A stretch of DNA of 62,969 nucleotides, counting the filler. It is 8 parts of 8 records of this genome, joined end to end, with 100 filler letters (N's around TTAATTAATTAA, not from the genome) between each part and the next. Parts side by side here need not be neighbours in the genome. Positions count along the whole stretch, not along the records: positions 1 to 14,509 come from SRR31156797_8016; 7 more parts are not named here. One strand, written 5' to 3'. Numbering within the stretch: position 1 is the first letter of the stretch; the number at the start of each line of letters is the position of its first letter. Shown in pieces: positions 1 to 62,969 of the stretch. Below the pieces are notes generated by a model. It saw only the letters and a list, made by a program, of their open reading frames with translations. It made no database searches and was not told the origin of the DNA. The translations under genes and the position numbers were made by a program.

Positions 1-19
1 AATCCTCTCATCCCGACCA
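1..19 (+). tRNA. 3' end of tRNA-Pro (partial); probable att core
   Basis: AAT-CCTCT-CATCCCG-A-CCA parses exactly as T-loop end, 5-nt T-stem strand, 7-nt acceptor strand (pairs with 5' CGGGATG), discriminator A and CCA. C1:G72 with A73 is the tRNA-Pro signature. The rest of the tRNA lies outside the window. Confidence 0.8.
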
Positions 20-27
20 GATAATTC

Positions 28-67
28 AAGGGTTTATGAAGGCAGCTTCGTAAACCCTTTTATTTTT
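28..67 (+). terminator. Hairpin plus T-tract downstream of the tRNA end
   Basis: AAGGGTTTATGAAG-GCAG-CTTCGTAAACCCTT (14-bp stem, one G-U pair) followed by TTATTTTT. Confidence 0.7.
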
Positions 68-84
68 GCTAACCTATTGCTAAC
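66..84. repeat. Direct repeat TTGCTAAC x2; candidate tyrosine-integrase arm-binding sites
   Basis: TTGCTAAC at 66-73 and 77-84 (11-bp spacing), just inside the tRNA-derived core. Confidence 0.5.
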
Positions 85-117
85 AGAAATCCTCACTACT
101 CCAAATATATTGAACAT

Positions 118-808
118 GTTTCAATCCACGCCCCCGTGCGGGGGGCGACATGTTGTTTAGCAAGGGCAACAATGTAATCGCGGTTTCAATCCACGCTCCC
201 ACAAGGGGAGCGACATCCACGGATAAAGTGAGCTGCAACGTTTTCGAAGTTTCAATCCACGCCCCTCTGTTAAGGACTACGTAAGTTCATTTGCTTTATT
301 TTCAACGCAAATATTTCAACCCACGCCCCGGTGCGGGAGGCGCCGTCAGAAATATTTACAGGCTGCAGAATATCCCCTGTTTCAATCCACGCCCCGCACA
401 AGGGGCAACTCGAACTGATACACATCTTTCAGTCTGTAGCTCGTGTATCAATCCACGCCCCCGTGCGGGAGAGGCGACTCGAACAATTTAAATCCGCGTA
501 AGCGGCGGGAGGGTTTCAATCCACGATCCATACTAGGAGCGACTTCCAGATTACTTTTTTACCCTGTTTGTAATACGGGTTTCAATCCATGCCCCCGCGC
601 GGAAAGCCACTTCTGGATGGTGCGCTTGCTAACGTTATCTATCATATTTCAGTCACGCTCCCGTATGAGGAGCGACGCGCCGAAATACGAGGTGAACGCA
701 TTTATCATCCAGTTTCAATCCGCGCCCCCGAGCGAAAGGCGACGAGCGAGTCCGCCACGGGCATGTCCAACGCCCTGTTTCAATCCACGCTCCCGCATGG
801 GGAGCGAC
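118..808 (-). CRISPR. Type I-C CRISPR array, 11 highly heterogeneous repeats and 10 spacers
   Basis: Repeats (31-34 bp, + strand consensus GTTTCAATCCACGCYCCCNNNNGGGGRGCGAC) start at 118, 183, 249, 313, 379, 445, 513, 579, 646, 712 and 777. Spacers are 32-35 bp. The array is adjacent to cas2. Confidence 0.97.
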
Positions 809-986
809 GGTTGCTTTTTCAAGCCTTTATTTTAAAGGGCTCACGAAATTGATTTCGCGAACCCTTTAAAATTTGTTTTTCTCAATCACATCCAAAAAAC
901 CACCAAGCTATAACAAACTAAAAACAACTCACTTTTTCGGCAAATGCGAACCTCCCGGGATTTTCTGTTCTGCTTGGGGTTCGCAC
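809..986 (-). promoter_or_regulatory. CRISPR leader
   Basis: AT-rich stretch between the cas2 stop and the first repeat. It has GCGAACC at 857-863 and 946-952 and the inverted copy GGTTCGC at 978-984, motifs typical of I-C leaders. Confidence 0.8.
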
Positions 987-1280
987 TTACAGGATCAACA
1001 CATCATTTTCGGGGTCATATCCTTGCCCTACTCCATGATGCTCCACTCTACGCTGCCAATTTTTGCCTAAAAAATAAAAACGCAAGCTATCGCTTTCCTC
1101 TTCATACTCATCTAGCAATTTTTGACGCAAATTTGCCCATTGTCCGGGGTCAACAACACACTCGAAAACCGAATACTGAACCCGTTGTCCATAGTTCTCA
1201 CAGACCTTGGCAATACGACGCAACCGTCTTTTGCCCCCATCATCTTCAAAACTCACATCATAACTGACAAGTACAAGCAT
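987..1280 (-). CDS. cas2: CRISPR-associated endoribonuclease Cas2
   Basis: MLVLVSYDV, GQRVQYSVFEC and DSLRFY motifs. Confidence 0.97.
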   Translation of the reverse strand: MLVLVSYDVSFEDDGGKRRLRRIAKVCENYGQRVQYSVFECVVDPGQWANLRQKLLDEYEEESDSLRFYFLGKNWQRRVEHHGVGQGYDPENDVLIL

Positions 1281-1283
1281 GGA

Positions 1284-2315
1284 TCACTTCCAGAAAAATG
1301 GCGGATACCCGTCAAGATCGTTTCGCAGACAACGAACGAGTAGCTTTGCCTGCACATGAAAAGCAATCCCTAATGGAATCTTCTCTTTGATATAAGGATG
1401 CAGGACAATATCGCTTTTACGTTTCTGCCAAGCCTGCAACACAGTTTTACGCGTATCATCATTCATAAGCACGGCACCACTTTCCTTTACAGAAAACCCC
1501 TTGCTGCTGACTTCACCACGATTAATAAGCGTCAAGACGATTCTGTCAGCCATAAATGAACGAAACTCCTCCATCATATCCAGTGCCAACCCCGGCCTGC
1601 CCGGACGGTCGCGATGCAAAAATCCAACTTGTGGATCAAGCCCGACTGCCTCAAGAGCAGACCGCACATCATGAGCCAAAAGAGTATAAACAAAGGACAG
1701 CAGACAATTCACCTTATCAAGCGGTGGACGACGATTGCGTCCTGTAAATGAAAATTCTCCGTCATTTTTCAGAATAAGCTCATCAAATACATTAAAGTAG
1801 ACATTAGCAGCTCTACCCTCCAGCCCACGAGCCTCTTCAAGCTCCAAAGGACTGCTCAATCTTCGTGCATAGGAATCCAGTTCAAGGGCCGCATTCTCAA
1901 GACGCCTTGAATCTATACGCTCCCCGTGGTCACGCAACCCTCTGCGCAATACGGCCCTTGAGTTAACCGTCTTGCCAATCAAAAAACTACGCGCCAGCGC
2001 AGAGGTCTGCATAGGCTCATCAGCCCGACGATACTGCTCACGACGCAACAAGACATTCCCGCTTTGCGGACCTTTTACACCTGCCAGAAAACGTCCGTTC
2101 TCTGTCAGAAAAGACACGGAAAGTCCGTTCTCTGCGCAATGACCAAGCAAGAAAGGACTGCACAGGACATTACCAAAACAGACTACGCCATCCAAAACAT
2201 GAACAGGAAATTTCCTTTTACTCCCGTCTTCCGAACGGACAACAATACATTCGCCATCCTTGGACAAATAACTGCCCTGAGTGGTCACATAAAGAGTGTT
2301 GAGCAATTTTTTCAA
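1284..2315 (-). CDS. cas1: Cas1, subtype I-C
   Basis: MKKLLNTLYVTTQG, RGLEG, RNRRPPLD, GFLH, LALDMMEEFR and C-terminal YPPFFWK. Confidence 0.98.
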   Translation of the reverse strand: MKKLLNTLYVTTQGSYLSKDGECIVVRSEDGSKRKFPVHVLDGVVCFGNVLCSPFLLGHCAENGLSVSFLTENGRFLAGVKGPQSGNVLLRREQYRRADEPMQTSALARSFLIGKTVNSRAVLRRGLRDHGERIDSRRLENAALELDSYARRLSSPLELEEARGLEGRAANVYFNVFDELILKNDGEFSFTGRNRRPPLDKVNCLLSFVYTLLAHDVRSALEAVGLDPQVGFLHRDRPGRPGLALDMMEEFRSFMADRIVLTLINRGEVSSKGFSVKESGAVLMNDDTRKTVLQAWQKRKSDIVLHPYIKEKIPLGIAFHVQAKLLVRCLRNDLDGYPPFFWK

Positions 2316-2324
2316 AATTCATTC

Positions 2325-2939
2325 CTATTCTTTAAGAGCACTCAGCAGATATGACTCCACCTTTGTGCTTCCAACTCCGGGCATGCATTCTCCGGCCAAC
2401 GAGCATGAACGGCATTTCTTATCTTTGACAGCTGCCGGAGTACGGGCTTCGGCTATCATTTTATGGAGCTTTATAGCCGTTTCTTTTACCAGCACCTTAA
2501 GCTTATCGTCGAAAACAACAACTTCCCTGCGGCGAGGCTTACCGTAAAAGATAGCTCCTTCCGGGACTGAGCCCCCCAACATTTCTTCAAGACAAAGAGC
2601 CTGTGCGCAAAGCTGGACGCGATCCCAATCCAAAACCTTGGGGCTGCCCCTTTTGTATTCCACCGGATACGGGACTTCTCTTCCATCCGGTCCGGGAACC
2701 ATTTCTACAACATCGGCAATGCCGTATAATCCCAACCGCTCACTTTTAAGCGGTACGGATAAATCCTGATCAGCCCCGGCGCGCCTTCCCCGCTGTTCGG
2801 AATCGACGCGCCGGTGCATGATTCTGCCTTCCACAGTAAACCTGTTCTCAACCCAGACCTTTTCAACATGGATGAGGGCGCACTGGCGCGGGCAGAACAG
2901 ATAATGCTGTAATGCAGAAATAGAAAGTAATTCGGACAT
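2325..2939 (-). CDS. cas4: Cas4 exonuclease
   Basis: ISALQHYLFCPRQCAL, GIADVVE, PVEYKRG, QLCAQALCLEE and the C-terminal Fe-S cysteines CRSCSLAGEC. Confidence 0.97.
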   Translation of the reverse strand: MSELLSISALQHYLFCPRQCALIHVEKVWVENRFTVEGRIMHRRVDSEQRGRRAGADQDLSVPLKSERLGLYGIADVVEMVPGPDGREVPYPVEYKRGSPKVLDWDRVQLCAQALCLEEMLGGSVPEGAIFYGKPRRREVVVFDDKLKVLVKETAIKLHKMIAEARTPAAVKDKKCRSCSLAGECMPGVGSTKVESYLLSALKE

Positions 2940-2941
2940 GT

Positions 2942-3817
2942 TTAGAACTTAATATCCAGCTCAACACCTTCAGGAACTGCCGATTCATCAACTTTTACGG
3001 TATAATCGGAAAAGGCCCTTGCCGGTCCATCTGTGCTATTGCTGGGTTCAACAGAGACAGCATCAAAAAGCGTGTGCGCAGGCGAATTACCCAGCTTGCT
3101 TTCATGTTTAAAGACAACCAATCCACGGGCATTCATTTTACCCCTTGCTGCGGAATGATCATGGTCGAACATATTGGCAAGGGACTGCCAAAGCAGTTCA
3201 AGATCGCTTTCGGAAAAGCCGGTTCCCTTGTCGCCGTCGGCGAAATGAGCGGAAATGTATCCCTCAGCGCGGTATAAGGCATAGGGAACTATAAATTTAC
3301 GTCCTATGGTGCGTTCTTTTTCAACATCCTTTTCATTGGTGACTGCCATACGGGTAATGCTGATTTCTGAAGGCATAATCGGCTCTACGCTTTTGGCAAA
3401 AGTAAGTTGCACAGGGCCTCGCACCTGCCCGCAGTTTACCTCGGTAGTCATTACCGCCCCGAATGTTCTTACATCAAAGAAATTATCACACATCCAGCGG
3501 GTCAACTCGCGGGCCTTGACCTGATCTTTGGGAAGCTTTTTCTTGTCAGGTTTGATCTCAAGAGCCTTATAAGCCTGTTCATTGTTCCGGTTCAAAACGG
3601 CTTTTTCTGCAACGTAGATATTAAAACCCTTTTCTTCACCTTTAGCGATTTCAACAAAATTCCTGATTTTACGTTTCAGGCAGACATCGGTAACAAGACC
3701 ATGCCCTGTTTCAGGATCAACCCTAGGCAGATTTCCAGCATCCGGGTCGCCGTTGGGGTTTCCGTTTTCAACATCAAAAAGATATACGAATTCGTAACGA
3801 TTGCTGATTGCGCTCAT
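2942..3817 (-). CDS. cas7: Cas7/Csd2, type I-C
   Basis: NGNPNGDPDAGNLPR, TDVCLKRKIRN and DHDHSAARG. Confidence 0.97.
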   Translation of the reverse strand: MSAISNRYEFVYLFDVENGNPNGDPDAGNLPRVDPETGHGLVTDVCLKRKIRNFVEIAKGEEKGFNIYVAEKAVLNRNNEQAYKALEIKPDKKKLPKDQVKARELTRWMCDNFFDVRTFGAVMTTEVNCGQVRGPVQLTFAKSVEPIMPSEISITRMAVTNEKDVEKERTIGRKFIVPYALYRAEGYISAHFADGDKGTGFSESDLELLWQSLANMFDHDHSAARGKMNARGLVVFKHESKLGNSPAHTLFDAVSVEPSNSTDGPARAFSDYTVKVDESAVPEGVELDIKF

Positions 3818-3820
3818 GAT

Positions 3821-5539
3821 TTATGCCTCCGCAGTAGTCTGTTTGGGTGAGAAAAAATCCTGCCTTTGCTGATAATAACCGATGATAAACATGCCCTGCT
3901 TTTCCAGATTCAATGCCGCAGGAAAACCATCCTGCGAATCTACTTCGCCAAGTATTTCCTGAATTGATCTATCAAGATTCACCGCGTATCCGGGCTTATC
4001 CTTGCGAATTTTGGCAAGACCGTTCTGGGCATTGCGTAAAATAACAGGAAATGTCCTTGCCGGAGTAGCAGACGCGGAACTGAAAAAACGATCCCTGACT
4101 GTTGCGTTGCTGCCGGGAACAGCTTCTTCCTGGATCCGCTCCACAATGGCGAAAAGACGCCCCAGCCTGTACCCAATCTCACCATTTTCCTTATCAAGAG
4201 CCATATTGATCTCCTGTTGATAGTTACGAACCAGAACAGCCTTGATTATCCCGGCCCGGATATATCCGATATTTTTGTCAGCCCTGATCCTTCCTATAGC
4301 TGCGTTCAGCAGGGTCATGGGATAAGGGCTGTTTCTGATGATAGCTTTAAGCAACTGCCCGCTCAAAAGCGGTGATATATTCCGAGAATCCTGCTGGGCA
4401 GCAAGTTCTTTCAAAATCCACCACGGACTTGGATTTTCCGGGGTTTTCGGAGGTTTCCCAGCCAATGACATCTGTTCAAAATGTCTGCCGATATTGGAAA
4501 ACATTTCCCCGACCGTTCCCACATGCCAGAAGCGCACAGAGATACGCGCAGCATTAGGCGATAACCCCAACACGTAGAATGGAGTTTCAGGCTTACCGAG
4601 TTCACGGGGAAGCTTGCCTGAGGCCAGAGTGGACAACAGCCCACCTAGTCTTTTGGCAAGGTCCTTGTCTTCTGATTCCCTTGCCCCCATAACCAAACCG
4701 AATAATCCTTCTACTTCCTTTGGAGCTTCGGTCCAGAACAGCACGGTTGTATCCCCCACCTGAACCTTGCGCGAACTTCCCGGTGCCAGAAGATGGTTCA
4801 AAGCCGTGGTGTAGGCAAAGGCTGCTTTTTCGGAAATAGGCGAAAGCTGATTCTGTTTTTTCCCAAGCGATTCTGCGGAATCGATATTAAAGGACACAAG
4901 TGCGGCCCCTGCAGTCTGAGCACCGGGAACGCCTTTAATTTTGGCATGGGTATTTGGTATGGAGACATCGTCCTCACCAGTGACCAGACATTTCCCCTTT
5001 TTGCTCCCCGCCTTGCTGTCCAAAGACTTTGACCAAGCCTCGCGTATGGCCTCTCGTTCATGAAGAAAGCCCCGCTCTCCGTCGAGCCTGAAAACAAGAA
5101 AACTGTCCAGCACCTCATCCCAGCCCTTCAAGCTCTCGGCTTTCTCCGGCTCCCATTTCTCTAAAAAAGAAAGCAGAGCATCTCCGCCGTCATCATCAAC
5201 ACCTTTCAGAATGGTGCAGACTAAATCTTTAAAGCCCCCATGCGTCTTTGCCGTTCGCTCCGGTTTGCCTTTGCCGTCAACTCCCAAAACGTACCCGGTA
5301 TTATCCCATACAAAATTAGGAAGAACCGTGTTGCCACTTCTCCCGACAGGCCCCGGCACTTCAATCCGAACCGGTTTGCCGTTCTCACGCAAATCAAGAG
5401 GGTCGCCAACAAGATTGCCTTCACTATCAATGGTTAAACAAAAATGAACTCCCTGCTTTCCGAACCCGAATGGAGGGACATCCACATCAGGATCATCGGC
5501 CATACGAATGTAATAGTCATTGAGAGCCTGCAAAATCAT
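3821..5539 (-). CDS. cas8c: Cas8c/Csd1 large subunit
   Basis: MILQAL start overlapping the cas5 stop (ATGA), DNTGYVLG, CLVTG, LSPNAARISVRFW and GYYQQ. Confidence 0.96.
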   Translation of the reverse strand: MILQALNDYYIRMADDPDVDVPPFGFGKQGVHFCLTIDSEGNLVGDPLDLRENGKPVRIEVPGPVGRSGNTVLPNFVWDNTGYVLGVDGKGKPERTAKTHGGFKDLVCTILKGVDDDGGDALLSFLEKWEPEKAESLKGWDEVLDSFLVFRLDGERGFLHEREAIREAWSKSLDSKAGSKKGKCLVTGEDDVSIPNTHAKIKGVPGAQTAGAALVSFNIDSAESLGKKQNQLSPISEKAAFAYTTALNHLLAPGSSRKVQVGDTTVLFWTEAPKEVEGLFGLVMGARESEDKDLAKRLGGLLSTLASGKLPRELGKPETPFYVLGLSPNAARISVRFWHVGTVGEMFSNIGRHFEQMSLAGKPPKTPENPSPWWILKELAAQQDSRNISPLLSGQLLKAIIRNSPYPMTLLNAAIGRIRADKNIGYIRAGIIKAVLVRNYQQEINMALDKENGEIGYRLGRLFAIVERIQEEAVPGSNATVRDRFFSSASATPARTFPVILRNAQNGLAKIRKDKPGYAVNLDRSIQEILGEVDSQDGFPAALNLEKQGMFIIGYYQQRQDFFSPKQTTAEA

Positions 5540-6201
5540 GCGCACTGCCCTCCGTTACGGCATTCAATAATCCCGTTTTGCATAACCGGACGGAAAAACT
5601 CGGGGGTCATGCCAGCTTTGTAATCAATGTCGTGGAGCATCCATCCGAGATCGGTTTCACCTTCAATTTCAGAAACAGGAATATCTCCCTCAACCGGACT
5701 GAATGCAGCAGCAAATTCCCGGCAGCCCAGATAAGGACGATGAAAGCACTGCCCCTTTGCTGCACGACGATTGAAGATATCCAGATGCTTGCCGTCGTTA
5801 CGGTCTTCATTAGAGGTATATTCAAAACGGGCTTCAATGATGTAATCCACATCACGCAGAACCATAGCCGCACGCTGCTGTCGGACTTCTTCCACATAAA
5901 TCCGCAGATTACCTTTTCCGCTTTTCATGGCGGAACCGACCCCGGTCTTTCCTTTTACCGGAACTTTTGCCGAGACCTCGTTTCGCCGAATATTGTCGAA
6001 ACGAACAGATTTGAGCACATGGATTCTGTCCACCACCCACTTTATGCTCGGCTTCCAATAAATGGCTTCCAGAATCCCACGGGCAGCAGAGGGAGTCATG
6101 ACATCATAACTCACCCGTTCCACCTTCATTTCCGGGCGGGTGAAGCAAGCATAATCTCCCCAAACCCTCAATTTAACTCCTGTGGCCACATACACCTCCA
6201 T
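5536..6201 (-). CDS. cas5: Cas5c/Cas5d (crRNA-processing)
   Basis: ACFTRPEMKVERVSYDVMTPSAARGILEAIYWKP and PYLGCREF. Confidence 0.97.
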   Translation of the reverse strand: MEVYVATGVKLRVWGDYACFTRPEMKVERVSYDVMTPSAARGILEAIYWKPSIKWVVDRIHVLKSVRFDNIRRNEVSAKVPVKGKTGVGSAMKSGKGNLRIYVEEVRQQRAAMVLRDVDYIIEARFEYTSNEDRNDGKHLDIFNRRAAKGQCFHRPYLGCREFAAAFSPVEGDIPVSEIEGETDLGWMLHDIDYKAGMTPEFFRPVMQNGIIECRNGGQCA

Positions 6202-6205
6202 TTAT

Positions 6206-8359
6206 TTAAACTATGAAGTTGTCATTCGAAATATTTTCAGGAACCAACAATCCAGCTTCAAAATCATACAGACTCTCATCTACCAACACGGCATAACTTT
6301 CATCCACAATCTCAATTGCACCCATATCATTAAGTGCTGCAAATTGTTGCGTATAAACCTGTACTGTAAACTGTTGTAGCTTACGCAGAATGGATGCCGG
6401 AAAATCTGCAAAAACCAAATCACGCAGCAGTTTTTCGGCTTTATCATTGTATTTAACAATGATCGGGACCATTTCATTTTCAATAAGCCGAAATTTTTTG
6501 GCTGCCGTGCGAAAATCCCATTGGCCGTGGGGACTGTTCAAATCTTCAAGCACTTTCTTTTTGTCTAACTGATCACTTTTAAGCCAATAGGTATCCGCAA
6601 AAAAATGATGCATTGCTTGCGGGGAAAATGAATCCTCAGGATGCAGGCGCAATGTATTTTGAGCATTACCCGCCGCCTGCCGGAAGTGCCCGGCCAATCC
6701 TTCAGCAGGTTCAAAAACCGAGACCCGCCCCATCTCCGCCAGTTCGCCTTCGCGGTTACATCTTCCCGCAGCCTGAGCAATTGAATCAAGCCCGGCCAGT
6801 TCGCGGATGACAACGGGAAAACTTACATCAACACCGGCCTCAATAAGCTGGGTGCTGACGATACGGCACGGCTTTCCTGCAACGAGTCTGGTTCGAATAT
6901 CTGTCAGGACTTCCGAGCGGTGCGCAGGACACATCAATGCACTCAAATGGGCCGCTCCCGGTTCGTCTTTAATTTTGGAAAACAATTCCGCTGCACGAGT
7001 TCTGGTATTAACGATACATAAACCCTGCTCTGTCTCACAAATTTCCTGTGCAACTTCATCGAGGGACAAGACTCCTTTGTCATGCAGCTCTGTGCGTTTG
7101 AACTCTCTATGCATACGCTCCGGGTCCGGCGCCAGTTCTTCCGCTATTTCCAGACCATCAGTAAAGCTTTCAGATTTCTGTAATGCAGGCTGGGTGGCGG
7201 TACACAGCACAACACTGGAATTATAATTCTCGGTAAGCTCCTCTAGAGCACGCATGCACGGTTTGAGATATTCAACAGGCAGCATCTGGGCTTCGTCCAG
7301 AATCACAACCGATCCGGCAAGATTATGCAGTTTGCGGCAGCGGGAAGGCTTTGCAGCGAAAAGAGATTCGAAAAACTGAACATTGGTTGTCACCACGATT
7401 GGTGCATCCCAGTTCTCACAGGCAAGACGGTGCTTAAGACCCGCAAAAGGAATTTCTTCCTCATCTTTCAGCCTGCTGTCATCAAAATTGCTATGGTGCT
7501 CAATTACAGAACCGGGAGGGAAAATATCTTTAAAAACACGGGCGTTCTGCTCAATAATCGACGTGTAGGGAATGACGTAAATAATCCTGCGCATACCGTG
7601 TTTCAAGGCATGCTTAAAAGCGAAGGCCATGGAAGTAAGAGTTTTTCCGCCTCCGGTAGGCACTGTGAGTGTGAAAAGGCCGGGATTCAGGTCTGCACTT
7701 TCAAGGCAATGGTTCAAGATCTCGCAGCGAAGCTTATTAATGTGGGTGTCCGGCTTGAATTTGCTGATCCGTTCGTTAAGCCTCTCATTTAGAACTTCCA
7801 AGCTGGGCCCTGCTTCACGCATGGAAAACTTTTTTGCATCCATGAACCGCTCGGTATCCAAAAAATCTGCGTCCACCAATGCCGAAAAAAGCATGCGGGT
7901 AAAAAATGATAATTGAAAAGCGGAGGTAGGACGAAAAGGAAGCTCTGCAGAAACAAGCTTAAAGGATATTTCTGGTACGGACTCTATATAAGGTTCAGCT
8001 TTCTCCAAAATATCATCTAAAGATTCGCCCAAATCCGCATGTGATGAGTCCGGCAAACCTCCATGGTGTCCGGCTATGCAGAAAGACAATAATTTGCCAG
8101 CATGGCCTAGCTTATCAGACAACAACCTAGCGCCGATACTTTTATGGTCAACTATCGCATTTGAATTTGAATGAAGTTTTCTCTGAAAATCCGGCTTGAA
8201 CTTACCGTAGTCATGGAATTTACCGGCCAATTTACCCCAATCAGAACCAGCGAAAACAGCCGAAAATTTCGAAGCCAAAGCCGCGACTTCATCCAGATGA
8301 TCATCAAGAAGCTGCCACGCATCCTCATCAACCCCCTCTTTCGTATGTGCGTAATACAC
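6206..8359 (-). CDS. cas3: Cas3 HD-nuclease/helicase
   Basis: YAHT...HL, HDYGK, GHHGGL, LVDADFLD, Walker A PTGGGKT, DEAQ and QAAGRCNR. Confidence 0.98.
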   Translation of the reverse strand: MYYAHTKEGVDEDAWQLLDDHLDEVAALASKFSAVFAGSDWGKLAGKFHDYGKFKPDFQRKLHSNSNAIVDHKSIGARLLSDKLGHAGKLLSFCIAGHHGGLPDSSHADLGESLDDILEKAEPYIESVPEISFKLVSAELPFRPTSAFQLSFFTRMLFSALVDADFLDTERFMDAKKFSMREAGPSLEVLNERLNERISKFKPDTHINKLRCEILNHCLESADLNPGLFTLTVPTGGGKTLTSMAFAFKHALKHGMRRIIYVIPYTSIIEQNARVFKDIFPPGSVIEHHSNFDDSRLKDEEEIPFAGLKHRLACENWDAPIVVTTNVQFFESLFAAKPSRCRKLHNLAGSVVILDEAQMLPVEYLKPCMRALEELTENYNSSVVLCTATQPALQKSESFTDGLEIAEELAPDPERMHREFKRTELHDKGVLSLDEVAQEICETEQGLCIVNTRTRAAELFSKIKDEPGAAHLSALMCPAHRSEVLTDIRTRLVAGKPCRIVSTQLIEAGVDVSFPVVIRELAGLDSIAQAAGRCNREGELAEMGRVSVFEPAEGLAGHFRQAAGNAQNTLRLHPEDSFSPQAMHHFFADTYWLKSDQLDKKKVLEDLNSPHGQWDFRTAAKKFRLIENEMVPIIVKYNDKAEKLLRDLVFADFPASILRKLQQFTVQVYTQQFAALNDMGAIEIVDESYAVLVDESLYDFEAGLLVPENISNDNFIV

Positions 8360-8547
8360 ATGCCCCCCCTCATCTGACTGTCGCAGTGATCCACAATTAG
8401 AACATTATTATGACCACACTCATCACATACGCCTCTTATTTATAAAAATCAACGCAACTATACGCATAAACACTTACACATTTATATCGGCAGTATTCAT
8501 GCACCGAAAGCAGCTTTTGTTTCACGCACAGACACATCAGATCACCC

Positions 8548-8581
8548 AAAAAAAGGGCGACCCCAAATGGGACCGCCCTTT
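8548..8581 (-). terminator. Rho-independent terminator of the XRE gene
   Basis: Minus strand GGGCGGTCCC-ATTT-GGGGTCGCCC followed by T7. Confidence 0.8.
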
Positions 8582-8627
8582 GTCATATAATCAATCTTGC
8601 TACGAAACGTATTTCAGCTACGCGCAC

Positions 8628-8891
8628 CTATCCATTTCGGCACTCTTCTTCAACCATCTTAATTAGCTCTGAAGGAGCAACCTCCAACGCTTCGGAAAGA
8701 ATGAAAATTGTCTTCAAAGAAGGCTGACGCTTACCTCGTTCCAGCAAGGAAATAAACGTCCTATCCAAATCGCAAACATTAGCTAACCCCTCTTGGGAAA
8801 AAGACTTTTCTTTGCGCAGCGTGTGCAAAACTAAGCCAAAAGCAATTTCAAGAGTTGGTTGACAATTCATGCTTTGAAAAATAATGAGCAT
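8628..8891 (-). CDS. XRE-family HTH regulator, similar to R-M controller (C) proteins
   Basis: FGLVLHTLRKEKSFSQEGLA...DRTFISLLERGKRQPSLKTI. The true start may be the ATG at 8870. Confidence 0.88.
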   Translation of the reverse strand: MLIIFQSMNCQPTLEIAFGLVLHTLRKEKSFSQEGLANVCDLDRTFISLLERGKRQPSLKTIFILSEALEVAPSELIKMVEEECRNG

Positions 8892-8904
8892 GTGACTGCC
8901 GGTC

Positions 8905-8921
8905 GACGGACTATAGTCGTC
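8905..8921. promoter_or_regulatory. C-box-like palindrome GACTATAGTC
   Basis: Perfect 10-bp palindrome at 8909-8918 with GAC/GTC flanks, in the divergent intergenic region upstream of the XRE gene. Confidence 0.55.
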
Positions 8922-8964
8922 AATTTACATATATCTTAAAAAATCACTCAAAAGGAAACTTTAC

Positions 8965-9216
8965 ATGAAAAATAAATCTGAAACCAAAACAGGCTCTATC
9001 TTCCCAATAATAATGATTCTGCTGGGGCTTTGTCTTATCGTGGTTTGTATCTTTCCTGTTTTCCTTACAACAGTAGACGGCTTATATAGCTTTATTTTTA
9101 TGGGCCTTATCTCGATCATGACTGGCTACCAACTAAGATCCAACCAAAAAGAAATTACAGACCTCAAAAAGCATTTGGAAGAACTTCGGCCCCACAATCA
9201 GACAGACAACGACTAA
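8965..9216 (+). CDS. Small two-TM membrane protein
   Basis: RBS AAGGA, two hydrophobic segments and a coiled C-terminus. Confidence 0.65.
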   Translation: MKNKSETKTGSIFPIIMILLGLCLIVVCIFPVFLTTVDGLYSFIFMGLISIMTGYQLRSNQKEITDLKKHLEELRPHNQTDND

Positions 9217-9242
9217 TATTCAATACCAATTGAGAGAAAAAA

Positions 9243-10151
9243 TTGATCAAAAAAATTATATTCTTAATCTTCATATTCTTTGGAATGGCTCTAAACATAG
9301 GATGTGAAAGTATTCAGTATGGATATGAAGACACCTATGCGTATACTGTCTCTAAAGACACATACTTTGATGACTTTGAATTTCGGGACTACTTGAGAAG
9401 ATATTCAAAGCTATACAAAGAATACAATGCAAACAAAACAGTCGAGGTCGATTCGCAAGCTGCTGTGGCAGGACCAGCTCTTTCCGGTCTTATGGGTGCG
9501 GCTTCTCCCCCTCCCGGATTTACCAATCTTGCGGGAGGACTTTTAAATTTCTTATTTTGGTCTGGAACAAAAGTTTACCCATACCAGTTCCCGAAATTTT
9601 TTATCTGGGATAAATCTAAGTCCGAAGATACCCCTGAAAAAATCAATAAGGCAATTTCAGAACAGTTCTCCATTGCTGTTAAAGCGGAAGTCGAAAAGCG
9701 CAAACTGTTTTTAGGCTATAATTCGGAAATGACGAAAGAACTAAGCGAGGACGGTAAAATAGTTCTAGCGTTCAATAACGGGCAGAAAGATAGGGAGACA
9801 CCAATCTATTGTCGCATAGGTCTGGAACCAGTATATGATCTCCCTAAAAAAGAAAATTCCCCAAAAGGATTTGGTCCCAATGAGTCTTGGCATACAGCAG
9901 GGCCAATTGGAGGGTATTGCTTCTATCACACGGAAGCAATGTTTGGGTACAATACAAAAGGATATCCGTTCCCTTTTGCTAACTTTGAATTTTGGTTAAG
10001 CTTAAGCAAACGCCTGCCTTCTAATTTCTTTATTTATCTGGCTCCTGCGGGGAAATATTATTACTGCAAGTTTGAAAACGGCGAAAAACTAATGCACCCT
10101 GTCGTACTCAACCAAGGGCAACCCCACTGGTTCTATCCCGGTGCTAAGTAG
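9243..10151 (+). CDS. Hypothetical exported protein or lipoprotein
   Basis: 302-aa ORF with an N-terminal hydrophobic signal ending NIGC. No family recognised. Confidence 0.7.
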   Translation: MIKKIIFLIFIFFGMALNIGCESIQYGYEDTYAYTVSKDTYFDDFEFRDYLRRYSKLYKEYNANKTVEVDSQAAVAGPALSGLMGAASPPPGFTNLAGGLLNFLFWSGTKVYPYQFPKFFIWDKSKSEDTPEKINKAISEQFSIAVKAEVEKRKLFLGYNSEMTKELSEDGKIVLAFNNGQKDRETPIYCRIGLEPVYDLPKKENSPKGFGPNESWHTAGPIGGYCFYHTEAMFGYNTKGYPFPFANFEFWLSLSKRLPSNFFIYLAPAGKYYYCKFENGEKLMHPVVLNQGQPHWFYPGAK

Positions 10152-10203
10152 CCAGTTTCTCTCCACATATTAAAATCTATCTATACTGACATTATCAATT
10201 TAG

Positions 10204-10233
10204 AAGGCCTAGTCGGCGTGCCGATTAGGCCTT
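10204..10233. terminator. Hairpin between convergent genes
   Basis: AAGGCCTAGTCGGC-GT-GCCGATTAGGCCTT. Confidence 0.7.
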
Positions 10234-10309
10234 ATTTCATTTGTTTTCCCAATATTACGGAGAGCCACAAAACCCACCTCAAATGAGTCAAGCATGCTGC
10301 ATCCATAAA

Positions 10310-10843
10310 TCAGAATACGCTCCTCCCCATAGATCTTTCCTCTTTCATGGACTTGGCCTCTCTAATCAATTTATCTTCAGTCATCCCCTTATTCAGGACT
10401 TTAACTTGTTTCAGCCCATACTTCTTCTCCAGCTTTCGCATAACTTCCATATTTCGCCGCCTTGAAAACCGATCGCTCCAGACATCACGTCCATCACGAC
10501 TTATACGGTTAGCAATCAAATGATAATGAACCCGTCCTGTCTCAGTGTGCTTGTACAGGCAATATTCATGCTTCTGAGGGTCCATTTTCATTTCTCGCAT
10601 ATAATCCTCGGCTAGGTAACGTGGGTTCTTGATGACGTCACCTTTGGCAGGGTTAAGAGAGGCGTGGAAAACTACTTTTTTCGCACGCCCCTCATACATA
10701 TCACGAGTCTGGTTAAACTCCTTGGACAACTCTGCCGGACTTGCACCAAGCATATTCGTTGCCTCCAGACTCGCACCCATCTTTTCAGCACAATACCGGA
10801 CACAACCACCAAAGCCTTTTCCTTGGGTAATGTTTCCAATCAT
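10310..10843 (-). CDS. MOBP-type relaxase (minimal, 177 aa)
   Basis: N-terminal GKGFGGCVRY (catalytic Tyr), VFHASLN and HUH motif HTETGRVHYHLIANRI. Confidence 0.9.
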   Translation of the reverse strand: MIGNITQGKGFGGCVRYCAEKMGASLEATNMLGASPAELSKEFNQTRDMYEGRAKKVVFHASLNPAKGDVIKNPRYLAEDYMREMKMDPQKHEYCLYKHTETGRVHYHLIANRISRDGRDVWSDRFSRRRNMEVMRKLEKKYGLKQVKVLNKGMTEDKLIREAKSMKEERSMGRSVF

Positions 10844-11196
10844 TGAGTTACCTGCGAACGGATATCTTTTATGAGCCGAACAACATTATTAAGCCAGTCG
10901 ATTTGAGCCCCACTTAAACTGCGCTCCCCTTCTCTGGCCTGAATTACGATCACCTTGATTAACCCGCCGATCTTTCCAAGCTCGGCTACAGTCGCTTTAT
11001 TCACTTCTGGCAGGAAAGTAACACGACTTTTGAAGGCCATGTCCCGAAATAAATGACTAACTTTTTTGCCTGATCTCTGGGCTAATTTTTCTACCCGCAG
11101 ATACTCTTTTTCCGTCAAAGAGATATTGATTTGACGGCTGCGTTTCTCTTTATCTGGGAGAGGAGGACGGCCCCCTTTTCTATATTTGGAACTCAT
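10840..11196 (-). CDS. mobC: MobC/MobA ribbon-helix-helix relaxosome accessory protein
   Basis: GGRPPLPDKEKRSRQINISLTEKEY...ELGKIGG. RBS AAGGAG precedes the ATG at 11196, and the stop overlaps the relaxase start. Confidence 0.82.
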   Translation of the reverse strand: MSSKYRKGGRPPLPDKEKRSRQINISLTEKEYLRVEKLAQRSGKKVSHLFRDMAFKSRVTFLPEVNKATVAELGKIGGLIKVIVIQAREGERSLSGAQIDWLNNVVRLIKDIRSQVTQ

Positions 11197-11223
11197 GTGG
11201 GTCTCCTTCTTTTTCGAGGGGGA

Positions 11224-11278
11224 CCGGGGGAGCTTAGCTCCCCCGGCAAGCGTTTTGCCTAGGCAAAACACAGCTTGC
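11224..11278. promoter_or_regulatory. Candidate oriT
   Basis: Two adjacent inverted repeats directly upstream of mobC: CCGGGGGAGCT-T-AGCTCCCCCGG and GCAAGC-GTTTTGCCTAGGCAAAAC-ACA-GCTTGC. CTTGC resembles MOBP nic cores. Confidence 0.65.
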
Positions 11279-11328
11279 TCCCTCTTAATAGGACGGAACT
11301 ATATAGTCAGTATTTCTTTAATCTTTGA

Positions 11329-13062
11329 CTACAGAATCTGCCTTTCCAGTTCGAAAACCCATTCAGCAAGAACATCTTTAGGAAACCTTTTTTCCAAGGC
11401 TTGTCTCTCCCAATGAAGCTTAGTCACCGCAGGTACACCTGATATACGAATAAACCCTTCTGCTCCACCTCTTGGTAGATCGCGGGAATGCCGAAGACTT
11501 TCAAGCTCTCCGGGGTTAACTACAGTCTCACGCACAATGGAATAATTCTGCGAGTTTTTGTTACTCATGAATTCACCTCCAGCGAACTGCTTTCCTGTCG
11601 CTTTCACTTCGGCCTCACAAAAACCAAGACTTTGCGCTGCAAGATCTGCATTTTTATGATCATTCGCTCTAAGCCAAATCTGGTTATTGCACTGGTTTAT
11701 AAACGTATGAGCTTCATTCTTTCCATAAACATCATATAGCTGTGTCACATCTTGAGTCGCCACAACACACCTTAATCCACGATCTCGACCAAGAGTCAGT
11801 CCGCGCTTAAGATTCGGAATTTTGGGAAAATTGGACAACTCGTCCATAATTAGCCAAACCCGATGATCATCTTCTGGCATTTGCAGCATACGTTTAATCG
11901 CAAGAGCAGCCATCGAAACGCACATCGCTGTCGAAAAGCTATGAAAGGTCTCATCCACACGGAGAACCAAAACACCACCATCTTTTTTCTCAAGCCAATC
12001 CGTTAAGCAAAAATCAGGATTATCTCCAAATGCAGACTGAGCATCTCGAATCCATTTTCCAACACTCCCTTGAAGTGTTGTCCAAGTGGCCTGAGTTTGA
12101 TCACTTCCTCTGTTAATGGCATCTAGAGCAGTTCTCGCTGATTCATATCTGTGAAGTAGACCCGGGAGCCACTCTCCTTCGCCTTCCCTGCCAATCAACT
12201 TTTCCTGCGAAATGGTATATTCTTTTAACTTATCCCATGACAGCTGGCCGTCGTTCAACAGACAAGTCAAAATTGCCGTGAATATAATTTGAGCCTGCTC
12301 GACAAAGAAGTCTTCCTTTCCTGCTCCACCTTCAGCCTTCTCTTTGAAGACAAATGAAGAAGCCAAGAGCTCACAATCTTTGCTGTTTCTTATTTCGCGT
12401 AACAGATCCCATTTGACTGAGCGTTCATCCCAAGGAGCCATAATATCGACATTTTCATAGCCAGCTAAGGCTTCAGTGAAATCTCCTTTGACATCAAACA
12501 GAATAACCTTATCGCCTCGCTGTATTGTTTGCTTAATGATACTCGATAGTATTGCGCTCGTCTTAGCAGCACCAGTTGTCCCTATGCAGCTAATGTGCTC
12601 TGTTTCTGCCTCACGCGATAGCTGCACTTGTGGATGAATGAAGATGCCGGAACTAAAGCGTTTGTTTTTCTTATTCCCGGAATTCACTATTTTTGAATAT
12701 TTTTTTGCAGAAACGAACTGCATTCCACTCACGACCGATTTACTAACGTTGCTTTTCGTTATCCGTGTACTCAAAAAGTAAATGGCTAAAACAAAAATAC
12801 TAGCAGCCCCAATCAGAGCGATAAATATATAGCTCTTTTCAACAGGCCAGTTATAAATTTCGCCATAGACATATATAGCATCGTTATGAACCTTAATTAG
12901 CCATTCTGGAGCCAAATTTATTTCGTAAAGCCACTGAGTTAAATTAATAAACGGCAAATAGAAGTACCATCCTCCCCAGTGACCTGCGAGGAATTTAAAA
13001 GCAAATTCTCCAGCAAATAGGGAAACAAACAATGATGCTAACAAGATCTTAAATATTTTCAT
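11329..13062 (-). CDS. Type IV coupling protein (TrwB/TraD family)
   Basis: N-terminal TMs, Walker A GTTGAAKT, FDVKGDF, Walker B WLIMDEL and ATQDVTQLYDVYG. Confidence 0.9.
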   Translation of the reverse strand: MKIFKILLASLFVSLFAGEFAFKFLAGHWGGWYFYLPFINLTQWLYEINLAPEWLIKVHNDAIYVYGEIYNWPVEKSYIFIALIGAASIFVLAIYFLSTRITKSNVSKSVVSGMQFVSAKKYSKIVNSGNKKNKRFSSGIFIHPQVQLSREAETEHISCIGTTGAAKTSAILSSIIKQTIQRGDKVILFDVKGDFTEALAGYENVDIMAPWDERSVKWDLLREIRNSKDCELLASSFVFKEKAEGGAGKEDFFVEQAQIIFTAILTCLLNDGQLSWDKLKEYTISQEKLIGREGEGEWLPGLLHRYESARTALDAINRGSDQTQATWTTLQGSVGKWIRDAQSAFGDNPDFCLTDWLEKKDGGVLVLRVDETFHSFSTAMCVSMAALAIKRMLQMPEDDHRVWLIMDELSNFPKIPNLKRGLTLGRDRGLRCVVATQDVTQLYDVYGKNEAHTFINQCNNQIWLRANDHKNADLAAQSLGFCEAEVKATGKQFAGGEFMSNKNSQNYSIVRETVVNPGELESLRHSRDLPRGGAEGFIRISGVPAVTKLHWERQALEKRFPKDVLAEWVFELERQIL

Positions 13063-13909
13063 TTTTAGCCTCCGCATAGCTGAGAACAAAGTCAATTGGG
13101 ATGGAGCGATCTTCTACCTTTAAATGTGTGAGTTCTCTCTCACGTAAAGTCGAAAGGAATTTATCAGCGCCATATTTGTTGATAAGTTCATCAAGTAAGG
13201 AAGCCCAATCCTCATAAGTATTTTTATGGTTATCTATAATATTGAAAGCTTCTTTTTTTAAACTTTCGATGTCACCTAGCCCTTGCTCAAATTTCTTTTT
13301 AACAGCAGTGGCCCATCCACTAGGGTTATCCTTTTGACTCGCAACGATCTGGATCATTTTTTCGAGATCCTCATCGAGTGTTGGACTTGAATGAGCAAGA
13401 AAAACGCAACCACCTTCTTCGCAAACAGAACGTTGTTTTTGTGGTGTTATTTTTTCGGAGTTACTTGGTATAGTAGGCTCTTTTGTCCGGTTAACTCGGC
13501 CATTATTACCACTTTGGTCGGCCTTATGTGCTAGGCAGTCCGGCATAAATGGCAACTGGAAGAACACATTATGGAGAACAAAAAAATAGTTATTACTCCT
13601 ATGAGAACAGCCAGAATTTATTAAAATAAATCCTTTCTTTTTAAGACCAAAAAGAGCTCTTCTTATCGTCCTACCGCTATACCCAGACTGTTCTGCGATA
13701 GTCTTCTGTTTAGGAAAGCATTCGCCATCGTAGCCAGCATAAAGAGCTAAAATTCTCCATACTTCGCGCTCAGATGGTGTTAGCAACTTTCTTTGTTTAC
13801 GCATAAAATCAATAATACCATTCCCGAAACAAAGTAATGGAATGATAATAAAACACGTATCCTGCTTTTTATCTCCAACAACCGTTGTCATATCTTTTTT
13901 ATTACTCAT
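13049..13909 (-). CDS. Winged-HTH replication initiator-like protein
   Basis: CFPKQKTIAEQSGYSGRTIRRALFGLKKKGFI (HTH_36-like); lies between xis and the T4CP. Confidence 0.7.
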   Translation of the reverse strand: MSNKKDMTTVVGDKKQDTCFIIIPLLCFGNGIIDFMRKQRKLLTPSEREVWRILALYAGYDGECFPKQKTIAEQSGYSGRTIRRALFGLKKKGFILINSGCSHRSNNYFFVLHNVFFQLPFMPDCLAHKADQSGNNGRVNRTKEPTIPSNSEKITPQKQRSVCEEGGCVFLAHSSPTLDEDLEKMIQIVASQKDNPSGWATAVKKKFEQGLGDIESLKKEAFNIIDNHKNTYEDWASLLDELINKYGADKFLSTLRERELTHLKVEDRSIPIDFVLSYAEAKNENI

Positions 13910-13922
13910 CTTCGAATCTCTC

Positions 13923-14114
13923 TTATACTTCTATATACGAATCGATTGTTTCAACGGTACAATCAGTTATAAACTCATCTAAATCATCCATTGAATATAA
14001 AACTCTACTGCCTATTTTTTTATACCTAGGACCCTTTCCATAACTTCTCCACACTTCAAGTGTGTTTGGTCTTAAACCAAGGTACTCAGCAGCTATAATT
14101 GTATCAAGCAACAT
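13923..14114 (-). CDS. Excisionase-like HTH protein
   Basis: AAEYLGLRPNTLEVWRSYGKGPRYKKIGSRVLY; RBS GAAGGAG. Confidence 0.88.
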   Translation of the reverse strand: MLLDTIIAAEYLGLRPNTLEVWRSYGKGPRYKKIGSRVLYSMDDLDEFITDCTVETIDSYIEV

Positions 14115-14258
14115 AAAAACTCCTTCATATAAAACACATCTAATTGTTTAATTATAATTATAAACAAAGAATCAACATCACATACGCTATCTAAAATCTA
14201 TGCAAGAATGCAAAAGATCAGATACTTATATAGTTATTAACTAATTAATATTAGTAGT

Positions 14259-14509
14259 ATGTTGTGACGGCACAAAACCGTAGGTTTGCAACTGTATGCA
14301 GAAGAAACAGATACAATATGTTGGAGTGGCACAAAGCCAATAGATTCGCAGTTACCTGAAAAACAGATAAATGCGTGATGTTGAAATGGCAAAAGCCATG
14401 ATAGCGTAAACGTCTGAAAACAAACAATTACGTTAGATTATGATGACACAAGTGCCAAAAAAGCAGTTGCGTTAGGTTATGGCGGCACGAAGCCGTGGGG
14501 ACGCAAGTG
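14259..14509 (-). repeat. Degenerate tandem array of ~59-nt structured units (at least 5; truncated by contig end)
   Basis: Units start at 14259, 14318, 14378, 14435 and 14474. Each has a YGGY-(TTTGT)-GYCR hairpin on the minus strand, and a second hairpin lies between them in the three full-length units. Confidence 0.75.
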
Positions 14510-14609
14510 NNNNNNNNNNNNNNNNNNNNNNNNNNNNNNNNNNNNNNNNNNNNTTAATTAATTAANNNNNNNNNNNNNNNNNNNNNNNNNNNNNNNNNNN
14601 NNNNNNNNN
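14510..14609. other. Artificial contig linker (also 22183-22282, 30794-30893, 37067-37166, 46914-47013, 52140-52239, 57399-57498)
   Basis: 100-bp N runs containing TTAATTAATTAA (stops in all frames). Composition changes across the linkers. Confidence 0.99.
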
Positions 14610-14748
14610 TACCTCAGTTTCTCCCTCTTAGCTCTTCTTCTTCCCTTCTTTTACTAGTTTTTAAAACCTTGTATATTAATTATTTTATTTTACTTCAATG
14701 TAATGTAAAATCATATATTATTATTAAAATAATATCATTAGGTTTGTT

Positions 14749-17700
14749 TTGTTTGAAGAAAAAAAATTAGAGTATTTAGATTTTACATACAACAACTTTA
14801 ACATATATACTGCATCAGATAAAAATAAAAATAAATATATAGTAAAAACAACAAAAGATTTGTATTCTAATAGAGATGATATTTTATTATTAGAAAACGA
14901 ATATAATATATTGAAAAAATTAACTAATAAAAGATTATTATTACCACTTGATATTGAAAAGTATGATAATAGAATTTATTTATATTTTGAATATTTTGAT
15001 GGTTTTAGTTTAAGACATTTTTTTAATAATATAAATAGTACTCAACTTCTTAAGTTTTTATCTATATCAATTAAAATTATAGAGGTATTAAATTACATAC
15101 ATAAAAATAGGATTATTCATAATTTTATTAATTGTAATTCTATTTTAATAAATAAAGATTTTAGCGAAATAAGACTTGTTAATTTTGAATATAGTTTTTA
15201 TTTAAATAATTCTGATATAAAACCTTTTATTAATAATGGAATATATACTGCTCCTGAACAAACGGACAGAATAGATTTAAATCCTAATGAAAAAACAGAT
15301 ATTTATTCATTAGGTGTGTTGTTTTATGAATTGATAATTGGTCAAGATAATTATAGTGAAATGTTTAAAGATATTTCTACTTATGATATAGTTGCAAAAG
15401 AGTTACCAAAACTTTCAAGTATCAAAAATGATTTCCCTGAACTTATATCTAATATCATACATAAAATGATTGTTAAAAATCCTGATGATAGATATGATAG
15501 TCTTTTATCATTACTTATTGATTTAAAAAAAGCTTTTAATCAATTGACAAAATCAAAACAAATAGATAATTTCCCTTTAGATACTTTAAAAAAAGATTTT
15601 TTAACTGGGAACAAAAATTTGTTTTTTGGTAGAGATGAAGAAATAACATCTTTTTTAATAAATTTTTCAAATGATAAAGATACTAATCAACTATATGTTA
15701 TTTCTGGAAAGTCTGGAACAGGAAAAACAACTTTTATAAAAAAAGGTATTGAATATTATAAAAATAGTTTTAATCTTATAGAAGTGAAATTTGATAACTA
15801 TAAACAATATATACCTTATAAAACTTTATTTAACAGTTTTAGAACTTTGTGTAAAGAGATTTTGATAAAAGACAAATCTGAATTATTACATTGGAAAAGC
15901 AAACTTTTAGTTAGTATTGGTGAAGAGATACAAGTTTTATTTGACTTTATTCCTGAATTAAAAACAATAGTTGGTGAACAAGATTCAATTGAAGTATTGA
16001 ATCTTGTAGATTCAAAAAATAGATTTAACAATATACTTATAAAATTTTTACAGCTTTTTGCTACTAAAAAAAATCCATTAATCATATTTTTAGATGATAT
16101 GCAGTGGAGCGATAATATTACACTTGAATGGCTTGATAGTTTTATTCAAAGAGTTTCTTATGTAAAAGTTGTTTTAACATATAGAGATAATGAAGTTGAT
16201 AAAAATTCATTGTTATTAAAAAAAATAAAAAGCATAAAAAAATCAGCAGTAAGAGTTTTTGAATACCATATAAAAGAGTTAACTAAAGTTAATATAGAAA
16301 ATTTAATTACTACAAATATTGAGCTAAATAATTCTAGTTTATTTTCTACTCTTGTTTATAAAAAAACTGGAGGTAATGCATTTTTTGTAATTCAATTTTT
16401 AAAAGATTTGTTATATGAAAAAGTTTTGTATTTTGACGAAGAGAAATTAACTTGGAATTATGATGTTGAAAGACTAAATAAAGTTAATGCAAAAAGTAGT
16501 ATTATCGAGTTTCTTGAAAAAAGAATTTCTATTTTAAGTGATAATGAAATTTTACTATTGCAAATTGCATCTTGTGTTGGAAATCTATTTTCATATAAAA
16601 TTCTTAAAAACATTACTAAATTAGATGATGATTTTGATAATACTTTAAAGATGTGTTTAGATAATGAGTGGATTTCAAAAAGTGGGTTAGTTGATAATAA
16701 ATATTTTCAATTTTCCCATGATAGAATTCAGCAAGTTTTTTATTCATCTATAAATGAAAAAACTCTTATTTCTTTTCATAAGTTGATTGGTGATTTCTAT
16801 TATAAAGATTTTAAAAGTAGGAACGAAGAAAATCTTTTATTGTGTGTGAACCATTATAACAAAGCGAAAAAACATTTTATTGAAAACTCAAAAACAAAAA
16901 CTCTAGGAAAGCTTAATCATAAGGCTTCATTATTAGCTAGAAAAAATGGAGATTTTGAATTATCAGACAGTTATATAAATAAACTGTTTGAGTTTTATAA
17001 TGGAATAGAAACTGATATAAATTATGGAGAATACTTAAAAGATTATGCAGTTTGTAAACACTTAATTTATAATCAAACTAAAGCAATAGAGTTTTACTAT
17101 AAAGCTCTGGATAATTGTAATGATGATTTAAAAAAAGCATATATTTATGAGCAGCTGATAAAACTTTATAGTGATTTTTCAGATTTTGAAAGTGCTTATA
17201 AAATAGGGAAAAAAGCTTTAAGTTTATTTGATATTTTTATACCTAGTGGATTTAATCCTATTCTTTTTGTAAAAGAATTTTTAGAACTAAAAATCAAACT
17301 AAGTGGTAAAAATACAGAAGACTTACTAAAGCTAAAAGAAGCAGAAGATGAGAGAGTTATTATTGCTATTAAACTATTATCTTGTGTATTAAAAGCAGCT
17401 TATCAAATAAAACCCCAGCTATGTGTTCTAGTTGCAATGAAAGTTGTGAAAGCTTGTATTAAGTATGGAGATACAAAAGACGCAGTAATTGGCTTTATGG
17501 TTTTTGGAATAATCTTTCAAGGAGCAGTGTTGGGTAATCATAAATTGGGATATGATTATGCAATGCTATCTTTAAATATGATAAAAAAATATAAAAATTC
17601 AATTTTAGAACCAGAGGTTAAATTTGTTTCTGGTTATTTTGGATTATCTTGGATTAATCCTACTTCAATTACAGAAAAAAACTGGAATGAATCTTATAAA

Positions 17701-19728
17701 AATGGTATTTTAATTGGAGATTTATTTCATAGTGCATGTGCGGCAACAGGTATAAGTGAAAGTATGTTTTTAAGAGGCTGTAAGTTCTCAGAATTGAATA
17801 AACAGTTGGATGTTTTTATAAAAGAGTTATCAAAACGTGGAGGTAGTGAACAACTAGCTATTATTGTAGGTATTAAACAAGCACTAAAAAATATTCAAGG
17901 GAAAACCTATAGTTTAGATACCTTTAGTGATGAGAGTTTTGATGAGAATAAATATATTAAAAAACTTGATAATTTTAGCTCTTTACATTTTGCGCATATA
18001 TTTTATATTAATAAAATAATTACACTTTATTTTCATGAAAAATATGAATTATCTTTAAAATATATTGAGATAAGTAAACAATATTTAAATGATTCAAAAG
18101 GTACTGTTCATTCTACTGAACACTATTTTTATGAATCATTAATTTACTCTAAACTTTTAGATACTGTTGGATTTAAAGATAAAATTTTGTTTATTAATAA
18201 AATCAAAAAAAACACAAAAATGTTTGAAGAATATGCAAAACTTTGCCCTGAGAATTTTGTTGTAAGAAAATATATTTTAAATGCAATAGTTGCAAAAGTA
18301 AAAAATGACTATATTTTAGCTCAAAAATATTTTTTTAAAGCATTAGAGATAGCAAAAGTGTATTCTCAACTAAATTTAAAAACAATTGCATCAAAAAATT
18401 TATTTGAGATTTATACATATTTAGAGCAAACTAGATTTGCAAATATTTATAAAAATGAATATATAAAAAATATAAGAGAGTGGAGTGGTTTTACTAATAA
18501 TTTAAAAGAAAATGAAAGAATTGAAAATATAAGTCTGGATATATATACTTTAATTAAATCAAGCGAAATTATTTTTAAGGAAAAAGAACTTTCTTCTCTT
18601 CTAAAAAGTCTTATTAAAATTTTACTTGAAAGTTCTGGTGCCCAAAATGCAATAATCATATTAGAAGAAGATTTTGAATACAAAGTTGAAGCTTTTGCTT
18701 GTAATAATGATTTATCTTCAATTAAGGTATTAGTTAATAAAGAGTACAAAAAATTTGAATATCTTCTTCATGATATTGTTAAATATGTTATTAGAACAAA
18801 AGAGCAAATTGTAATAAATGATTTGGAAAAAGAACCACTTTTTTTTACAGAAAAAGAAAATAGAAAAGTTAAATCAGTACTCTCTTTTCCTTTAATATTA
18901 CAAGATAATTTAAAGGGTGTAATTTATCTAGAAAACAATCTTATATCTGGGGTTTTTACCGAAGAAAAAATTGAACTGCTTAAACATATTAGTACACAAA
19001 TTGCAATCTCCATTGAGAATGCGAAAATATATAAAAATCTAGAAGAAAAAGTACAGAATAGAACAAAAGATTTAGATAATAAAAATGAAGTATTACAGAA
19101 GCAAAATAGACTTTTACAAGAGCAAAATAAGAAAATACTTAATTTAAACACAAGTATTATTGAAGAAAATGAAAAGAGGAAAATTGTAGAATTAAAACTG
19201 CAAAAAGCAGTTAAAGAATTAGATCTTTTAGCAACAACAGATTCTTTAACAAAATTAAAAAATAGAAGAGTTTTTGATAAGGTTTTGGAAGAAGAGTGTA
19301 TGAGAGTTTCAAGAAATAACGATACTTTGTCATTAATAATGTGCGATATTGATTATTTTAAAAGATATAATGATTTTTATGGTCATGTACAAGGGGATGA
19401 GTGCTTGAAGTTCGTTTCAGAAATATTAGAAAGCAATATAAAAAGAACAACTGATGTGATTGCTAGATATGGAGGAGAAGAGTTTTCTATTATTATGCCA
19501 AATACAAAAAAAGAAGAAGCAATAACTTTAGCTAATAATATTATAAAAAGCTTTGCAAAAGAGCAAAAGCTGCATGAAAAATCAGATATTGCAAATCATA
19601 TAACTATTAGTATGGGAGTTGCAAGTTCAAATGAAATTGAAATTTTAACACCAAAAAATCTAATAAGAGCTGCTGATAATAAACTTTATGAAGCAAAAGA
19701 GAATGGAAGAAACCAAGTAAAATATTAA
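14749..19728 (+). CDS. Multidomain (pseudo)Ser/Thr kinase - AAA ATPase - helical repeats - GAF - GGDEF diguanylate cyclase
   Basis: APEQT and DIYSLG kinase motifs; Walker A GKSGTGKT; LDDMQW; GAF GVIYLEN; DIDYFK...RTTD-ARYGGEEF. Confidence 0.9.
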   Translation: MFEEKKLEYLDFTYNNFNIYTASDKNKNKYIVKTTKDLYSNRDDILLLENEYNILKKLTNKRLLLPLDIEKYDNRIYLYFEYFDGFSLRHFFNNINSTQLLKFLSISIKIIEVLNYIHKNRIIHNFINCNSILINKDFSEIRLVNFEYSFYLNNSDIKPFINNGIYTAPEQTDRIDLNPNEKTDIYSLGVLFYELIIGQDNYSEMFKDISTYDIVAKELPKLSSIKNDFPELISNIIHKMIVKNPDDRYDSLLSLLIDLKKAFNQLTKSKQIDNFPLDTLKKDFLTGNKNLFFGRDEEITSFLINFSNDKDTNQLYVISGKSGTGKTTFIKKGIEYYKNSFNLIEVKFDNYKQYIPYKTLFNSFRTLCKEILIKDKSELLHWKSKLLVSIGEEIQVLFDFIPELKTIVGEQDSIEVLNLVDSKNRFNNILIKFLQLFATKKNPLIIFLDDMQWSDNITLEWLDSFIQRVSYVKVVLTYRDNEVDKNSLLLKKIKSIKKSAVRVFEYHIKELTKVNIENLITTNIELNNSSLFSTLVYKKTGGNAFFVIQFLKDLLYEKVLYFDEEKLTWNYDVERLNKVNAKSSIIEFLEKRISILSDNEILLLQIASCVGNLFSYKILKNITKLDDDFDNTLKMCLDNEWISKSGLVDNKYFQFSHDRIQQVFYSSINEKTLISFHKLIGDFYYKDFKSRNEENLLLCVNHYNKAKKHFIENSKTKTLGKLNHKASLLARKNGDFELSDSYINKLFEFYNGIETDINYGEYLKDYAVCKHLIYNQTKAIEFYYKALDNCNDDLKKAYIYEQLIKLYSDFSDFESAYKIGKKALSLFDIFIPSGFNPILFVKEFLELKIKLSGKNTEDLLKLKEAEDERVIIAIKLLSCVLKAAYQIKPQLCVLVAMKVVKACIKYGDTKDAVIGFMVFGIIFQGAVLGNHKLGYDYAMLSLNMIKKYKNSILEPEVKFVSGYFGLSWINPTSITEKNWNESYKNGILIGDLFHSACAATGISESMFLRGCKFSELNKQLDVFIKELSKRGGSEQLAIIVGIKQALKNIQGKTYSLDTFSDESFDENKYIKKLDNFSSLHFAHIFYINKIITLYFHEKYELSLKYIEISKQYLNDSKGTVHSTEHYFYESLIYSKLLDTVGFKDKILFINKIKKNTKMFEEYAKLCPENFVVRKYILNAIVAKVKNDYILAQKYFFKALEIAKVYSQLNLKTIASKNLFEIYTYLEQTRFANIYKNEYIKNIREWSGFTNNLKENERIENISLDIYTLIKSSEIIFKEKELSSLLKSLIKILLESSGAQNAIIILEEDFEYKVEAFACNNDLSSIKVLVNKEYKKFEYLLHDIVKYVIRTKEQIVINDLEKEPLFFTEKENRKVKSVLSFPLILQDNLKGVIYLENNLISGVFTEEKIELLKHISTQIAISIENAKIYKNLEEKVQNRTKDLDNKNEVLQKQNRLLQEQNKKILNLNTSIIEENEKRKIVELKLQKAVKELDLLATTDSLTKLKNRRVFDKVLEEECMRVSRNNDTLSLIMCDIDYFKRYNDFYGHVQGDECLKFVSEILESNIKRTTDVIARYGGEEFSIIMPNTKKEEAITLANNIIKSFAKEQKLHEKSDIANHITISMGVASSNEIEILTPKNLIRAADNKLYEAKENGRNQVKY

Positions 19729-19761
19729 GAGAAGTAAAAAAGATTAAAAGAGTTAAGAGAA

Positions 19762-20274
19762 TTAATCTCTTTGCTCTTTTATCTCGATAGATTCGATGAT
19801 ATCACCTTGTCTGATACTATCTAGAACTTCAAAACCACTTTCGTCATCTTGTTCTATTCCACCAAATACAGTGTGATGTCCATCTAAGTGAGGACAATCA
19901 ACAAAACAAATAAAAAATTGGCTTCCACCTGTGTCTGGACCAGCATGAGCCATAGATAAACTTCCTCTATAGTGTACTTGTTTATCAGCTCTAGTTTCAC
20001 AAGGAATAGCCCACTCTGGACCACCTGCACCAGTTCCATCTGGACAACCGCCTTGTGCCATAAATCCTGGAATAACTCTATGGAAGTTTAATCCATTGTA
20101 AAACTCTTGATTTGCTAATGTTGCGAAGTTTGAAACTGTGTTAGGTGTTTCTTCATAAAAAAGTTTTAACCAAATAACACCTTTTGAAGTAGTAACTTTT
20201 GCATATTTAAATTTTGCAATCTCTTCTGCAGAGTATTCGTAGTGTTTTAGTTCTTTATTTCCAAAACCAAACAT
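19762..20274 (-). CDS. Cyclophilin-type peptidyl-prolyl isomerase
   Basis: FHRVIPGFMAQGGCP, SMAHAGPDTGGSQFFI and HTVFG. Confidence 0.95.
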   Translation of the reverse strand: MFGFGNKELKHYEYSAEEIAKFKYAKVTTSKGVIWLKLFYEETPNTVSNFATLANQEFYNGLNFHRVIPGFMAQGGCPDGTGAGGPEWAIPCETRADKQVHYRGSLSMAHAGPDTGGSQFFICFVDCPHLDGHHTVFGGIEQDDESGFEVLDSIRQGDIIESIEIKEQRD

Positions 20275-20288
20275 TTATATCCTTTCTT

Positions 20289-22163
20289 TTAATCTTTTTT
20301 TGAAATTATATCGTTTTTTGGCGTTAAGTAGTTTAATCTAACAAGATTTTTTGTAATCTCTTTAAATACTGGTACTGCTGACCATGAAGCATAATGGTAA
20401 TACCAATGTTTACCAGTTGAAACTGGATCCATAACTGTAACACCAATTGTATATGAGTTTTCTCCATCATTTACAAAACCAAAAAATGAAGATATGTATT
20501 CTTTAAGGTATCTTCCACCCCTTGCAATTTGGGCAGTACCTGTTTTACCACCAACTTCTAAACCTTCAATTTTTGCTGCTTTTCCTGTCCCCTCATCAAC
20601 TGTTTTAATAAGAAGTCTTTTTATCTCATCAGCAGTTTTTTTCGAAATTATTCTTTCATCTTTTAGTTTATCTTGCTTGTATTTTGTTCCATCAACATCA
20701 ATGTGTGAAATTATTTGAGGTGTAACACTTATCCCATCATTGTTAAATACACTATAAGCTTTAAGTATTTGCATAAAAGTACCTGTCATACCCTGCCCAT
20801 AAGATACTGTAGCTTTAAAGACATTGTCTTCACCTTTTTTATCATTTGCTGCAAATTGCCAAACTTTTGGCATAACTCCAACTTTTTCATATGGCAAGTC
20901 AATTCCTGTTTTTCTTGTAAATCCAAATCTTTTCATACCCTCAAAAAACTCTGCTCCACTCAATCTTTGTGCAAATTGAAGTGTTCCTATATTTGAAGAA
21001 AAGATCACAATATCATCTAAAGTTAAATAGTGCTTTTTAAACTGGTGGTCATCTTTGATTGTAAATCTACCAAGTTTATATCTTCCTCTTGGATATTCAC
21101 CATCTTTATTCTTTCTTCCTTTATTGTATGCAAATAAAAGCTCATTTTTTTTGATTCTATTTTTATCAAGAACTAAAGCAATAGCAACAGGTTTTATTAC
21201 AGAACCTGGTTCATATTGGTACTCTATTGCATTTACATTTAAAGATGGAATATCTTTTTGGTAAATTTTCTCTGGGTTAAATCTGTTTGATGAAGCAAGA
21301 GATATAATTTCGCCTGTTTTACTATTCATAACAGATACTATAATCTCTTGGGCTTCTAATTTCTTTTTATAAATATCAAGAATCATTTCATTGTTCTTTT
21401 GAAGTTTTAGTGGAATGTTTAGTACTAGGTTCGCTCCATCTCTTCTTTGCTTAATAGTAGAGTTTCTATTAAATGAGATATATGATAATACGTCTCTATT
21501 TCCACTTAGTATTCCATCTTTACTATTATTTAAAAGAGTATTATATTCTTTTTCTAAACCTTTAATACCTTTTACTTTTGTTTTACCTTTTTTATTTTCA
21601 AACTTTGTAATATAGCCAATAACTGGTGTTAATGTTTTTTCATAAGAGTAAACTCTTTTTTCTCCACTTTCAATAATACTTAAGCCTCTAAGTATTTTTG
21701 TGCCTTGGTATTTTATACCTTTAAAAACATTTAATCTTCTTAGTTTGAACCCCAATTCTTTTAAGTTTTTTGCTGTTTTAGAATCAATATTATATGAAAG
21801 TACTAAGTTTCCAGGGTTTTGTAAGGATTCATAAACTTTTTTTTCTATCTTTTGGTAAGGAATATTACTATAGATTGAAAAAAGTTTTATAAACAGTTCT
21901 ATTTTATTTTCATCAAGAAACCTAGAATCTATTGATGCTTTATATATTTTTTTTGATGTAGTAATCTTAAAGTTATCAGAACTTATTATATCTCCACGAA
22001 CTGAAAGTTCTTTTTTTGAAGTCTCTAAAGATGGTAGTCTTCGGGGATCTTCAATAGTGTCGAAAATTGATACAAGTAAGATTATAAGTAAAAAAAGTAT
22101 AAAGAAAAACAAAAACATGATTTTCTTGATTTTGTTATCTTTTTCCTCTAAATTTGAAGACAT
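20289..22163 (-). CDS. ftsI: Class B penicillin-binding protein (FtsI-like)
   Basis: N-terminal TM, RGDI, EPGSVIK (SxxK), SSN and GGKTGTAQ. Confidence 0.88.
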   Translation of the reverse strand: MSSNLEEKDNKIKKIMFLFFFILFLLIILLVSIFDTIEDPRRLPSLETSKKELSVRGDIISSDNFKITTSKKIYKASIDSRFLDENKIELFIKLFSIYSNIPYQKIEKKVYESLQNPGNLVLSYNIDSKTAKNLKELGFKLRRLNVFKGIKYQGTKILRGLSIIESGEKRVYSYEKTLTPVIGYITKFENKKGKTKVKGIKGLEKEYNTLLNNSKDGILSGNRDVLSYISFNRNSTIKQRRDGANLVLNIPLKLQKNNEMILDIYKKKLEAQEIIVSVMNSKTGEIISLASSNRFNPEKIYQKDIPSLNVNAIEYQYEPGSVIKPVAIALVLDKNRIKKNELLFAYNKGRKNKDGEYPRGRYKLGRFTIKDDHQFKKHYLTLDDIVIFSSNIGTLQFAQRLSGAEFFEGMKRFGFTRKTGIDLPYEKVGVMPKVWQFAANDKKGEDNVFKATVSYGQGMTGTFMQILKAYSVFNNDGISVTPQIISHIDVDGTKYKQDKLKDERIISKKTADEIKRLLIKTVDEGTGKAAKIEGLEVGGKTGTAQIARGGRYLKEYISSFFGFVNDGENSYTIGVTVMDPVSTGKHWYYHYASWSAVPVFKEITKNLVRLNYLTPKNDIISKKD

Positions 22164-22410
22164 ATTTATCCATAATATAATANNNNNNNNNNNNNNNNNN
22201 NNNNNNNNNNNNNNNNNNNNNNNNNNTTAATTAATTAANNNNNNNNNNNNNNNNNNNNNNNNNNNNNNNNNNNNNNNNNNNNAAATCTATGATTTTTGTA
22301 ATTTTTCGAGCACCCACGAAAAACAAACAAATTGGAAATTTGTGTTTTTCGGGGCCTGATACCTGGAACTTTCTAACTTGAAACCTGAAACCTTCTCACT
22401 TGAAACAGAG

Positions 22411-24099
22411 TTATCTTGTAAGCTTCTTGTATTTAATTCGTTTTGGGATTATTTCACCACCAAGTCGTTTTCTGAGGTTTTCTTCGTATTCACTATATGT
22501 TCCCTCAAAGAATTTTACCGTTGAATCACCTTCAAAAGCTAATATGTGTGTGCAAATACGATCTAAGAACCAACGGTCGTGGGAAATTACCACTGCACAA
22601 CCCGCAAAGTGCTGAATACCCTCTTCTAGCGCACGCAAAGTATTCACATCGATATCGTTGGTAGGCTCATCGAGTAAAAGAACGTTGGCTTCGGTTTTAA
22701 GTGTCATGGCTAAATGCAACCGGTTACGTTCACCTCCTGAAAGTACAGATACTTTCTTTTGTTGATCCGGTCCGCTAAAGTTAAACCGGCTTGTATATGC
22801 TCTTGCATTTATGAATTGTCCTCCAACCTGTATTTCTTCCTCGCCACCGCTAATAACTTCGTAAACAGTTTTGTTTGGATCTACTGCTTTGTGCTGTTGA
22901 TCAACATAACCAATTTCAACGGTTTCTCCTATTTTAATTTCACCAGATGTAGGTGTTTCTTCACCCAAAATCATTTTAAAAAGTGTGGTTTTACCGGCAC
23001 CATTGGGTCCAATAATTCCAACTATACCTGCTCTGGGTAGCTCGAAATCAAGATTCTCAAAAAGAACTCTTTCATCAAATGCTTTAGCTAATTGATTACC
23101 TTTTATTACTTCATTACCTAGTCTTGGCCCATTTGGAATAGGTATTTCAACTATTTTTTCTTTCTCTTTGATATCTTCCTGAAGCATGGCTTCATAGTTA
23201 TTCAAACGGGCTTTTCCTTTGCTTTGTCGACCTTTGGGACCTCTTCTTACCCATTCTAACTCATTTTGCAGTGCTCTTTGGCGCTTTGATTCCTGTTTTT
23301 CTTCTTGTTGCAACCTGCCCATTTTTTGTTCCAACCATGATGAATAGTTTCCTTTGAATGGAATACCTTCTCCACGGTCCAGCTCTAAAATCCAACCTGC
23401 TACGTTATCAAGGAAATACCGGTCGTGAGTTACGGCAATGACTGTACCTTTGTATTGTTGTAAGTGTTGCTCTAGCCAATGAACCGATTCTGCATCGAGG
23501 TGGTTGGTAGGCTCGTCAAGCAATAAAATATCAGGTTCTTGCAATAGTAAACGGCATAAAGCAACGCGACGTTTCTCACCACCTGAGAGAATATTGATTT
23601 TAGTATCACCTGGAGGCGTGCGCAATGCATCCATTGCAAGTTCTAATTTCGATTCTAAGTCCCATGCTCCAACTTGATCTAACTTTTCCTGTACCTCACC
23701 TTGTCTCTTTATGAGTTTATCCATTTTATCAGGATCGTTCATGACTTCTTCGTCCATAAATCCTGCATTGATATCTTCGTATTCTTTCAATAAATCAACC
23801 GTCTCCTGCACACCTTCTTTCACTATGTCCATTACTGTTTTCTCAGGATCAAGTTCCGGTTCCTGAGGCAGGTAGCCTACTGTATAACCTGGAGCAAAAT
23901 GCACTTCTCCCTGATATTCTTTATCTATACCTGCAATAATTTTTAGAACTGTAGATTTACCGGCACCGTTTAATCCTAAAATACCGATCTTAGCTCCATA
24001 AAAGAATGAAAGGTAAATGTCTTTGATAATCTGCTTTCCCTGAGGTGTTTGCTTACTAACATTTACCATCGAAAAAATGACTTTTTTATCGTCGCTCAT
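22411..24099 (-). CDS. ettA: Energy-dependent translational throttle protein EttA (ABC-F)
   Basis: [12 protein letters not shown], two ABC domains and [17 protein letters not shown]. Confidence 0.95.
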
Positions 24100-24242
24100 A
24101 TGATTTAGTTTAACGTTTTATGCTTTTTATATTTTTGCAAAAATAGTGAATATCGTTTGAACTCACATTAAATATTATATGAATTAAAATCATTGAATTA
24201 GCTTAGAATTAGTTATTTTTAGAATTGAAAATTTCCAGTTAA

Positions 24243-25466
24243 ATGAAATATGTCTTTATTATTACATTTTTGGCAATATTGATCACTTTTGGGTGTTTGC
24301 AAAATGAGCAGAAAAAATTAAATGCCAAGAATGCGAATAATGCAGAAGCAAAACATTTTTTGCTTAAAAAGCCAGAAAATCTGGTATTTTATTTTCCTCA
24401 GGAAAACACCCCTGTAGTTCTTTTTTTTGATGCGCAAGCTGCAGGTTCTCAGTTTATTTCCAGATTTAAAGACTTGTTTACATCATTAAATATTGGTGTG
24501 ATTGCCAGTAACCAATATAGAAATGGGATTTCAAGCGAAAAGGCCAGTCAAATAGTTCAGCAAATGTTGAATTTGGCCAAGCAGCAAAACGCTGATATGT
24601 CTCAAATCTATTTAATGGGTTTTAGTGGAGGAGGTCGATTTGTGCAACAGCTTGGAGGCTCACTACCAAATGTCAAAGCAATCATTACATTCGGTATTGG
24701 CAAAAGAGAACGGAAACCGGGTAAAATCCCAGAAATTAATCTTATTGGTATTGATGATGTTAATTTTTCTGAAGCTTTGATATACCCAATTCATGGGAAT
24801 TATGTTTATCCTGATCTAGTATTTGTGCATGAAGGTGGGCATGAATGGCCCAAAATTGATGTGCTTAAATATGCTTTGAGTTTTAGTACTTCTATTTGTG
24901 ACGTGAATTCAATGAAAAAACCAGAGCAGAAAGATATTTTGGTTCGTAAGTTGAATAAAACGTTACAAAGTTTTGAGATGAAAGGTCTGGAAACTTCACA
25001 AAAGCAATTAAGAGCACTTATTGGAGACCAGATTCAAAAGGAACAAAATTGGTTGAGGCGTTTTCAATCGATTTTACAATCACAGGATTTAGAAGTTTGG
25101 CAGACTATGATCTCAAAACTAGAAAATGAAGAAGCAGATGAACATATTCGTGCACGGGTAAAAGGATATCTGAGTATGGTGAATTACTTGTTGGCTGATC
25201 GTTATGTGATTGGTAGAGAATTTATAAGCGCTGAAGGGCAATTAAGGGTTTATGAGTTAGTAGATTCATCCAATCCTGATATAGATTTGCTTAAGGCTCA
25301 GAATTATGCAAATCAAGGTAAGTTTGGTAAAGCAATAGATCATATTGATTTAGCCATCACAAAAGGATTTGATAACTATCAGAAATTATTATATACTAAA
25401 TTTCCTGACGAACTAATTAAAAGAGAAGATTTTGTTTTAACTTTAAGCAAAATTTATTCTGATTGA
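24243..25466 (+). CDS. Exported alpha/beta-hydrolase with C-terminal TPR-like region
   Basis: GFSGG nucleophile elbow, GGHEW and a TPR-like end. Confidence 0.65.
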   Translation: MKYVFIITFLAILITFGCLQNEQKKLNAKNANNAEAKHFLLKKPENLVFYFPQENTPVVLFFDAQAAGSQFISRFKDLFTSLNIGVIASNQYRNGISSEKASQIVQQMLNLAKQQNADMSQIYLMGFSGGGRFVQQLGGSLPNVKAIITFGIGKRERKPGKIPEINLIGIDDVNFSEALIYPIHGNYVYPDLVFVHEGGHEWPKIDVLKYALSFSTSICDVNSMKKPEQKDILVRKLNKTLQSFEMKGLETSQKQLRALIGDQIQKEQNWLRRFQSILQSQDLEVWQTMISKLENEEADEHIRARVKGYLSMVNYLLADRYVIGREFISAEGQLRVYELVDSSNPDIDLLKAQNYANQGKFGKAIDHIDLAITKGFDNYQKLLYTKFPDELIKREDFVLTLSKIYSD

Positions 25467-25502
25467 TAGAGAAAAAACTCAACTAAATTAACAAAAAACA
25501 TT

Positions 25503-26462
25503 ATGAAGAAATTATTTCTATTGGTGGCAGTAGCTGTATTATTTGCAGCTTGTCAAACAGACAAAAAAGGTGGTGAATCTGCAGATGCCGCCAAAGCTGA
25601 AGGCGCAAAAAAAGAATGTGTTGTAAATTGGGAGACAGATAGCGGTATTCCTGAATTAAAGGAAATGACTGATGAAGCTGTTAAGTTGGAGTATAATTTT
25701 GAGAAAGATTTTTCTACGAGTATGACAATGGATTACAGCATGAATATGGAGATGATGGGGCAAAAAGTTCCAATGACTATGACCATGGAGGCTGATTACA
25801 AGGTTCAGGATATTACTGAAGAAGGTAATGCAGTTTTGGCTACTACTTTCAAACGTTTTGCCATGAACATGGAAGGTCCTCAGCCAATGAAATTTGATTC
25901 TGACGTTGAAGGTGACATGGAAGGTGAAATGGGAACTGTTTTTAAACCAATGATAAACAATCCTATTGAAACTGAAATGACAAAAAGAGGAGAACTTGTT
26001 GATTTCAATATGGATAAAATATTGGAAAACATGGATGAGCAACAAGCTGCCATGGTTCGTCAGCAAATTGAACCAATGTCAAGCCAGTTTGCACAGAATA
26101 CTTTTATTGCGCTTCCTGAGGAGCCTGTGAAAGTTGGAGATGTATATGATGCTGGAAGCATTGATATGGGGTCAGGTCCTATGCAAATGAAAATGGAGAT
26201 GAAGTATAAGGTTCTTGGAATTAGTAAAGATAAAAATGTTGTGATCTTTGAGCCAGAAGGAAGATTTGATTTAAGTATGGCCGGTGGTGAAGAAAATATT
26301 GAAACAAACGAAAATACAATCGGTGGTTGGGTTGTATTCAATATGAAAAATGGAAGCTTGATGCGTTCACATATTGATATGAAAATGGACATCACAGTAG
26401 ACCAAATGGGTCAAAAAATGCCGATGAAAATGCAAATGAGTGTAGATATGAAATCTAAATAG
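25503..26462 (+). CDS. Methionine-rich lipoprotein (DUF6263-like)
   Basis: Lipobox FAAC, LPEEPVKVGD motif and ~38 Met in 319 aa. Confidence 0.7.
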   Translation: MKKLFLLVAVAVLFAACQTDKKGGESADAAKAEGAKKECVVNWETDSGIPELKEMTDEAVKLEYNFEKDFSTSMTMDYSMNMEMMGQKVPMTMTMEADYKVQDITEEGNAVLATTFKRFAMNMEGPQPMKFDSDVEGDMEGEMGTVFKPMINNPIETEMTKRGELVDFNMDKILENMDEQQAAMVRQQIEPMSSQFAQNTFIALPEEPVKVGDVYDAGSIDMGSGPMQMKMEMKYKVLGISKDKNVVIFEPEGRFDLSMAGGEENIETNENTIGGWVVFNMKNGSLMRSHIDMKMDITVDQMGQKMPMKMQMSVDMKSK

Positions 26463-26481
26463 ATTAAAAATATTGAAGTTT

Positions 26482-26519
26482 AAAGTCCTGTAATTCAATT
26501 GCAGGACTTTTCTTTTTTT
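26482..26519 (+). terminator. Rho-independent terminator
   Basis: AAAGTCCTG...CAGGACTTT followed by a T-tract. Confidence 0.75.
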
Positions 26520-26607
26520 ATTGGAAGACAATTGATATTTGGCATTGAAATAAGAATCGCTTTACTTTGCACAAGAAATGGATTTGTATCCATAAAATTT
26601 TTAAGTT

Positions 26608-27597
26608 TTGAATAAAACAATTGGAGTAATAGGCAGTGGAAGTTGGGGTACGGCCCTTGTAAATTTATTTACGCACAACGGTTACCATGTGAATTGGTAT
26701 GTGCAAACACAAGAAATTAGGGAATATATTTACGCTCATGGACATAATCCACATTATTTGTCTTCAGTTTCACTCAACATGGATAAATTGAGGGTAACAA
26801 TTAAAATTGATGATCTTATTGAGGCTTCCAATTTAATTTTACTTGTTGTGCCTTCTGCCTTTTTGCATGGTATATTATCTCAATCTAAAGAGTCATTTAA
26901 GGATAAAATAATAGTTTCAGCTGTAAAAGGAATTATACCTGAAACGAATGATATTATTGCCGATTATTTGCTTAAAGAATTTGAAGTGCCAAGAGAGAAT
27001 TTTGCTATGATTGCCGGACCCAGCCATGCAGAGGAGGTGTCATCAGAAAAATTAACTTATTTAACCGTTGCAAGTGAAAATGTTGAAATAGCAAGGGAAC
27101 TGAAGGAAATTTTGCAAAACCATCACATTAAAGTTTCGATTTCTCATGATATTGTAGGTGCTGAATTTGCTGCTGTGGCAAAAAACGTTTATGCTATTGC
27201 TGCTGGAATTTTCCATGGTTTAGGCTATGGTGATAATTTTCAGGCTGTGTTGGTTTGTAATGCTGCTCGGGAGATGCGTGAGTTTATGAATCAGGTTTGC
27301 CGCGTAAATGCTGATATTACTGAATCTGCTTATATGGGCGATTTACTCGTAACCATGTATTCGCAATACAGTCGTAACCGTATGTTTGGTACCATGATTG
27401 GAAAAGGATACAGTGTGAAATATGCCAGAATGGAGATGATTCAAATTGCAGAAGGTTACTACGGTGCAAAAGGGTTAATGCATTTCATGGAAGTTCTCGG
27501 AATAGATATGCCTATTGCTAAAGCTGTATATCAAGTTTTATACGAAAAAGTATCAGCCTCAAAGACATTTTCAAAATTATCTGAAATCTTTTCTTAA
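26608..27597 (+). CDS. gpsA: NAD(P)H-dependent glycerol-3-phosphate dehydrogenase
   Basis: GSGSWGTAL, GPSHAEEV, KNVYAIA and GDLLVT...SRNR. Confidence 0.95.
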   Translation: MNKTIGVIGSGSWGTALVNLFTHNGYHVNWYVQTQEIREYIYAHGHNPHYLSSVSLNMDKLRVTIKIDDLIEASNLILLVVPSAFLHGILSQSKESFKDKIIVSAVKGIIPETNDIIADYLLKEFEVPRENFAMIAGPSHAEEVSSEKLTYLTVASENVEIARELKEILQNHHIKVSISHDIVGAEFAAVAKNVYAIAAGIFHGLGYGDNFQAVLVCNAAREMREFMNQVCRVNADITESAYMGDLLVTMYSQYSRNRMFGTMIGKGYSVKYARMEMIQIAEGYYGAKGLMHFMEVLGIDMPIAKAVYQVLYEKVSASKTFSKLSEIFS

Positions 27598-27600
27598 GCT

Positions 27601-28095
27601 TTAATTTTTTGTTAAAGGCATATATTCCCATTTTTTGGCTTTGTATGCTTTACCAATTGTCGCAATCAAAATACCGGTGCTAGTTACAATTATACCTCCG
27701 GCAATAACGGGAACGCCAATAATTACGCCAACAATTGCTGCAAGTGCACCTTCAGAAGAAGTAGAGATTATAATTCCTGTACCTCCAATAATTCCAAGTG
27801 TCCCGGTTGCCCCAACTACGGAACCTGTAATAATTCCGGCAATTGATTTGTTTCTGATTTTTTGAATATCCTTAATCTGGATGGTGTCAGATTCAACAAT
27901 GATAGCGTTCTCGGTAGCATTTATTAGTTTTCCTTTTACAACATAACCGGATTTTGTGATAACCTTTATTTTGGTAGAGGTTTGAATGACTTTTTGCTTA
28001 TTTCTATTGATTTTTTTTAAAACAAGGTGATTGTTTTGCCCATAAATAGAAATAGCCAAAATAGTAATCAGCGCAGATAAGATTATTGTTTTCAT
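27601..28095 (-). CDS. Hypothetical exported or membrane protein
   Basis: Signal peptide, Sm-like segment and Gly-rich hydrophobic C-terminus. Confidence 0.65.
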   Translation of the reverse strand: MKTIILSALITILAISIYGQNNHLVLKKINRNKQKVIQTSTKIKVITKSGYVVKGKLINATENAIIVESDTIQIKDIQKIRNKSIAGIITGSVVGATGTLGIIGGTGIIISTSSEGALAAIVGVIIGVPVIAGGIIVTSTGILIATIGKAYKAKKWEYMPLTKN

Positions 28096-28269
28096 AATGC
28101 TTTTTTTGACAATTAAATATACAAATTTTGTGAAAGCAAGAAAAATAAAAGCCTATGTTTTAGGTGGTTGCTTTAGCAATCATATGCACGTCACGTTTTT
28201 TGAATTGAATAGGCTAAAATTATAGTCTCATTCTTTAATATATTTTCCTTTTTGTCTATCTTCGTTTGC

Positions 28270-28920
28270 ATGACTGAAGAATTTGTAAATAACTATAAAT
28301 ATATTGTAATTGAAGGAAACATAGGTTCAGGAAAAACAAGTCTTGCACATAGGATGTGTAATTTTTTTAATGCAAAAGGGATATTTGAGCAGTTTGTAGA
28401 TAATCCATTTCTCCCCAGGTTTTATGAAAACCCTGATCGATATGCTTTGCAGCTAGAGCTTAGCTTTTTAGTTGAGCGCTTTAGACAATTGAAAGATGAG
28501 CTGGAGAGTAGTTTGTTTCATAAATCGATGATAGCAGACTATTATCTGAAAAAATCTTTGGTTTTTGCAGCAGAAACTTTAGAAGAAGATGATTATAAGC
28601 TTTATTCTGGAATTTTTCATTCTATGTTTTCATCATTACCTAAGCCTGATCTATATATTTATTTGCATCAAAATACAGAACAGCTTTTGAAAAATATTGC
28701 ACATCGCGGAAGAACTTATGAAAGTGGTATTTCAAAAGAATATCTCCTTAAAATTCAGCAAAGTTATTTTCGATATTTTAAACAGGTTAATGATTTCCCG
28801 GTAGTAGTGGTTGATTGCGATAAGCTTGATTTTGTAAATAATAAAGCTGATTTCGAGAAAATGCTGTCAATTACATCAAAGGAATACAGGAAAGGTTTCC
28901 AATTATACGAATTTGAATAA
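28270..28920 (+). CDS. Deoxynucleoside kinase
   Basis: IEGNIGSGKT, NPFLPRFY and RGRTYE. Confidence 0.92.
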   Translation: MTEEFVNNYKYIVIEGNIGSGKTSLAHRMCNFFNAKGIFEQFVDNPFLPRFYENPDRYALQLELSFLVERFRQLKDELESSLFHKSMIADYYLKKSLVFAAETLEEDDYKLYSGIFHSMFSSLPKPDLYIYLHQNTEQLLKNIAHRGRTYESGISKEYLLKIQQSYFRYFKQVNDFPVVVVDCDKLDFVNNKADFEKMLSITSKEYRKGFQLYEFE

Positions 28921-28943
28921 TTCTTTAAGTAAAATCAAACATA

Positions 28944-30560
28944 ATGAATATGAGAACTTTATTTGTTTTTCTAGTTATCTTTTTTAGTCTAAATACCTTA
29001 ACGAATGCCCAGGAAAAAAATGATTGGGAAGGTGGTGTGCCTGAAGGTTGTACTTCAATTACTGTAGGTAAAAAAGCAAGCGCTGATGGTTCAGTTATGA
29101 CTTCACATACTGATGATAGTCACCGTACCAGAAGTTGGATGGACATTGTTCCTGCTAAAACCCATCCTAAAAGTGCAAAGTTTACGGTATATAAAAGAGA
29201 ATCTTATGATTCTTTAGCTATGCCAACTTATAAGCATACGCCCATTGGTACAATACCACAAAAAACGAAAACATATCAGTATATTAACACTGCTTATCCA
29301 TGCATGAATGAGCATCAATTGGCAATTGGAGAATCTACATTTGGAGGAAGAGATGAACTCTTTAGTGATAAATGTTTAATAGATTGCCAGCGATTATGTC
29401 AACTTATGTTAGAACGCAATACTACTGCCAGAGATGCCATAAAGATGGCGGGAGAATTATTGGCTGAGTATGGTTGGAGAGATTATGGTGAAGTGTTAAC
29501 CATAGCAGATAAAAATGAGGTTTGGCATTTAGAAATTGTTGGTCCGGGAAAAGGTAATGTGGGAGCTATTTGGGTAGCTCAAAGAGTGCCAGATGATCAT
29601 ATTGCAGTGAATGCCAATGCAAGTACGATTAAGGAAATTGATTTGGACAATAAAGATTTCTTTATGGCTTCTGACAATATTTATAGCTACGCTAAAGAGC
29701 AGGGTTGGTGGAAAGAAGGAGAAGTTTTCCGTTTTTGTGATGTATATGCACCTGAAAGTAGAAAATCAGTAGCTTCCCGCAGACGCGAGTGGCGTGTGTT
29801 TGATTTATTGGCACCATCATTAAAACTAGATCCAACTTCGGAGAATTATCCTTTCTCAGTGAAGCCTGATAAGAAAGTATCTGTGCAAGATATGCGTATG
29901 GTATTCTCTGATTACTACCAGGGAACACCATATGATATGCGTAATAATATTAAATCAACTGATAAAGATGGTAAAACGGTAATTTCTCCGTTGGCTAATC
30001 CATTTATGCCTTATGATCAATTAGAAATTCAGAATGTAAATGGCGGATGGTTTCATGTGAGTGATGATGGACATATTCGTTTTCTTGGAGAGCGTACAAT
30101 TGCTCGCTGGTATACAATGTATGCTACTATTATTCAATGTCGTGACTGGCTTCCGGATGATATTGGTGGTGTAGTATGGCTAGCTCAGGATAATGTAGCA
30201 TCTTCTGTATATATTCCGGTTTATTGTGGCGCCACTGACCTTCCTGAATCATATAAAACACCAGGTCGTCCGGATGGATTTACACGTAAATCGGCATGGT
30301 GGGCATTTAACCGTCTTGGAACATTAGCTGCTCAACGTTGGGGCGATATGCACAAAGATCTGGATGCAGTATGGAATCCGTTGCAAGAAAAGTATTTCAA
30401 AGAATTGAAAGAGACAGACATGAAAGCTTCAAAAATTAGAAGCAAAGAGGAACGACGTAAATTCTTAACCAACTATGTGATGGAAAAAGGAAATTATGTA
30501 GTACAAAAGGCATGGGAGTTGGGTGATTATTTGTGGACAAAGTATGATGAGAAATTCTAA
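28944..30560 (+). CDS. Peptidase C69 family dipeptidase
   Basis: Ntn Cys CTSITVGKKASADGS, MNEHQLAIGEST and WVAQRVPDD. Confidence 0.9.
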   Translation: MNMRTLFVFLVIFFSLNTLTNAQEKNDWEGGVPEGCTSITVGKKASADGSVMTSHTDDSHRTRSWMDIVPAKTHPKSAKFTVYKRESYDSLAMPTYKHTPIGTIPQKTKTYQYINTAYPCMNEHQLAIGESTFGGRDELFSDKCLIDCQRLCQLMLERNTTARDAIKMAGELLAEYGWRDYGEVLTIADKNEVWHLEIVGPGKGNVGAIWVAQRVPDDHIAVNANASTIKEIDLDNKDFFMASDNIYSYAKEQGWWKEGEVFRFCDVYAPESRKSVASRRREWRVFDLLAPSLKLDPTSENYPFSVKPDKKVSVQDMRMVFSDYYQGTPYDMRNNIKSTDKDGKTVISPLANPFMPYDQLEIQNVNGGWFHVSDDGHIRFLGERTIARWYTMYATIIQCRDWLPDDIGGVVWLAQDNVASSVYIPVYCGATDLPESYKTPGRPDGFTRKSAWWAFNRLGTLAAQRWGDMHKDLDAVWNPLQEKYFKELKETDMKASKIRSKEERRKFLTNYVMEKGNYVVQKAWELGDYLWTKYDEKF

Positions 30561-30563
30561 ATA

Positions 30564-30787
30564 GATATTGGATCATGGATAATAGGTCATGGATAATAGA
30601 TCATGGATTGGACACTGAGCGTAGTGTGTGGATATCAGTAGGCCATTGAGTGGCAAGTGTGTTGGGTTGTGCGAATCGAAATGGCCGGAATAGATATTAG
30701 ATCTTGGATATTTGAAAATGGATATTGGATAGTAGATCTTAGATCATTGACCTTCCCTGATTTGGACCCTGAGCCTGGTCGAAGGGG
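30564..30787. repeat. Heptamer (GATNNTR-like) tracts, each followed by a TTGGAC(A/C)CTGAGC motif
   Basis: Tracts at ~30564-30607 and ~30693-30750; motifs at ~30608 and ~30762 (CCCTGAGCCTGGTCGAAGGG). Confidence 0.55.
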
Positions 30788-30893
30788 AGTTGANNNNNNN
30801 NNNNNNNNNNNNNNNNNNNNNNNNNNNNNNNNNNNNNTTAATTAATTAANNNNNNNNNNNNNNNNNNNNNNNNNNNNNNNNNNNNNNNNNNNN

Positions 30894-31212
30894 AAAAGGA
30901 TTAAATCACGATGCATCAATAATGATCGCAAAAGATGCTTTAAGGCTTGCAACGCTAAACGGATCAAAAATTCTTAGAAATAATAAGATCGGCACTATTA
31001 AAAAAGGCATGGAGGCAGACCTTATCTGTCTTAATATGGACACTCCTCAGACCGTGAACTTCACGCACCATCCGTCAGCAACAGTTGTTTTCAGCTGTGA
31101 CCCGAGAAATGTTACAGGAACAATGGTTGCAGGCAAATTTCTTTATAGAGATGGGAATTTCTCAAAAGAGATAAATGATCTCGAGCATTTTTTCGAACAA
31201 ATAGAGGATTAG
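30894..31212 (+). CDS. Amidohydrolase C-terminus (MtaD/SsnA-like), 5' truncated
   Basis: ALRLATLNG...IGTIKKGMEADLI...TMVAGK. Confidence 0.8.
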
Positions 31213-31217
31213 CGGCA

Positions 31218-31763
31218 ATGAAAAGAGTAAAAAAGATGCTCCTTGTGGGTGCAACCGAAAAACATGCGGGAAAAACGACCCTCACAGAAAAAATAATAAA
31301 AAAGATAAAAACTTCCAGCTCAAATATAAAACTGGTAGCTGTTAAGATCACAATTCTAAGAGATGGGAAGCACTCCGTGAGTGGATTTAAAATTACAGAC
31401 GAAACTAAAAGAGATTCCGTTAAAGACACTGCAAGAATGCTAAACGCCGGGGCAGACAAAGTTCTGTGGCTAAGATGTGACGAATTTAACGCTGAAGACG
31501 GTATAAAAAAACTGCTTGATCAGATTCCTGAAAACGCCCTTATTGTTTGTGAATCCAACAGTGCAAGGAACTACATTGATCCGGGACTCTTTGTTATGGT
31601 CCGCAAAGAAAATGAAGGAAAAATAAAAGAAACAGCTCACAAAGTTCTTAACTATCCAAACATTGAGGTTCGAACTAAAATGATAAACGATAAAGTCGCA
31701 TATGAACCTGAAGTAGTTGAAATTCTTGAAGTCAGCTCTAGTGGATGGCACCTATCTCTATAA
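31218..31763 (+). CDS. P-loop protein (MobB-like hypothetical)
   Basis: GATEKHAGKTT, KDTARMLNAGA and VCESNS. Confidence 0.6.
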   Translation: MKRVKKMLLVGATEKHAGKTTLTEKIIKKIKTSSSNIKLVAVKITILRDGKHSVSGFKITDETKRDSVKDTARMLNAGADKVLWLRCDEFNAEDGIKKLLDQIPENALIVCESNSARNYIDPGLFVMVRKENEGKIKETAHKVLNYPNIEVRTKMINDKVAYEPEVVEILEVSSSGWHLSL

Positions 31764-31771
31764 GTTATATT

Positions 31772-32344
31772 ATGAAAAACAAAATACTTATAATCGACAA
31801 TCACGACAGCTTTACCTATAACCTCTATCAATTCTTTGCTGCGAAATGTGACTGTAAAGTAATAAAAAACGATCTATCTTTTGATGAGCTTAAAAAACTG
31901 AATTTTTCGCATCTTGTTATCTCTCCAGGCCCCGGAAGACCTGAAGATTCTAAATTATCTATTGAGGCTGTTAAGTTTTTCAAAGATAAGGTTCCAATTC
32001 TTGGAGTTTGCCTTGGAATGCAGCTTATGGCTTTTTTAAGTGGTGGCAAGATTGAAAAGCATCCCCCTGTTCATGGATCGACAGAAGAGATAAAGCACAT
32101 AAACTCAGGAATTCATGCAGGAATGCCTCAGAATTTTAAAGCCGCAAGATACAATTCTCTTTGTGTTTCAAATATTGATGAAAAAAAGCTTGAGGTCACA
32201 GCTCGTGGAAAAAGCGGATTTATAATGGGATTAAGAGATAAAGAACTCCCTCTTTTTGAAGGAGTCCAGTATCATCCTGAATCATTCTTAACAGAGAATG
32301 GAACCCATATCCTAGATCAGTTCATTAACAGCTTTTATAGCTGA
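31772..32344 (+). CDS. Anthranilate/aminodeoxychorismate synthase component II (TrpG/PabA)
   Basis: IIDNHDSFTYNL, ISPGPG, GVCLGMQ and QYHPES. Confidence 0.93.
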   Translation: MKNKILIIDNHDSFTYNLYQFFAAKCDCKVIKNDLSFDELKKLNFSHLVISPGPGRPEDSKLSIEAVKFFKDKVPILGVCLGMQLMAFLSGGKIEKHPPVHGSTEEIKHINSGIHAGMPQNFKAARYNSLCVSNIDEKKLEVTARGKSGFIMGLRDKELPLFEGVQYHPESFLTENGTHILDQFINSFYS

Positions 32345-32824
32345 ATCATAGTCAGGTTCTTCAGTTATTTCTTTAACGTACTCAACATGTTTTACAACAC
32401 CCTCTTTATCAACAACAACTATCCCGCGGGAAAGAAGTCGGAGTTCATCAATCGCAAACCCGTATTTAAGGCCGAAATCGAGTCCCACGTGATCTGAAAG
32501 TGTTATCTCCTTGTCTATTCCTTCGGCTGCACAGAATCTGCCTAGAGCGAAAGGAAGGTCACATGACACAGTGAGTATCTGCACATTCTCAAGCTTTACT
32601 GCTTCAACGTTGAATCTTCGTGTCTGGGCAGCGCAAACTGGTGTATCAATTGAAGGAAATATTGAAATTATTCTTACTTTTCCTTCAAAATCATTAAGCT
32701 TTACAGGTTCAAGCTTATTGTTTAACGCAAAAAAATCCGGAGCTTTATCGCCGACCTTTATTTCAGCTCCTGAAAGTGTTAGCGGATTACCACCAAAAGT
32801 AATTATTCCTGTTCTTTTTTCCAT
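32312..32824 (-). CDS. tpx: Thiol peroxidase
   Basis: FPSIDTPVCAAQTRRFN and SCDLPFALGRFC. Confidence 0.95.
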   Translation of the reverse strand: MEKRTGIITFGGNPLTLSGAEIKVGDKAPDFFALNNKLEPVKLNDFEGKVRIISIFPSIDTPVCAAQTRRFNVEAVKLENVQILTVSCDLPFALGRFCAAEGIDKEITLSDHVGLDFGLKYGFAIDELRLLSRGIVVVDKEGVVKHVEYVKEITEEPDYDSAIKAVNELI

Positions 32825-32937
32825 CGCTCTCTCCTTTACCAATATTAAAAAAGCATTTTAGACTCAGATGTCTGAATTAGAATATCAGCACAATCGTTTT
32901 GAAGTCAACCCATTTAAATAAAATATTTTAAAAAGAA

Positions 32938-34245
32938 TTATTCGACAGTGACCGTTCCGCTTCCAGCTGAGCTCTGCTGAGTAAGAATAACAGCAGTTGT
33001 AGCACCGGCTGCACCAAGAACAACAACACCGGTAATAGTCCAGAACCACCATGTTTTATACCAAGGTGTAGGCTTTTCGAGAACATTGAAAGTCTTAACG
33101 TTCTTTGATCCGGGAGCAACATAAACTTCAGTCTGAAGAGGCAGATAATCTTCATCATCAGCTCTAACTTTCAAATAGTATCTTCCTGGAACAAGACCCT
33201 CAGCAATATAATTGGGACTATCAAGAGCTGCCTCTGTTTCACCGAATTTAACTATTCCTTCCTTGATATTAAATGAAAAATCCACAGCACCAGGCATTGA
33301 TTTGTAGTCAACTCCGGCCAACTGAAAAGCTGCAAGTTTTATAGCATTTTGCAATTCACTTTCATCACCGTCATAAGATTCAAGAACACGGTTTACAACA
33401 TCGGCTTTTCTAACATCAATAAGCTGAATGCTGATAACGAAAGTGTCCTTAACTTTTCCAACAGCTCCAGTTACAAGCTTTGAAAGTCCAAGACTTGCGC
33501 CTATCTCAATAACACATTCCATGCTGTCAGTACATGCAACTTCACTATCAAGAGCAGCCTTTGAAAGCATCGCCTTAATATCATCCTGAGAAATAACGCT
33601 AATACCTTTGATCTGATTAAGTTGAGCAGAAAGAATGGAAGTCAGAGAATCCGCTGTAGTCTGTTCTATTCCTCTTGAAGCAAGCGGCATAACAGCAAGT
33701 TTGAGCTTCTCTCCCTCAGCCAGTTTAAACATCTGTTTAGGCTTTGAAATTCCAAGCAAAATATCAATTGCACCTTTGATTTTGGATTTTAAAGTTTTAA
33801 GATCTTCTCCTTCAACACTTATTCTTTTTCCAACTGTTTTATCAGCAACATTTATCGTGTTAATTGAAAGAATATACTCATCACCAAGTTTTGTGATCTT
33901 TCCTGCAAAAAGAGTTTCAACAGCAAGTTTTTTCTGAACTTCAATAAGACATTCATCGCTACCCTGGCACCCCATCTCAGCTTGAACAGATGTGGACTTG
34001 ACCACGTTTTTCATTTCGGCGCTCGTGACAACTGAAATATTCTCTCTGTTTCCAAGTTCAAGAACCATCGCTTCTTCAATAGATTTTGCCATAGCTTCAT
34101 CAACATCAGCAGCTTGAATCTTCTGAACAAGCAGCTTGATCTTTTCTGAACTAGCTTTTTTGGGAGGTTCCGCTTTTTTCTCACCCTCTGCAAAAACTGC
34201 AAAGAAATGAAAAAAGATCACGAGAACAAGAACAACGTTTCTCAT
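32938..34245 (-). CDS. Exported protein with two CsgG/TolB_N-like domains and a C-terminal membrane anchor
   Basis: Duplicated C..D.EC.IE...L...L..G.(I/V).K....(Y/F).(L/I)SI domain and PWYKTWWFW-TM end. Confidence 0.65.
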   Translation of the reverse strand: MRNVVLVLVIFFHFFAVFAEGEKKAEPPKKASSEKIKLLVQKIQAADVDEAMAKSIEEAMVLELGNRENISVVTSAEMKNVVKSTSVQAEMGCQGSDECLIEVQKKLAVETLFAGKITKLGDEYILSINTINVADKTVGKRISVEGEDLKTLKSKIKGAIDILLGISKPKQMFKLAEGEKLKLAVMPLASRGIEQTTADSLTSILSAQLNQIKGISVISQDDIKAMLSKAALDSEVACTDSMECVIEIGASLGLSKLVTGAVGKVKDTFVISIQLIDVRKADVVNRVLESYDGDESELQNAIKLAAFQLAGVDYKSMPGAVDFSFNIKEGIVKFGETEAALDSPNYIAEGLVPGRYYLKVRADDEDYLPLQTEVYVAPGSKNVKTFNVLEKPTPWYKTWWFWTITGVVVLGAAGATTAVILTQQSSAGSGTVTVE

Positions 34246-34246
34246 A

Positions 34247-34819
34247 TTACTCTCCTATTGCCTTTTTTATCACATTTTCAATTCTTTTAAGATCGTGAGA
34301 TTTCTCACCCTGAAACTTCTCAATTATATTTCCCTTTCCATCAATCACTATCAGACAGGGAAGCACAGCTTTATCTCCAAGATAGACAAGTTGATTTCTA
34401 TTGGTGAATCTGTCAAAAAGCACCGGATATTCAATCTTTTTTTCTTTAAGGATCTCAACACTTTTCTTAAACGTATCCGTAAATTTCTCGGAGTCTCTTC
34501 TAAAATTAACACTTAGAACCATAAGACCCTTATCTTTATATTTTGAGTAGAGATCCTGCAGCACAGGCAGCTCCTTTATGCAGGGTTTACACCAGTTTGC
34601 AAAGAAATTCAGAACTAGAACTTTCTTGGGTTCTTTTACATCTTTTGTTCCGACGTAATCTCCCAGCCAGATGAGACCTGAAAGTTTTCCCTTTTGGACA
34701 TCAACCTTTCTCATTCCAAAATCAACTATCTTATCTCCTTTTTTGACACCTGTCTTTTCATCTGCAAAAAGACTAAGGCTAAGGATTGCGATGAGCAACA
34801 ATATGCTTTTTCTAAACAT
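34247..34819 (-). CDS. TlpA-family thiol-disulfide oxidoreductase
   Basis: LNFFANWCKPCIKELP. Confidence 0.9.
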   Translation of the reverse strand: MFRKSILLLIAILSLSLFADEKTGVKKGDKIVDFGMRKVDVQKGKLSGLIWLGDYVGTKDVKEPKKVLVLNFFANWCKPCIKELPVLQDLYSKYKDKGLMVLSVNFRRDSEKFTDTFKKSVEILKEKKIEYPVLFDRFTNRNQLVYLGDKAVLPCLIVIDGKGNIIEKFQGEKSHDLKRIENVIKKAIGE

Positions 34820-36704
34820 CAGGATCTCCGTTTTCTACTTTAGTGTTTTCAATGCCTTCACAAGATATCTGCCAAACTTTCACTTTATTATCATATCCTT
34901 TAAGCTCAACTTCTCGACTTTGACCATCAGGTCTCATTTGAGCTTTTTCAATTGTCTTTTCTGAAACAAGTACCTGGCCGATCTCTGAACTTTTTTCAAG
35001 TCTAGCTGCCAGATTAACTCCTCTTCCGATTGCAGAATATTCAATATGACCCTTGCCACCGAGGTTTCCAACAAAAACTGTGTCAGTTGCAACACCTATC
35101 CTTATTTTCAATTCTCTACTAGTAATATCCTGCCATTCTTTTTGCATTTGGGCTACTCGTTGTTGCATTTTCAAAGCACACTTAAGGGCTTTTTGAGCGT
35201 GATCTTCAAACGGTTTAGGGGCTCCAAAAAGGATCATCAGCCCATCGCCGTTTATTTTGTCAACATAACCATTGTAATCAGCTGTTATTTTCATCATCTC
35301 ATCAAGATAGAATTCTAAAGATTTCATAATACTTTCTGCATTAAGTGAATTTGAAAGGCTTGTATAGCCAGCAATATCACTAAAAAGAATGGATATCTCT
35401 CTTCTTTGAGCAGAATCCTTTTTCAAACTCTCACCACCTGTATCTTTGAGCCATTTAAGGATCTCAGGAGAAACATAATTATCAAACGCATTTGAAAGCA
35501 CCTGATTAAAAAGAAAATACTTCCAACCTATGTAGGATGCTGAACCGATAAGCGTAAATAATAGTGGCAAGAGAGCTTTCATAGGAGGAATGACCCAGAG
35601 AGTGGATCTGAACACCAAAAAGCTCACGCCGTAAAAAAGCGGTATTGAAGTAGCTGAAGAAATAAGATAAAAGCGAGCTTGCTGAGTATAACCAACGATA
35701 ATGATAGAAATAATCGCAGAAAGGAGAAAAACGATCCACATTGTAAACTGCCTTATCTTTACATTATTAAGAAGAGCCTCAAGTCTGTTCGCATGAACAA
35801 AGACAAGGGGTTCCATGTTTCCGGAAGGCGTTGGGCCGACATCTTTAAGGGTTTTATCCGTAGCTCCTAGAAGCACATATTTTCCATTAATTCGTTGCTT
35901 AAGTTTTGCAAGTTGCTCTTCACTTTCTGTTGATGATATTACATCTGAGATAGAGATCGTGTCAAACTGCTCGGCTTTTCTAAAATACGGAACGACCTGC
36001 TCAAAACAGTCTTCCCTACTAGCTTTTAATCCTGACATTGCAAGTGCGAGGTCAGGTAAAACTCCATCAAAAACATTTTTACAGCTTAGAATTGTTCTGT
36101 TCACCCTATCGACTTTAGATGGGATAATATGAACATGAGCCACCTTTGGATGATGTTTTGCAACACCGGGAACCAGAGGCTGAATATAGCTGAACTTCTT
36201 TTCTTTCTTCTCTTCATTTGAACTTGGAATGCAGTTACAGCTTCCTAAGCTCTCTTTCGGAGTTGGAGGATAATGGTGGATCTCTTTCGGATCATATCTA
36301 AAATCTGTGTTGATATAACTTCCAAAGATAGTTCCAGTCTCAGCTCCAGTCTTACCAAGCAACTCTTCTTCTGCGATCATCTTTTTCAGCGTTTCCTCAT
36401 CAGAAGCCTCGTGTCTCGAATCAAAAAAAAGGTCAAATCCTATGCTCTTTGCCCCAGCTTCATTAAGTACTGAGATCAATGCAGCATACAGAGATTTATC
36501 AAGCGGCCAACCAAAAATACCTGTTGTATACTGATCAAGAGCAACAACAACAGTTGATGGCTCCTCACTTGTTTCATGAGTGATCATCATCCAGTCAAGA
36601 AAAGCAAAATCCAGTTTTTTCACCGCAGGAGTTTCTGTTAAAAGCATAGCTATAACAAAGAGAAGCGCTGCAATAGATAGTTTAGCGGATAGAGAGCTTT
36701 TCAT
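34812..36704 (-). CDS. CHASE2-domain class III adenylate cyclase
   Basis: CHASE2 (FGWP, IGFDLFF, HAN), three TMs, FSDIAGYT, DKINGDG and VNLAARLE. Confidence 0.9.
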   Translation of the reverse strand: MKSSLSAKLSIAALLFVIAMLLTETPAVKKLDFAFLDWMMITHETSEEPSTVVVALDQYTTGIFGWPLDKSLYAALISVLNEAGAKSIGFDLFFDSRHEASDEETLKKMIAEEELLGKTGAETGTIFGSYINTDFRYDPKEIHHYPPTPKESLGSCNCIPSSNEEKKEKKFSYIQPLVPGVAKHHPKVAHVHIIPSKVDRVNRTILSCKNVFDGVLPDLALAMSGLKASREDCFEQVVPYFRKAEQFDTISISDVISSTESEEQLAKLKQRINGKYVLLGATDKTLKDVGPTPSGNMEPLVFVHANRLEALLNNVKIRQFTMWIVFLLSAIISIIIVGYTQQARFYLISSATSIPLFYGVSFLVFRSTLWVIPPMKALLPLLFTLIGSASYIGWKYFLFNQVLSNAFDNYVSPEILKWLKDTGGESLKKDSAQRREISILFSDIAGYTSLSNSLNAESIMKSLEFYLDEMMKITADYNGYVDKINGDGLMILFGAPKPFEDHAQKALKCALKMQQRVAQMQKEWQDITSRELKIRIGVATDTVFVGNLGGKGHIEYSAIGRGVNLAARLEKSSEIGQVLVSEKTIEKAQMRPDGQSREVELKGYDNKVKVWQISCEGIENTKVENGDPDV

Positions 36705-36707
36705 TTC

Positions 36708-37066
36708 TTATTTACTGATCCTTCCCCAAAAGAACATTTCAGCAGTAGCACTTGCATCTGACTTTGTCTTATCACTGGCTTTTCTGCCTCCGACATGACT
36801 TGTCTTGATACTTCTTGAACTATTTTTCACCTTTCCTTTTTTGTTGGTTTTCTTTCTTGCCTGTCTAAGGATGTCAGATATCTTTTTCTTTGTTTCAGAC
36901 TCTTTTGAAGCCTCATCACCCATACCAAGGCCACCATTGTCAGAAAGCATAGAAATAACGTTTCCAGGAAGCATTGAGACCGCTTCAGAATAATTATTCT
37001 TGTTCATATTGGCATCAATTGTCTGCATATCACTTCTTTCAAGCGCGTCGTACATTGACATAACTG
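36708..37066 (-). CDS. Hypothetical protein, 5' truncated
   Basis: Open frame running from the contig edge to just upstream of the cyclase start. Confidence 0.5.
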
Positions 37067-37166
37067 NNNNNNNNNNNNNNNNNNNNNNNNNNNNNNNNNN
37101 NNNNNNNNNNTTAATTAATTAANNNNNNNNNNNNNNNNNNNNNNNNNNNNNNNNNNNNNNNNNNNN

Positions 37167-37866
37167 ACAGATAAAAAGGAAGGAAATTAAAAGTACTTGA
37201 AAAAACAAAAAAAGCACTGAAGGAAACAAAATAGATCCTCAGCAGTTCGGGCCGTTTTATCAGGTCGATAAAACCGGCGCGACCTTCCGGTTCCAGCGCG
37301 GCCCGGTTTTCTTTGGGCAGCCATAATGCGGCAGCCAGAATTGCCAGGGCAAGAAAAGCCGATGAACTCACAAAGGCATATCGCCAGTGAAGGGGAGGGT
37401 GTACCAATCCACCCAACAATCTGCCGCCCAGTCCGCCCACGACTGTCGCCGATACATACGATCCCATGACAACGTTAAGCCTGTTCTGCGGAAGGCTCTT
37501 GGCCAGGTATGCGGCCAGACAAGTTGTCAGTGAGGGAATAAACAATCCCTGAACGAACCGGGCGCTTACCAGGAAATATATACTTGAGGTCAGTGAGCAT
37601 ATAATACTGCAAGCCGCAACAACAAGACCGCCGACAACGATGATCGGCTTGATTGGGAGACGATCGGCCAGGCTGCCGAAAGGAAGGTTGGCCAATGCAA
37701 TGCCCAATACAACCATGGAAATTGTCAGTGACGCATGAGCCTCGTTGACGCCGAATTCATCAGCCAGTACCGGCAGGACGGGCTGCGTGATGTATATGCT
37801 TGTGAACGCCGCGGCGACTAGTGAAAAAACCAACGCCTGCAGGCCTATATCCTTGTTGTATTTCAT
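37167..37866 (-). CDS. MFS transporter (YnfM-like), 3' truncated
   Basis: YITQPVLP, GSLADR and GGLGGRLLGG. Confidence 0.88.
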
Positions 37867-38257
37867 GTTGAACTCGATTGAAATTATTGAGAAAGCTGTG
37901 AACCGGGTTTCCTCCGGCCGGAAAAATGAATAGAAAATGAAGTTGTAATTCTGGATGCTGGTGGAGTGGTGCAGTGTCGTATGTTCATGGCGTCGCTGGA
38001 TCCGGAAGATTCTGTTCCGGCCCTATAGTCTTTAATTTTATAGTCAGTTCCGCTCAAGCCTGGTCGGCTTTTCAACGGTTCAATTAGTTCATCCAAACTA
38101 ATCATAATTGCCGATCTTGAGCAAGTCAAACTGTGTATTACATTTTTTTGATTTATAGGTTGCCTGCTCAGGCTGAACCGGCGCCTTCTCCTTCATGTTG
38201 TTTTTCTTGATTGTCAGGCCTTTGGCGCATGGATTTCACTTTTCTGTAATTTATTTC

Positions 38258-38299
38258 TTGACGCAGGATATTATGTTTGTATATAAATATACAAACATA
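38258..38299 (+). promoter_or_regulatory. Promoter with overlapping palindromic operator (GntR/HutC-type candidate)
   Basis: TTGACG (38258) ... TATAAA (38282); 13-bp inverted repeat TATGTTTGTATAT-AA-ATATACAAACATA at 38272-38299. Confidence 0.7.
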
Positions 38300-38344
38300 C
38301 AAAACTGGTCGGTTGGATAATCATACCGTCTCAGCCTCAAAAGG

Positions 38345-39652
38345 ATGCCTATAATGGTTACTGCGGCAATATGCGCTGTTGTTCTTCTCCTGCTTATCAT
38401 CGGTGGTGTCCACATCTTTCTGGCTCTCGGCGTTTCAGGAACTCTTGGACTCCTATTGACAAAGGGGCCTAATGCACTGGCTCTCGCGGCAACGTCCTTT
38501 TTCGGGCAGCTGAACAGCTTTGAAATGATCGCATTGCCCTTGTTTATTCTCATGGGGCATGTTCTGGCCAAAACCCCCATCGGAAGGGATCTTTTTCACG
38601 CTGCCTCCAGATGGCTGAGCTGGCTGCCCGGGGGTTTGGCTATTGCTTCGGTAGGCGCTTGCACGGTTTTCGGCGCGGTCAGCGGGGTCAGCATTGCGGG
38701 CGTGGCCGCGGTCGGCGGATTGGCTGTGCCTGAAATGATGAATCGCGGGTACAGTAAAAGTCTGGCCTCGGGTTCAGTGGTTACCGCCGGCGCCCTGGCC
38801 ATGCTCATACCGCCAAGCGTTCCCTTTATTATTTATAGCGCCGTGACCGGAGAATCCGTGGCCCAGTTGTTTATCGGAGGAATTGTTCCGGGACTGGTCC
38901 TCGCTCTTTTACTTAGTGCGTTTATTTTTATCCGCGTCCTTGTCAGGCCCGAAGAAGCTCCTGACCGCGGTGAACTAAAATATTCCTGGAAGGATCGTTT
39001 TTCAAGTCTCGGTCGAATCTGGCACGCCGTTTTGCTGATAGTGCTGGTGTTGGGTTCTATCTACTCGGGCCTGGCCACGCCGACCGAAGCATCGGCCGTG
39101 GGCGCCGCTGGTGCGTTTTTAATTGCCGGGCTTGTTTATCGAATCCTGACGGTTAAAACCGTTTTGCAGATATTGAAGGAATCCCTGCGGGTCAGCGCGG
39201 CCATATTGATTATCATGGCCTGTGCAAAAATTTTCGGCGATTTTCTTAACATGGTCAGGGTGCCCCAGCAGCTTTCAGCCTATCTGCTCGGCTTGAACCT
39301 GCCCAACGAAGTAATTCTGTTGGTTATCATGGTCTTGCTTATCTGCCTGGGCATGTTCGTGGACGCCGTGTCCCTTATCGTGGTCACAACCCCCATTCTT
39401 TTGCCCCTGATAACCGGCATGGGATACGATCCGCTCTGGTACGGCATCATTCTGGTTATGAACCTGGAAATGGCTGTGGTCACGCCGCCTGTCGGATTGA
39501 ATCTCTACACCTTGCGAGGAGTTTGCCCGTTCCTCAAGATAGAGGAAATCATAAGGAGTTCGATCCCCTTTGTAATAATCCAGTTTGTCGGCTTGATCCT
39601 CTTCACTCTTTTCCCGGTTATCAGCCTTTGGCTGCCGAGGTTGGCGCAGTAA
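38345..39652 (+). CDS. dctM: TRAP transporter large permease DctM
   Basis: ALPLFILMG, LIPPS, ATPTEAS and VTPPVGLNL. Confidence 0.95.
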   Translation: MPIMVTAAICAVVLLLLIIGGVHIFLALGVSGTLGLLLTKGPNALALAATSFFGQLNSFEMIALPLFILMGHVLAKTPIGRDLFHAASRWLSWLPGGLAIASVGACTVFGAVSGVSIAGVAAVGGLAVPEMMNRGYSKSLASGSVVTAGALAMLIPPSVPFIIYSAVTGESVAQLFIGGIVPGLVLALLLSAFIFIRVLVRPEEAPDRGELKYSWKDRFSSLGRIWHAVLLIVLVLGSIYSGLATPTEASAVGAAGAFLIAGLVYRILTVKTVLQILKESLRVSAAILIIMACAKIFGDFLNMVRVPQQLSAYLLGLNLPNEVILLVIMVLLICLGMFVDAVSLIVVTTPILLPLITGMGYDPLWYGIILVMNLEMAVVTPPVGLNLYTLRGVCPFLKIEEIIRSSIPFVIIQFVGLILFTLFPVISLWLPRLAQ

Positions 39653-39653
39653 A

Positions 39654-40514
39654 ATGATTATTGATAAGAAAAACAATCCGATTCAATTAACGCCGGGCAA
39701 AACGGTTCTAAGCGTTGGAGTGTTTGACGCTCTGACCGCGCGCATTGCCGACCGGGCCGGCGTTCCTTCGATATATATAACCGGTTATGGCGCCGCGGCC
39801 GCCGTCCTGGGCGTTCCGGACATAGGCCTCATGTCCATGACCGAAATGGTTTCGCACGTCAGATATATATCATCCGCCGTTAATTGCCCTGTCATTGCGG
39901 ATGCGGATACGGGATACGGAGGTCCGGCCAATGTATGGCGGACCGTCAGGGAATATGAAAAAGCCGGCGTAAACGTTATCCAGCTTGAAGACCAGGAATG
40001 GCCGAAAAAATGCGGGCACATGGAAGGCAAACGCCTTGTGGGGCCGGAAGAAATGATTTCCAGGATAAGGACCGCTGTTTCAGCACGTCAAAGCGAGGAT
40101 TTTAAAATCATTGCTCGTACGGACGCCATTGCCGTGGAGGGTTTTTCAGCGGCCGTGGACAGGGCCGGCGCATATCTGGATGCCGGGGCTGACATTCTTT
40201 TTGTGGAAGCTCCCCAAAGTGAACAGCAAATGAAGGATATTCCCGGATTATTCAACGCCCCTTGCCTGGCCAACATGGTCGAAGGCGGTAAAACCCCGTA
40301 CAAATCCATCAGAGAATTGGAAGACATGGGATATGCCATAGCCATATTCCCTATTTCGACGCTACTGGCCGCGGTTCATACCGTGCGGAAAGTCGTCGAT
40401 ACACTCAATAGTCATGGGACGGCCGCCGACATGGCCGACAGCATGATCGACTTTTCAACCTTTAACAAGTTAATCGGCCTTGAAGATTATTTAGCCCTGG
40501 AAAAGGTTCAATAA
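39654..40514 (+). CDS. Isocitrate lyase/PEP mutase family lyase (PrpB/2,3-dimethylmalate lyase-like)
   Basis: DADTGYG, EDQEWPKKCGH, IARTDA and NMVEGGKTP. Confidence 0.9.
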   Translation: MIIDKKNNPIQLTPGKTVLSVGVFDALTARIADRAGVPSIYITGYGAAAAVLGVPDIGLMSMTEMVSHVRYISSAVNCPVIADADTGYGGPANVWRTVREYEKAGVNVIQLEDQEWPKKCGHMEGKRLVGPEEMISRIRTAVSARQSEDFKIIARTDAIAVEGFSAAVDRAGAYLDAGADILFVEAPQSEQQMKDIPGLFNAPCLANMVEGGKTPYKSIRELEDMGYAIAIFPISTLLAAVHTVRKVVDTLNSHGTAADMADSMIDFSTFNKLIGLEDYLALEKVQ

Positions 40515-40526
40515 GGAGGATGCAGC

Positions 40527-41579
40527 ATGAAAAGAAACGGAATTAACAGACGCGATTTTATTAAGGCTACTGGAATAGGCTGCGGCGCCCTGGCCATGAG
40601 CGGCCCGGTTGGTTTTCTGGCAAAAGGCGCTTTTGCCGCGGACGCCTATACGGGCGTCACCTACCTGACGCCCGCCTACAAAGCCCTTATGTGGGGAATA
40701 AACGGCTTTAACAAGAAACTGCAGGAAGTTGCCGGAGACGCCTTTAAAGTGGACTTCTACGATTCAGGCACCTTGATGAAAGCCGATGAACAAAATGCGG
40801 CTCTTCGGGCCGGCACTATCCAGTACATGTTCCACACCAGTTCTTACATCACAAGGTCATTTAAAATTCTCGGCATTACCGGTCTGCCCAGCCTGGTGGA
40901 ACAGCTTTATGAACACGGCGACAGGATCAATATGGAATCTCCGTTGTGGAAGTTCCTCAACGACCGTTTGGCCAAGGAAAACATTTTCATGCTTACAGCG
41001 GGAGGCGGAGTTCTCGAACCCGAGTATATTTGGAGCGGCGCCAAAAAAATAGGCTCGCTTAATGATTTGAAGGGCAAAAAATGCCGCATTGTCAGCTACG
41101 AAGCGACCGAAGCTCTGAAGAAATTCGGCGCGGCCGGGGTAAGGATTCCGTCGTCGGAAACATACCTGGCCCTGCAGCGCGGAACGGTTGACGGCGCCGT
41201 GGCTAACATATCGACTATTGTGGGGCGCAGACTCTACGAACAGATTAAATATTGCTACGAGCTTCCGGTGGCCGGCTTTACGATTTCCATTTTTCTGCTT
41301 AAGGATAAATGGGACAAATTGGATGACAAAACAAAAGCCGCGTTTTGGGAAGCGGCCCAGTGGTTTGACGCCAATTACGCCAAGACCGTCAATGAAAAAT
41401 TTTACAAGGAAGATTACTGGCCGATGTTGCAAAAGGCCGGTCTGGAAATAATAAAACCCAAAGCCGATGATCTGAAAACCTTTGACCAGGCCAGCCGCCC
41501 CGTTTGGGACTGGTGGAAAAAGGAAGTCGGCGAGGAATGGGGACAGAAAGCCATTGACCTCGCATTGGGCAAGGCATGA
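40527..41579 (+). CDS. dctP: TRAP substrate-binding protein DctP (Tat signal)
   Basis: NRRDFIK Tat motif, DLKGKKCR (conserved Arg) and YLALQRGTVDG. Confidence 0.9.
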   Translation: MKRNGINRRDFIKATGIGCGALAMSGPVGFLAKGAFAADAYTGVTYLTPAYKALMWGINGFNKKLQEVAGDAFKVDFYDSGTLMKADEQNAALRAGTIQYMFHTSSYITRSFKILGITGLPSLVEQLYEHGDRINMESPLWKFLNDRLAKENIFMLTAGGGVLEPEYIWSGAKKIGSLNDLKGKKCRIVSYEATEALKKFGAAGVRIPSSETYLALQRGTVDGAVANISTIVGRRLYEQIKYCYELPVAGFTISIFLLKDKWDKLDDKTKAAFWEAAQWFDANYAKTVNEKFYKEDYWPMLQKAGLEIIKPKADDLKTFDQASRPVWDWWKKEVGEEWGQKAIDLALGKA

Positions 41580-42091
41580 GTGAAGAAAAAAACATAATCG
41601 GTAAAAGCATCGGCCGGCTGTCCCGGGGACTTGGCTTCCTGGGCCAGTTGGCCCTGGCTTCCATGGTCATAACCATTTGTTATGATGTTCTGATGAGATA
41701 CGTACTCAAGGCTCCGACCAGTTGGAGCCTGGAAGTCAATACTTTTCTGGTTCTGTTTATTACGCTGATACCGGCCGGCGACGTATTGGCCAACGACTCT
41801 CATCTGCGCATCACATTCTTTATCGATAAACTGCCGCTCAAGTTAAGAAAACTGCTCAACTGGACGACCTGTACGCTAGGTTGTCTTTTTGGCGCGGTTA
41901 TGATCTGGAAAGGATGGAGCATGGCCGCTCTGGCTTTCCGTTATGACGAGCGTATGTCCACGCCGTTGGGAACTCCCATGTTCATTCCGTACCTCTTCAT
42001 TCCTATCGGTTTTGGTGTACTGTTACTACAGTACCTGGTCAGATTCAGGAATAAGCAGGACGAGGAAGCTGATTCGTCCGCGGAGGTATAG
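41576..42091 (+). CDS. dctQ: TRAP small permease DctQ
   Basis: YDVLMRY...PTSWSLEV, HLRI and four TMs. Confidence 0.92.
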   Translation: MSEEKNIIGKSIGRLSRGLGFLGQLALASMVITICYDVLMRYVLKAPTSWSLEVNTFLVLFITLIPAGDVLANDSHLRITFFIDKLPLKLRKLLNWTTCTLGCLFGAVMIWKGWSMAALAFRYDERMSTPLGTPMFIPYLFIPIGFGVLLLQYLVRFRNKQDEEADSSAEV

Positions 42092-42097
42092 GTTAGT

Positions 42098-42844
42098 TTG
42101 GAAAAGTATAAAGGCGTACCCCTTTATTTGCAGGTCGCGGAAACGATCAGGGGGCGTATTTTAGACAATTATTATCAACCGGGCGAGTTGATCCCGCCGG
42201 TGCGCGAACTGGAAATCGAATTTGAAGTCAGCAACATTACGGTTCGCAAAGCTCTGGACTTGTTGAACAAGGAGGGGCTCCTCGAATCACGGCAGGGCGT
42301 GGGCGCCAGGGTGGCTGAGAGGCTCAACGACCTTGTTCATATTCAGATAACGGGCAATTTCAGGGAATGGCTGGATTCTGCTTCGGGCCGCACGCCCAGA
42401 TTGGAAGCCCACGTACTCGAAACATGTTTTACTCAGGGGCCTAAAAGGGTGCATGAACTCCTGGGCTTGCCTGTTGATAAAGAAATTTTTCGGATGAAGA
42501 GGGTTCGAAAACTCAAGGGACAGTCCGTCTCATACTACGTCAATTACTGCGGGCTCGAAGAATGCCGTAATCTGAATATCAGTGAAGTTGAAAAACGAAG
42601 CTTTATAGAGGTTTTTCAGGAAACATGCGGCATCCGGCTAAGGCGTATCGAACAACGGGTCCAAGCCATCACCGCGGACATAGATTTGTCGACAATCCTG
42701 AAAACCGAATTCGGCGCCCCGCTTTTTTTTGCGGAAAACGCATATTATGCGGAAGGAGCCGATCCCGTGCAGCTTACCCAGATGTATTATCGCGGAGACC
42801 GTTATGTTTATTCGGCCTCCATACAAATGACCGAGTCCGGCTGA
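42098..42844 (+). CDS. GntR/HutC-family regulator with UTRA domain
   Basis: PLYLQVAE...ITVRKAL...QGVGA and C-terminal YRGDRY. Confidence 0.92.
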   Translation: MEKYKGVPLYLQVAETIRGRILDNYYQPGELIPPVRELEIEFEVSNITVRKALDLLNKEGLLESRQGVGARVAERLNDLVHIQITGNFREWLDSASGRTPRLEAHVLETCFTQGPKRVHELLGLPVDKEIFRMKRVRKLKGQSVSYYVNYCGLEECRNLNISEVEKRSFIEVFQETCGIRLRRIEQRVQAITADIDLSTILKTEFGAPLFFAENAYYAEGADPVQLTQMYYRGDRYVYSASIQMTESG

Positions 42845-42910
42845 ACGGCGGAAAATTACAGAAGGATAACACATTTTACATATAGTGGTTAAGCATATGG
42901 AGGTATTAAT

Positions 42911-44170
42911 ATGCCCATGACATTTAGTGAAAAAGTATTGGCCGATCATGCCGGATTGGAAGAAGTTCGGGCCGGACAGCTGATAGAAGCACGGCTCGAT
43001 TTTGTTTTTTCCAATGATATCACGGCCCCTCTGGCTATCAAGGTTTTCAGGGAGGCCGGTGGTGAAAAGGTTTTTGATCCGGAAAGAGTGGGGTTGATCC
43101 CGGACCATTTCGTTCCTAATAAGGACATTAGCTCAGCCATTCAGGCCAAGATGCTTCGCGACTTCGCCAAGGAACAGAATCTGCCTTACTATTTTGAAGT
43201 CGGGCGCATGGGCATAGAACACGCACTTCTGCCCGAGCAGGGTCTTGTCCTGCCCGGAGACGTTATCATCGGCGCAGACAGCCATACTTGCACTTACGGA
43301 GCATTGGGAGCTTTTTCCACGGGCGTCGGTTCGACGGATCTTGGGGCGGCCATGTACACCGGTAATACCTGGTTCAAGGTTCCGGAAACCATGAAATTCG
43401 TTTTTAACGGAGTTCTTAAGCCCTGGGTGAGCGGTAAGGACCTTATCCTTTATACTATTGGTCAGATAGGCGTTGACGGCGCCAGGTACAAAGCCATGGA
43501 ATTTTCCGGTCCGGTTATCGACAACCTTTCCATGGCCGGACGTTTTACCATGTCAAATATGGCTATCGAAGCAGGCGCCAAAGTCGGCATTATCCCCCCT
43601 GACAGCGTTACCGAAGAATATGTAAGCAAACGCGCCAAAAGATCTTATAAATTCGTTCATCCCGATGAAGACGCTGTATATGAATCAGTTTACGAGTGGG
43701 ACGTCACCGATATGGAACCCCAGATCGCCTGTCCGCACAGTCCTGAAAACGTGAAGCCTGTAGGCGAACTTGCCGGCGTGGAAGTGGATCAGGCGGTTAT
43801 CGGTTCCTGCACCAACGGCAGACTGGAAGACCTGCGCATAGCCGCCAAGGTGCTGAAAGGTAAAAAAGTCGCCGATAATATGCGATGTATTGTTATCCCG
43901 GCCACGCAAAGGATTTACAGGCAGGCCATGGATGAAGGGCTCATTGAAACATTCCTGGAAGCGGAAGCCATTGTCAGCACTCCCACCTGCGGGCCCTGTC
44001 TGGGCGGGTACATGGGAATACTGGCGCCGGGCGAGCGCGCCATCGCCACCACCAACCGTAATTTTGTCGGACGCATGGGCCATGTTGAAAGCGAAGTATA
44101 TCTTGGCTCGCCGGCCGTGGCCGCGGCAAGCGCCGTTTTGGGACGTATTGCCCATCCGGACGAAGTTTAA
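42911..44170 (+). CDS. leuC: 3-isopropylmalate dehydratase large subunit (LeuC type 2/DmdA-like)
   Basis: [22 protein letters not shown] and TNRNF. Confidence 0.9.
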
Positions 44171-44193
44171 AAGAAAAAGCTGGGGAGCAAGTC

Positions 44194-44685
44194 ATGGATA
44201 TTCAAGGAAAAGCATGGAAATTCGGTGATGACATAGATACTGACGCCATTATACCGGCCCGTTATCTAAGCACTTCCGATCCCGACGAACTGGCCGCGCA
44301 TTGCATGGAGGACGCCGACGCCGAGTTTGTCAATAAACTCAAAAAAGGCGACCTTATTGTGGCCGGTAAGAACTTCGGCTGCGGTTCTTCCAGGGAACAC
44401 GCGCCCATTTCCATAAAATACGCCGGAGTAGCCGCGGTGATAGCCGATTCGTTCGCCCGTATATTTTATCGTAACGCCTTTAACATGGGCCTTCCCATTC
44501 TGGAATCCCCGGAAGCTTCAGTGGATATAGAAGCGGGCGATGAGCTGGAGGTTGATCTGGCCAAGGGGCTGATTTTCAACAAGACCAAAGATAAGACCTA
44601 CCTGGCCCAGCCCACGCCGCCTTTTATGCAGGAACTCATCGAAGCAGGCGGACTCGTTCAATACGTAAGGAAAAAAAAGAAATAA
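44194..44685 (+). CDS. leuD: 3-isopropylmalate dehydratase small subunit
   Basis: DIDTDAIIP, NFGCGSSREHA and SFARIFYRN. Confidence 0.92.
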   Translation: MDIQGKAWKFGDDIDTDAIIPARYLSTSDPDELAAHCMEDADAEFVNKLKKGDLIVAGKNFGCGSSREHAPISIKYAGVAAVIADSFARIFYRNAFNMGLPILESPEASVDIEAGDELEVDLAKGLIFNKTKDKTYLAQPTPPFMQELIEAGGLVQYVRKKKK

Positions 44686-44718
44686 ACGGAGGTATCGGCG
44701 TATTAGCCGTATAAAAAA

Positions 44719-45792
44719 ATGTCAGCAGAAAAATTTTACAAAATAGCGGTAATGCCCGGGGACGGCACAGGCCCCGAAGTAGTTGCGGAAGGCGTCAAAG
44801 CTTTGAAAGCGGTCGCGGCCGTCGAAAATATCAAGCTCGAATTGGTGGACTACGATTTGGGCGGCGACCGGTACCTGAAAACAGGGGAAATCCTGCCTGA
44901 TGGCATAGTCGATGAACTGAGCAAGTTCAACGCCATTCTTCTCGGCGCCATCGGCCACCCCGATGTAAAACCAGGCATTCTGGAAAAAGGCCTTCTTTTG
45001 GAACTCAGGTTCACTTTGGATCAGTACATTAATTTGAGGCCGGTTGTTTTATATCCTGGAGTGGATACTCCTCTCAAGGATAAAGGACCCGAGGACATAG
45101 ACTTTGTGGTTGTCCGCGAGAACACCGAAGGTTTGTATGCGGGCGCGGGCGGCGTCCTGAAAAAAGGCACGCCGCACGAAGTCGCGGTTCAGGAATCCAT
45201 TAATACACGGATGGGCGTAGAGCGCACGATCCGCTATGCTTTTGAATACTGCCGCCGCCGTAACAAAGGCAAAAAGGTGACTCTGTGCGGAAAAACGAAC
45301 GTTCTCACCTATGCCTTCGACTTGTGGGAAAGGGTTTTTCACGAAGTCGCCGCGGAATACCCCGACATCGAGACGGATTATGCCCACGTGGACGCAATCT
45401 GTATGTGGATGATTAAAAACCCCGAATGGTTCGACGTGATCGTGACGGATAATATGTTCGGCGATATCATCACCGATATCGGCGCCATTATCCAGGGCGG
45501 TCTCGGGATCGCGGCCGGCGGAAACATCAACCCGGAAAAGGTTTCCATGTTCGAGCCGATAGGCGGCTCGGCGCCCAAATATACAGGTCAGAACATAATC
45601 AATCCTTTGGCCTGCATCGGCGCCGTCCAGATGATGCTGGACAGCCTTGGAGAGAGCAGGGCGGCTGCTAACGTCGAACAGGCCATAAGAAAAGTAGTGG
45701 CCAACGATATTAAGAGCCTGGCCTCGGGGCAAATGGGGCTCTCGACCAGCGAAGTCGGAGACCTTATTTGCAATTACATTACAAACGATTGA
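44719..45792 (+). CDS. leuB: 3-isopropylmalate dehydrogenase
   Basis: PGDGTGPEV, RENTEG, NMFGDIITD and FEPIGGSAP. Confidence 0.9.
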   Translation: MSAEKFYKIAVMPGDGTGPEVVAEGVKALKAVAAVENIKLELVDYDLGGDRYLKTGEILPDGIVDELSKFNAILLGAIGHPDVKPGILEKGLLLELRFTLDQYINLRPVVLYPGVDTPLKDKGPEDIDFVVVRENTEGLYAGAGGVLKKGTPHEVAVQESINTRMGVERTIRYAFEYCRRRNKGKKVTLCGKTNVLTYAFDLWERVFHEVAAEYPDIETDYAHVDAICMWMIKNPEWFDVIVTDNMFGDIITDIGAIIQGGLGIAAGGNINPEKVSMFEPIGGSAPKYTGQNIINPLACIGAVQMMLDSLGESRAAANVEQAIRKVVANDIKSLASGQMGLSTSEVGDLICNYITND

Positions 45793-45799
45793 CGGTAAT

Positions 45800-45828
45800 A
45801 AAAACCCCCGCGTTAAACGGGGGTTTTT
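45800..45828 (+). terminator. Rho-independent terminator
   Basis: AAAAACCCCCG-CGTTAAA-CGGGGGTTTTT. Confidence 0.8.
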
Positions 45829-45935
45829 GTTTATATATGCCAATAGATATAATGACTTGCCGGAGATTTTATAGATCCGACGAGCCGCGAACTGATGCCA
45901 GTATTATTTAATCTTTTAACTGAGGAGATTAAAAA

Positions 45936-46874
45936 ATGAATGATCAGATTGAAGTTAAAATTCGTGAGGTCGCCCCTCGCGACGGCTTTCAGTCGTGGCC
46001 GGATTTCATTCCGACCGAAACAAAATTGAAAGTAATAAACGCTGTTATTGCCGCTGGAATTAAAAATATTGAGACAACTTCTTTCGTCAGTCCCAAGGCC
46101 ATTCCGCAGATGAAGGATGCTTCCGAATTAATGGCGCTCGCGCCGCGAAACGGCATCCGGCATTCAGCGCTTGTTCCCAATCTCAAGGGCGCTCAACTTG
46201 CGGCCAAGGCAGGCGTTGACGACTTGGTGGTTGTGATCTCCGCCAGCGACGAACACAACAAGGCCAATGTACGCCGCAGTATTGATGAATCGGTGGCCGA
46301 TCTGGATGATATATTCGGGATAGCCCGCGAAAATAATATCACCATAAGCGGCACCATTGCCGTGGCTTTTGGATGTCCTTATCTGGGCGACGTGCCGATT
46401 GATTCCGTCCTGCGACTCGCTGACGAATACACGTCCAGGGGCGCCGAAGCCCTCATTCTGGGAGACACAACAGGCATGGCCACGCCGCCTCGAGCCGAAA
46501 ATATGGCCCGGGCGCTGCTGGAAAGGTATCCCGGAAAAGACATCTGCTTTCATTTTCATAACAACCGGGGCACGGCCATGGCCAGCCTCTATGCTTCCCT
46601 GCAGGCGGGAATCAGAACATTTGACACTTCACTCGGCGGCATTGGCGGATGCCCAAATGTTCCGCAGGCGGCCGGCAATCTTCCGACCGAGGATGTCGTT
46701 TACATGTTGGAAGACATGGGCGTGAAGACGTCGATTGATCTGAAAGCGGTTATTGAAGCAGCCTTGCTTCTGGAAAAAGAACTGGGGCGCGTGTTGCCCG
46801 GACAAGTAATGAAAAGCGGTCCGCGTCTGCCCGAAGAAATCGACGGCCTTCGCGGAAACTGCGGAATCGGCTAG
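45936..46874 (+). CDS. HMG-CoA lyase family protein
   Basis: EVAPRDGFQ, SFVSPKAIPQM, HFHN and GGCP...GN. Confidence 0.9.
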   Translation: MNDQIEVKIREVAPRDGFQSWPDFIPTETKLKVINAVIAAGIKNIETTSFVSPKAIPQMKDASELMALAPRNGIRHSALVPNLKGAQLAAKAGVDDLVVVISASDEHNKANVRRSIDESVADLDDIFGIARENNITISGTIAVAFGCPYLGDVPIDSVLRLADEYTSRGAEALILGDTTGMATPPRAENMARALLERYPGKDICFHFHNNRGTAMASLYASLQAGIRTFDTSLGGIGGCPNVPQAAGNLPTEDVVYMLEDMGVKTSIDLKAVIEAALLLEKELGRVLPGQVMKSGPRLPEEIDGLRGNCGIG

Positions 46875-46894
46875 TGTGAGGGAGGATTATTAAT

Positions 46895-46913
46895 ATGCCG
46901 TTAAAAGGGATTA
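46895..46913 (+). CDS. Start of a possible class III CoA-transferase (CaiB/BaiF), truncated
   Basis: GGAGG RBS followed by MPLKGI, the typical CaiB-family N-terminus. Only six codons are visible. Confidence 0.4.
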
Positions 46914-47013
46914 NNNNNNNNNNNNNNNNNNNNNNNNNNNNNNNNNNNNNNNNNNNNTTAATTAATTAANNNNNNNNNNNNNNNNNNNNNNNNNNNNNNN
47001 NNNNNNNNNNNNN

Positions 47014-47653
47014 GTCCCAGATCAATCCCCATTTTCTGTACAACACGCTGGAACAGATGAGATCCAGGGCCCTGCGGACGGGGGACGCCGAACTGGGCAG
47101 GATGATCACCCTCCTGGGAGAGCTCTTCCGATGGAGCTCCCGGAGCGGCGAGGCCATCGTCCGCATCGAGGACGAGCTGGAGCATACCTCCGCCTATCTT
47201 GAGATTCAGACCCTCCGTCTGGGTGACGCTCTGACGGTGGAGACGGATATGGACGATTCCATACTGGATGCGGGGATTCCCAAGATGATCCTCCAGCCCC
47301 TGGTGGAGAACGCCGTCACCCACGGCATCGAGGGACGCAGCAGCAGGGGGAGGATCCTGATGGAGGGCTGCAGGGAGGGAGAGGATATCCTCATCCTCAT
47401 TTCGGACAACGGAAAGGGAATGGACGATTGCCGGATCGAGGAGTATCTGGATCCGGAACGGGAGCTGGGGACCAAGACGGGCGGCTCCATCGGAATCAGC
47501 AATGTGAACCAGAGGCTCTCCCTCCTGTTCGGCAAGGAGTACTCCCTGAGCATGGAAAGCCGGCGTGACGAGGGGACCCGGGTGACCGTCCGGATTCCCA
47601 GGATGAATTTGACGAGGATGAGGGCCTATGTACAGAGTCGTTCTGACAGATGA
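47014..47653 (+). CDS. YesM-type sensor histidine kinase, 5' truncated
   Basis: SQINPHFLYNTL, LQPLVENA, DNGKG and IGISNV. Confidence 0.92.
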
Positions 47654-49163
47654 CGAGCAGAGTATTCTGGAGGGACTGAAGTATCTGATCGAATGGGAGG
47701 ATCTCCATCTGCGCATCGTCCACTGCGCCCAAAACGCCGAAGAGGCGCTGCAGTGGATGGAGGATCACGGGGCGGATATCCTTATTACCGATATCAAGAT
47801 GCCCGGCCTGGGCGGAATCGAGCTGATCCGCAGGGCACGCGCCGGGAGCCCCTCCCTCCGCTGTCTGGTGTTGAGCGGCTACGATGACTTCGCCCTTGTC
47901 CGCGAGGCCATGCGCTGCGGCGCCGAGAACTACCTCCTGAAGCCTGTTGAGCAGGAGGAATTCCAGCAGAACCTGAAGGAGATCGTCCTGAGCCTGGATG
48001 CCCCTCCCGCCGGGAGCGACTCTCCCGACGAGGGGCAGAGGCTGCTTCTGAACAATCTGATGAACCGGATGGTACGCAACGATATCAGTCTCAAGGAGTT
48101 CCGGAGGAAGATGGAGTTCCTTCAGATCGATATCTACGACAGGGCTTTCCAGATCATAGTCTTCTCCCGGTTTCCCTGGATCGCGGCGGAGACGGCGCAG
48201 GATCTGAAGCTGTTCAGGAAGATATGCGAAATGGTAGGAAATGCCGATCGGGGACTGGTCTTTCAGGACTCCCGGGGGCGGCCCGTTCTCCTTGCCTTCA
48301 TCAGGGAAGCGGAGGATCAGAGGGAGATCGAAAAGAGGGTAGGGGCTTTTCTGGAGGAGCATCACAGCAGCTGGTGCGCCGCGAGCGGAGGCATGGTCTC
48401 CTCGTATCGCGAGCTTTCCCTTTCCTACGATCAGGCCCTGGATGGAATCGCGGTTATCCGCTATCGCCCGGAAAGCGGGTTCCGGGCCTTTCAGGACCTT
48501 CACAAAGAGATCTCCCATCTGCAGCAGCGCTTCGAAGGCTTCCTGGAGGCGATGGCTCTTCCTTCCGGTTCCCCGGACGGGCAGGCACTTGTCCATAAGT
48601 ACTTCGGGGAGCTCTCGTCTTCAGAGGACGGGACGCTTCTGTGCGCCCTGGCCGTATCGAAAGCGATCGCCCGACTGGAGGATGAGCGCTCCGGTATTGA
48701 GGAAGCGGATGAGCTGATGGATTTGGCCCGCCTTGTGAGGGACAGGCGCTGCGTTCAGGCTCTGGAGAAGCTTCTCGTCCTGGAGCGGGACTGGATGAGG
48801 GAGGGCGGCGCTATGAACTACTCCCGGCTGGTCTCGTCTATGATCAGAAGGGTGGAGGAGGATTACCGGGATTACAACCTCTCCCTCAAGTCTCTGGCCT
48901 CCAGTCTGCACGTCAGCCCCGAGCATGCGGGGAGGGTCTTCAAGAAGGAAAGCGGAAGGTTCTTCAGCGATTATCTGAGCGAGATCAGGATCTCCCGCGC
49001 CTGTAAGATGCTGCTGAACACCTCCCTGCCTGCCAACGAGATCGCCCTGAAAACCGGATTTATGAACCAGAACTATTTCTATACGAAGTTTAAAAAACAC
49101 ACGGGGATGAATCCGGGGAGTTACAGGAAGGAGCGGGGCGGAGCAGCGGGGCCGTCCAGATGA
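47628..49163 (+). CDS. YesN-type response regulator (receiver + AraC HTH)
   Basis: DDE, TDIKMP, YLLKP and a C-terminal AraC HTH. Confidence 0.93.
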   Translation: MYRVVLTDDEQSILEGLKYLIEWEDLHLRIVHCAQNAEEALQWMEDHGADILITDIKMPGLGGIELIRRARAGSPSLRCLVLSGYDDFALVREAMRCGAENYLLKPVEQEEFQQNLKEIVLSLDAPPAGSDSPDEGQRLLLNNLMNRMVRNDISLKEFRRKMEFLQIDIYDRAFQIIVFSRFPWIAAETAQDLKLFRKICEMVGNADRGLVFQDSRGRPVLLAFIREAEDQREIEKRVGAFLEEHHSSWCAASGGMVSSYRELSLSYDQALDGIAVIRYRPESGFRAFQDLHKEISHLQQRFEGFLEAMALPSGSPDGQALVHKYFGELSSSEDGTLLCALAVSKAIARLEDERSGIEEADELMDLARLVRDRRCVQALEKLLVLERDWMREGGAMNYSRLVSSMIRRVEEDYRDYNLSLKSLASSLHVSPEHAGRVFKKESGRFFSDYLSEIRISRACKMLLNTSLPANEIALKTGFMNQNYFYTKFKKHTGMNPGSYRKERGGAAGPSR

Positions 49164-49270
49164 GGCCGGGAGATCATTATTTTGAAGAGAAGGTCTTTTT
49201 ATTAAATATTCTCATACCGGATTACCGGCTGTAGAATTAAATTATTCTAAACCTATAAAGGAGATATTTT

Positions 49271-50554
49271 GTGAAAAGATCATTTTTTTCGGCCTTTCTT
49301 CTGGCTGCTCTGGTTTGCAGTTTACCCCTCTACGCGGGAGGTCAGCAGGAGGAAGCCGCAGCCGAGGGGCCGGTGACCCTGAAGATCTATGCCCAGTATT
49401 CCGATGATTCGGAGAAGCTGCCTTACGACTATGCCGAGCAGGCCCTGGCCAGGGAGATGCCCGAGGTTCAGCTGGAGCTGGATATCCGGGGACAGGATGA
49501 CGATATGCGTCTGAGAACCTATGCGGCCGCCGGGAATCTTCCCGATATCTATCAGGCCAATACGACCATCATCTCCCAGTTCGTAGAGAGCGGGGACATC
49601 GCCAAGCTGGACGACTATGTGGCCGAAGCCGGGCTCTCCAAGCTGGTGACCGAAGCGGCTCTGCCCTCACTCTACTACAGCGACGGTCATACCTATGCCA
49701 TTCCCACATCAGGCAAGTACGCCTCAGCCATGTACTACAACAAGGATCTCTTTGCCGAATACGGCGTGAAGGTGCCCGAGAACTTCGAAGAGATGGTCAG
49801 CGCCGTGGAGGCCTTTGCCGAGAACGACGTCATCCCCCTGGCCATCTTCGCCAAGGAAAACTGGCCCGGCGTGCAGCTCTACGATATGCTGGTTACCAGA
49901 GAGCAGGCCGGCGGGCTCCTGAAGATCGATTCGGGGGGCAACAGGATCGACGAGGACGCCTATCGGAAGGCCGCCGTCAAGCTGAAGAGGCTGGTGGATG
50001 CGGGCATCATGTCCCGTGGCTCCTTCAACACCTCCTATGACGAAGCCCTCGCCCTCTTCACCGAGGGACAGGCCGCCATGTTCCTCAACGGCATGTGGTG
50101 TGTCAAGGATCTGGGTGAAAGGATGGGAGACGCCGTCGATATCATGCCCCACTACTATCCCCTGGCCGACGCCGGCATGGAGGGCGCTTCGGAATGGCAT
50201 ATGAGCGGCGGCTCGGTAAAGCATGACGGTCTGAGCGCCTTCGGTAAATCCCCCAACCTCGAGCTTGCCTCCCGGGTCACCGTATTCTTCGCCCATAAGT
50301 ATGCCGAAGGAAAGACCGTGAAGATGGGATACCCCTCCCTGTTCACCGATACCCCCGCCACCGAGCTCAGCCTGACCCCCATCCATCAGAGGGCTCTTGT
50401 GGAAGCGGCTAACTACAAGTCCACCAGCGGATTCCCCTGGCATATCTCCAATCCCGAAACCCGAACGGTTGTTGAGGACGCGGTAGCCAGAATGCTGGCG
50501 GGCTCCTACGACGCCGACGCCTTCATCAAGGATCTGACCAAACAGATCCGCTGA
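49271..50554 (+). CDS. Carbohydrate ABC transporter substrate-binding protein
   Basis: Spirochaete-style AGGQQE N-terminus, YYNKDLF and F.EGQAAM. Confidence 0.9.
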   Translation: MKRSFFSAFLLAALVCSLPLYAGGQQEEAAAEGPVTLKIYAQYSDDSEKLPYDYAEQALAREMPEVQLELDIRGQDDDMRLRTYAAAGNLPDIYQANTTIISQFVESGDIAKLDDYVAEAGLSKLVTEAALPSLYYSDGHTYAIPTSGKYASAMYYNKDLFAEYGVKVPENFEEMVSAVEAFAENDVIPLAIFAKENWPGVQLYDMLVTREQAGGLLKIDSGGNRIDEDAYRKAAVKLKRLVDAGIMSRGSFNTSYDEALALFTEGQAAMFLNGMWCVKDLGERMGDAVDIMPHYYPLADAGMEGASEWHMSGGSVKHDGLSAFGKSPNLELASRVTVFFAHKYAEGKTVKMGYPSLFTDTPATELSLTPIHQRALVEAANYKSTSGFPWHISNPETRTVVEDAVARMLAGSYDADAFIKDLTKQIR

Positions 50555-50619
50555 TCATGATTTCCCGGAAGCAGACCTCGGGCTGCTTCTTCCTTTATCC
50601 CTATCCGGAGTCTCACTGA

Positions 50620-51498
50620 ATGAACACATATTTTAAGAACTGGAAGATCGCCCTGATCTTCACCCTGCCGGCCCTGCTGGTCTACTCCCTGATGGTGTTC
50701 TACCCCATCCTGGAATCCTTCCAGAAGAGCTTCTTCTTCTGGAACGGACTGAACACGCCCCGCTTTGCCGGTTTGGCCAACTATCTGAAGATCTTTGACG
50801 ATCCCGTATTCGGCACCTCCCTCAGGAACTGCCTGATCTTCTCGCTTGTTCTGGTCCTCTATCAGGTCTGCGGCGGAACGCTCCTCTCGTTTATCCTCGT
50901 GGACAGAAGGACCAGGGGGCGCATCTTCTTCCGCAAGATGACCTTCGTTCCCGTCGTCCTTTCCACCGTCGTGGCCAGCCAGCTCTGGAAGTCCATCCTC
51001 CACGGTCAATACGGCCTCCTTAATCAGTTCTTCGAGGCCCTGGGCTGGAGCTTCAGGCAGGACTGGCTGGGCCAGGATCCCGCCGCCATACTCGCCGTAT
51101 CCCTGAACAACGCCTGGCAGTTTCTGGGCCTGCAGCTGCTTATCATCTATTCGGCGGTCCGCTCCGTACCCGATCACTATATGGAGGCCGCCCGCATCGA
51201 AGGGGCTTCGGACCTGTACGTCCACTGGAAGATCACCATCCCCCTGATCAAGGAGACCCTCAAGGTCTGCCTGATCATCGCCGTGACCAGCGGTTTCAAG
51301 GCCTTCGAAAATATGTACGTCATGACGGGCGGGGGGCCGGCCAAGGCGACCTACAGCCTGACCATGATGATCTTCGATGCCATGTTCCGGCTCTTCAAGT
51401 ACGGATACGGCAGCGCCATCGCCATGGTCATCCTGCTGCTCTGCCTTCTGACCACGGTGGTTCTGAACAATATTTCAAAAGAGAGGATCGAGTACTGA
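50620..51498 (+). CDS. Sugar ABC transporter permease
   Basis: EAARIEGAS (EAA loop) and MTGGGP. Confidence 0.93.
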   Translation: MNTYFKNWKIALIFTLPALLVYSLMVFYPILESFQKSFFFWNGLNTPRFAGLANYLKIFDDPVFGTSLRNCLIFSLVLVLYQVCGGTLLSFILVDRRTRGRIFFRKMTFVPVVLSTVVASQLWKSILHGQYGLLNQFFEALGWSFRQDWLGQDPAAILAVSLNNAWQFLGLQLLIIYSAVRSVPDHYMEAARIEGASDLYVHWKITIPLIKETLKVCLIIAVTSGFKAFENMYVMTGGGPAKATYSLTMMIFDAMFRLFKYGYGSAIAMVILLLCLLTTVVLNNISKERIEY

Positions 51499-52139
51499 TG
51501 ACAAACATAAAACAAAGCCTTTCGGGAGGCGTAAAATACCTGATCCTCGGATTTACGGCTCTGGCCGCCCTCTATCCCTTTGTATGGATGGTGCTGTACT
51601 CCCTGAAATCGACGGAGGAGATCTTCGTCACCAATCCCTTCGGCCTGCCCCGGCAGTGGCGCTTCGAGAACTATCTGCGGGCCTTCGACTCCTACGACGT
51701 GCTCCTCTATTTCCGGAACAGTCTGATCGTCGCCTTCTTTACGGTTCTCCTTACCCTTTTGCTGGCCCTTATGTTCTCATACGCCGTCGCCCGTATGAAG
51801 CTCAGGTTCCTGGGGGTGCTGAAAACCTATGTGGTTATCGGGATGTTCATCCCCGTTCAGATCATCCTTATTCCCCTTCTCATCCTTGTGAGGGACTTCC
51901 ATCTGGCCAACACCTTCTCCTCCATCATACTGCCCTATGTGGCCTTCGGGCTGCCCTTTTCCACCATCGTCTTCTACGGCTTCTTCCGCTCCATCCCCTA
52001 CGCCATGGAGGAGTCCGCCTTTATGGACGGCGCGGGAATCTTCACCACCTTCTTCAGGATCATCCTGCCCCTGGTGAAGCCGGCTGTGGCCACCATCCTG
52101 ATCCTTCGATTCCTGAGTTCCTGGAACGAGTTCACCCTG
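51498..52139 (+). CDS. Sugar ABC transporter permease, 3' truncated
   Basis: ESAFMDGA and WNEF. Confidence 0.92.
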
Positions 52140-52239
52140 NNNNNNNNNNNNNNNNNNNNNNNNNNNNNNNNNNNNNNNNNNNNTTAATTAATTAANNNNN
52201 NNNNNNNNNNNNNNNNNNNNNNNNNNNNNNNNNNNNNNN

Positions 52240-52318
52240 TGGTTTGATTTGGCTTTTGTGTTTACGGTGTAATGGTTGAGCGTTGTGGTAGCGCTCACCA
52301 CTTAAGCGGGCGTTAAGT
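52240..52318 (+). repeat. 3' part of a Vibrio superintegron attC (VXR/VCR-type)
   Basis: ...TGTTTACGGTGTAATGG...CTCACCACTTAAGCGGGC-GTTAAGT ending in the GTTRRRY core. Confidence 0.85.
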
Positions 52319-52333
52319 GAATAGGGGGTTCCA

Positions 52334-52738
52334 GTGAACAAGGTAGTCAAAGAACGCTTCGATGAATATCCGGAAAATGCTCGTATTAGGCTAGAGGAGC
52401 TAAGAAATCTAGTCTTTCAAATCGCATCTGATTTGGAGCTGGGTGAAGTTGATGAAACGCTAAAGTGGGGTGAACCTAGCTATAGTGTAAAAACAGGCAG
52501 CCCGCTAAGAATGGACTGGAAGCTGAAATCTCCTAATAATTATTACCTGTTCTTTAATTGCCAAACTAAGTTAGTCGATACATTTAGAGAATTGTATGGT
52601 GAAGAACTGGTGTTTCAGGGCGACAGAGCAATAGTTCTGTCCTTATCGCAAGTGTTACCAGAAACAGCAATCAAGTCCTGTTTAGAGTTAGCTTTAACCT
52701 ATCAGCAGCGTAAACATTTGCCTCTTTTGGGCGTGTGA
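52334..52738 (+). CDS. DUF1801 (YdhG-like) integron cassette protein
   Basis: ETLKWGEPSY and YFNCQT-like motif; begins 15 bp after the attC core. Confidence 0.85.
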   Translation: MNKVVKERFDEYPENARIRLEELRNLVFQIASDLELGEVDETLKWGEPSYSVKTGSPLRMDWKLKSPNNYYLFFNCQTKLVDTFRELYGEELVFQGDRAIVLSLSQVLPETAIKSCLELALTYQQRKHLPLLGV

Positions 52739-52741
52739 AAA

Positions 52742-52771
52742 ATTCACATAAAAAAGCGTTCAAGAGGGATT
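52742..52771 (+). repeat. Truncated, mutated 5' part of the next attC
   Basis: ATTCACATAAA-AAAGCGTTCAAGAGGGATT matches the VXR start (expected ATTCACTTAAC), then diverges. Confidence 0.7.
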
Positions 52772-53303
52772 ACGAATATAAGGTTAACTAGTTGAAATGG
52801 TGTGATTTTTTTTGTTTTTGGTTTGTGCTAGGGGACATCTGAGGGGAACAGCGATTTATTCTTTAAAATTGTGACGGATTTCTCAAATAATTGAGCATTA
52901 TAAGAGTTGTTTTTATCATACCAAGATAAATCCAAAAGGTTTCATTTGTATCTCTAGAACGGATATGGACAATAGCAATTTAGGCCCAATGGGCGGAATC
53001 TACCTTTCAGGTGAGTTTTAGTATCGTAAAACGCAGAACAGCACCGCTTGATAAGGTGCCGTCTGTGAACGGTTTTAGACATTTTCCTTGCATGAGCCAA
53101 CTAAAACACTTTCTAAGTTTTATGCTTTAGAAGTGCTGATATATGCATTGTGGCGTTTCCTCTCTTTAAGATTTATATTGTCCCATGGGTTAGCAGGGAT
53201 TTTTTATATGAGATGTATCACTACTTTGTTGAACGAAGGCACTACGCGGCAGATCTCTCCGCCTCTTCCGACAGTCATACTCTCTTGTATATATGAGCGG
53301 TAT

Positions 53304-54125
53304 TCACCTGCTTATTACATGGTTATCCGTAACGACAGACCACTCATCTAAAACCTCGTGATAGTATTTTCCATTGTCAATAAAGACATACAGTTCAGAA
53401 ACTTTATCTTTATACACATAGGAATTCTGAGCAAGAGATGTTAACTTACATATTCTGGTGCTAATACCAGTGTATGCTTTGGTGAAATCTGAATCACAAT
53501 AATGCATATCATCATCAGGCTCGGCAACAAAAGATATTGCTGTATTTTGGAAAAAGTTTAACTTTCGGATTTCGCCTTCATCTCTTGATTTAAATGTTCT
53601 AGGGATAGTATATGCGTATGCTTCAAAGTCTTCAAAGTTATTCATGTTAATCGAAAAATCCCAAAGAGGCATCGGCTCGTAGATTCTAACAACTTCTTTA
53701 TTTTGGTTGGATATTCTAATATCACCTAAAGCATATTGTGTCATTGTAATATCAACAAAATTATAAGTATCATTGTTGCTATTCTCTAATGGATTTACTA
53801 TGGATTTTTCGCAACTCTGCTCCCTTGCACTAATTTTGATCTGAATAGTATCATTATCCTCTTTACTAGTGGAAATGTCGCCTTTACAAAGGTGCGAGCT
53901 GGTAAAAATATAAGAGTTCTTGTAGCGTCCCCCCCCGCCTACTCTGTATGAACCTATTAAAATCTTAACGCCATCGCTAAATTCGAAAGCTATCGTATTA
54001 GGCACTTTATGAAGGTTAGAAAAGTCTATCTCTGTTATTTTATCTTTACTCTCACCGCATCCCGAAAGCACAAATAATAAAGCTATAACAACAGTGAGTG
54101 ATTTTAGAATAGTAAACATATTCAT
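53304..54125 (-). CDS. Hypothetical lipoprotein
   Basis: Lipobox LSGC; last gene of a tightly packed four-gene minus-strand operon. Confidence 0.7.
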   Translation of the reverse strand: MNMFTILKSLTVVIALLFVLSGCGESKDKITEIDFSNLHKVPNTIAFEFSDGVKILIGSYRVGGGGRYKNSYIFTSSHLCKGDISTSKEDNDTIQIKISAREQSCEKSIVNPLENSNNDTYNFVDITMTQYALGDIRISNQNKEVVRIYEPMPLWDFSINMNNFEDFEAYAYTIPRTFKSRDEGEIRKLNFFQNTAISFVAEPDDDMHYCDSDFTKAYTGISTRICKLTSLAQNSYVYKDKVSELYVFIDNGKYYHEVLDEWSVVTDNHVISR

Positions 54126-54135
54126 ACTATGTAAC

Positions 54136-54747
54136 CTATAATCCGTCTGTAAAGTCATTGATGTAACTAATAGCATCTTCATATCTCATTGGTTTTAATG
54201 TTGCCATCCCTCCAGATAATAAAATTTTGAACATATGTTGACTAATTAATAAATCGCTAGAATTCGAGTGGTGAGTACTAAGATAGTATCCCCCAAATGG
54301 CATGCTGCCGTTATATATATATTTCTGACCAGAAGAATTAGTGGTTCTCAATGAGCCTTTCATCGGTAGGATGACAGTCGTTCCAGAGTTAAAATGTGCC
54401 TCAAGCACATCTGTAATAATTTTATCTTCGTCTTTGTAAGTTGGTATTTTAATTACGCGCTTTAATTCTGGAAAAGCTTTTACTTCAATAGTGGCGTAAT
54501 AATCAATGTGTCGATAACTGTCTTTAAAGAATTTAGCGTCAATTAGCTTAAAGGTGACTCCACTAGTATTTTTGAAAAAATCCCCGGAACGACTAATAGC
54601 CTTTATAAATTGATACTTTAAATATTCATCAACACGGGTAAAAGTTTCCTCAGATAGCTGGAGTGTTGATGAATTGTTATCTTGTGCTGTTGCTAGGCAA
54701 CTGTTAAGTAGCAATGGCAAATATATGGAATATTTCAGTACTTTCAT
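54136..54747 (-). CDS. Hypothetical exported protein
   Basis: Signal peptide MKVLKYSIYLPLLLNSCLATA. Confidence 0.65.
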   Translation of the reverse strand: MKVLKYSIYLPLLLNSCLATAQDNNSSTLQLSEETFTRVDEYLKYQFIKAISRSGDFFKNTSGVTFKLIDAKFFKDSYRHIDYYATIEVKAFPELKRVIKIPTYKDEDKIITDVLEAHFNSGTTVILPMKGSLRTTNSSGQKYIYNGSMPFGGYYLSTHHSNSSDLLISQHMFKILLSGGMATLKPMRYEDAISYINDFTDGL

Positions 54748-54749
54748 TT

Positions 54750-55268
54750 TTACCTCAGTACACACATAAGATTGTATTCTACAGGTTCAGATACTTCATT
54801 AGTGAAGCCTTCAAACTGAATGAGTTTTACAGACTTATTTACATACGTACCGTGGTGTTTTTTCTCAATACGACTGTAAACAACACTCTTTGCAGAGACA
54901 GAACCAATATGATTAGGATATGATTCCATACACTTGTTGACCAGAGGCCAATCAATATTTAGGTTTTTTCTAAGTTGGTTTCTAATACTCTCAGTTTCAT
55001 CTGGCGTAGAGGTGCCGCCTATTATGTCTTCTGGCGAAGGGTCTTTATAATATAAAATGGGCAACTCCCAAGAGTCTAGAGTCTCACCGTTAACTTGCGT
55101 TACTAAATCATTACATTTCTTTTCCACTTTAGATAAGCTGGAATTATTTAAAATTTCGTTGGAAATATAACATGGAAGGGTTTTGGCATTGATGGAAAAG
55201 CAAGTGACTGTAGTCAACACTATCAATGTTAGATGTTTGTATCCCACAACTGAACTCTCCGTATTCAC
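54750..55268 (-). CDS. Hypothetical exported protein
   Basis: Signal-like N-terminus ending SINA; Cys pairs. Confidence 0.6.
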   Translation of the reverse strand: MNTESSVVGYKHLTLIVLTTVTCFSINAKTLPCYISNEILNNSSLSKVEKKCNDLVTQVNGETLDSWELPILYYKDPSPEDIIGGTSTPDETESIRNQLRKNLNIDWPLVNKCMESYPNHIGSVSAKSVVYSRIEKKHHGTYVNKSVKLIQFEGFTNEVSEPVEYNLMCVLR

Positions 55269-56060
55269 TCAATTGATATTGTTTAAAATTAATATTTTTG
55301 ACTCTCTTAACGAGTAATTAGCCGCCGAAATTTGACTATTGTTACCTGCTATATTCACTGAGTTAGGCAAGACTACAAAATACACCAGAGGCTTTTTGTT
55401 TATTCTGCCCACACGCTGTTTTTCTGGGGTCCACCAATAAGCCTCTAAATGAATGCTTAACACTAGATCGTTTCTATCAGCAAACCCACCGAAGAACGAG
55501 CCTAATTCATGTACACTTCCAAAAGCAAAGTTCAAAGGTTTTTCTTTTGCACTTTCTAGATAGGCCGTAAAGCTCACCCCATTTCTCTTGTCATCAATAT
55601 GTTCTTCAAGGCGGTTGGCTTCGTATTGACCAGAGACAAACGGCATTCCCTCTAACTTATCTTTGTCAACAATATACCCATCACAACTATCCGACTCAGG
55701 CATTCGTTTCCGAAAGCGATATTCAGCACATGTGAATTTAGATACAATGCTCGAAATTAAGGTTACAAAAGCTTTAGTAGCTAATTTATCAGCATTATAT
55801 GAAGACCCAAAATAATATGACGGAAAAAGGAAGTGTTTCGCGCTAATAAACTTGTTATTGTACTTTAGCTTTATGCTTGAACCTTGCTCTATAGCTTGTT
55901 GCAATATATTAGGTTTACCAGTCACACTTTCTCCAGTCGTAAATATTTGAGCTTGTGCTAATTTGGGGTAGTTTCCCGACTGATAATCTTTAGCGCTGAC
56001 CGGTGTCACCCAAAGAATTATGGTTAGGGGAGCTACGATTTTTACCAAAGTGTGATTCAT
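55269..56060 (-). CDS. Hypothetical exported protein
   Basis: Strong RBS GGAGAAGGAG before the ATG at 56060; signal peptide ending VSA. Confidence 0.7.
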   Translation of the reverse strand: MNHTLVKIVAPLTIILWVTPVSAKDYQSGNYPKLAQAQIFTTGESVTGKPNILQQAIEQGSSIKLKYNNKFISAKHFLFPSYYFGSSYNADKLATKAFVTLISSIVSKFTCAEYRFRKRMPESDSCDGYIVDKDKLEGMPFVSGQYEANRLEEHIDDKRNGVSFTAYLESAKEKPLNFAFGSVHELGSFFGGFADRNDLVLSIHLEAYWWTPEKQRVGRINKKPLVYFVVLPNSVNIAGNNSQISAANYSLRESKILILNNIN

Positions 56061-56870
56061 CTCCTTCTCCTTATGTAAGATGAAAAACTTGCTTAACACG
56101 GTAATATTCATTGGTAAAGGCTGGCACACAATGTGTGAGATTTCAAAACTTTAGGCTCTGAATGTGATGGTGCAACCACTTCCTATTTACAGTTAACGCT
56201 AAATGGAATTTTTTAATAAAATCAATCAATTAATATACATTTCTACTTGTAATGTTGGTTTTATAATTAGAAATAACAATATATCCATCTAATATTAATA
56301 AGATTATTTAAATAGCCACCAACTAATTATCCGTGCTCTAGTTAGGCATTAGTATAAGTTGGCCAATTAGTGGAAAGAGAAATGTGTCCTAACTCTTCGG
56401 CTAACAAGTTTTGGGGCAGAAGTGTTTCAGCAGGACTGGCTAAAATGAGTTTTGGCCAATCCTGTAGCATAATAGTACGCGGATAGACTGAGAGGTATAG
56501 CCCTCCATCATTGCACAGAATAAAGTAAGCTGGCGAACCTATAGATCTCAACCCTTACCTTACGCTAATCGAAGAACGGAACTTAGGATGCATCAAGAAT
56601 AGTGATATGAATCAAAATCAAGTGACCTTTCAATAAATTGAACTAGTGAAAGAGATATAATTACCAACTCCAAATTCGGTTGTACTTATAAGAGTTATTA
56701 TTTGAGGTCGAAACTGACATATTATATTTAATATTGGTTGTATTTGTATTCTATATTCTTTTGATGTTTACTTTAAAATATCATAATGTATAACTTAATC
56801 GATATTTCTATGTTATTTAAAAGCTCACATTAAAGTGCAGAATATATTTAAGATAATTGTTATTAATGTG

Positions 56871-56940
56871 TTGACATATTTATATTTAGGTTTATTCTTA
56901 TATTAAAGCTTAGCTTGCTAAGCAAAAAATATAAGAATAA
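56871..56940 (+). promoter_or_regulatory. alpA promoter overlapped by a nested inverted repeat
   Basis: TTGACA (56871)-16-TATTCT; TTATTCTTATATT (56892)/AATATAAGAATAA (56928) enclosing GCTTAGC-TT-GCTAAGC. Confidence 0.65.
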
Positions 56941-56945
56941 CAAAT

Positions 56946-57224
56946 ATGAATATATTATTATCAATCCCACTTAATCTTGAAAGAAAATCCACCGTACTAA
57001 AACGGTTAGGTATTTCTAAAGCCACCTTACATCGCTACATAACTAAAGGGCTATTCCCTCCACCCATCAATATGGGAGTGAAGTCAGTTAGATTCCTCTC
57101 TTATGAAGTTGATGCATATATTGCTGCATCTGCTATTAATGCTGATAAAGTTATTCTTGTCAAGGAGTTAGTAGCGAAACGTGCAGAGCTAAAAAGGAAA
57201 ATACCTTCACTTTATGATGAGTGA
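56946..57224 (+). CDS. alpA: AlpA-family phage/satellite regulator
   Basis: VLKRLGISKATLHRYITKGLFPPPINMGVKSV...EV. Confidence 0.88.
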   Translation: MNILLSIPLNLERKSTVLKRLGISKATLHRYITKGLFPPPINMGVKSVRFLSYEVDAYIAASAINADKVILVKELVAKRAELKRKIPSLYDE

Positions 57225-57368
57225 AGGAAATAGAGCAGTCCATTAGTTGGGCTGCTTTAGTCATATTTAATAATAATGAGAATAAAGAAAATGAATATAA
57301 ATATAAGTGCTGACCGCACAATAAAAACATATTTGGATTGCAGTCTTTCAAGTGTTTTATCATTTCTG

Positions 57369-57398
57369 CTTAGCAGTCTTAGCAGTCTTAGCAGTCTT
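57369..57398. repeat. 9-bp tandem repeat CTTAGCAGT (at least 3 copies, runs into contig end)
   Basis: CTTAGCAGT CTTAGCAGT CTTAGCAGT CTT. Confidence 0.85.
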
Positions 57399-57499
57399 NN
57401 NNNNNNNNNNNNNNNNNNNNNNNNNNNNNNNNNNNNNNNNNNTTAATTAATTAANNNNNNNNNNNNNNNNNNNNNNNNNNNNNNNNNNNNNNNNNNNNA

Positions 57500-57676
57500 T
57501 TTCATAGCTACCGCCATACATTCAACACTATGATGCGTAATGAAATTTCTGATAGCAAACTTCAAATGCTTACCGGTCACAAATCATTAAGAATGACAGA
57601 TCATTATACTCATTATAATCCAGAAGACTATAAAGATGTTGAAGTAGCACAGAAACGAGTTTTTGCTATAGCCTAA
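57500..57676 (+). CDS. Tyrosine recombinase/integrase C-terminus, 5' truncated
   Basis: My translation FHSYRHTFNT...LTGHKSLRMTDHY shows HxxR, GH and the catalytic Tyr. Not in the ORF track. Confidence 0.9.
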   Translation, partial: FHSYRHTFNTMMRNEISDSKLQMLTGHKSLRMTDHYTHYNPEDYKDVEVAQKRVFAIA

Positions 57677-57695
57677 ACTATCATATCTTATCTTA

Positions 57696-57728
57696 AAGAG
57701 CCTGTTATCATTCAGGCTCTTTTTTTTA
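57696..57728 (+). terminator. Rho-independent terminator after the integrase
   Basis: AAAGAGCCTG...CAGGCTCTTT followed by a T-tract. Confidence 0.8.
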
Positions 57729-57801
57729 TCTGAAACAGCTAATTCATTCTTCTTAGAAAAAACTAACTATTTATATAGCAATAGATAGCAAAGGAGAGAA
57801 T

Positions 57802-57975
57802 ATGCTAAAAAAGCTTATGAATGTTGATGAAACCGCAAATCTACTTGGAATCAGTAATAAAACAGTCTACAAGTATACTAGCAATAAGGAGATTCCTTTT
57901 ATCAAGATTGGAGGAAGAGTTTTATTCGATGTGAATGACCTTGAAATCTGGATAGAATCAAAAAAACAAAGGTAA
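57802..57975 (+). CDS. Excisionase-family HTH protein (57 aa)
   Basis: RBS AAGGAG; MLKKLMNVDETANLLGISNKTVYKYTSNKEIPFIKIGGRVLFD. Below the ORF-track cutoff. Confidence 0.88.
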   Translation: MLKKLMNVDETANLLGISNKTVYKYTSNKEIPFIKIGGRVLFDVNDLEIWIESKKQR

Positions 57976-58242
57976 AATCAGAATAATCCGCAAATTTTAA
58001 TAAAAGGAAAATTATATTTTTTTCCCCGGATTCATAGATTATTCAATTTGAAGAGTTAATTTAACGAGTGATTACCAAAAACTATTATTACTTGGTAGAA
58101 TCTTTTCATTATTGAGGAGCCCCTTTAATAAAAAAAACACCAAAGAGCTATATTTATCCAGAAAATATGTTCGGCTTGTCCAAAATAAACTGAACCTTAT
58201 TGTAGTCAACCTTGTTTCTTCTTACTACAATTGTAACAAACC

Positions 58243-58734
58243 TCACCTATTCTCTCTATAAGGATACTTATTATATTCAATTTGAAATCCCTTAGAAATT
58301 ATCTCTAATTCATCTAAAGAGTACTCAAAATGAATGAAATATCCATCCAAAGAGGATAATTTCAGAATACTCTCGCCTTTAAAATCTTTAAGGTCAAATT
58401 CCTCTGACAAGTGCAGTAAAAAACGTGTGTTAACACTACTCATACTATTTACAAATTCAAACTTTAGATAGGGTTCTTTAAACTCTATCTGTTTTGGATT
58501 ATATTTTTTATGGTTCGGGGCGTATAGAAACCAATTTGCTAAATTCTGTAACTCATACGTTAAAAGTGCTGAACATGTTTTTGAAAAAGACTGTGCTCCA
58601 GATTTCAAATCTATTTTTATATTTAACCAATCCTCACTTGCACAGAAATCTCCATTTATATCAGGAGACTTATATCCTACAGATTCAAAAGTAAATTCAA
58701 TATCTTCATTTTTTAAAACAACCATATTTACCAC
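58243..58734 (-). CDS. Hypothetical protein, WapI-like immunity protein candidate
   Basis: DWLNI...LLTYEL..LANW...IEFKEP.L.F pattern, recognised from memory only. Confidence 0.5.
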   Translation of the reverse strand: MVNMVVLKNEDIEFTFESVGYKSPDINGDFCASEDWLNIKIDLKSGAQSFSKTCSALLTYELQNLANWFLYAPNHKKYNPKQIEFKEPYLKFEFVNSMSSVNTRFLLHLSEEFDLKDFKGESILKLSSLDGYFIHFEYSLDELEIISKGFQIEYNKYPYRENR

Positions 58735-58821
58735 CTTATTTATACCTTTATATCAATTTATCAGCAGAATGTCAAAAAATCCTATTTTTATTAGGTCTCA
58801 AAAACTTATTCACACTATTCA

Positions 58822-59145
58822 GACGAGAAAGAAGTCACTCTCATCTCCTCCAAAGAATGTATCGATACTTCTACTCCTCAAGGCAAATTCATGCTAACTG
58901 TATTCTCTGCTCTTGCAGAATTAGAACGAGAACAAATTAAACAACGCCAAAAAGAAGGTATTGAAGCCGCCAAAGCACGAGGAAAACACCTAGGTAGGCC
59001 AAAACTTGAGAAACCTGATAATTTTGATTCTCTTTATAATGAGTGGAAAGCTGGAAAGATAACCGCTGTTAAGGCTTTTAGTACTATGAATATAAGTAAA
59101 GCGAGTTTCTATAGGTTGGTTAAGAAGGAGGAGAATGGATTATAG
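58822..59145 (+). pseudogene. N-terminally truncated serine resolvase/invertase
   Basis: SKECIDTSTPQGKFMLTVFSALAELERE...GKHLGRP plus an HTH. The catalytic YxRVS N-terminus is absent. Confidence 0.8.
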
Positions 59146-59352
59146 GAGTTGGGGATCACTCCCCGGATTAAAGGCCCCTTATTTTCCCTTATAATTTGAA
59201 CCGTTATACTATAAGTCATAAAATAATGGATAGCCTTACGGGGCCTATGCTACTTATTTGTTATGTAAAACCCACTTCTAATTAAAAAATAGTTTTGCTG
59301 ACCGAACTTACATAGAATACACTCCGTTAAATCAAAGCGGTTCATTGCGATT

Positions 59353-62300
59353 TTAAAATAGTACTGTAGCAACTGGAAATAGAGAATCAACTGTAGTACC
59401 ATTTCCAAGTTGACCATAAGAATTATTACCTGTTGCATACAAAATCTCATCTTCTTTCATTATTAGACTATGGTGAGACCCTGCTGATGTCCCCGACACA
59501 TTTCGCTCTATAAATACGGGAATATTCCGATTCGAATCTGTACCATCTCCTAATTGGCCACTTGTATTCCTCCCGGTAGCATACAAGGTTCGATCTTCTT
59601 TAAGAATTAGAGTATGATATGCTCCTGCCGAAACTGAATATACATTGTTCATTATGAATACTGGTGTAGATTTATTTGAATATGTTCCATCACCTAATGC
59701 TCCCCACCAATCATTCTTCCCAGCTCCAAAAAGTTCTCCATTTTCCTTTAAAAAGAGACTATGATCACTACCAGCAGAGATTGAAGCAACGTTGTCCATT
59801 ATAAAAACAGGGGTTGCCCTATCAGTCGTAGTAGAATCTCCTAACTGGCCATTATAGTTTCTGCCTGTAGAATATGCCTTTCCATCCGCTTTTAAAATTA
59901 GACTATGATGAAAACCAGCAGAAATACTAACAACATTATTCATAATTGACTCTGGCAATGATTTATTAACAGTTGTGGAATCACCAAGTTGTCCATAATC
60001 ATTTCTACCCATACTGTAAAGTGTTCCATCAGTTTTAAGAACAAGACTATGATAACCTCCCACAGAGATATCTGAAACATTATCCATGATAAAAACTGGT
60101 GTGGATTTATTTTCATTAGATCCATCACCAATTTGCCCATATGAATTGTTACCGGTGGCATATAGTTCACCATTGCCCTTGAGGATAAGACTATGCGCTG
60201 CTTGAGTTGCTATATTAACAACATCACTACTGATGAAAACGGGATTGTATCTCCTTGTATTTGTACCATCTCCCAATTGTCCATAATCATTTGCACCAAC
60301 ACCATAAAGCTGATTATTTGAATTAATATAGAATGAATTATTCAAACCTGCTGATAGTAATTTTGTGTGAATTGGTAGTGAAAGTACATTCGCCTCAACT
60401 GTACAACTAAAACTTGAAGAAGTTGTTGATAGACCATCAGAGACTGATAATTTTATATTATACACTGTAGATTGCTCAGGTGTTTCAGAAAACATATAAA
60501 CATTCGATGTTACTTCGGGTTGCAAAGTATCATCCACAAACCATTTATAAGTCAACGCATCATCTTCAGAATCATCTGCAATTCCAGTTAAGACCAAAAT
60601 TTCACCAAATGCTACACTCTGCACTGTACCTTGAATTTCTACAATGGGAGGAGTATTTATCACAGGCTCATTAATCACAAGAACGGTACTATCTTCAGAA
60701 GACAACTCGCGATCCTTTGCAACTACTTTTACTGAATATACTTTTTGGGATACAGGATTATCTGTAAAAGTGAAACTTGAACCATTCTCATTATTTTGAA
60801 TAATATCATCTACATACCACTGATACGAAATATCATCCTGCTCAGCATCGACAGCACTTACTGTAAAAATCGCAGTTCCACCATTAGGTATTGAGGCATC
60901 GCCTTCTAATATTGAAACACTAGGAGCCGTATTCTGAATCCAAAGAGATTCAATATTTGAAATGTTATTAAACTCATATCTTTCGATGATCGTATTATCA
61001 TAATCTGCAATTAATCCCATATAAGCAATATGCCCCGGGAATGATTCAGGAAAGTCTGTGATAAACTCAACGGTTATTATTTCACCGGGAGATATTGATG
61101 AAACAGACTTGCTATCTATAATTAGATCGGTTGTTGTTATCGTTTCGTCTTCTGATAGAAAGAAACCAACATTGAAAGAACCAGAATCTTCTTCACCTCT
61201 ATTTATTATTCTATTTGAAATCTGAATATAATCTTCGTATGAATCTGTTCTATCAATAAAGGATCCATTTGTATCGACACTTTGTCCGGGAGTCCATGGC
61301 CAACTACTCCATATTTCTAAATCAACTTCTCCGGCAACTATGTCATTATCAATAGTTAGGAGACCTGATTCTTCTCTCCATGTAGATACACCATAAGGTG
61401 TAATGTATTGAATAATAACTTTAATAGGATATTCAGCGCTGAATGAAGAAGCATCAATTGTTACGGAATTACTTCCATTCGGAACATTGGAGGCAATACT
61501 GTATATATTACCAAACCTTTCTAAATCACCGTTTTCAATACTCACTACACGGCTGGCACATTCTCTCCATGAGTATGCAGTTAAAACAGAGAACCTCTCA
61601 CTACCATTACCGCCTAATAAATCAAAATCAATAGTAATACTCTTTGATGCAGAATCATAAACTGGTGTAGACATAGATAAGGCGATTTCTTCATCCTCAA
61701 TAATGAATTGCTCAATTATTGAATCACTCCAATTACCAGCACCATCAACAGCAAATACATGACATTCATAGTTTCCAGATACTAAATCAGTAGTAGATAT
61801 TATCTGGTTTCCTACTGTTTGACCGAGCCTAAATTCAGAAGTTGGAAGATTATTATACTGAATGACACAGTCGCCTCGTGACAAATCTAAAATACAGATT
61901 GTATACTCTACACCACTCTCATCTTGTACATCATCCCAATCGAACTGATTATAAGCAGCCATGTTTACAGTTAAATCTGTTGGACTAGGAGGATTTATTT
62001 GATCCTGCTTACACTCTATTGTTTCCGGAGCATACAGCTTAGTCCTCCTCGGCGTCCCGGTAAAAGTAATAGTGCTAGCAGGTGTCTCTCCCCCAGTGGT
62101 TGTGGTTTCATAACCAAATATATCATTTAACGCCTGTTCAACTGAAGTTTCAGACTCATAATATTCATAATCCATCATAGCATTCGTTATTTGAGAAAAC
62201 TTATACATTTTGGAGGCAGCAGTGGCTTCACCAACAACTCCAAATACTAAAGTGCTATACCAGCTATGATGAGTAGTAAAAATACGCATTGTTTGATTTT

Positions 62301-62757
62301 CTTCATCAACAAAACCATCAATGAAACACCATGTTGAACCATCTTCCGAATATACTGGAATGATTAGTTCATTTTCTGAAACAGTTTCAATAGGAAACTC
62401 AATCATAATCGGTTCATCATATTGAGAACCTTCAGGATTTATTTCAAACATATTTTCTGAAAAAGAAATACTAATATCTTCTGAAAGAATAGGATCTAAT
62501 GTTATTACTGGAGGCTCTGCTTCGTAAACTTGAACCTCAAAAGAACGCTCTACGTCTGTTTGAGGTATTGAGATTAACAAATTCTCATATAGAATGTCTC
62601 CACCAGTGCTACTAACTAACACACCTTCCTCTGACTCAGAGACAGATGTTTGCATAATACCCTCTTCAGATGTACCTAACATCTCTCGCATATCACAGGC
62701 TGAAAAGGAAATTATTATAAAACCTAGGAAGATTAAGAGGTATAAAGATTTTCTCAT
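59353..62757 (-). CDS. Large surface lipoprotein: ZU5-like, FN3/CARDB/Ig-like domains and seven RCC1 repeats
   Basis: Lipobox FSAC, TTHHSWY, AVDGAGN, IADYDNTIIERYEFNN and seven GxNxxGQLGDG-type units. Confidence 0.85.
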   Translation of the reverse strand: MRKSLYLLIFLGFIIISFSACDMREMLGTSEEGIMQTSVSESEEGVLVSSTGGDILYENLLISIPQTDVERSFEVQVYEAEPPVITLDPILSEDISISFSENMFEINPEGSQYDEPIMIEFPIETVSENELIIPVYSEDGSTWCFIDGFVDEENQTMRIFTTHHSWYSTLVFGVVGEATAASKMYKFSQITNAMMDYEYYESETSVEQALNDIFGYETTTTGGETPASTITFTGTPRRTKLYAPETIECKQDQINPPSPTDLTVNMAAYNQFDWDDVQDESGVEYTICILDLSRGDCVIQYNNLPTSEFRLGQTVGNQIISTTDLVSGNYECHVFAVDGAGNWSDSIIEQFIIEDEEIALSMSTPVYDSASKSITIDFDLLGGNGSERFSVLTAYSWRECASRVVSIENGDLERFGNIYSIASNVPNGSNSVTIDASSFSAEYPIKVIIQYITPYGVSTWREESGLLTIDNDIVAGEVDLEIWSSWPWTPGQSVDTNGSFIDRTDSYEDYIQISNRIINRGEEDSGSFNVGFFLSEDETITTTDLIIDSKSVSSISPGEIITVEFITDFPESFPGHIAYMGLIADYDNTIIERYEFNNISNIESLWIQNTAPSVSILEGDASIPNGGTAIFTVSAVDAEQDDISYQWYVDDIIQNNENGSSFTFTDNPVSQKVYSVKVVAKDRELSSEDSTVLVINEPVINTPPIVEIQGTVQSVAFGEILVLTGIADDSEDDALTYKWFVDDTLQPEVTSNVYMFSETPEQSTVYNIKLSVSDGLSTTSSSFSCTVEANVLSLPIHTKLLSAGLNNSFYINSNNQLYGVGANDYGQLGDGTNTRRYNPVFISSDVVNIATQAAHSLILKGNGELYATGNNSYGQIGDGSNENKSTPVFIMDNVSDISVGGYHSLVLKTDGTLYSMGRNDYGQLGDSTTVNKSLPESIMNNVVSISAGFHHSLILKADGKAYSTGRNYNGQLGDSTTTDRATPVFIMDNVASISAGSDHSLFLKENGELFGAGKNDWWGALGDGTYSNKSTPVFIMNNVYSVSAGAYHTLILKEDRTLYATGRNTSGQLGDGTDSNRNIPVFIERNVSGTSAGSHHSLIMKEDEILYATGNNSYGQLGNGTTVDSLFPVATVLF

Positions 62758-62766
62758 TGTTGTCTC

Positions 62767-62967
62767 CTACTCAATAGTGATTTTATATATCGCTACATCA
62801 TTTAGATTAATATCATTCAAATATGTATTCCCATTATTTAAGAACTGAGCTTGAAAATCATAAATTCCTGACGGAATATAGATAGTTTTACTTGAAGAAG
62901 GTGATAGGAATGATGGATATAAGAGGTCGTTCCCCCAATCATCAGAATTTGATAGCTTAGCATTAAA
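62767..62967 (-). CDS. C-terminus of a hypothetical exported-type protein (truncated)
   Basis: Open frame FNAKLSNSDDWGNDLL...GIYDF...ITIE* ending just before the lipoprotein RBS. Confidence 0.6.
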   Translation of the reverse strand, partial: FNAKLSNSDDWGNDLLYPSFLSPSSSKTIYIPSGIYDFQAQFLNNGNTYLNDINLNDVAIYKITIE

Positions 62968-62969
62968 AA

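Follow-up and report, generated by a model that had tools for sequence, protein, structure and literature searches.

Positions 118-808 of the window (the whole stretch of DNA that was analyzed, 62,969 nucleotides with filler included) hold a genuine type I-C CRISPR array, read as crRNA from the minus strand, that adjoins an intact cas operon and consists of 11 repeats and 10 spacers. All 11 repeats differ from one another, and the array is an extreme outlier in repeat divergence among I-C arrays. Most of the differences leave the hairpin and the 3' handle of the repeat in place. The best reading of this pattern, to which we give an even chance, is selection for processable repeats.

Array anatomy and the adjoining cas operon

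The array is read from position 808 down to position 118, from leader to trailer, and is composed of the following units; the boundaries of four repeats (R5, R6, R7, and R9) were slightly corrected from the first calls.

777..808, minus strand: R11, leader-proximal repeat, 32 nt; exact canonical variant with stem pair 6-18 = U-A and loop CAUGC
744..776, minus strand: spacer S10, 33 nt; also covered by contigs of relatives
712..743, minus strand: repeat R10; stem with three consecutive U.G pairs, U22 changed to C
677..711, minus strand: spacer S9, 35 nt; one listed difference in relatives, at 679
646..676, minus strand: repeat R9, 31 nt; stem whole (U-A and one U.G), handle damaged by one deletion and two substitutions
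611..645, minus strand: spacer S8, 35 nt; two listed differences in relatives, at 621 and 629
579..610, minus strand: repeat R8; three U.G pairs, base pair at the cleavage site lost (C3G, G21A)
544..578, minus strand: spacer S7, 35 nt
513..543, minus strand: repeat R7, 31 nt; C.U mismatch inside the stem, weakest hairpin (-4.8 kcal/mol)
479..512, minus strand: spacer S6, 34 nt
445..478, minus strand: repeat R6, 34 nt; 5' arm lengthened by a 2-nt insertion, two U.G, handle A30U
410..444, minus strand: spacer S5, 35 nt
379..409, minus strand: repeat R5, 31 nt; one pair fewer in the stem (both arms), U.G at the base
345..378, minus strand: spacer S4, 34 nt
313..344, minus strand: repeat R4; one U.G, loop-closing pair lost, handle A25G and C32U
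281..312, minus strand: spacer S3, 32 nt
249..280, minus strand: repeat R3; two U.G and one compensated U-A, base pair lost (A.G)
215..248, minus strand: spacer S2, 34 nt
183..214, minus strand: repeat R2; R11 type with the loop changed at two places
150..182, minus strand: spacer S1, the oldest, 33 nt
118..149, minus strand: R1, trailer repeat; exact canonical variant with stem pair 6-18 = C-G and loop CGCAC

Repeat length is 32 nt in seven units, 31 nt in R5, R7, and R9, and 34 nt in R6, and their consensus consists of a 2-nt 5' tail, a 7-bp stem, a 5-nt loop, and an 11-nt 3' handle. The spacers (32-35 nt, with about 33-36 nt expected for type I-C) are all unique, and none was found again elsewhere in the window. 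A 14-nt handle pattern, allowing up to three mismatches, occurs 15 times in the window versus 4.7 +/- 2.25 times in shuffled sequence, and none of 100 shuffles reached 15. When the repeats are folded singly, the minimum free energy structure contains a hairpin at the canonical position in 9 of 11; the hairpin of R1 is the strongest of the array (-15.1 kcal/mol), that of R11 has a predicted energy of -13.0 kcal/mol, and the structure predicted for R8 is not the canonical hairpin. The fold of the whole 706-nt transcript has a z score of -2.97, with only about 6 of 11 canonical hairpins in a minimum free energy structure whose long-range pairs are unreliable. Tandem Repeats Finder returned no rows for positions 1-3000, and Rfam (E <=1) matched R1 alone, as CRISPR-DR9 with 24.1 bits, which is below the gathering score of 45; functional-looking arrays can escape CRISPR finders that are based on repeat identity.

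Upstream of the array in its reading direction lie a leader and the cas genes:

809..986, minus strand: leader, with a motif pattern shared with the leaders of 100 related I-C loci
987..1280, minus strand: cas2 (TIGR01573, 3e-18)
1284..2315, minus strand: cas1, type I-C (TIGR03640, 2.8e-152)
2325..2939, minus strand: cas4 (NCBIfam)
2942..3817, minus strand: cas7/csd2 (NCBIfam)
3821..5545, minus strand: cas8c/csd1 (NCBIfam)
5536..6201, minus strand: cas5c (cas5d), the pre-crRNA endonuclease (NCBIfam)
6206..8359, minus strand: cas3, HD domain and helicase (NCBIfam)

The operon, cas3-cas5-cas8c-cas7-cas4-cas1-cas2, comprises seven full-length type I-C genes with intact reading frames, and the Cas1c, Cas7/Csd2, Cas8c/Csd1, Cas5c, Cas4, Cas2, and Cas3 domains all score above the curated NCBIfam cut-offs. 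Among the 20-122 columns per gene that are at least 97% conserved in homologues, the seven genes deviate at 0-2, and a decaying orphan array was rejected in view of this retention of conserved columns in seven intact cas genes. Scans with Cas1 found no close relative, the best matches being 76% in genome_contigs and 71% in metagenome_contigs. A sigma-70 promoter scan of positions 1-1300 gave no sites, and the host may rely on promoters of another kind. The window also contains no tRNA gene that could mark an integration site. CRISPR-associated transposons carry atypical repeats, and such an element was considered and rejected, with no transposase, tnsA/B/C, or tniQ detected by Pfam in 51 ORFs between 8.6 and 62.8 kb (the sequence left of the array lies outside the window).

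Repeat divergence and the substitution pattern

The first-pass annotation had described an array of 11 mutually different repeats, and this holds: pairwise edit distances average 7.9 (minimum 2, maximum 12), whereas in none of 90 related I-C loci that had four or more repeats did the mean pairwise difference exceed 2.4, and for most of them it was 0. In 48 comparison arrays with a complete trailer end, the number of trailing nonconsensus repeats is 0 in 21, 1 in 25, and 2 in 2. The longest exact stretch common to two repeats of the window array has a median of 10 nt and a maximum of 22 nt, and adjacent pairs share 5-14 nt. R1 and R11, at the two ends of the array, exactly match canonical variants known from other loci (the identical 32-mer of R11 has 24 counts in two related loci), which places the decay inside the array and not at its trailer. 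Repeats with the U-A stem type and linked loop states (R2, R7, R9, and R11) are interleaved with those of the C-G type. Two interleaved types exclude the simple in-place erosion of a uniform, leader-fed array and require exchange or conversion, such that the earlier proposal of eroded repeat identity stands for the strong divergence of the repeats but not for their derivation from a uniform array.

Of 75 cells in the canonical 7-bp stem, 71 are paired (94.7%), with 13 U.G pairs that reflect a C-to-U change in one arm, 5 U-A pairs, and no C.A pair from a single-arm G-to-A change. Changes affect 1 of 22 cells in the 5' tail, 22 of 77 in the 5' arm, 20 of 55 in the loop, and 10 of 77 in the 3' arm; in the handle they affect 10 of 121 cells by MAFFT alignment, or about 7 of 121 with R9 aligned by hand. 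The earlier observations on this pattern were borne out: the arm sequences given for R3, R5, R6, R8, R9, and R10 are those read here, the internal stem mismatch of R7 is present, 5'-arm changes are mostly C-to-U opposite G or compensated (20 of 22 are C>T), the 3' arm has a single uncompensated G-to-A change (R8 G21A, where the stem begins), and the handle is better conserved than the loop, which changes about six times faster. In R8 and R10, the runs of three C-to-T changes have the appearance of clustered deamination.

Shuffling within columns gave 89.9 +/- 1.4% stem pairing and reached the observed level in 2 of 500 trials, and sliding the stem partner out of register left 39-75% of cells paired. 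Neutral simulations in which the substitutions were as many as those observed and were symmetric between strands gave 81% and 77% pairing, reaching 94.7% in 1 of 5000 and 0 of 5000 runs, and under this model the 13 U.G versus 0 C.A cells have p = 1.2e-4. The structural selection proposed in the first-pass annotation is thus supported against a strand-symmetric neutral model, but less firmly against a biased one: at the fourfold sites of the adjacent cas genes, the crRNA-sense strand has T at 393 versus A at 199, which makes an approximately twofold C-to-T over G-to-A bias plausible without selection, and with this bias the 13 versus 0 comparison gives p = 0.005, or p = 0.09 if columns are counted once (6 versus 0). 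In all of these substitution statistics the repeats are not independent samples.

The same bias is central to a neutral account, which we consider unlikely, that the array is an unused relic decaying under strand-biased C-to-T input on the nontemplate, crRNA-sense strand. The input would come from cytosine deamination linked to transcription or replication together with AT pressure in a low-GC host, hairpins would survive only because C-to-U opposite G still pairs, and units would persist because diverged repeats cannot recombine. The fourfold-site counts fit this account, as do the preponderance of C>T among 5'-arm changes with its runs of three in R8 and R10, the GC content of the host DNA beyond 14 kb (23-38%, versus 45-50% in the cas island), and the likely damaging changes in R7, R8, and R9. 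R11 differs from R10 by 8 edits, such that no acquisition is visible, as also expected of a relic. However, G>A changes are as frequent in the loop (3 of 11) as C>T changes (8 of 33), such that no strong strand bias is seen where structure is unimportant, and the loop G-to-A rate exceeds that of unpaired changes at G in the 3' arm, which is 1 of 66 (p = 0.008). A/T sites are changed in 5 of 11 loop cells versus 4 of 77 handle cells (p = 0.001), with handle A/T sites changing about nine times less often than loop A. Moreover, the spacers have no T or G excess on the sense strand (A 99, T 89, G 77, C 75), and the cas genes and leader are intact.

The constraint map of the repeats matches the published requirements of Cas5c, for which the stem base and U22-G23-G24 are needed and the loop is tolerated (PMC8524198). 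R7, R8, and the handle of R9, however, have changes at positions reportedly needed by Cas5c, which weighs against selection for processable repeats.

Age, targets, and origin of the array

The divergent repeats are independently supported. Logan contigs of run X1, the likely source run, cover positions 1-805 at depth 277 and 779-3000 at depth 242 with no differences, which answers the earlier concern about a chimeric consensus. Contigs of another study reproduce parts of the array: 558-789 in X4 (5 differences in 232 nt), 660-789 in X3 (2 differences in 130), and 444-608 in X2 (9 differences in 165, no gaps). The degenerate repeats R6-R10 thereby recur with their spacers, including the 34-nt R6 and the 31-nt R7. 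An assembly or consensus artefact that conceals truly uniform repeats is hardly credible, given these gapless contigs, the X1 assembly, and the intact cas reading frames; nothing was found in its favor, although the source run is a mixture in which further type I-C loci occur at depths of 15-43. The summed depth over R11 in X1 is about 3000 versus the baseline of 277, and X1 must therefore hold numerous additional R11-like repeats, which may belong to a second, uniform array of the same genome or to other organisms. Two joints with a depth of 4-5 may mark rare new spacers at the leader end. Only 0.05-0.06 of words are shared in runs X5-X9.

The recurrence of R6-R10 and their spacers in contigs of a study whose cas1 differs by 7-10% indicates that the spacer set is old, as the first-pass annotation had proposed. 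The cas2-cas1-cas4 contigs of X2-X4 differ from the window by 4.4-10.8%, and the leader (872-992) did not align with contigs of the relatives at 80%. Between lineages the array differs by 1.5-6%, versus 4-11% for the leader and cas genes, a comparison in which the array contigs and cas contigs of the relatives may stem from different strains; this lower divergence of the array than of the adjoining leader and cas genes counts against a neutral relic.

A TTC-flanked target was found for 1 of 10 spacers. This spacer, S1, matches contigs of X2, X3, and X4 (three metagenomes) with one PAM-distal mismatch and a 5'-TTC flank, which also counts against an unused array; the other nine spacers had no targets in the searched sets. 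A search of the array against phages and plasmids (E <=10) gave repeat-to-repeat matches and short chance matches with no credible target, and a 29-nt stretch of S1 had no exact match in viral_contigs. The spacers gave only chance matches of 13-15 nt against 160 related loci and the rest of the window, and no self-match in the window with up to seven mismatches.

The interleaved repeat types would also fit an origin in which units from several I-C arrays with different canonical repeats were joined or converted, with exchange at the shared handle, such that working and already compensated hairpins were inherited and did not evolve in place. We regard such a mosaic as improbable as the main explanation. 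R1 and R11 are canonical variants of other loci that differ from each other at five positions, the distribution of the U-A type breaks the nested pattern expected from leader-end duplication, and other loops resemble further canonical types. Relatives share blocks (444-608; 558-789) but not the whole array: in the relative that shares 444-608, 56 other letters replace 320-443, and there is only 79% likeness over 117-319. R1-like and R11-like repeats also occur in ordinary arrays of the same runs. However, even the closest of 59 repeat variants from the 160 related loci is 2-7 edits away from R2-R10, so most differences are private, and these private changes show the same 5'-arm excess of C-to-U; the three-wobble stems of R8 and R10 are likewise not explained by a mosaic. 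A mosaic origin is compatible with selection for processable repeats.

A regulatory array resembling CreTA, in which guide-like RNAs would repress a gene of the host or element by partial complementarity, is very improbable. Degenerate repeats that work with Cascade are known for CreA (PMC9458426); against this, a search of the 63-kb window for TTC joined to the opening 8-12 nt of each of the 10 spacers gave no match (0.3 expected at 8 nt), and the array has ten full-length spacers, one with a near-perfect external target.

Under selection for processable repeats, the array would be an old block of immune memory that is no longer growing or that repeatedly loses units from its leader end. Spacers are normally lost by recombination between repeats, which requires long identical stretches; units flanked by diverged repeats that lack such stretches would be hard to delete and would persist. 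The mutations retained would be chiefly changes after which Cas5c and Cascade can still use the repeat: 5'-arm C-to-U changes still pair with G, a few U-A pairs are compensated, the loop changes freely, and both the U22-G23-G24 cleavage context and the 11-nt handle are nearly unchanged. With cleavage by Cas5c after G21, most units would still yield a crRNA composed of the 11-nt handle, the spacer, and a 21-nt hairpin, the doubtful ones being those that rely on R7, R8, or the handle of R9. We infer selection as the cause of the pattern, continued processing and interference, and protection from deletion.

A stronger proposal, which we consider rather doubtful, is that repeat heterogeneity is itself adaptive and provides a mobilizable element with a hard-wired, recombination-proof guide set. 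If so, an adaptive array would have become inherited, innate-like immunity against persistent rivals, purifying selection would be tighter on the spacers and diverged repeats than on the element's own leader and cas genes, and the tolerance of Cas5c for G-U stems would limit repeat drift.

Comparison with known arrays and repeat polymorphisms

Why old spacers persist is debated mostly from single terminal repeats, whose polymorphism may be a passive scar or a stabilizer of memory. This locus presents ten consecutive units with graded repeat damage beside apparently working I-C machinery, and it could be used to test the limits of repeat drift for Cas5c and Cascade, the sufficiency of G-U stems, and whether spacer deletion is reduced by diverged repeats. 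Literature searches, with supplementary files outside their scope, turned up no description of an array in which all repeats differ from one another and yet preserve the hairpin.

Canonical type I-C (Dvulg) arrays, such as those of Desulfovibrio vulgaris, Bacillus halodurans, Xanthomonas oryzae, and Streptococcus mutans, have the same cas operon order and share with the window array the repeat layout, spacers of 32-35 nt, and, for the one target found here, the TTC flank. PMC8524198 describes this layout, in which about 32 nt are divided among the tail (2 nt), stem (7 bp), loop (5 nt), and handle (11 nt), and PMC8406640 gives TTC for X. oryzae. In canonical arrays, however, the repeats are identical or only the last one or two differ, whereas all 11 differ here.

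For terminal repeats, a protective effect of divergence against spacer loss by recombination has already been proposed in print: a review (PMC8047081) argues that polymorphic terminal repeats resist homologous recombination and hence may persist. Old spacers are retained in both cases. In the review, however, the polymorphism concerns the last repeat, usually at its 3' end, whereas in the window array it concerns every internal repeat, the trailer repeat R1 is a perfect canonical copy, and conservation is highest in the 3' handle.

CreTA, other ectopic degenerate repeats, and the atypical repeats of CRISPR-associated transposons resemble the window array in that degenerate repeats still serve a Cas effector, but those systems have a special unit or two whose guide serves regulation or homing, in contrast to the ten ordinary-length spacers here. 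A parallel in RNA structure is provided by Kunin et al. (2007; PMC1896005), who describe compensatory base changes between repeats of different arrays and organisms. In their repeat families, as in the window array, the stem is kept by covariation and wobble, but the variation that they describe lies between arrays and organisms, whereas here it lies inside one array.

The Array, Its Leader, and Its cas Genes

A 14-nt motif is common to 11 units in window 118–808, spaced at 64–68 nt; counted over the whole window with at most three mismatches, it occurs 15 times versus 4.7 ± 2.25 in shuffled sequence (15 or more in 0 of 100 shuffles). Read on the minus strand, the crRNA sense, each unit has the layout of a type I-C repeat: after a tail of 2 nt come a C-rich 5′ arm and a G-rich 3′ arm, separated by a loop of about 5 nt, and then a handle of 11 nt. 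The repeats (R1–R11) enclose ten spacers of 32–35 nt (S1, the oldest, to S10) and are followed, downstream in window coordinates and upstream in the sense of transcription, by a 178-nt leader and the cas genes. Because leader and cas genes lie at the high-coordinate end, R11 is the leader-proximal repeat and R1 the trailer repeat.

Repeats and cas genes of the array
118–149, minus, repeat R1, 32 nt
183–214, minus, repeat R2, 32 nt
249–280, minus, repeat R3, 32 nt
313–344, minus, repeat R4, 32 nt
379–409, minus, repeat R5, 31 nt
445–478, minus, repeat R6, 34 nt
513–543, minus, repeat R7, 31 nt
579–610, minus, repeat R8, 32 nt
646–676, minus, repeat R9, 31 nt
712–743, minus, repeat R10, 32 nt
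777–808, minus, repeat R11, 32 nt
Beyond the leader, minus, cas2, cas1, cas4, cas7, cas8c, cas5c, and cas3 in that order, full length, all above the NCBIfam type I-C cut-offs

The Cas proteins deviate at 0–2 of the 20–122 columns that are at least 97% conserved (8–160 homologues each), and the motif pattern of the leader is common with related leaders. The leader also contains a long inverted repeat (820–885), whose arms have a motif in common with a terminator-like hairpin across the array (28–59; 14-bp stem, then a T run).

As the first-pass annotation had claimed, all 11 repeats are distinct, with a mean pairwise edit distance of 7.9 (minimum 2, R2 vs. R11; maximum 12). Cas1 was used to fetch 160 loci from collections of genomes and metagenomes for comparison; the 90 with at least four detectable repeats have mean pairwise differences of at most 2.4, mostly 0, as seen by a detector that relies on a recognizable handle and that arrays with destroyed handles would escape. 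Trailing non-consensus repeats number 0 in 21, 1 in 25, and 2 in 2 of the 48 comparison arrays whose trailer end falls within the fetched locus. The array is a type I-C array with divergence across all repeats. Tandem Repeats Finder returned no rows at the array and the sole Rfam match, below threshold, is R1; on the basis of these two outcomes, the remark that the array may escape standard finders is plausible.

Relatives, Spacer Targets, and Surrounding DNA

A chimeric or artefactual consensus, which the first pass had wished to see excluded, does not account for the divergence. Logan contigs of X1, the run that is probably the source sample of the window, cover positions 1–805 (depth 277) and 779–3000 (depth 242) with 0 differences, being independent as an assembly and not as a sample, and R6–R10 recur in a different study. 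Three runs of that study (X2, X3, and X4) contain related arrays: a contig of X4 spans 558–789 with 5 differences in 232 nt, one of X3 spans 660–789 with 2 in 130 nt, and one of X2, with the same sequence in X3, spans 444–608 with 9 in 165 nt and 0 gaps. Given this coverage with few differences, three of which (621, 629, and 679) fall in spacers, R6–R10 are common to the relatives, including the 34-nt R6 and the 31-nt R7. Judged by these contigs, the array is old. The sharing is in blocks; the X2/X3 relative has 56 different letters replacing 320–443 and a likeness of only 79% over 117–319. Contigs with cas2-cas1-cas4 from the same runs diverge from the window by 4.4–10.8%, the repeat-adjacent part of the leader has 9 differences in 93, and in place of 872–992 the relatives have 122 unalignable letters. 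The array is more conserved than the neighboring leader and cas genes if array and cas contigs come from the same strains, an origin that their similar depth suggests and does not prove.

Each of X2, X3, and X4 has a contig matching only 150–183 (S1); the single mismatch, at 153, falls on crRNA-sense position 30 of 33 and so is PAM-distal. On neither side of the match does the contig resemble a repeat, and the right flank in the crRNA sense places TTC, the type I-C PAM (PMC8406640, for Xanthomonas oryzae), directly 5′ of the target. From this match and flank, it is plausible that a target of the oldest spacer still exists where the relatives live. The S1 stretch had 0 exact matches in viral_contigs, and the other nine spacers had no target in phages, plasmids, the fetched loci, or the window. 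Two X4 contigs, whose left flank resembles no repeat, begin matching at 345, the start of S4 (345–378), and may carry an S4 target.

The first 14 kb (45–50% GC) encode the cas operon, an HTH repressor, a 177-aa relaxase-domain ORF, a NikA-like protein, and a TraD/TrwB-type coupling protein; DNA beyond 14 kb has 23–38% GC and housekeeping genes. The nearest Cas1 proteins (71–76%) belong to Desulfovibrionaceae-like genomes. These features fit a mobilizable island in a low-GC host, an island with neither end visible in the window, which begins 117 nt from the trailer repeat. The relaxase ORF consists of the nuclease domain alone (10310–10843) and adjoins a 302-aa ORF without a family match (9243–10151), so the mobilization module may be truncated. 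Three X1 contigs, at depths of 277, 244, and 111, cover positions 1–85, and two of the three show 10–12 differences there; the stretch looks like a short dispersed repeat. The Logan contig of X1 has its first base at window position 1, and this repeat probably ended the original contig. Elsewhere in the window, 14749–19728 (23–25% GC, far below the adjacent island) encodes a 1659-aa protein with Ser/Thr kinase, AAA_16 ATPase, GAF, and GGDEF domains. A second island (38345–52187, 50–57% GC) carries a TRAP transporter, a two-component system, an ABC sugar transporter, and PEP-mutase/isocitrate-lyase-like, aconitase (large and small subunits), isopropylmalate-type dehydrogenase, and HMGL-like enzymes. 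An AlpA-like regulator, a WapI-like immunity protein, a resolvase fragment, and a 1134-aa RCC1/CARDB/PKD repeat protein (56946–62757) may mark another mobile or polymorphic-toxin-related patch.

Substitutions in Stem, Loop, and Handle

In an alignment of the 11 repeats, the canonical 7-pair helix has standard pairs in 71 of 75 cells (94.7%). Column shuffles gave 89.9 ± 1.4%, and the observed value was reached by 2 of 500; sliding the 3′ partner by 1–3 columns lowers pairing to 39–75%. Of the four unpaired cells, two are at the stem base (R3 and R8), one is the loop-closing pair of R4, and one is internal in R7, where a mismatch had already been remarked. At the six C-G pair positions, U.G occupies 13 cells, U-A 5, and C.A 0.

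Changed cells by part of the repeat, relative to the consensus
5′ tail, 1/22
5′ arm, 22/77, 20 of them C>T
loop, 20/55
3′ arm, 10/77, 6 of them G>A, 5 of these opposite U
handle, 10/121, about 7 if R9 is aligned by hand

Neutral simulations, with substitutions per repeat as observed and a strand-symmetrized spectrum, gave 81% pairing with substitutions anywhere and 77% with substitutions in stem and loop only; the observed pairing was reached by 1/5000 and 0/5000, respectively. The proposal that the stem is kept by C-to-U changes opposite G or by compensation therefore holds beyond a strand-symmetric neutral model, and the handle is, as proposed, better conserved than the loop. The latter is also seen base by base: loop A changed in 5/11 cells versus 4/77 for handle A/T (p = 0.001), and loop G in 4/11 versus 1/33 for handle G (p = 0.01). 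Folded singly, 9 of 11 repeats form the hairpin at the canonical position (−6.2 to −15.1 kcal/mol); the exceptions are R7, which is distorted, and R8, which adopts another fold.

Origin and Persistence of the Diverged Repeats

The cas-adjacent I-C array has diverged in all of its repeats, is kept in relatives, and has substitutions that spare stem and handle. We propose a mechanism to which, as a whole, we give an even chance. The leader end would have stopped gaining spacers, or new units between identical R11 copies would have been repeatedly lost by recombination. Units between diverged repeats would escape such loss; the longest exact stretch common to two repeats has a median of 10 nt (5–14 nt between neighbors). 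Mutations compatible with Cas5c processing and Cascade loading would then be retained. The first-pass interpretation as a whole is partly supported. Protection from recombinational loss may operate here, and the argument that diverged repeats protect is already in print for terminal repeats (PMC8047081). This selection-based mechanism overlaps with two other readings, neutral persistence and mosaic origin.

Neutral persistence with biased mutation is, in our judgment, unlikely. The case for selection nevertheless calls for caution. Repeats are non-independent samples, and with columns counted once U.G occurs in 6 versus C.A in 0 (p = 0.016). A mutational strand bias could mimic the stem pattern: fourfold sites of the seven cas genes, on the crRNA sense strand, have T 393 versus A 199 with C and G equal (272 and 274), which is compatible with a C>T bias and could also be inherited codon usage. 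If C>T were twice as frequent as G>A for this reason, 13 versus 0 would give p = 0.005 and 6 versus 0 p = 0.09, and with a fourfold bias significance would be lost; structural selection as first claimed is thus favored over the strand-symmetric model and weakened under the twofold bias. Speaking against a strong bias, G>A in the loop (3/11) is as frequent as C>T (8/33), and the sense-strand composition of the spacers (A 99, T 89, G 77, and C 75) is without T or G excess. Triple C>T runs in R8 and R10 suggest that the mutations arose by clustered deamination, in which case selection would be a filter only.

New CRISPR repeats are copies of the leader-proximal repeat, so derived states are expected to be nested along an array. 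They are not nested here: stem pair 6–18 is U-A, with linked loop states, in R2, R7, R9, and R11, C-G in R1, R3–R6, and R10, and U.G in R8. Of the early picture of an old spacer set with eroded repeat identity, age and divergence stand, and simple erosion of a uniform array is rejected by these interleaved types. The trailer repeat is usually the degenerate one; R1 is the most perfect hairpin of the array. Ordinary uniform arrays at other loci have repeats that match R1 and R11 exactly, and R2–R10 lie 2–7 edits from the nearest of 59 variants. Judging from the repeats, there must have been some exchange among arrays, or else conversion among repeats. A mainly mosaic origin, with which the non-nested types and the identities of R1 and R11 agree, is quite improbable, given that most changes are private to the array and the private ones carry the C-to-U excess.

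Summed contig depth in X1 over 777–808 is about 3000 versus a baseline of 277, by our own arithmetic from bins 701–800 and 801–900 among 21 X1 contigs, so that some 12 contigs, each near genome depth, would contain R11-like sequence. They may come from another array, with uniform repeats, in the same genome; if so, acquisition would continue elsewhere and the array at 118–808 would be a fossil retained beside the cas genes. Two low-depth joints in X1 (R11, 33 letters, R11; depths 5.2 and 4.0) could come from other organisms or contain rare new spacers.

The constraint map of the array agrees with the requirements reported for Cas5c (PMC8524198), whose cleavage falls after G21, at the 3′ base of a 7-bp stem, and in the case of the Bacillus halodurans enzyme needs the stem base and U22-G23-G24, with neither the 5′ overhang nor the pentaloop being required. 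In the array, this overhang is conserved too.

Follow-up and report, generated by a model that had tools for sequence, protein, structure and literature searches.

What are the diverged tandem repeats that lie upstream of an excisionase-like gene (xis) in this mobile element, and do they act as RNA, as DNA or not at all? The window analysed here is a stretch of 62,969 nucleotides, filler included, that consists of eight contigs joined by N linkers. Contig 1 stops at position 14509, inside the array.

A tandem array of double-hairpin units

The double-hairpin repeat array is real. It occupies positions 14258-14509 on the minus strand and comprises five units with spacings of 59, 60, 57 and 39 nt (Table 1). 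A repeat search places the copy starts at 14259, 14318, 14378, 14435 and 14474, with 71-76% identity to the reference copy, in agreement with the at least five degenerate units and the same spacings reported in an initial sequence-only reading of this DNA. A 22-nt consensus, with up to three mismatches allowed, has three matches in the window, every one inside the array (mean of 0.04 matches in shuffles; 0 of 100 shuffles reach three). Tandem Repeats Finder returns three rows for the window, none at the array, which it missed because the units are too diverged; the mean column identity in the alignment of the five units is 63-66%. The contig break at 14509, noted in the sequence-only reading, is where contig 1 terminates. 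A Logan contig, from an independent assembly of the same run, is identical to the window across 13500-14509 and runs 48 nt past 14509; after the first 5 letters, the remaining 43 nt are similar to 14457-14499 (7 differences). Thus, the array continues for at least one more unit. A coding repeat is rejected: no frame is open across the array, and the hairpin-A peptide turns up in three different frames, so that the repeats are indeed non-coding, as originally proposed.

Table 1. Features of the array and of the genes downstream of it (positions in the window; L030 is one of three related int-orf-xis-rep modules)
Feature	Coordinates	Strand	Remarks
Truncated MobA/VirD2-type relaxase gene, 177 aa	10310-10843	-	alignment with the L030 relaxase
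NikA-like relaxosome accessory gene	10840-11196	-	start from L030 alignment
Conserved non-coding block, candidate oriT	11197-11290	-	two inverted repeats; alignment with L030
Type IV coupling protein (T4CP) gene, 588 aa	11329-13095	-	Pfam TrwB_AAD_bind, E = 1e-58
Replication-initiator-like (Rep) gene, 286 aa, HTH_36	13049-13909	-	Pfam and PHROG matches
xis-like gene, 63 aa, HTH_17	13923-14114	-	Pfam, E = 2.6e-9
AT-rich stretch, array to xis	14115-14257	-	GC 0.15-0.33 in 40-nt windows
Palindrome	14143-14172		in the AT-rich stretch, which also holds a Shine-Dalgarno sequence
10-nt box	14172-14181		perfect complement of the U2/U3 linker; in the AT-rich stretch
U4	14258-14316	-	59 nt; adjoins the AT-rich stretch; hairpin B (weaker), hairpin A ACGGT-TTTGT-GCCGT, linker CACAACATA
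U3	14317-14376	-	60 nt; hairpin B, linker AATCTAT, hairpin A TGGC-TTTGT-GCCA, linker CTCCAACATA
U2	14377-14433	-	57 nt; hairpin B, linker, hairpin A ATGGC-TTTT-GCCAT, linker TTCAACATC
U1	14434-14472	-	39 nt; B-type hairpin and linker CATCATAATCTA, without hairpin A
U0	14473-14509	-	cut at the contig end; 3' arm of B, hairpin A CGGC-TTCGT-GCCG, linker CATAACCTA

The letters of hairpins A and B quoted in the sequence-only reading are present in the sequence, with two reassignments. The 39-nt unit U1, said to have lost most of hairpin B, instead keeps a B-type hairpin (6 pairs, a 1x1 mismatch, 4 pairs and a U5 loop), and TGGCAC-TT-GTGTCA, listed as a hairpin A, is better read as the 3' half of this same hairpin. 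Folded alone, U1 reaches -9.6 kcal/mol (z = -3.71, 0 of 200 shuffles as good). U2 and U3 each fold alone as a B+A double hairpin: the hairpin B of U2 has 5+6 pairs with a T.T mismatch and a UUUU loop (-16.8 kcal/mol, z = -4.79, 0 of 200 shuffles as good; 68.4 bits with R1, the covariance model of the array unit), and that of U3 has 4+7 pairs and a U5 loop (-17.7 kcal/mol, z = -3.93, 0 of 200 shuffles as good; 73 bits). The hairpin B of U4 consists of 5+4 pairs with an 11-nt loop, and this unit alone folds to -12.3 kcal/mol with z = -1.59, a value matched by 12 of 200 shuffles (69.6 bits). U0 matches R1 with 37.5 bits and is completed by the Logan contig, which adds another unit.

Folding, covariation and strand preference

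Folded as RNA, the minus strand of 14250-14509 forms alternating hairpins with -67.1 kcal/mol and z = -4.64 (0 of 200 shuffles as good), compared to z = -2.19 for the plus strand (8 of 200 shuffles as good). With DNA parameters, the z-scores are -3.14 for the minus and -2.81 for the plus strand, that is, the strand asymmetry is seen with RNA parameters only. These values bear out the proposal that the structure belongs to the minus strand, which it shares with the xis-rep-T4CP-mob genes; the folding strand of the array is the coding strand of the downstream operon. The predicted fold contains at least nine hairpins with conserved U-rich loops and, between them, at least seven single-stranded copies of AAYMU. 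The linkers lack G and contain AAC(A/C)T, and the loops are T/U-rich.

In the alignment of the five units, standard pairs are found in 90.3% of the 62 pair cells, compared to 83.3 +/- 2.1% in shuffles (none of 500 as high), and 6 of the 16 pairs are changed on both sides, a number reached by 2 of 500 shuffles; the latter measure is rarely falsely positive in the pair-test tool's own trials. The units differ by 35-40%, yet 90% of the pair cells still pair. When the partners are slid by 1-3 columns, 25-48% of the cells are paired, a control that is inflated because the structure is derived from these same sequences. All seven transition-type mismatches are G.T on the minus strand and none is A.C (two-sided binomial p = 0.016), and the other six unpaired cells are pyrimidine-pyrimidine. 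Both the compensatory changes and the G-U pairs that work only on the minus strand, which the sequence-only reading had described, are therefore present; given that the array is absent from the related modules and genomes searched, this covariation rests on five paralogous units from one locus.

The best conserved parts are the loops, with values of 0.82 and 0.89; the B stem (0.59) and linker 1 (0.38) score lowest. A palindromic protein-binding site is expected to show the reverse. Loops that are conserved best and stems that are conserved least, together with G·U mismatches on the minus strand, favour a structure formed in the single-stranded minus (transcript) sense rather than a palindrome bound by a protein. 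Strand-biased C-to-T mutation pressure could be an alternative source of the G.T asymmetry, the minus strand having 91 T against 42 G, and stable DNA hairpins likewise prefer T-rich loops.

Searches for counterparts

The array resides in an accessory island that is missing from two close relatives of the host; synteny stops at 8374-8377, with no DNA match beyond. The xis-like protein also matches the PHROG 'excisionase and transcriptional regulator' (E = 7e-6), and its homologues in the related int-orf-xis-rep modules L028 and L030 occupy the same position. The corresponding position in L028, L029 and L030 has no array, and the gap between the upstream ORF and xis is only ~120-170 nt there. 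By synteny with L028 and L030, a 242-aa ORF and an integrase gene are predicted to lie beyond the contig break. Model R1 finds nothing in the 5 genomes with related modules or in 151 genomes of the host family, and no further copy elsewhere in the window; in 26 genomes of the host genus, the single match at E <= 0.1 is an ordinary terminator. The plasmid collection yields neither a DNA match nor a Rep match, and the plasmid T4CP matches have 24-27% identity among the 15 matches listed, with all 5000 counted records below 60%. There is no match in the phage collection; in viral contigs, the two-hairpin pattern identifies 28 stretches, and no R1 match among these has E < 0.89. None of the 84 stretches from genome contigs searched with Rep alone is confirmed, and neither is any of the 3936 candidates from a word-based protein search with Rep or of the 50 from metagenome contigs searched with T4CP; a 3-sequence Rep alignment retrieves one weak locus of 1441 nt from metagenome contigs. 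The T4CP relatives L001 and L002 have different architectures and no array, and nothing comparable next to an excisionase is described in the literature retrieved by full-text searches. The sequence-only reading named a lack of homologous arrays in related elements among the findings that would count against it, and none is found in L028, L029, L030 or any of the collections searched. Judging from these comparisons, the array is so far one of a kind, a singleton.

Comparison with known repeat and hairpin classes

An Rfam search, proposed in the sequence-only reading, assigns the array to no family: a cmscan of 13000-15500 against Rfam 15 (both strands, E <= 10) gives no match in 14258-14509 and, across the scanned region, three chance-level matches with E = 0.73-5.7, far below gathering scores. 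The array is not a CRISPR array because the units are homologous to one another in both halves (e.g., the B parts of U2 and U3 are ~61% identical by a hand count on the alignment), all parts align, and there are no unrelated spacers. A mimic of the resident I-C repeats is rejected as well, as the sequence-only reading had it: R2, a covariance model of the 11 resident repeats run with filters off over 8400-14509, has its best match in the array at 6.1 bits (E = 3.6), covering TTGAAAT only. One array linker resembles the end of the I-C repeat. The integron attC consensus consists of inverted core sites, RYYYAAC ... GTTRRRY, on one strand of a 57-141-nt site; a regular-expression search of both strands of 14200-14509 detects no core-site pair, and the single matches are two sites seen from opposite strands. 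In REP/BIME elements, which are dispersed in many copies through the host genome, neighbouring palindromic units alternate in orientation, and here hairpins A and B both have the T-rich loop on the same strand.

The MAEB motif consists of tandem hairpins in 2-12 copies with conserved linkers, occurs in Burkholderia only, at hundreds of loci, and may act as RNA, DNA site or protein sponge (Weinberg et al. 2007, PMC1950547). It shares with the array the head-to-tail small hairpins, the conserved linkers, the location 5' to a gene and some covariation. MAEB has one hairpin type and is dispersed upstream of metabolic genes, whereas the array alternates between two types within a 59-nt module and occurs at a single locus, on a mobile element carried by a Desulfovibrionaceae-like host. 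The array is therefore set apart from MAEB, compared by description, by hairpin types, taxon and context, and has no Rfam match. The 'excisionase' motif of the same paper is a single 10-15 bp hairpin in Actinobacteria, located 5' of a Xis-type gene (PMC1950547). In both cases, covarying hairpins precede a Xis-type gene, and RNA and dsDNA-site readings are both possible; by the motif's description, the array differs in having at least nine hairpins rather than one and in belonging to another phylum.

A possible structured leader of the xis operon

The preferred reading, with a probability of roughly 0.35, is that the array is a structured RNA leader or non-coding RNA upstream of xis, read in the operon sense. 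It would form the long 5' leader of the xis-rep-T4CP-nikA-relaxase operon or a non-coding upstream transcript that reads through into the operon. At least six modules of ~59 nt, each made of the long hairpin B and the short hairpin A, whose U-rich loops are conserved, would keep the short G-free AAC(A/C)U linkers single-stranded in between. The exposed CAACAU linkers would then pair with two downstream AUGUUG boxes in the same RNA, one located ~60 nt before xis, the other spanning its start codon; such pairing would repress translation of the excisionase, and hence excision and transfer, and the array hairpins might shield the leader from 5'-end-dependent decay. We infer that the array would be transcribed, that linkers and boxes would pair in vivo and that xis would be affected.

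The array ends 144 nt upstream of xis, and two ATGTTG boxes are present in the 158 nt downstream of it (two or more in 18 of 5000 shuffles). One is part of the 10-nt perfect linker complement (a complement of at least 10 nt arises in 34 of 1000 shuffled leaders), and this linker-box pairing is present in the MFE structure of the 425-nt leader; the other consists of the xis start and second codon and complements the CAACAT linker. These 7- and 10-nt complementarities are short, AU-rich and noticed post hoc, with p only 0.004-0.03. In L030, a CATGTTG-N7-CAACATG local hairpin or palindrome adjoins the xis Shine-Dalgarno sequence, and CAACAT/ATGTTG, with 18 copies in 17 kb, is not rare. In 13800-14509, no consensus sigma-70 promoter is found (shuffles average 3.5), nor is a terminator-like site on the minus strand. 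A search of the leader for an inverted copy of the whole unit, using R1 with filters off, gives a best score of only 6.7 bits.

A wider version of the leader reading, which we regard as doubtful, is that an undescribed modular RNA of at least six ~59-nt units presenting CAACAU linkers governs excision and transfer of the IME, either through multivalent pairing at the xis start or through cutting into unit-length small RNAs for a partner beyond the contig break. If the array is a functional RNA, it would represent a novel means by which a mobilizable island gates its excision, through a leader built of repeats in which copy number could tune repression, and the second documented tandem-hairpin array with conserved linkers, besides MAEB. 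The general importance is not yet judgeable because the evidence comes from a single locus, located where a contig stops and within a decayed element.

Alternative explanations

The alternative that fares best, although we consider it unlikely, is a replication origin acting at the DNA level. The units would be iteron-like sites bound by the O-like/HTH_36 initiator, whose gene is the second one downstream, the AT-rich 140 bp would be the unwinding element, and an inverted CAACAT near the promoter the autoregulatory operator. The Rep-like protein indeed matches replication-initiation and O-like PHROGs (E = 5e-11 and 2e-9) as well as HTH_36; direct repeats, the AT-rich stretch and the xis-rep operon follow in the order of an iteron-type oriV (tandem direct repeats, AT-rich region, rep gene), a correspondence of layout only; and a partial array repeat is found, inverted, in the promoter region upstream of xis. 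The mobilizable island SGI1 offers a precedent, with int-xis-rep and an iteron-based oriV in the xis-rep intergenic region made of four GC-rich 17-bp iterons and a DnaA box (PMC7433901); the int-xis-rep module, direct repeats and AT-rich DNA by xis/rep are common to both. However, the 57-60-bp double-hairpin units, with 63-66% identity per column, differ from the well-conserved 17-22-bp iterons described for SGI1 (PMC7433901). Their arms vary with compensation and their centres are best conserved, the reverse of what a dimer-binding palindrome would show, and a strand-asymmetric G.T pattern is meaningless in duplex DNA. The array thus differs from an iteron-type oriV with short, well-conserved repeats (~17-22 bp) bound as duplex DNA. 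A search of 13900-14509 with the DnaA box consensus (up to two mismatches) detects two boxes, one within xis with 1 mismatch and one within the AT-rich stretch with 2, and none in the array. Relatives of Rep are found in 3 of 401 Desulfovibrionales genomes (44%, 44% and 31% identity), and these relatives are without a repeat array near xis/rep. If the array is an origin after all, the iteron architecture would be unusual for O-like initiators.

Slightly harder still to credit is a functionless minisatellite, an expanded two-palindrome unit decaying at the edge of a longer array, with pairing retained through ancestry and template-switch 'quasipalindrome correction' rather than by selection. 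This would fit the missing homologues of the array in all collections searched, the accessory island that close host relatives do not have, the poorest fold in the outermost unit, U4, and the break of both assemblies of the run inside the array, as expected if more uniform copies follow. It would also fit the state of the element: the relaxase aligns only with residues 1-162 of the 299-aa L030 relaxase (66% identity) and, with this truncation, the element looks decayed, so that the array may no longer be under selection. Neutral decay is, however, at odds with the two-sided changes in 6 of 16 pairs, the 7:0 ratio of G.T to A.C mismatches, the better conservation of loops than stems, and the pairing that persists in units as different as these.

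An RNA that binds, or is cut by, a protein is improbable. It would be a CsrB/CrcZ-type sponge or a source of ~59-nt (~30-nt) small RNAs, e.g., antitoxins or decoys, with the partner encoded beyond the contig break. Protein-titrating RNAs such as CsrB/RsmZ and CrcZ combine numerous short hairpins with a short motif that recurs at exposed sites, and the U-loop hairpins with single-stranded AAYMU copies between them have this layout; in the array, however, the repeated motif is AAC(A/C)U, with no GGA in the loops and no AANAANAA motif. The type III toxin-antitoxin arrays (ToxI, CptI, TenpI) likewise consist of non-coding tandem repeats of tens of nucleotides in mobile DNA. Their repeats are near-identical, and a terminator and the gene for an endoribonuclease toxin lie directly downstream; the units here are only 63-66% alike, which supports the earlier statement that they do not resemble such repeats, no terminator follows, and xis and rep (HTH_17 and HTH_36) come next. 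This class is accordingly rejected. The 14.5-kb contig contains no candidate partner, and PADLOC gives no hits for five neighbouring or overlapping ORFs. The sponge idea itself has been raised for MAEB (Weinberg et al. 2007, PMC1950547).

Least probable are hairpins that would function in the single-stranded DNA of conjugative transfer or rolling-circle replication (oriT/nic, a single-strand origin or single-strand promoters), as the sequence-only reading had suggested among other roles: the T4CP, nikA and relaxase genes adjoin the array, the hairpins also form with DNA parameters (z = -3.14), and T-rich loops suit DNA hairpins, but DNA parameters do not distinguish the strands, related elements lack the array, and the MOBP nick consensus, YATCCTGY, is absent from it. 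Moreover, the conserved block with two inverted repeats at ~11197-11290, between the T4CP and nikA genes, is shared with L030, which has no array, and occupies the classical oriT position upstream of nikA. This position makes the block the candidate oriT of the element, and the array is probably not an oriT because the oriT-like block sits elsewhere. By the usual orientation rule, the relaxase genes enter last; with oriT at 11197-11290, the transferred strand would therefore be the plus strand, which folds worse and carries the A.C mismatches. The nikA gene itself probably starts at the ATG at 11196, not at the GTG at 11271 of the listed ORF, and the best relative of the T4CP encoded on the other side of the block is 53% identical.

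A tandem array of double hairpins

The array that closes contig 1 (1-14509, GC content 0.449) is a real, statistically supported, strand-specific tandem array of double hairpins. A repeat search identifies five copies, here denoted U0 (cut by the contig end) to U4 (nearest xis), with spacings of 59, 60, 57 and 39 nt, and a 22-nt consensus searched with a tolerance of 3 mismatches has three matches, all in the array (0.04 expected), so that the existence of the array proposed in a sequence-only reading is borne out. Tandem Repeats Finder does not report it because the units are just 63-66% alike per column. The minus strand of the array forms nine hairpins in a row, of two alternating types: the long hairpin B, in which a 1x1 mismatch separates 4-6 outer from 4-7 inner pairs and the loop is U4-U6, and the short hairpin A, with a GGC/GCC core, 4-5 pairs and a UUUGU-type loop. 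The linkers between the hairpins are G-free, and most contain AAC(A/C)T or AATCT. The 39-nt unit, previously thought to have lost most of hairpin B, is found by folding and alignment to have kept B and lost A instead. A Logan contig that is identical to the window over 13500-14509 runs 48 nt further, and this extension resembles 14457-14499 (7 differences in 43 positions), which implies at least six units; this contig comes from the only run containing the locus, probably the window's own source, and does not represent independent data. A second assembler also breaks off within the array.

Folded as RNA, the minus strand has a z score of -4.64 (0 of 200 shuffles as good) and the plus strand -2.19 (8 of 200); with DNA parameters, the two strands are on a par (z = -3.14 and -2.81). 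Units folded singly adopt the same double hairpin, with z scores of -4.79 for U2, -3.93 for U3, -3.71 for U1 and only -1.59 for U4; the cut unit U0 alone yields -0.65, with 46 of 200 shuffles as good. For the covariation test, a 16-pair structure, derived from the same five sequences, was superimposed on the alignment of the five units, which are paralogues of one locus. Standard pairs occupy 90.3% of the 62 cells, compared with 83.3 +/- 2.1 in shuffles, none of which (0/500) reaches the observed value. Six of the 16 pairs are changed on both sides, the measure that is robust according to the covariation tool's own trials, and 2 of 500 shuffles reach this number; when the partners are slid by 1-3 columns, pairing falls to 25-48%. 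The 13 non-Watson-Crick cells of the minus strand include seven G.T, no A.C and six pyrimidine-pyrimidine combinations (two-sided binomial p = 0.016 for G.T versus A.C). Thus, the z scores, pairing counts and G.T bias uphold the earlier claim of minus-strand double hairpins with compensatory changes. Pairwise identity is 0.89 in the loop and 0.77 in the stem of hairpin A, 0.82 and 0.59, respectively, in hairpin B, 0.63 in linker 2 and 0.38 in linker 1. Arms that vary but compensate each other around conserved centres characterize a folded single strand; a palindrome recognized by a DNA-binding dimer would be expected to show the opposite pattern.

Genomic context

In the 62,969-base window, N linkers connect eight contigs. 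The GC content of these contigs ranges from 0.25 to 0.57, and the record is a mixture of organisms, so that neighboring contigs are unusable as context for each other. Contig 2 (GC content 0.25), clearly from another organism, encodes a 1659-aa protein (14749-19728) with Ser/Thr kinase, AAA_16/STAND ATPase, TPR, GAF and GGDEF domains. The layout of contig 1 is given in the table, together with an ORF from L028, L029 and L030, three stretches with related integrase-ORF-xis-rep modules.

Features of contig 1 and the conserved ORF of the related modules
Feature	Location	Strand	Remarks
Degenerate I-C CRISPR array	118-808		contig 1
cas2-cas1-cas4-cas7-cas8c-cas5-cas3	987-8359	minus
Unrelated small genes	between cas genes and relaxase		two kb
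Truncated relaxase	10310-10843	minus	ORF of 177 aa
NikA-like gene	between relaxase and type IV coupling protein genes	minus
Type IV coupling protein (T4CP)	11329-13095	minus
Rep-like protein	13049-13909	minus	HTH_36
Excisionase-like gene (xis)	13923-14114	minus	HTH_17
AT-rich DNA	between xis and array		144 nt
Double-hairpin array	14258-14509	minus	strand on which hairpins are read
Conserved 242-244-aa ORF	L028 9438-10166; L029 10068-10796; L030 6908-7642		integrase-xis interval

For the HTH_36 protein, the PHROG matches are to phage replication-initiation and O-like families (E = 4.8e-11 and 1.6e-9), and for the HTH_17 protein to "excisionase and transcriptional regulator". Cas8c serves to identify the host: its counterparts in the two closest genomes, G348 and G276, are 95% and 89% identical; positions 777-8374 align to these genomes at 89.8% and 87.3%, respectively. 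The similarity ends at 8374-8377, just upstream of cas3, and neither genome contains a DNA match to 8360-14509, so the array is part of an accessory island that borders the CRISPR-Cas locus. The match between the relaxase and its 299-aa counterpart in L030 is confined to residues 1-162 of the latter (66% identity); hence the mobile element is decayed at the relaxase end and, judging from the sequence, can probably no longer be mobilized unaided. Neither the integrase nor the 242-aa ORF is present in the window; by synteny, they could lie beyond the contig break.

The 11 I-C repeats are unusually degenerate (60-78% identity to a reference copy), and both arms of their hairpin carry changes. Positions 444-789 are 96.5% identical to the far end of the G348 array (L036 62-407), which consists of about 50 uniform repeats; the window therefore retains only the leader-proximal repeat and an old "fossil" trailer, and the missing uniform repeats could reflect either real loss or assembly collapse.

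Relatives of the module

Close relatives of the Rep-like protein are detected neither in a word-indexed protein collection nor in a first genome-contig scan. An exhaustive HMMER search identifies 511 proteins at E <= 1e-3, only 2 of them at E <= 1e-30, and matches at E <= 1e-5 are present in 20 of 401 sampled Desulfovibrionales genomes. The three true relatives, from G295 and G191 (44% identity) and G235 (31%), share the module integrase - 242/244-aa ORF - xis - rep, which in G235 continues with T4CP, nikA and a full-length relaxase. The ORF has no Pfam match; PHROGs and NCBIfam likewise yield nothing for the L028 copy. The gap between this ORF and xis is about 120-170 nt in all three relatives and, in L028, includes an ordinary terminator; no repeat array is found there in any of the three modules.

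A covariance model of the array unit (58 positions, 16 pairs) recovers the five units of the window, with 24.5-73 bits, and nothing else significant, be it elsewhere in 17 sources, in five genomes with related modules (best E = 0.6) or in 151 genomes of the family; the one match in 26 genomes of the host genus (E = 0.07) is, on inspection, a normal terminator. Homologous arrays with conserved structure, whose absence the sequence-only reading had counted against itself, are thus found neither in the related modules nor in the genomes searched with this model: the array is a single instance in a decayed island, cut off by the contig end, with no orthologue found.

Comparison with known elements

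No tool assigns the array to a known family, and there is no Rfam match at E <= 10. A coding repeat is ruled out because the hairpin A peptide occurs in all three minus-strand frames, in agreement with the earlier judgement that the array is probably non-coding. Two further dissimilarities noted at that stage also hold: the best score in the array of a covariance model built from the 11 I-C repeats is 6.1 bits (E = 3.6), which rules out an I-C repeat mimic despite the resemblance of one array linker to the I-C repeat end, and a type III antitoxin array is ruled out by units that are far from identical, with no terminator, no adjacent toxin gene and no PADLOC matches. A CRISPR array is rejected because homology among the units extends to both of their halves, and the array is not attC-like. 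A non-coding block with two inverted repeats (about 11197-11290), conserved in L030 (about 11150-11250), adjoins the upstream side of nikA, the classical position of oriT, and is a candidate oriT; because of this block, the array itself is probably not oriT. Alignment with L030 suggests that nikA starts with the ATG at 11196, not the GTG at 11271.

The nearest described element is the MAEB motif, which consists of tandem hairpins in 2-12 copies with conserved linkers, in a 5' configuration, and has no assigned function, a CsrB-like sponge or a DNA site being considered; the "excisionase" motif is a single hairpin upstream of Xis genes in Actinobacteria (PMC1950547). As far as these descriptions go, the array resembles this kind of element in its manner of working; however, the same descriptions and the lack of an Rfam match place it outside both families, given its two alternating hairpin types and its different taxon and context. 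A full-text literature search reveals no account of a similar array next to an excisionase. The array is rated as belonging with tandem-hairpin arrays with conserved linkers.

Possible functions

The strand that folds is sense with respect to the downstream operon; no minus-strand terminator is found between the array and xis, and 13800-14509 contains no consensus promoter, so that the simplest reading is an RNA within, or running into, the xis leader. Three copies of the linker hexamer CAACAT are present in the array, and two of its complement, ATGTTG, in the next 158 nt of the same strand (at least two copies in 18 of 5000 shuffles). One ATGTTG belongs to a stretch of 10 nt that is perfectly complementary to the U2/U3 linker (a length attained in 34 of 1000 shuffles), a pairing included in the predicted minimum free energy structure of the 425-nt leader; the other comprises the xis start codon and second codon. 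In L030, the palindrome CATGTTG-N7-CAACATG (7729-7750), built of the same hexamer pair as the array linkers, directly adjoins the Shine-Dalgarno sequence that precedes the xis homologue, the hexamer being not rare in this stretch (18 copies in 17 kb). The array is tentatively predicted, with a probability of about 0.35, to be an RNA leader of xis, in which the hairpins would display CAACAU linkers that may pair with AUGUUG boxes and might thereby hold down xis translation.

An iteron-like replication origin is a doubtful alternative: in its favour are the O-like initiator encoded nearby, the arrangement of repeats, an AT-rich stretch and the rep operon, and the SGI1 precedent (PMC7433901); against it stand the conservation pattern, the size of the units, the relatives without repeats and the absence of a DnaA box from the array. 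A functionless, decaying minisatellite is unlikely: it would account for a singleton in a decayed context but leaves the compensatory changes unexplained and does not fit the 7:0 mismatch asymmetry. That the array is a sponge or is processed into small RNAs, with a partner beyond the contig break, is quite improbable. Single-stranded DNA hairpins for transfer or rolling-circle replication are very unlikely, given that the oriT-like block lies elsewhere and that the transferred strand, deduced by the usual orientation rule, would be plus.

A useful contrast between the array and ordinary iterons is provided by L002, a Spirochaetales plasmid-like contig with a T4CP relative, in which classic 21-bp and 33-34-bp direct repeats (8968-9072 and 547-639) adjoin a Rep_3 gene.
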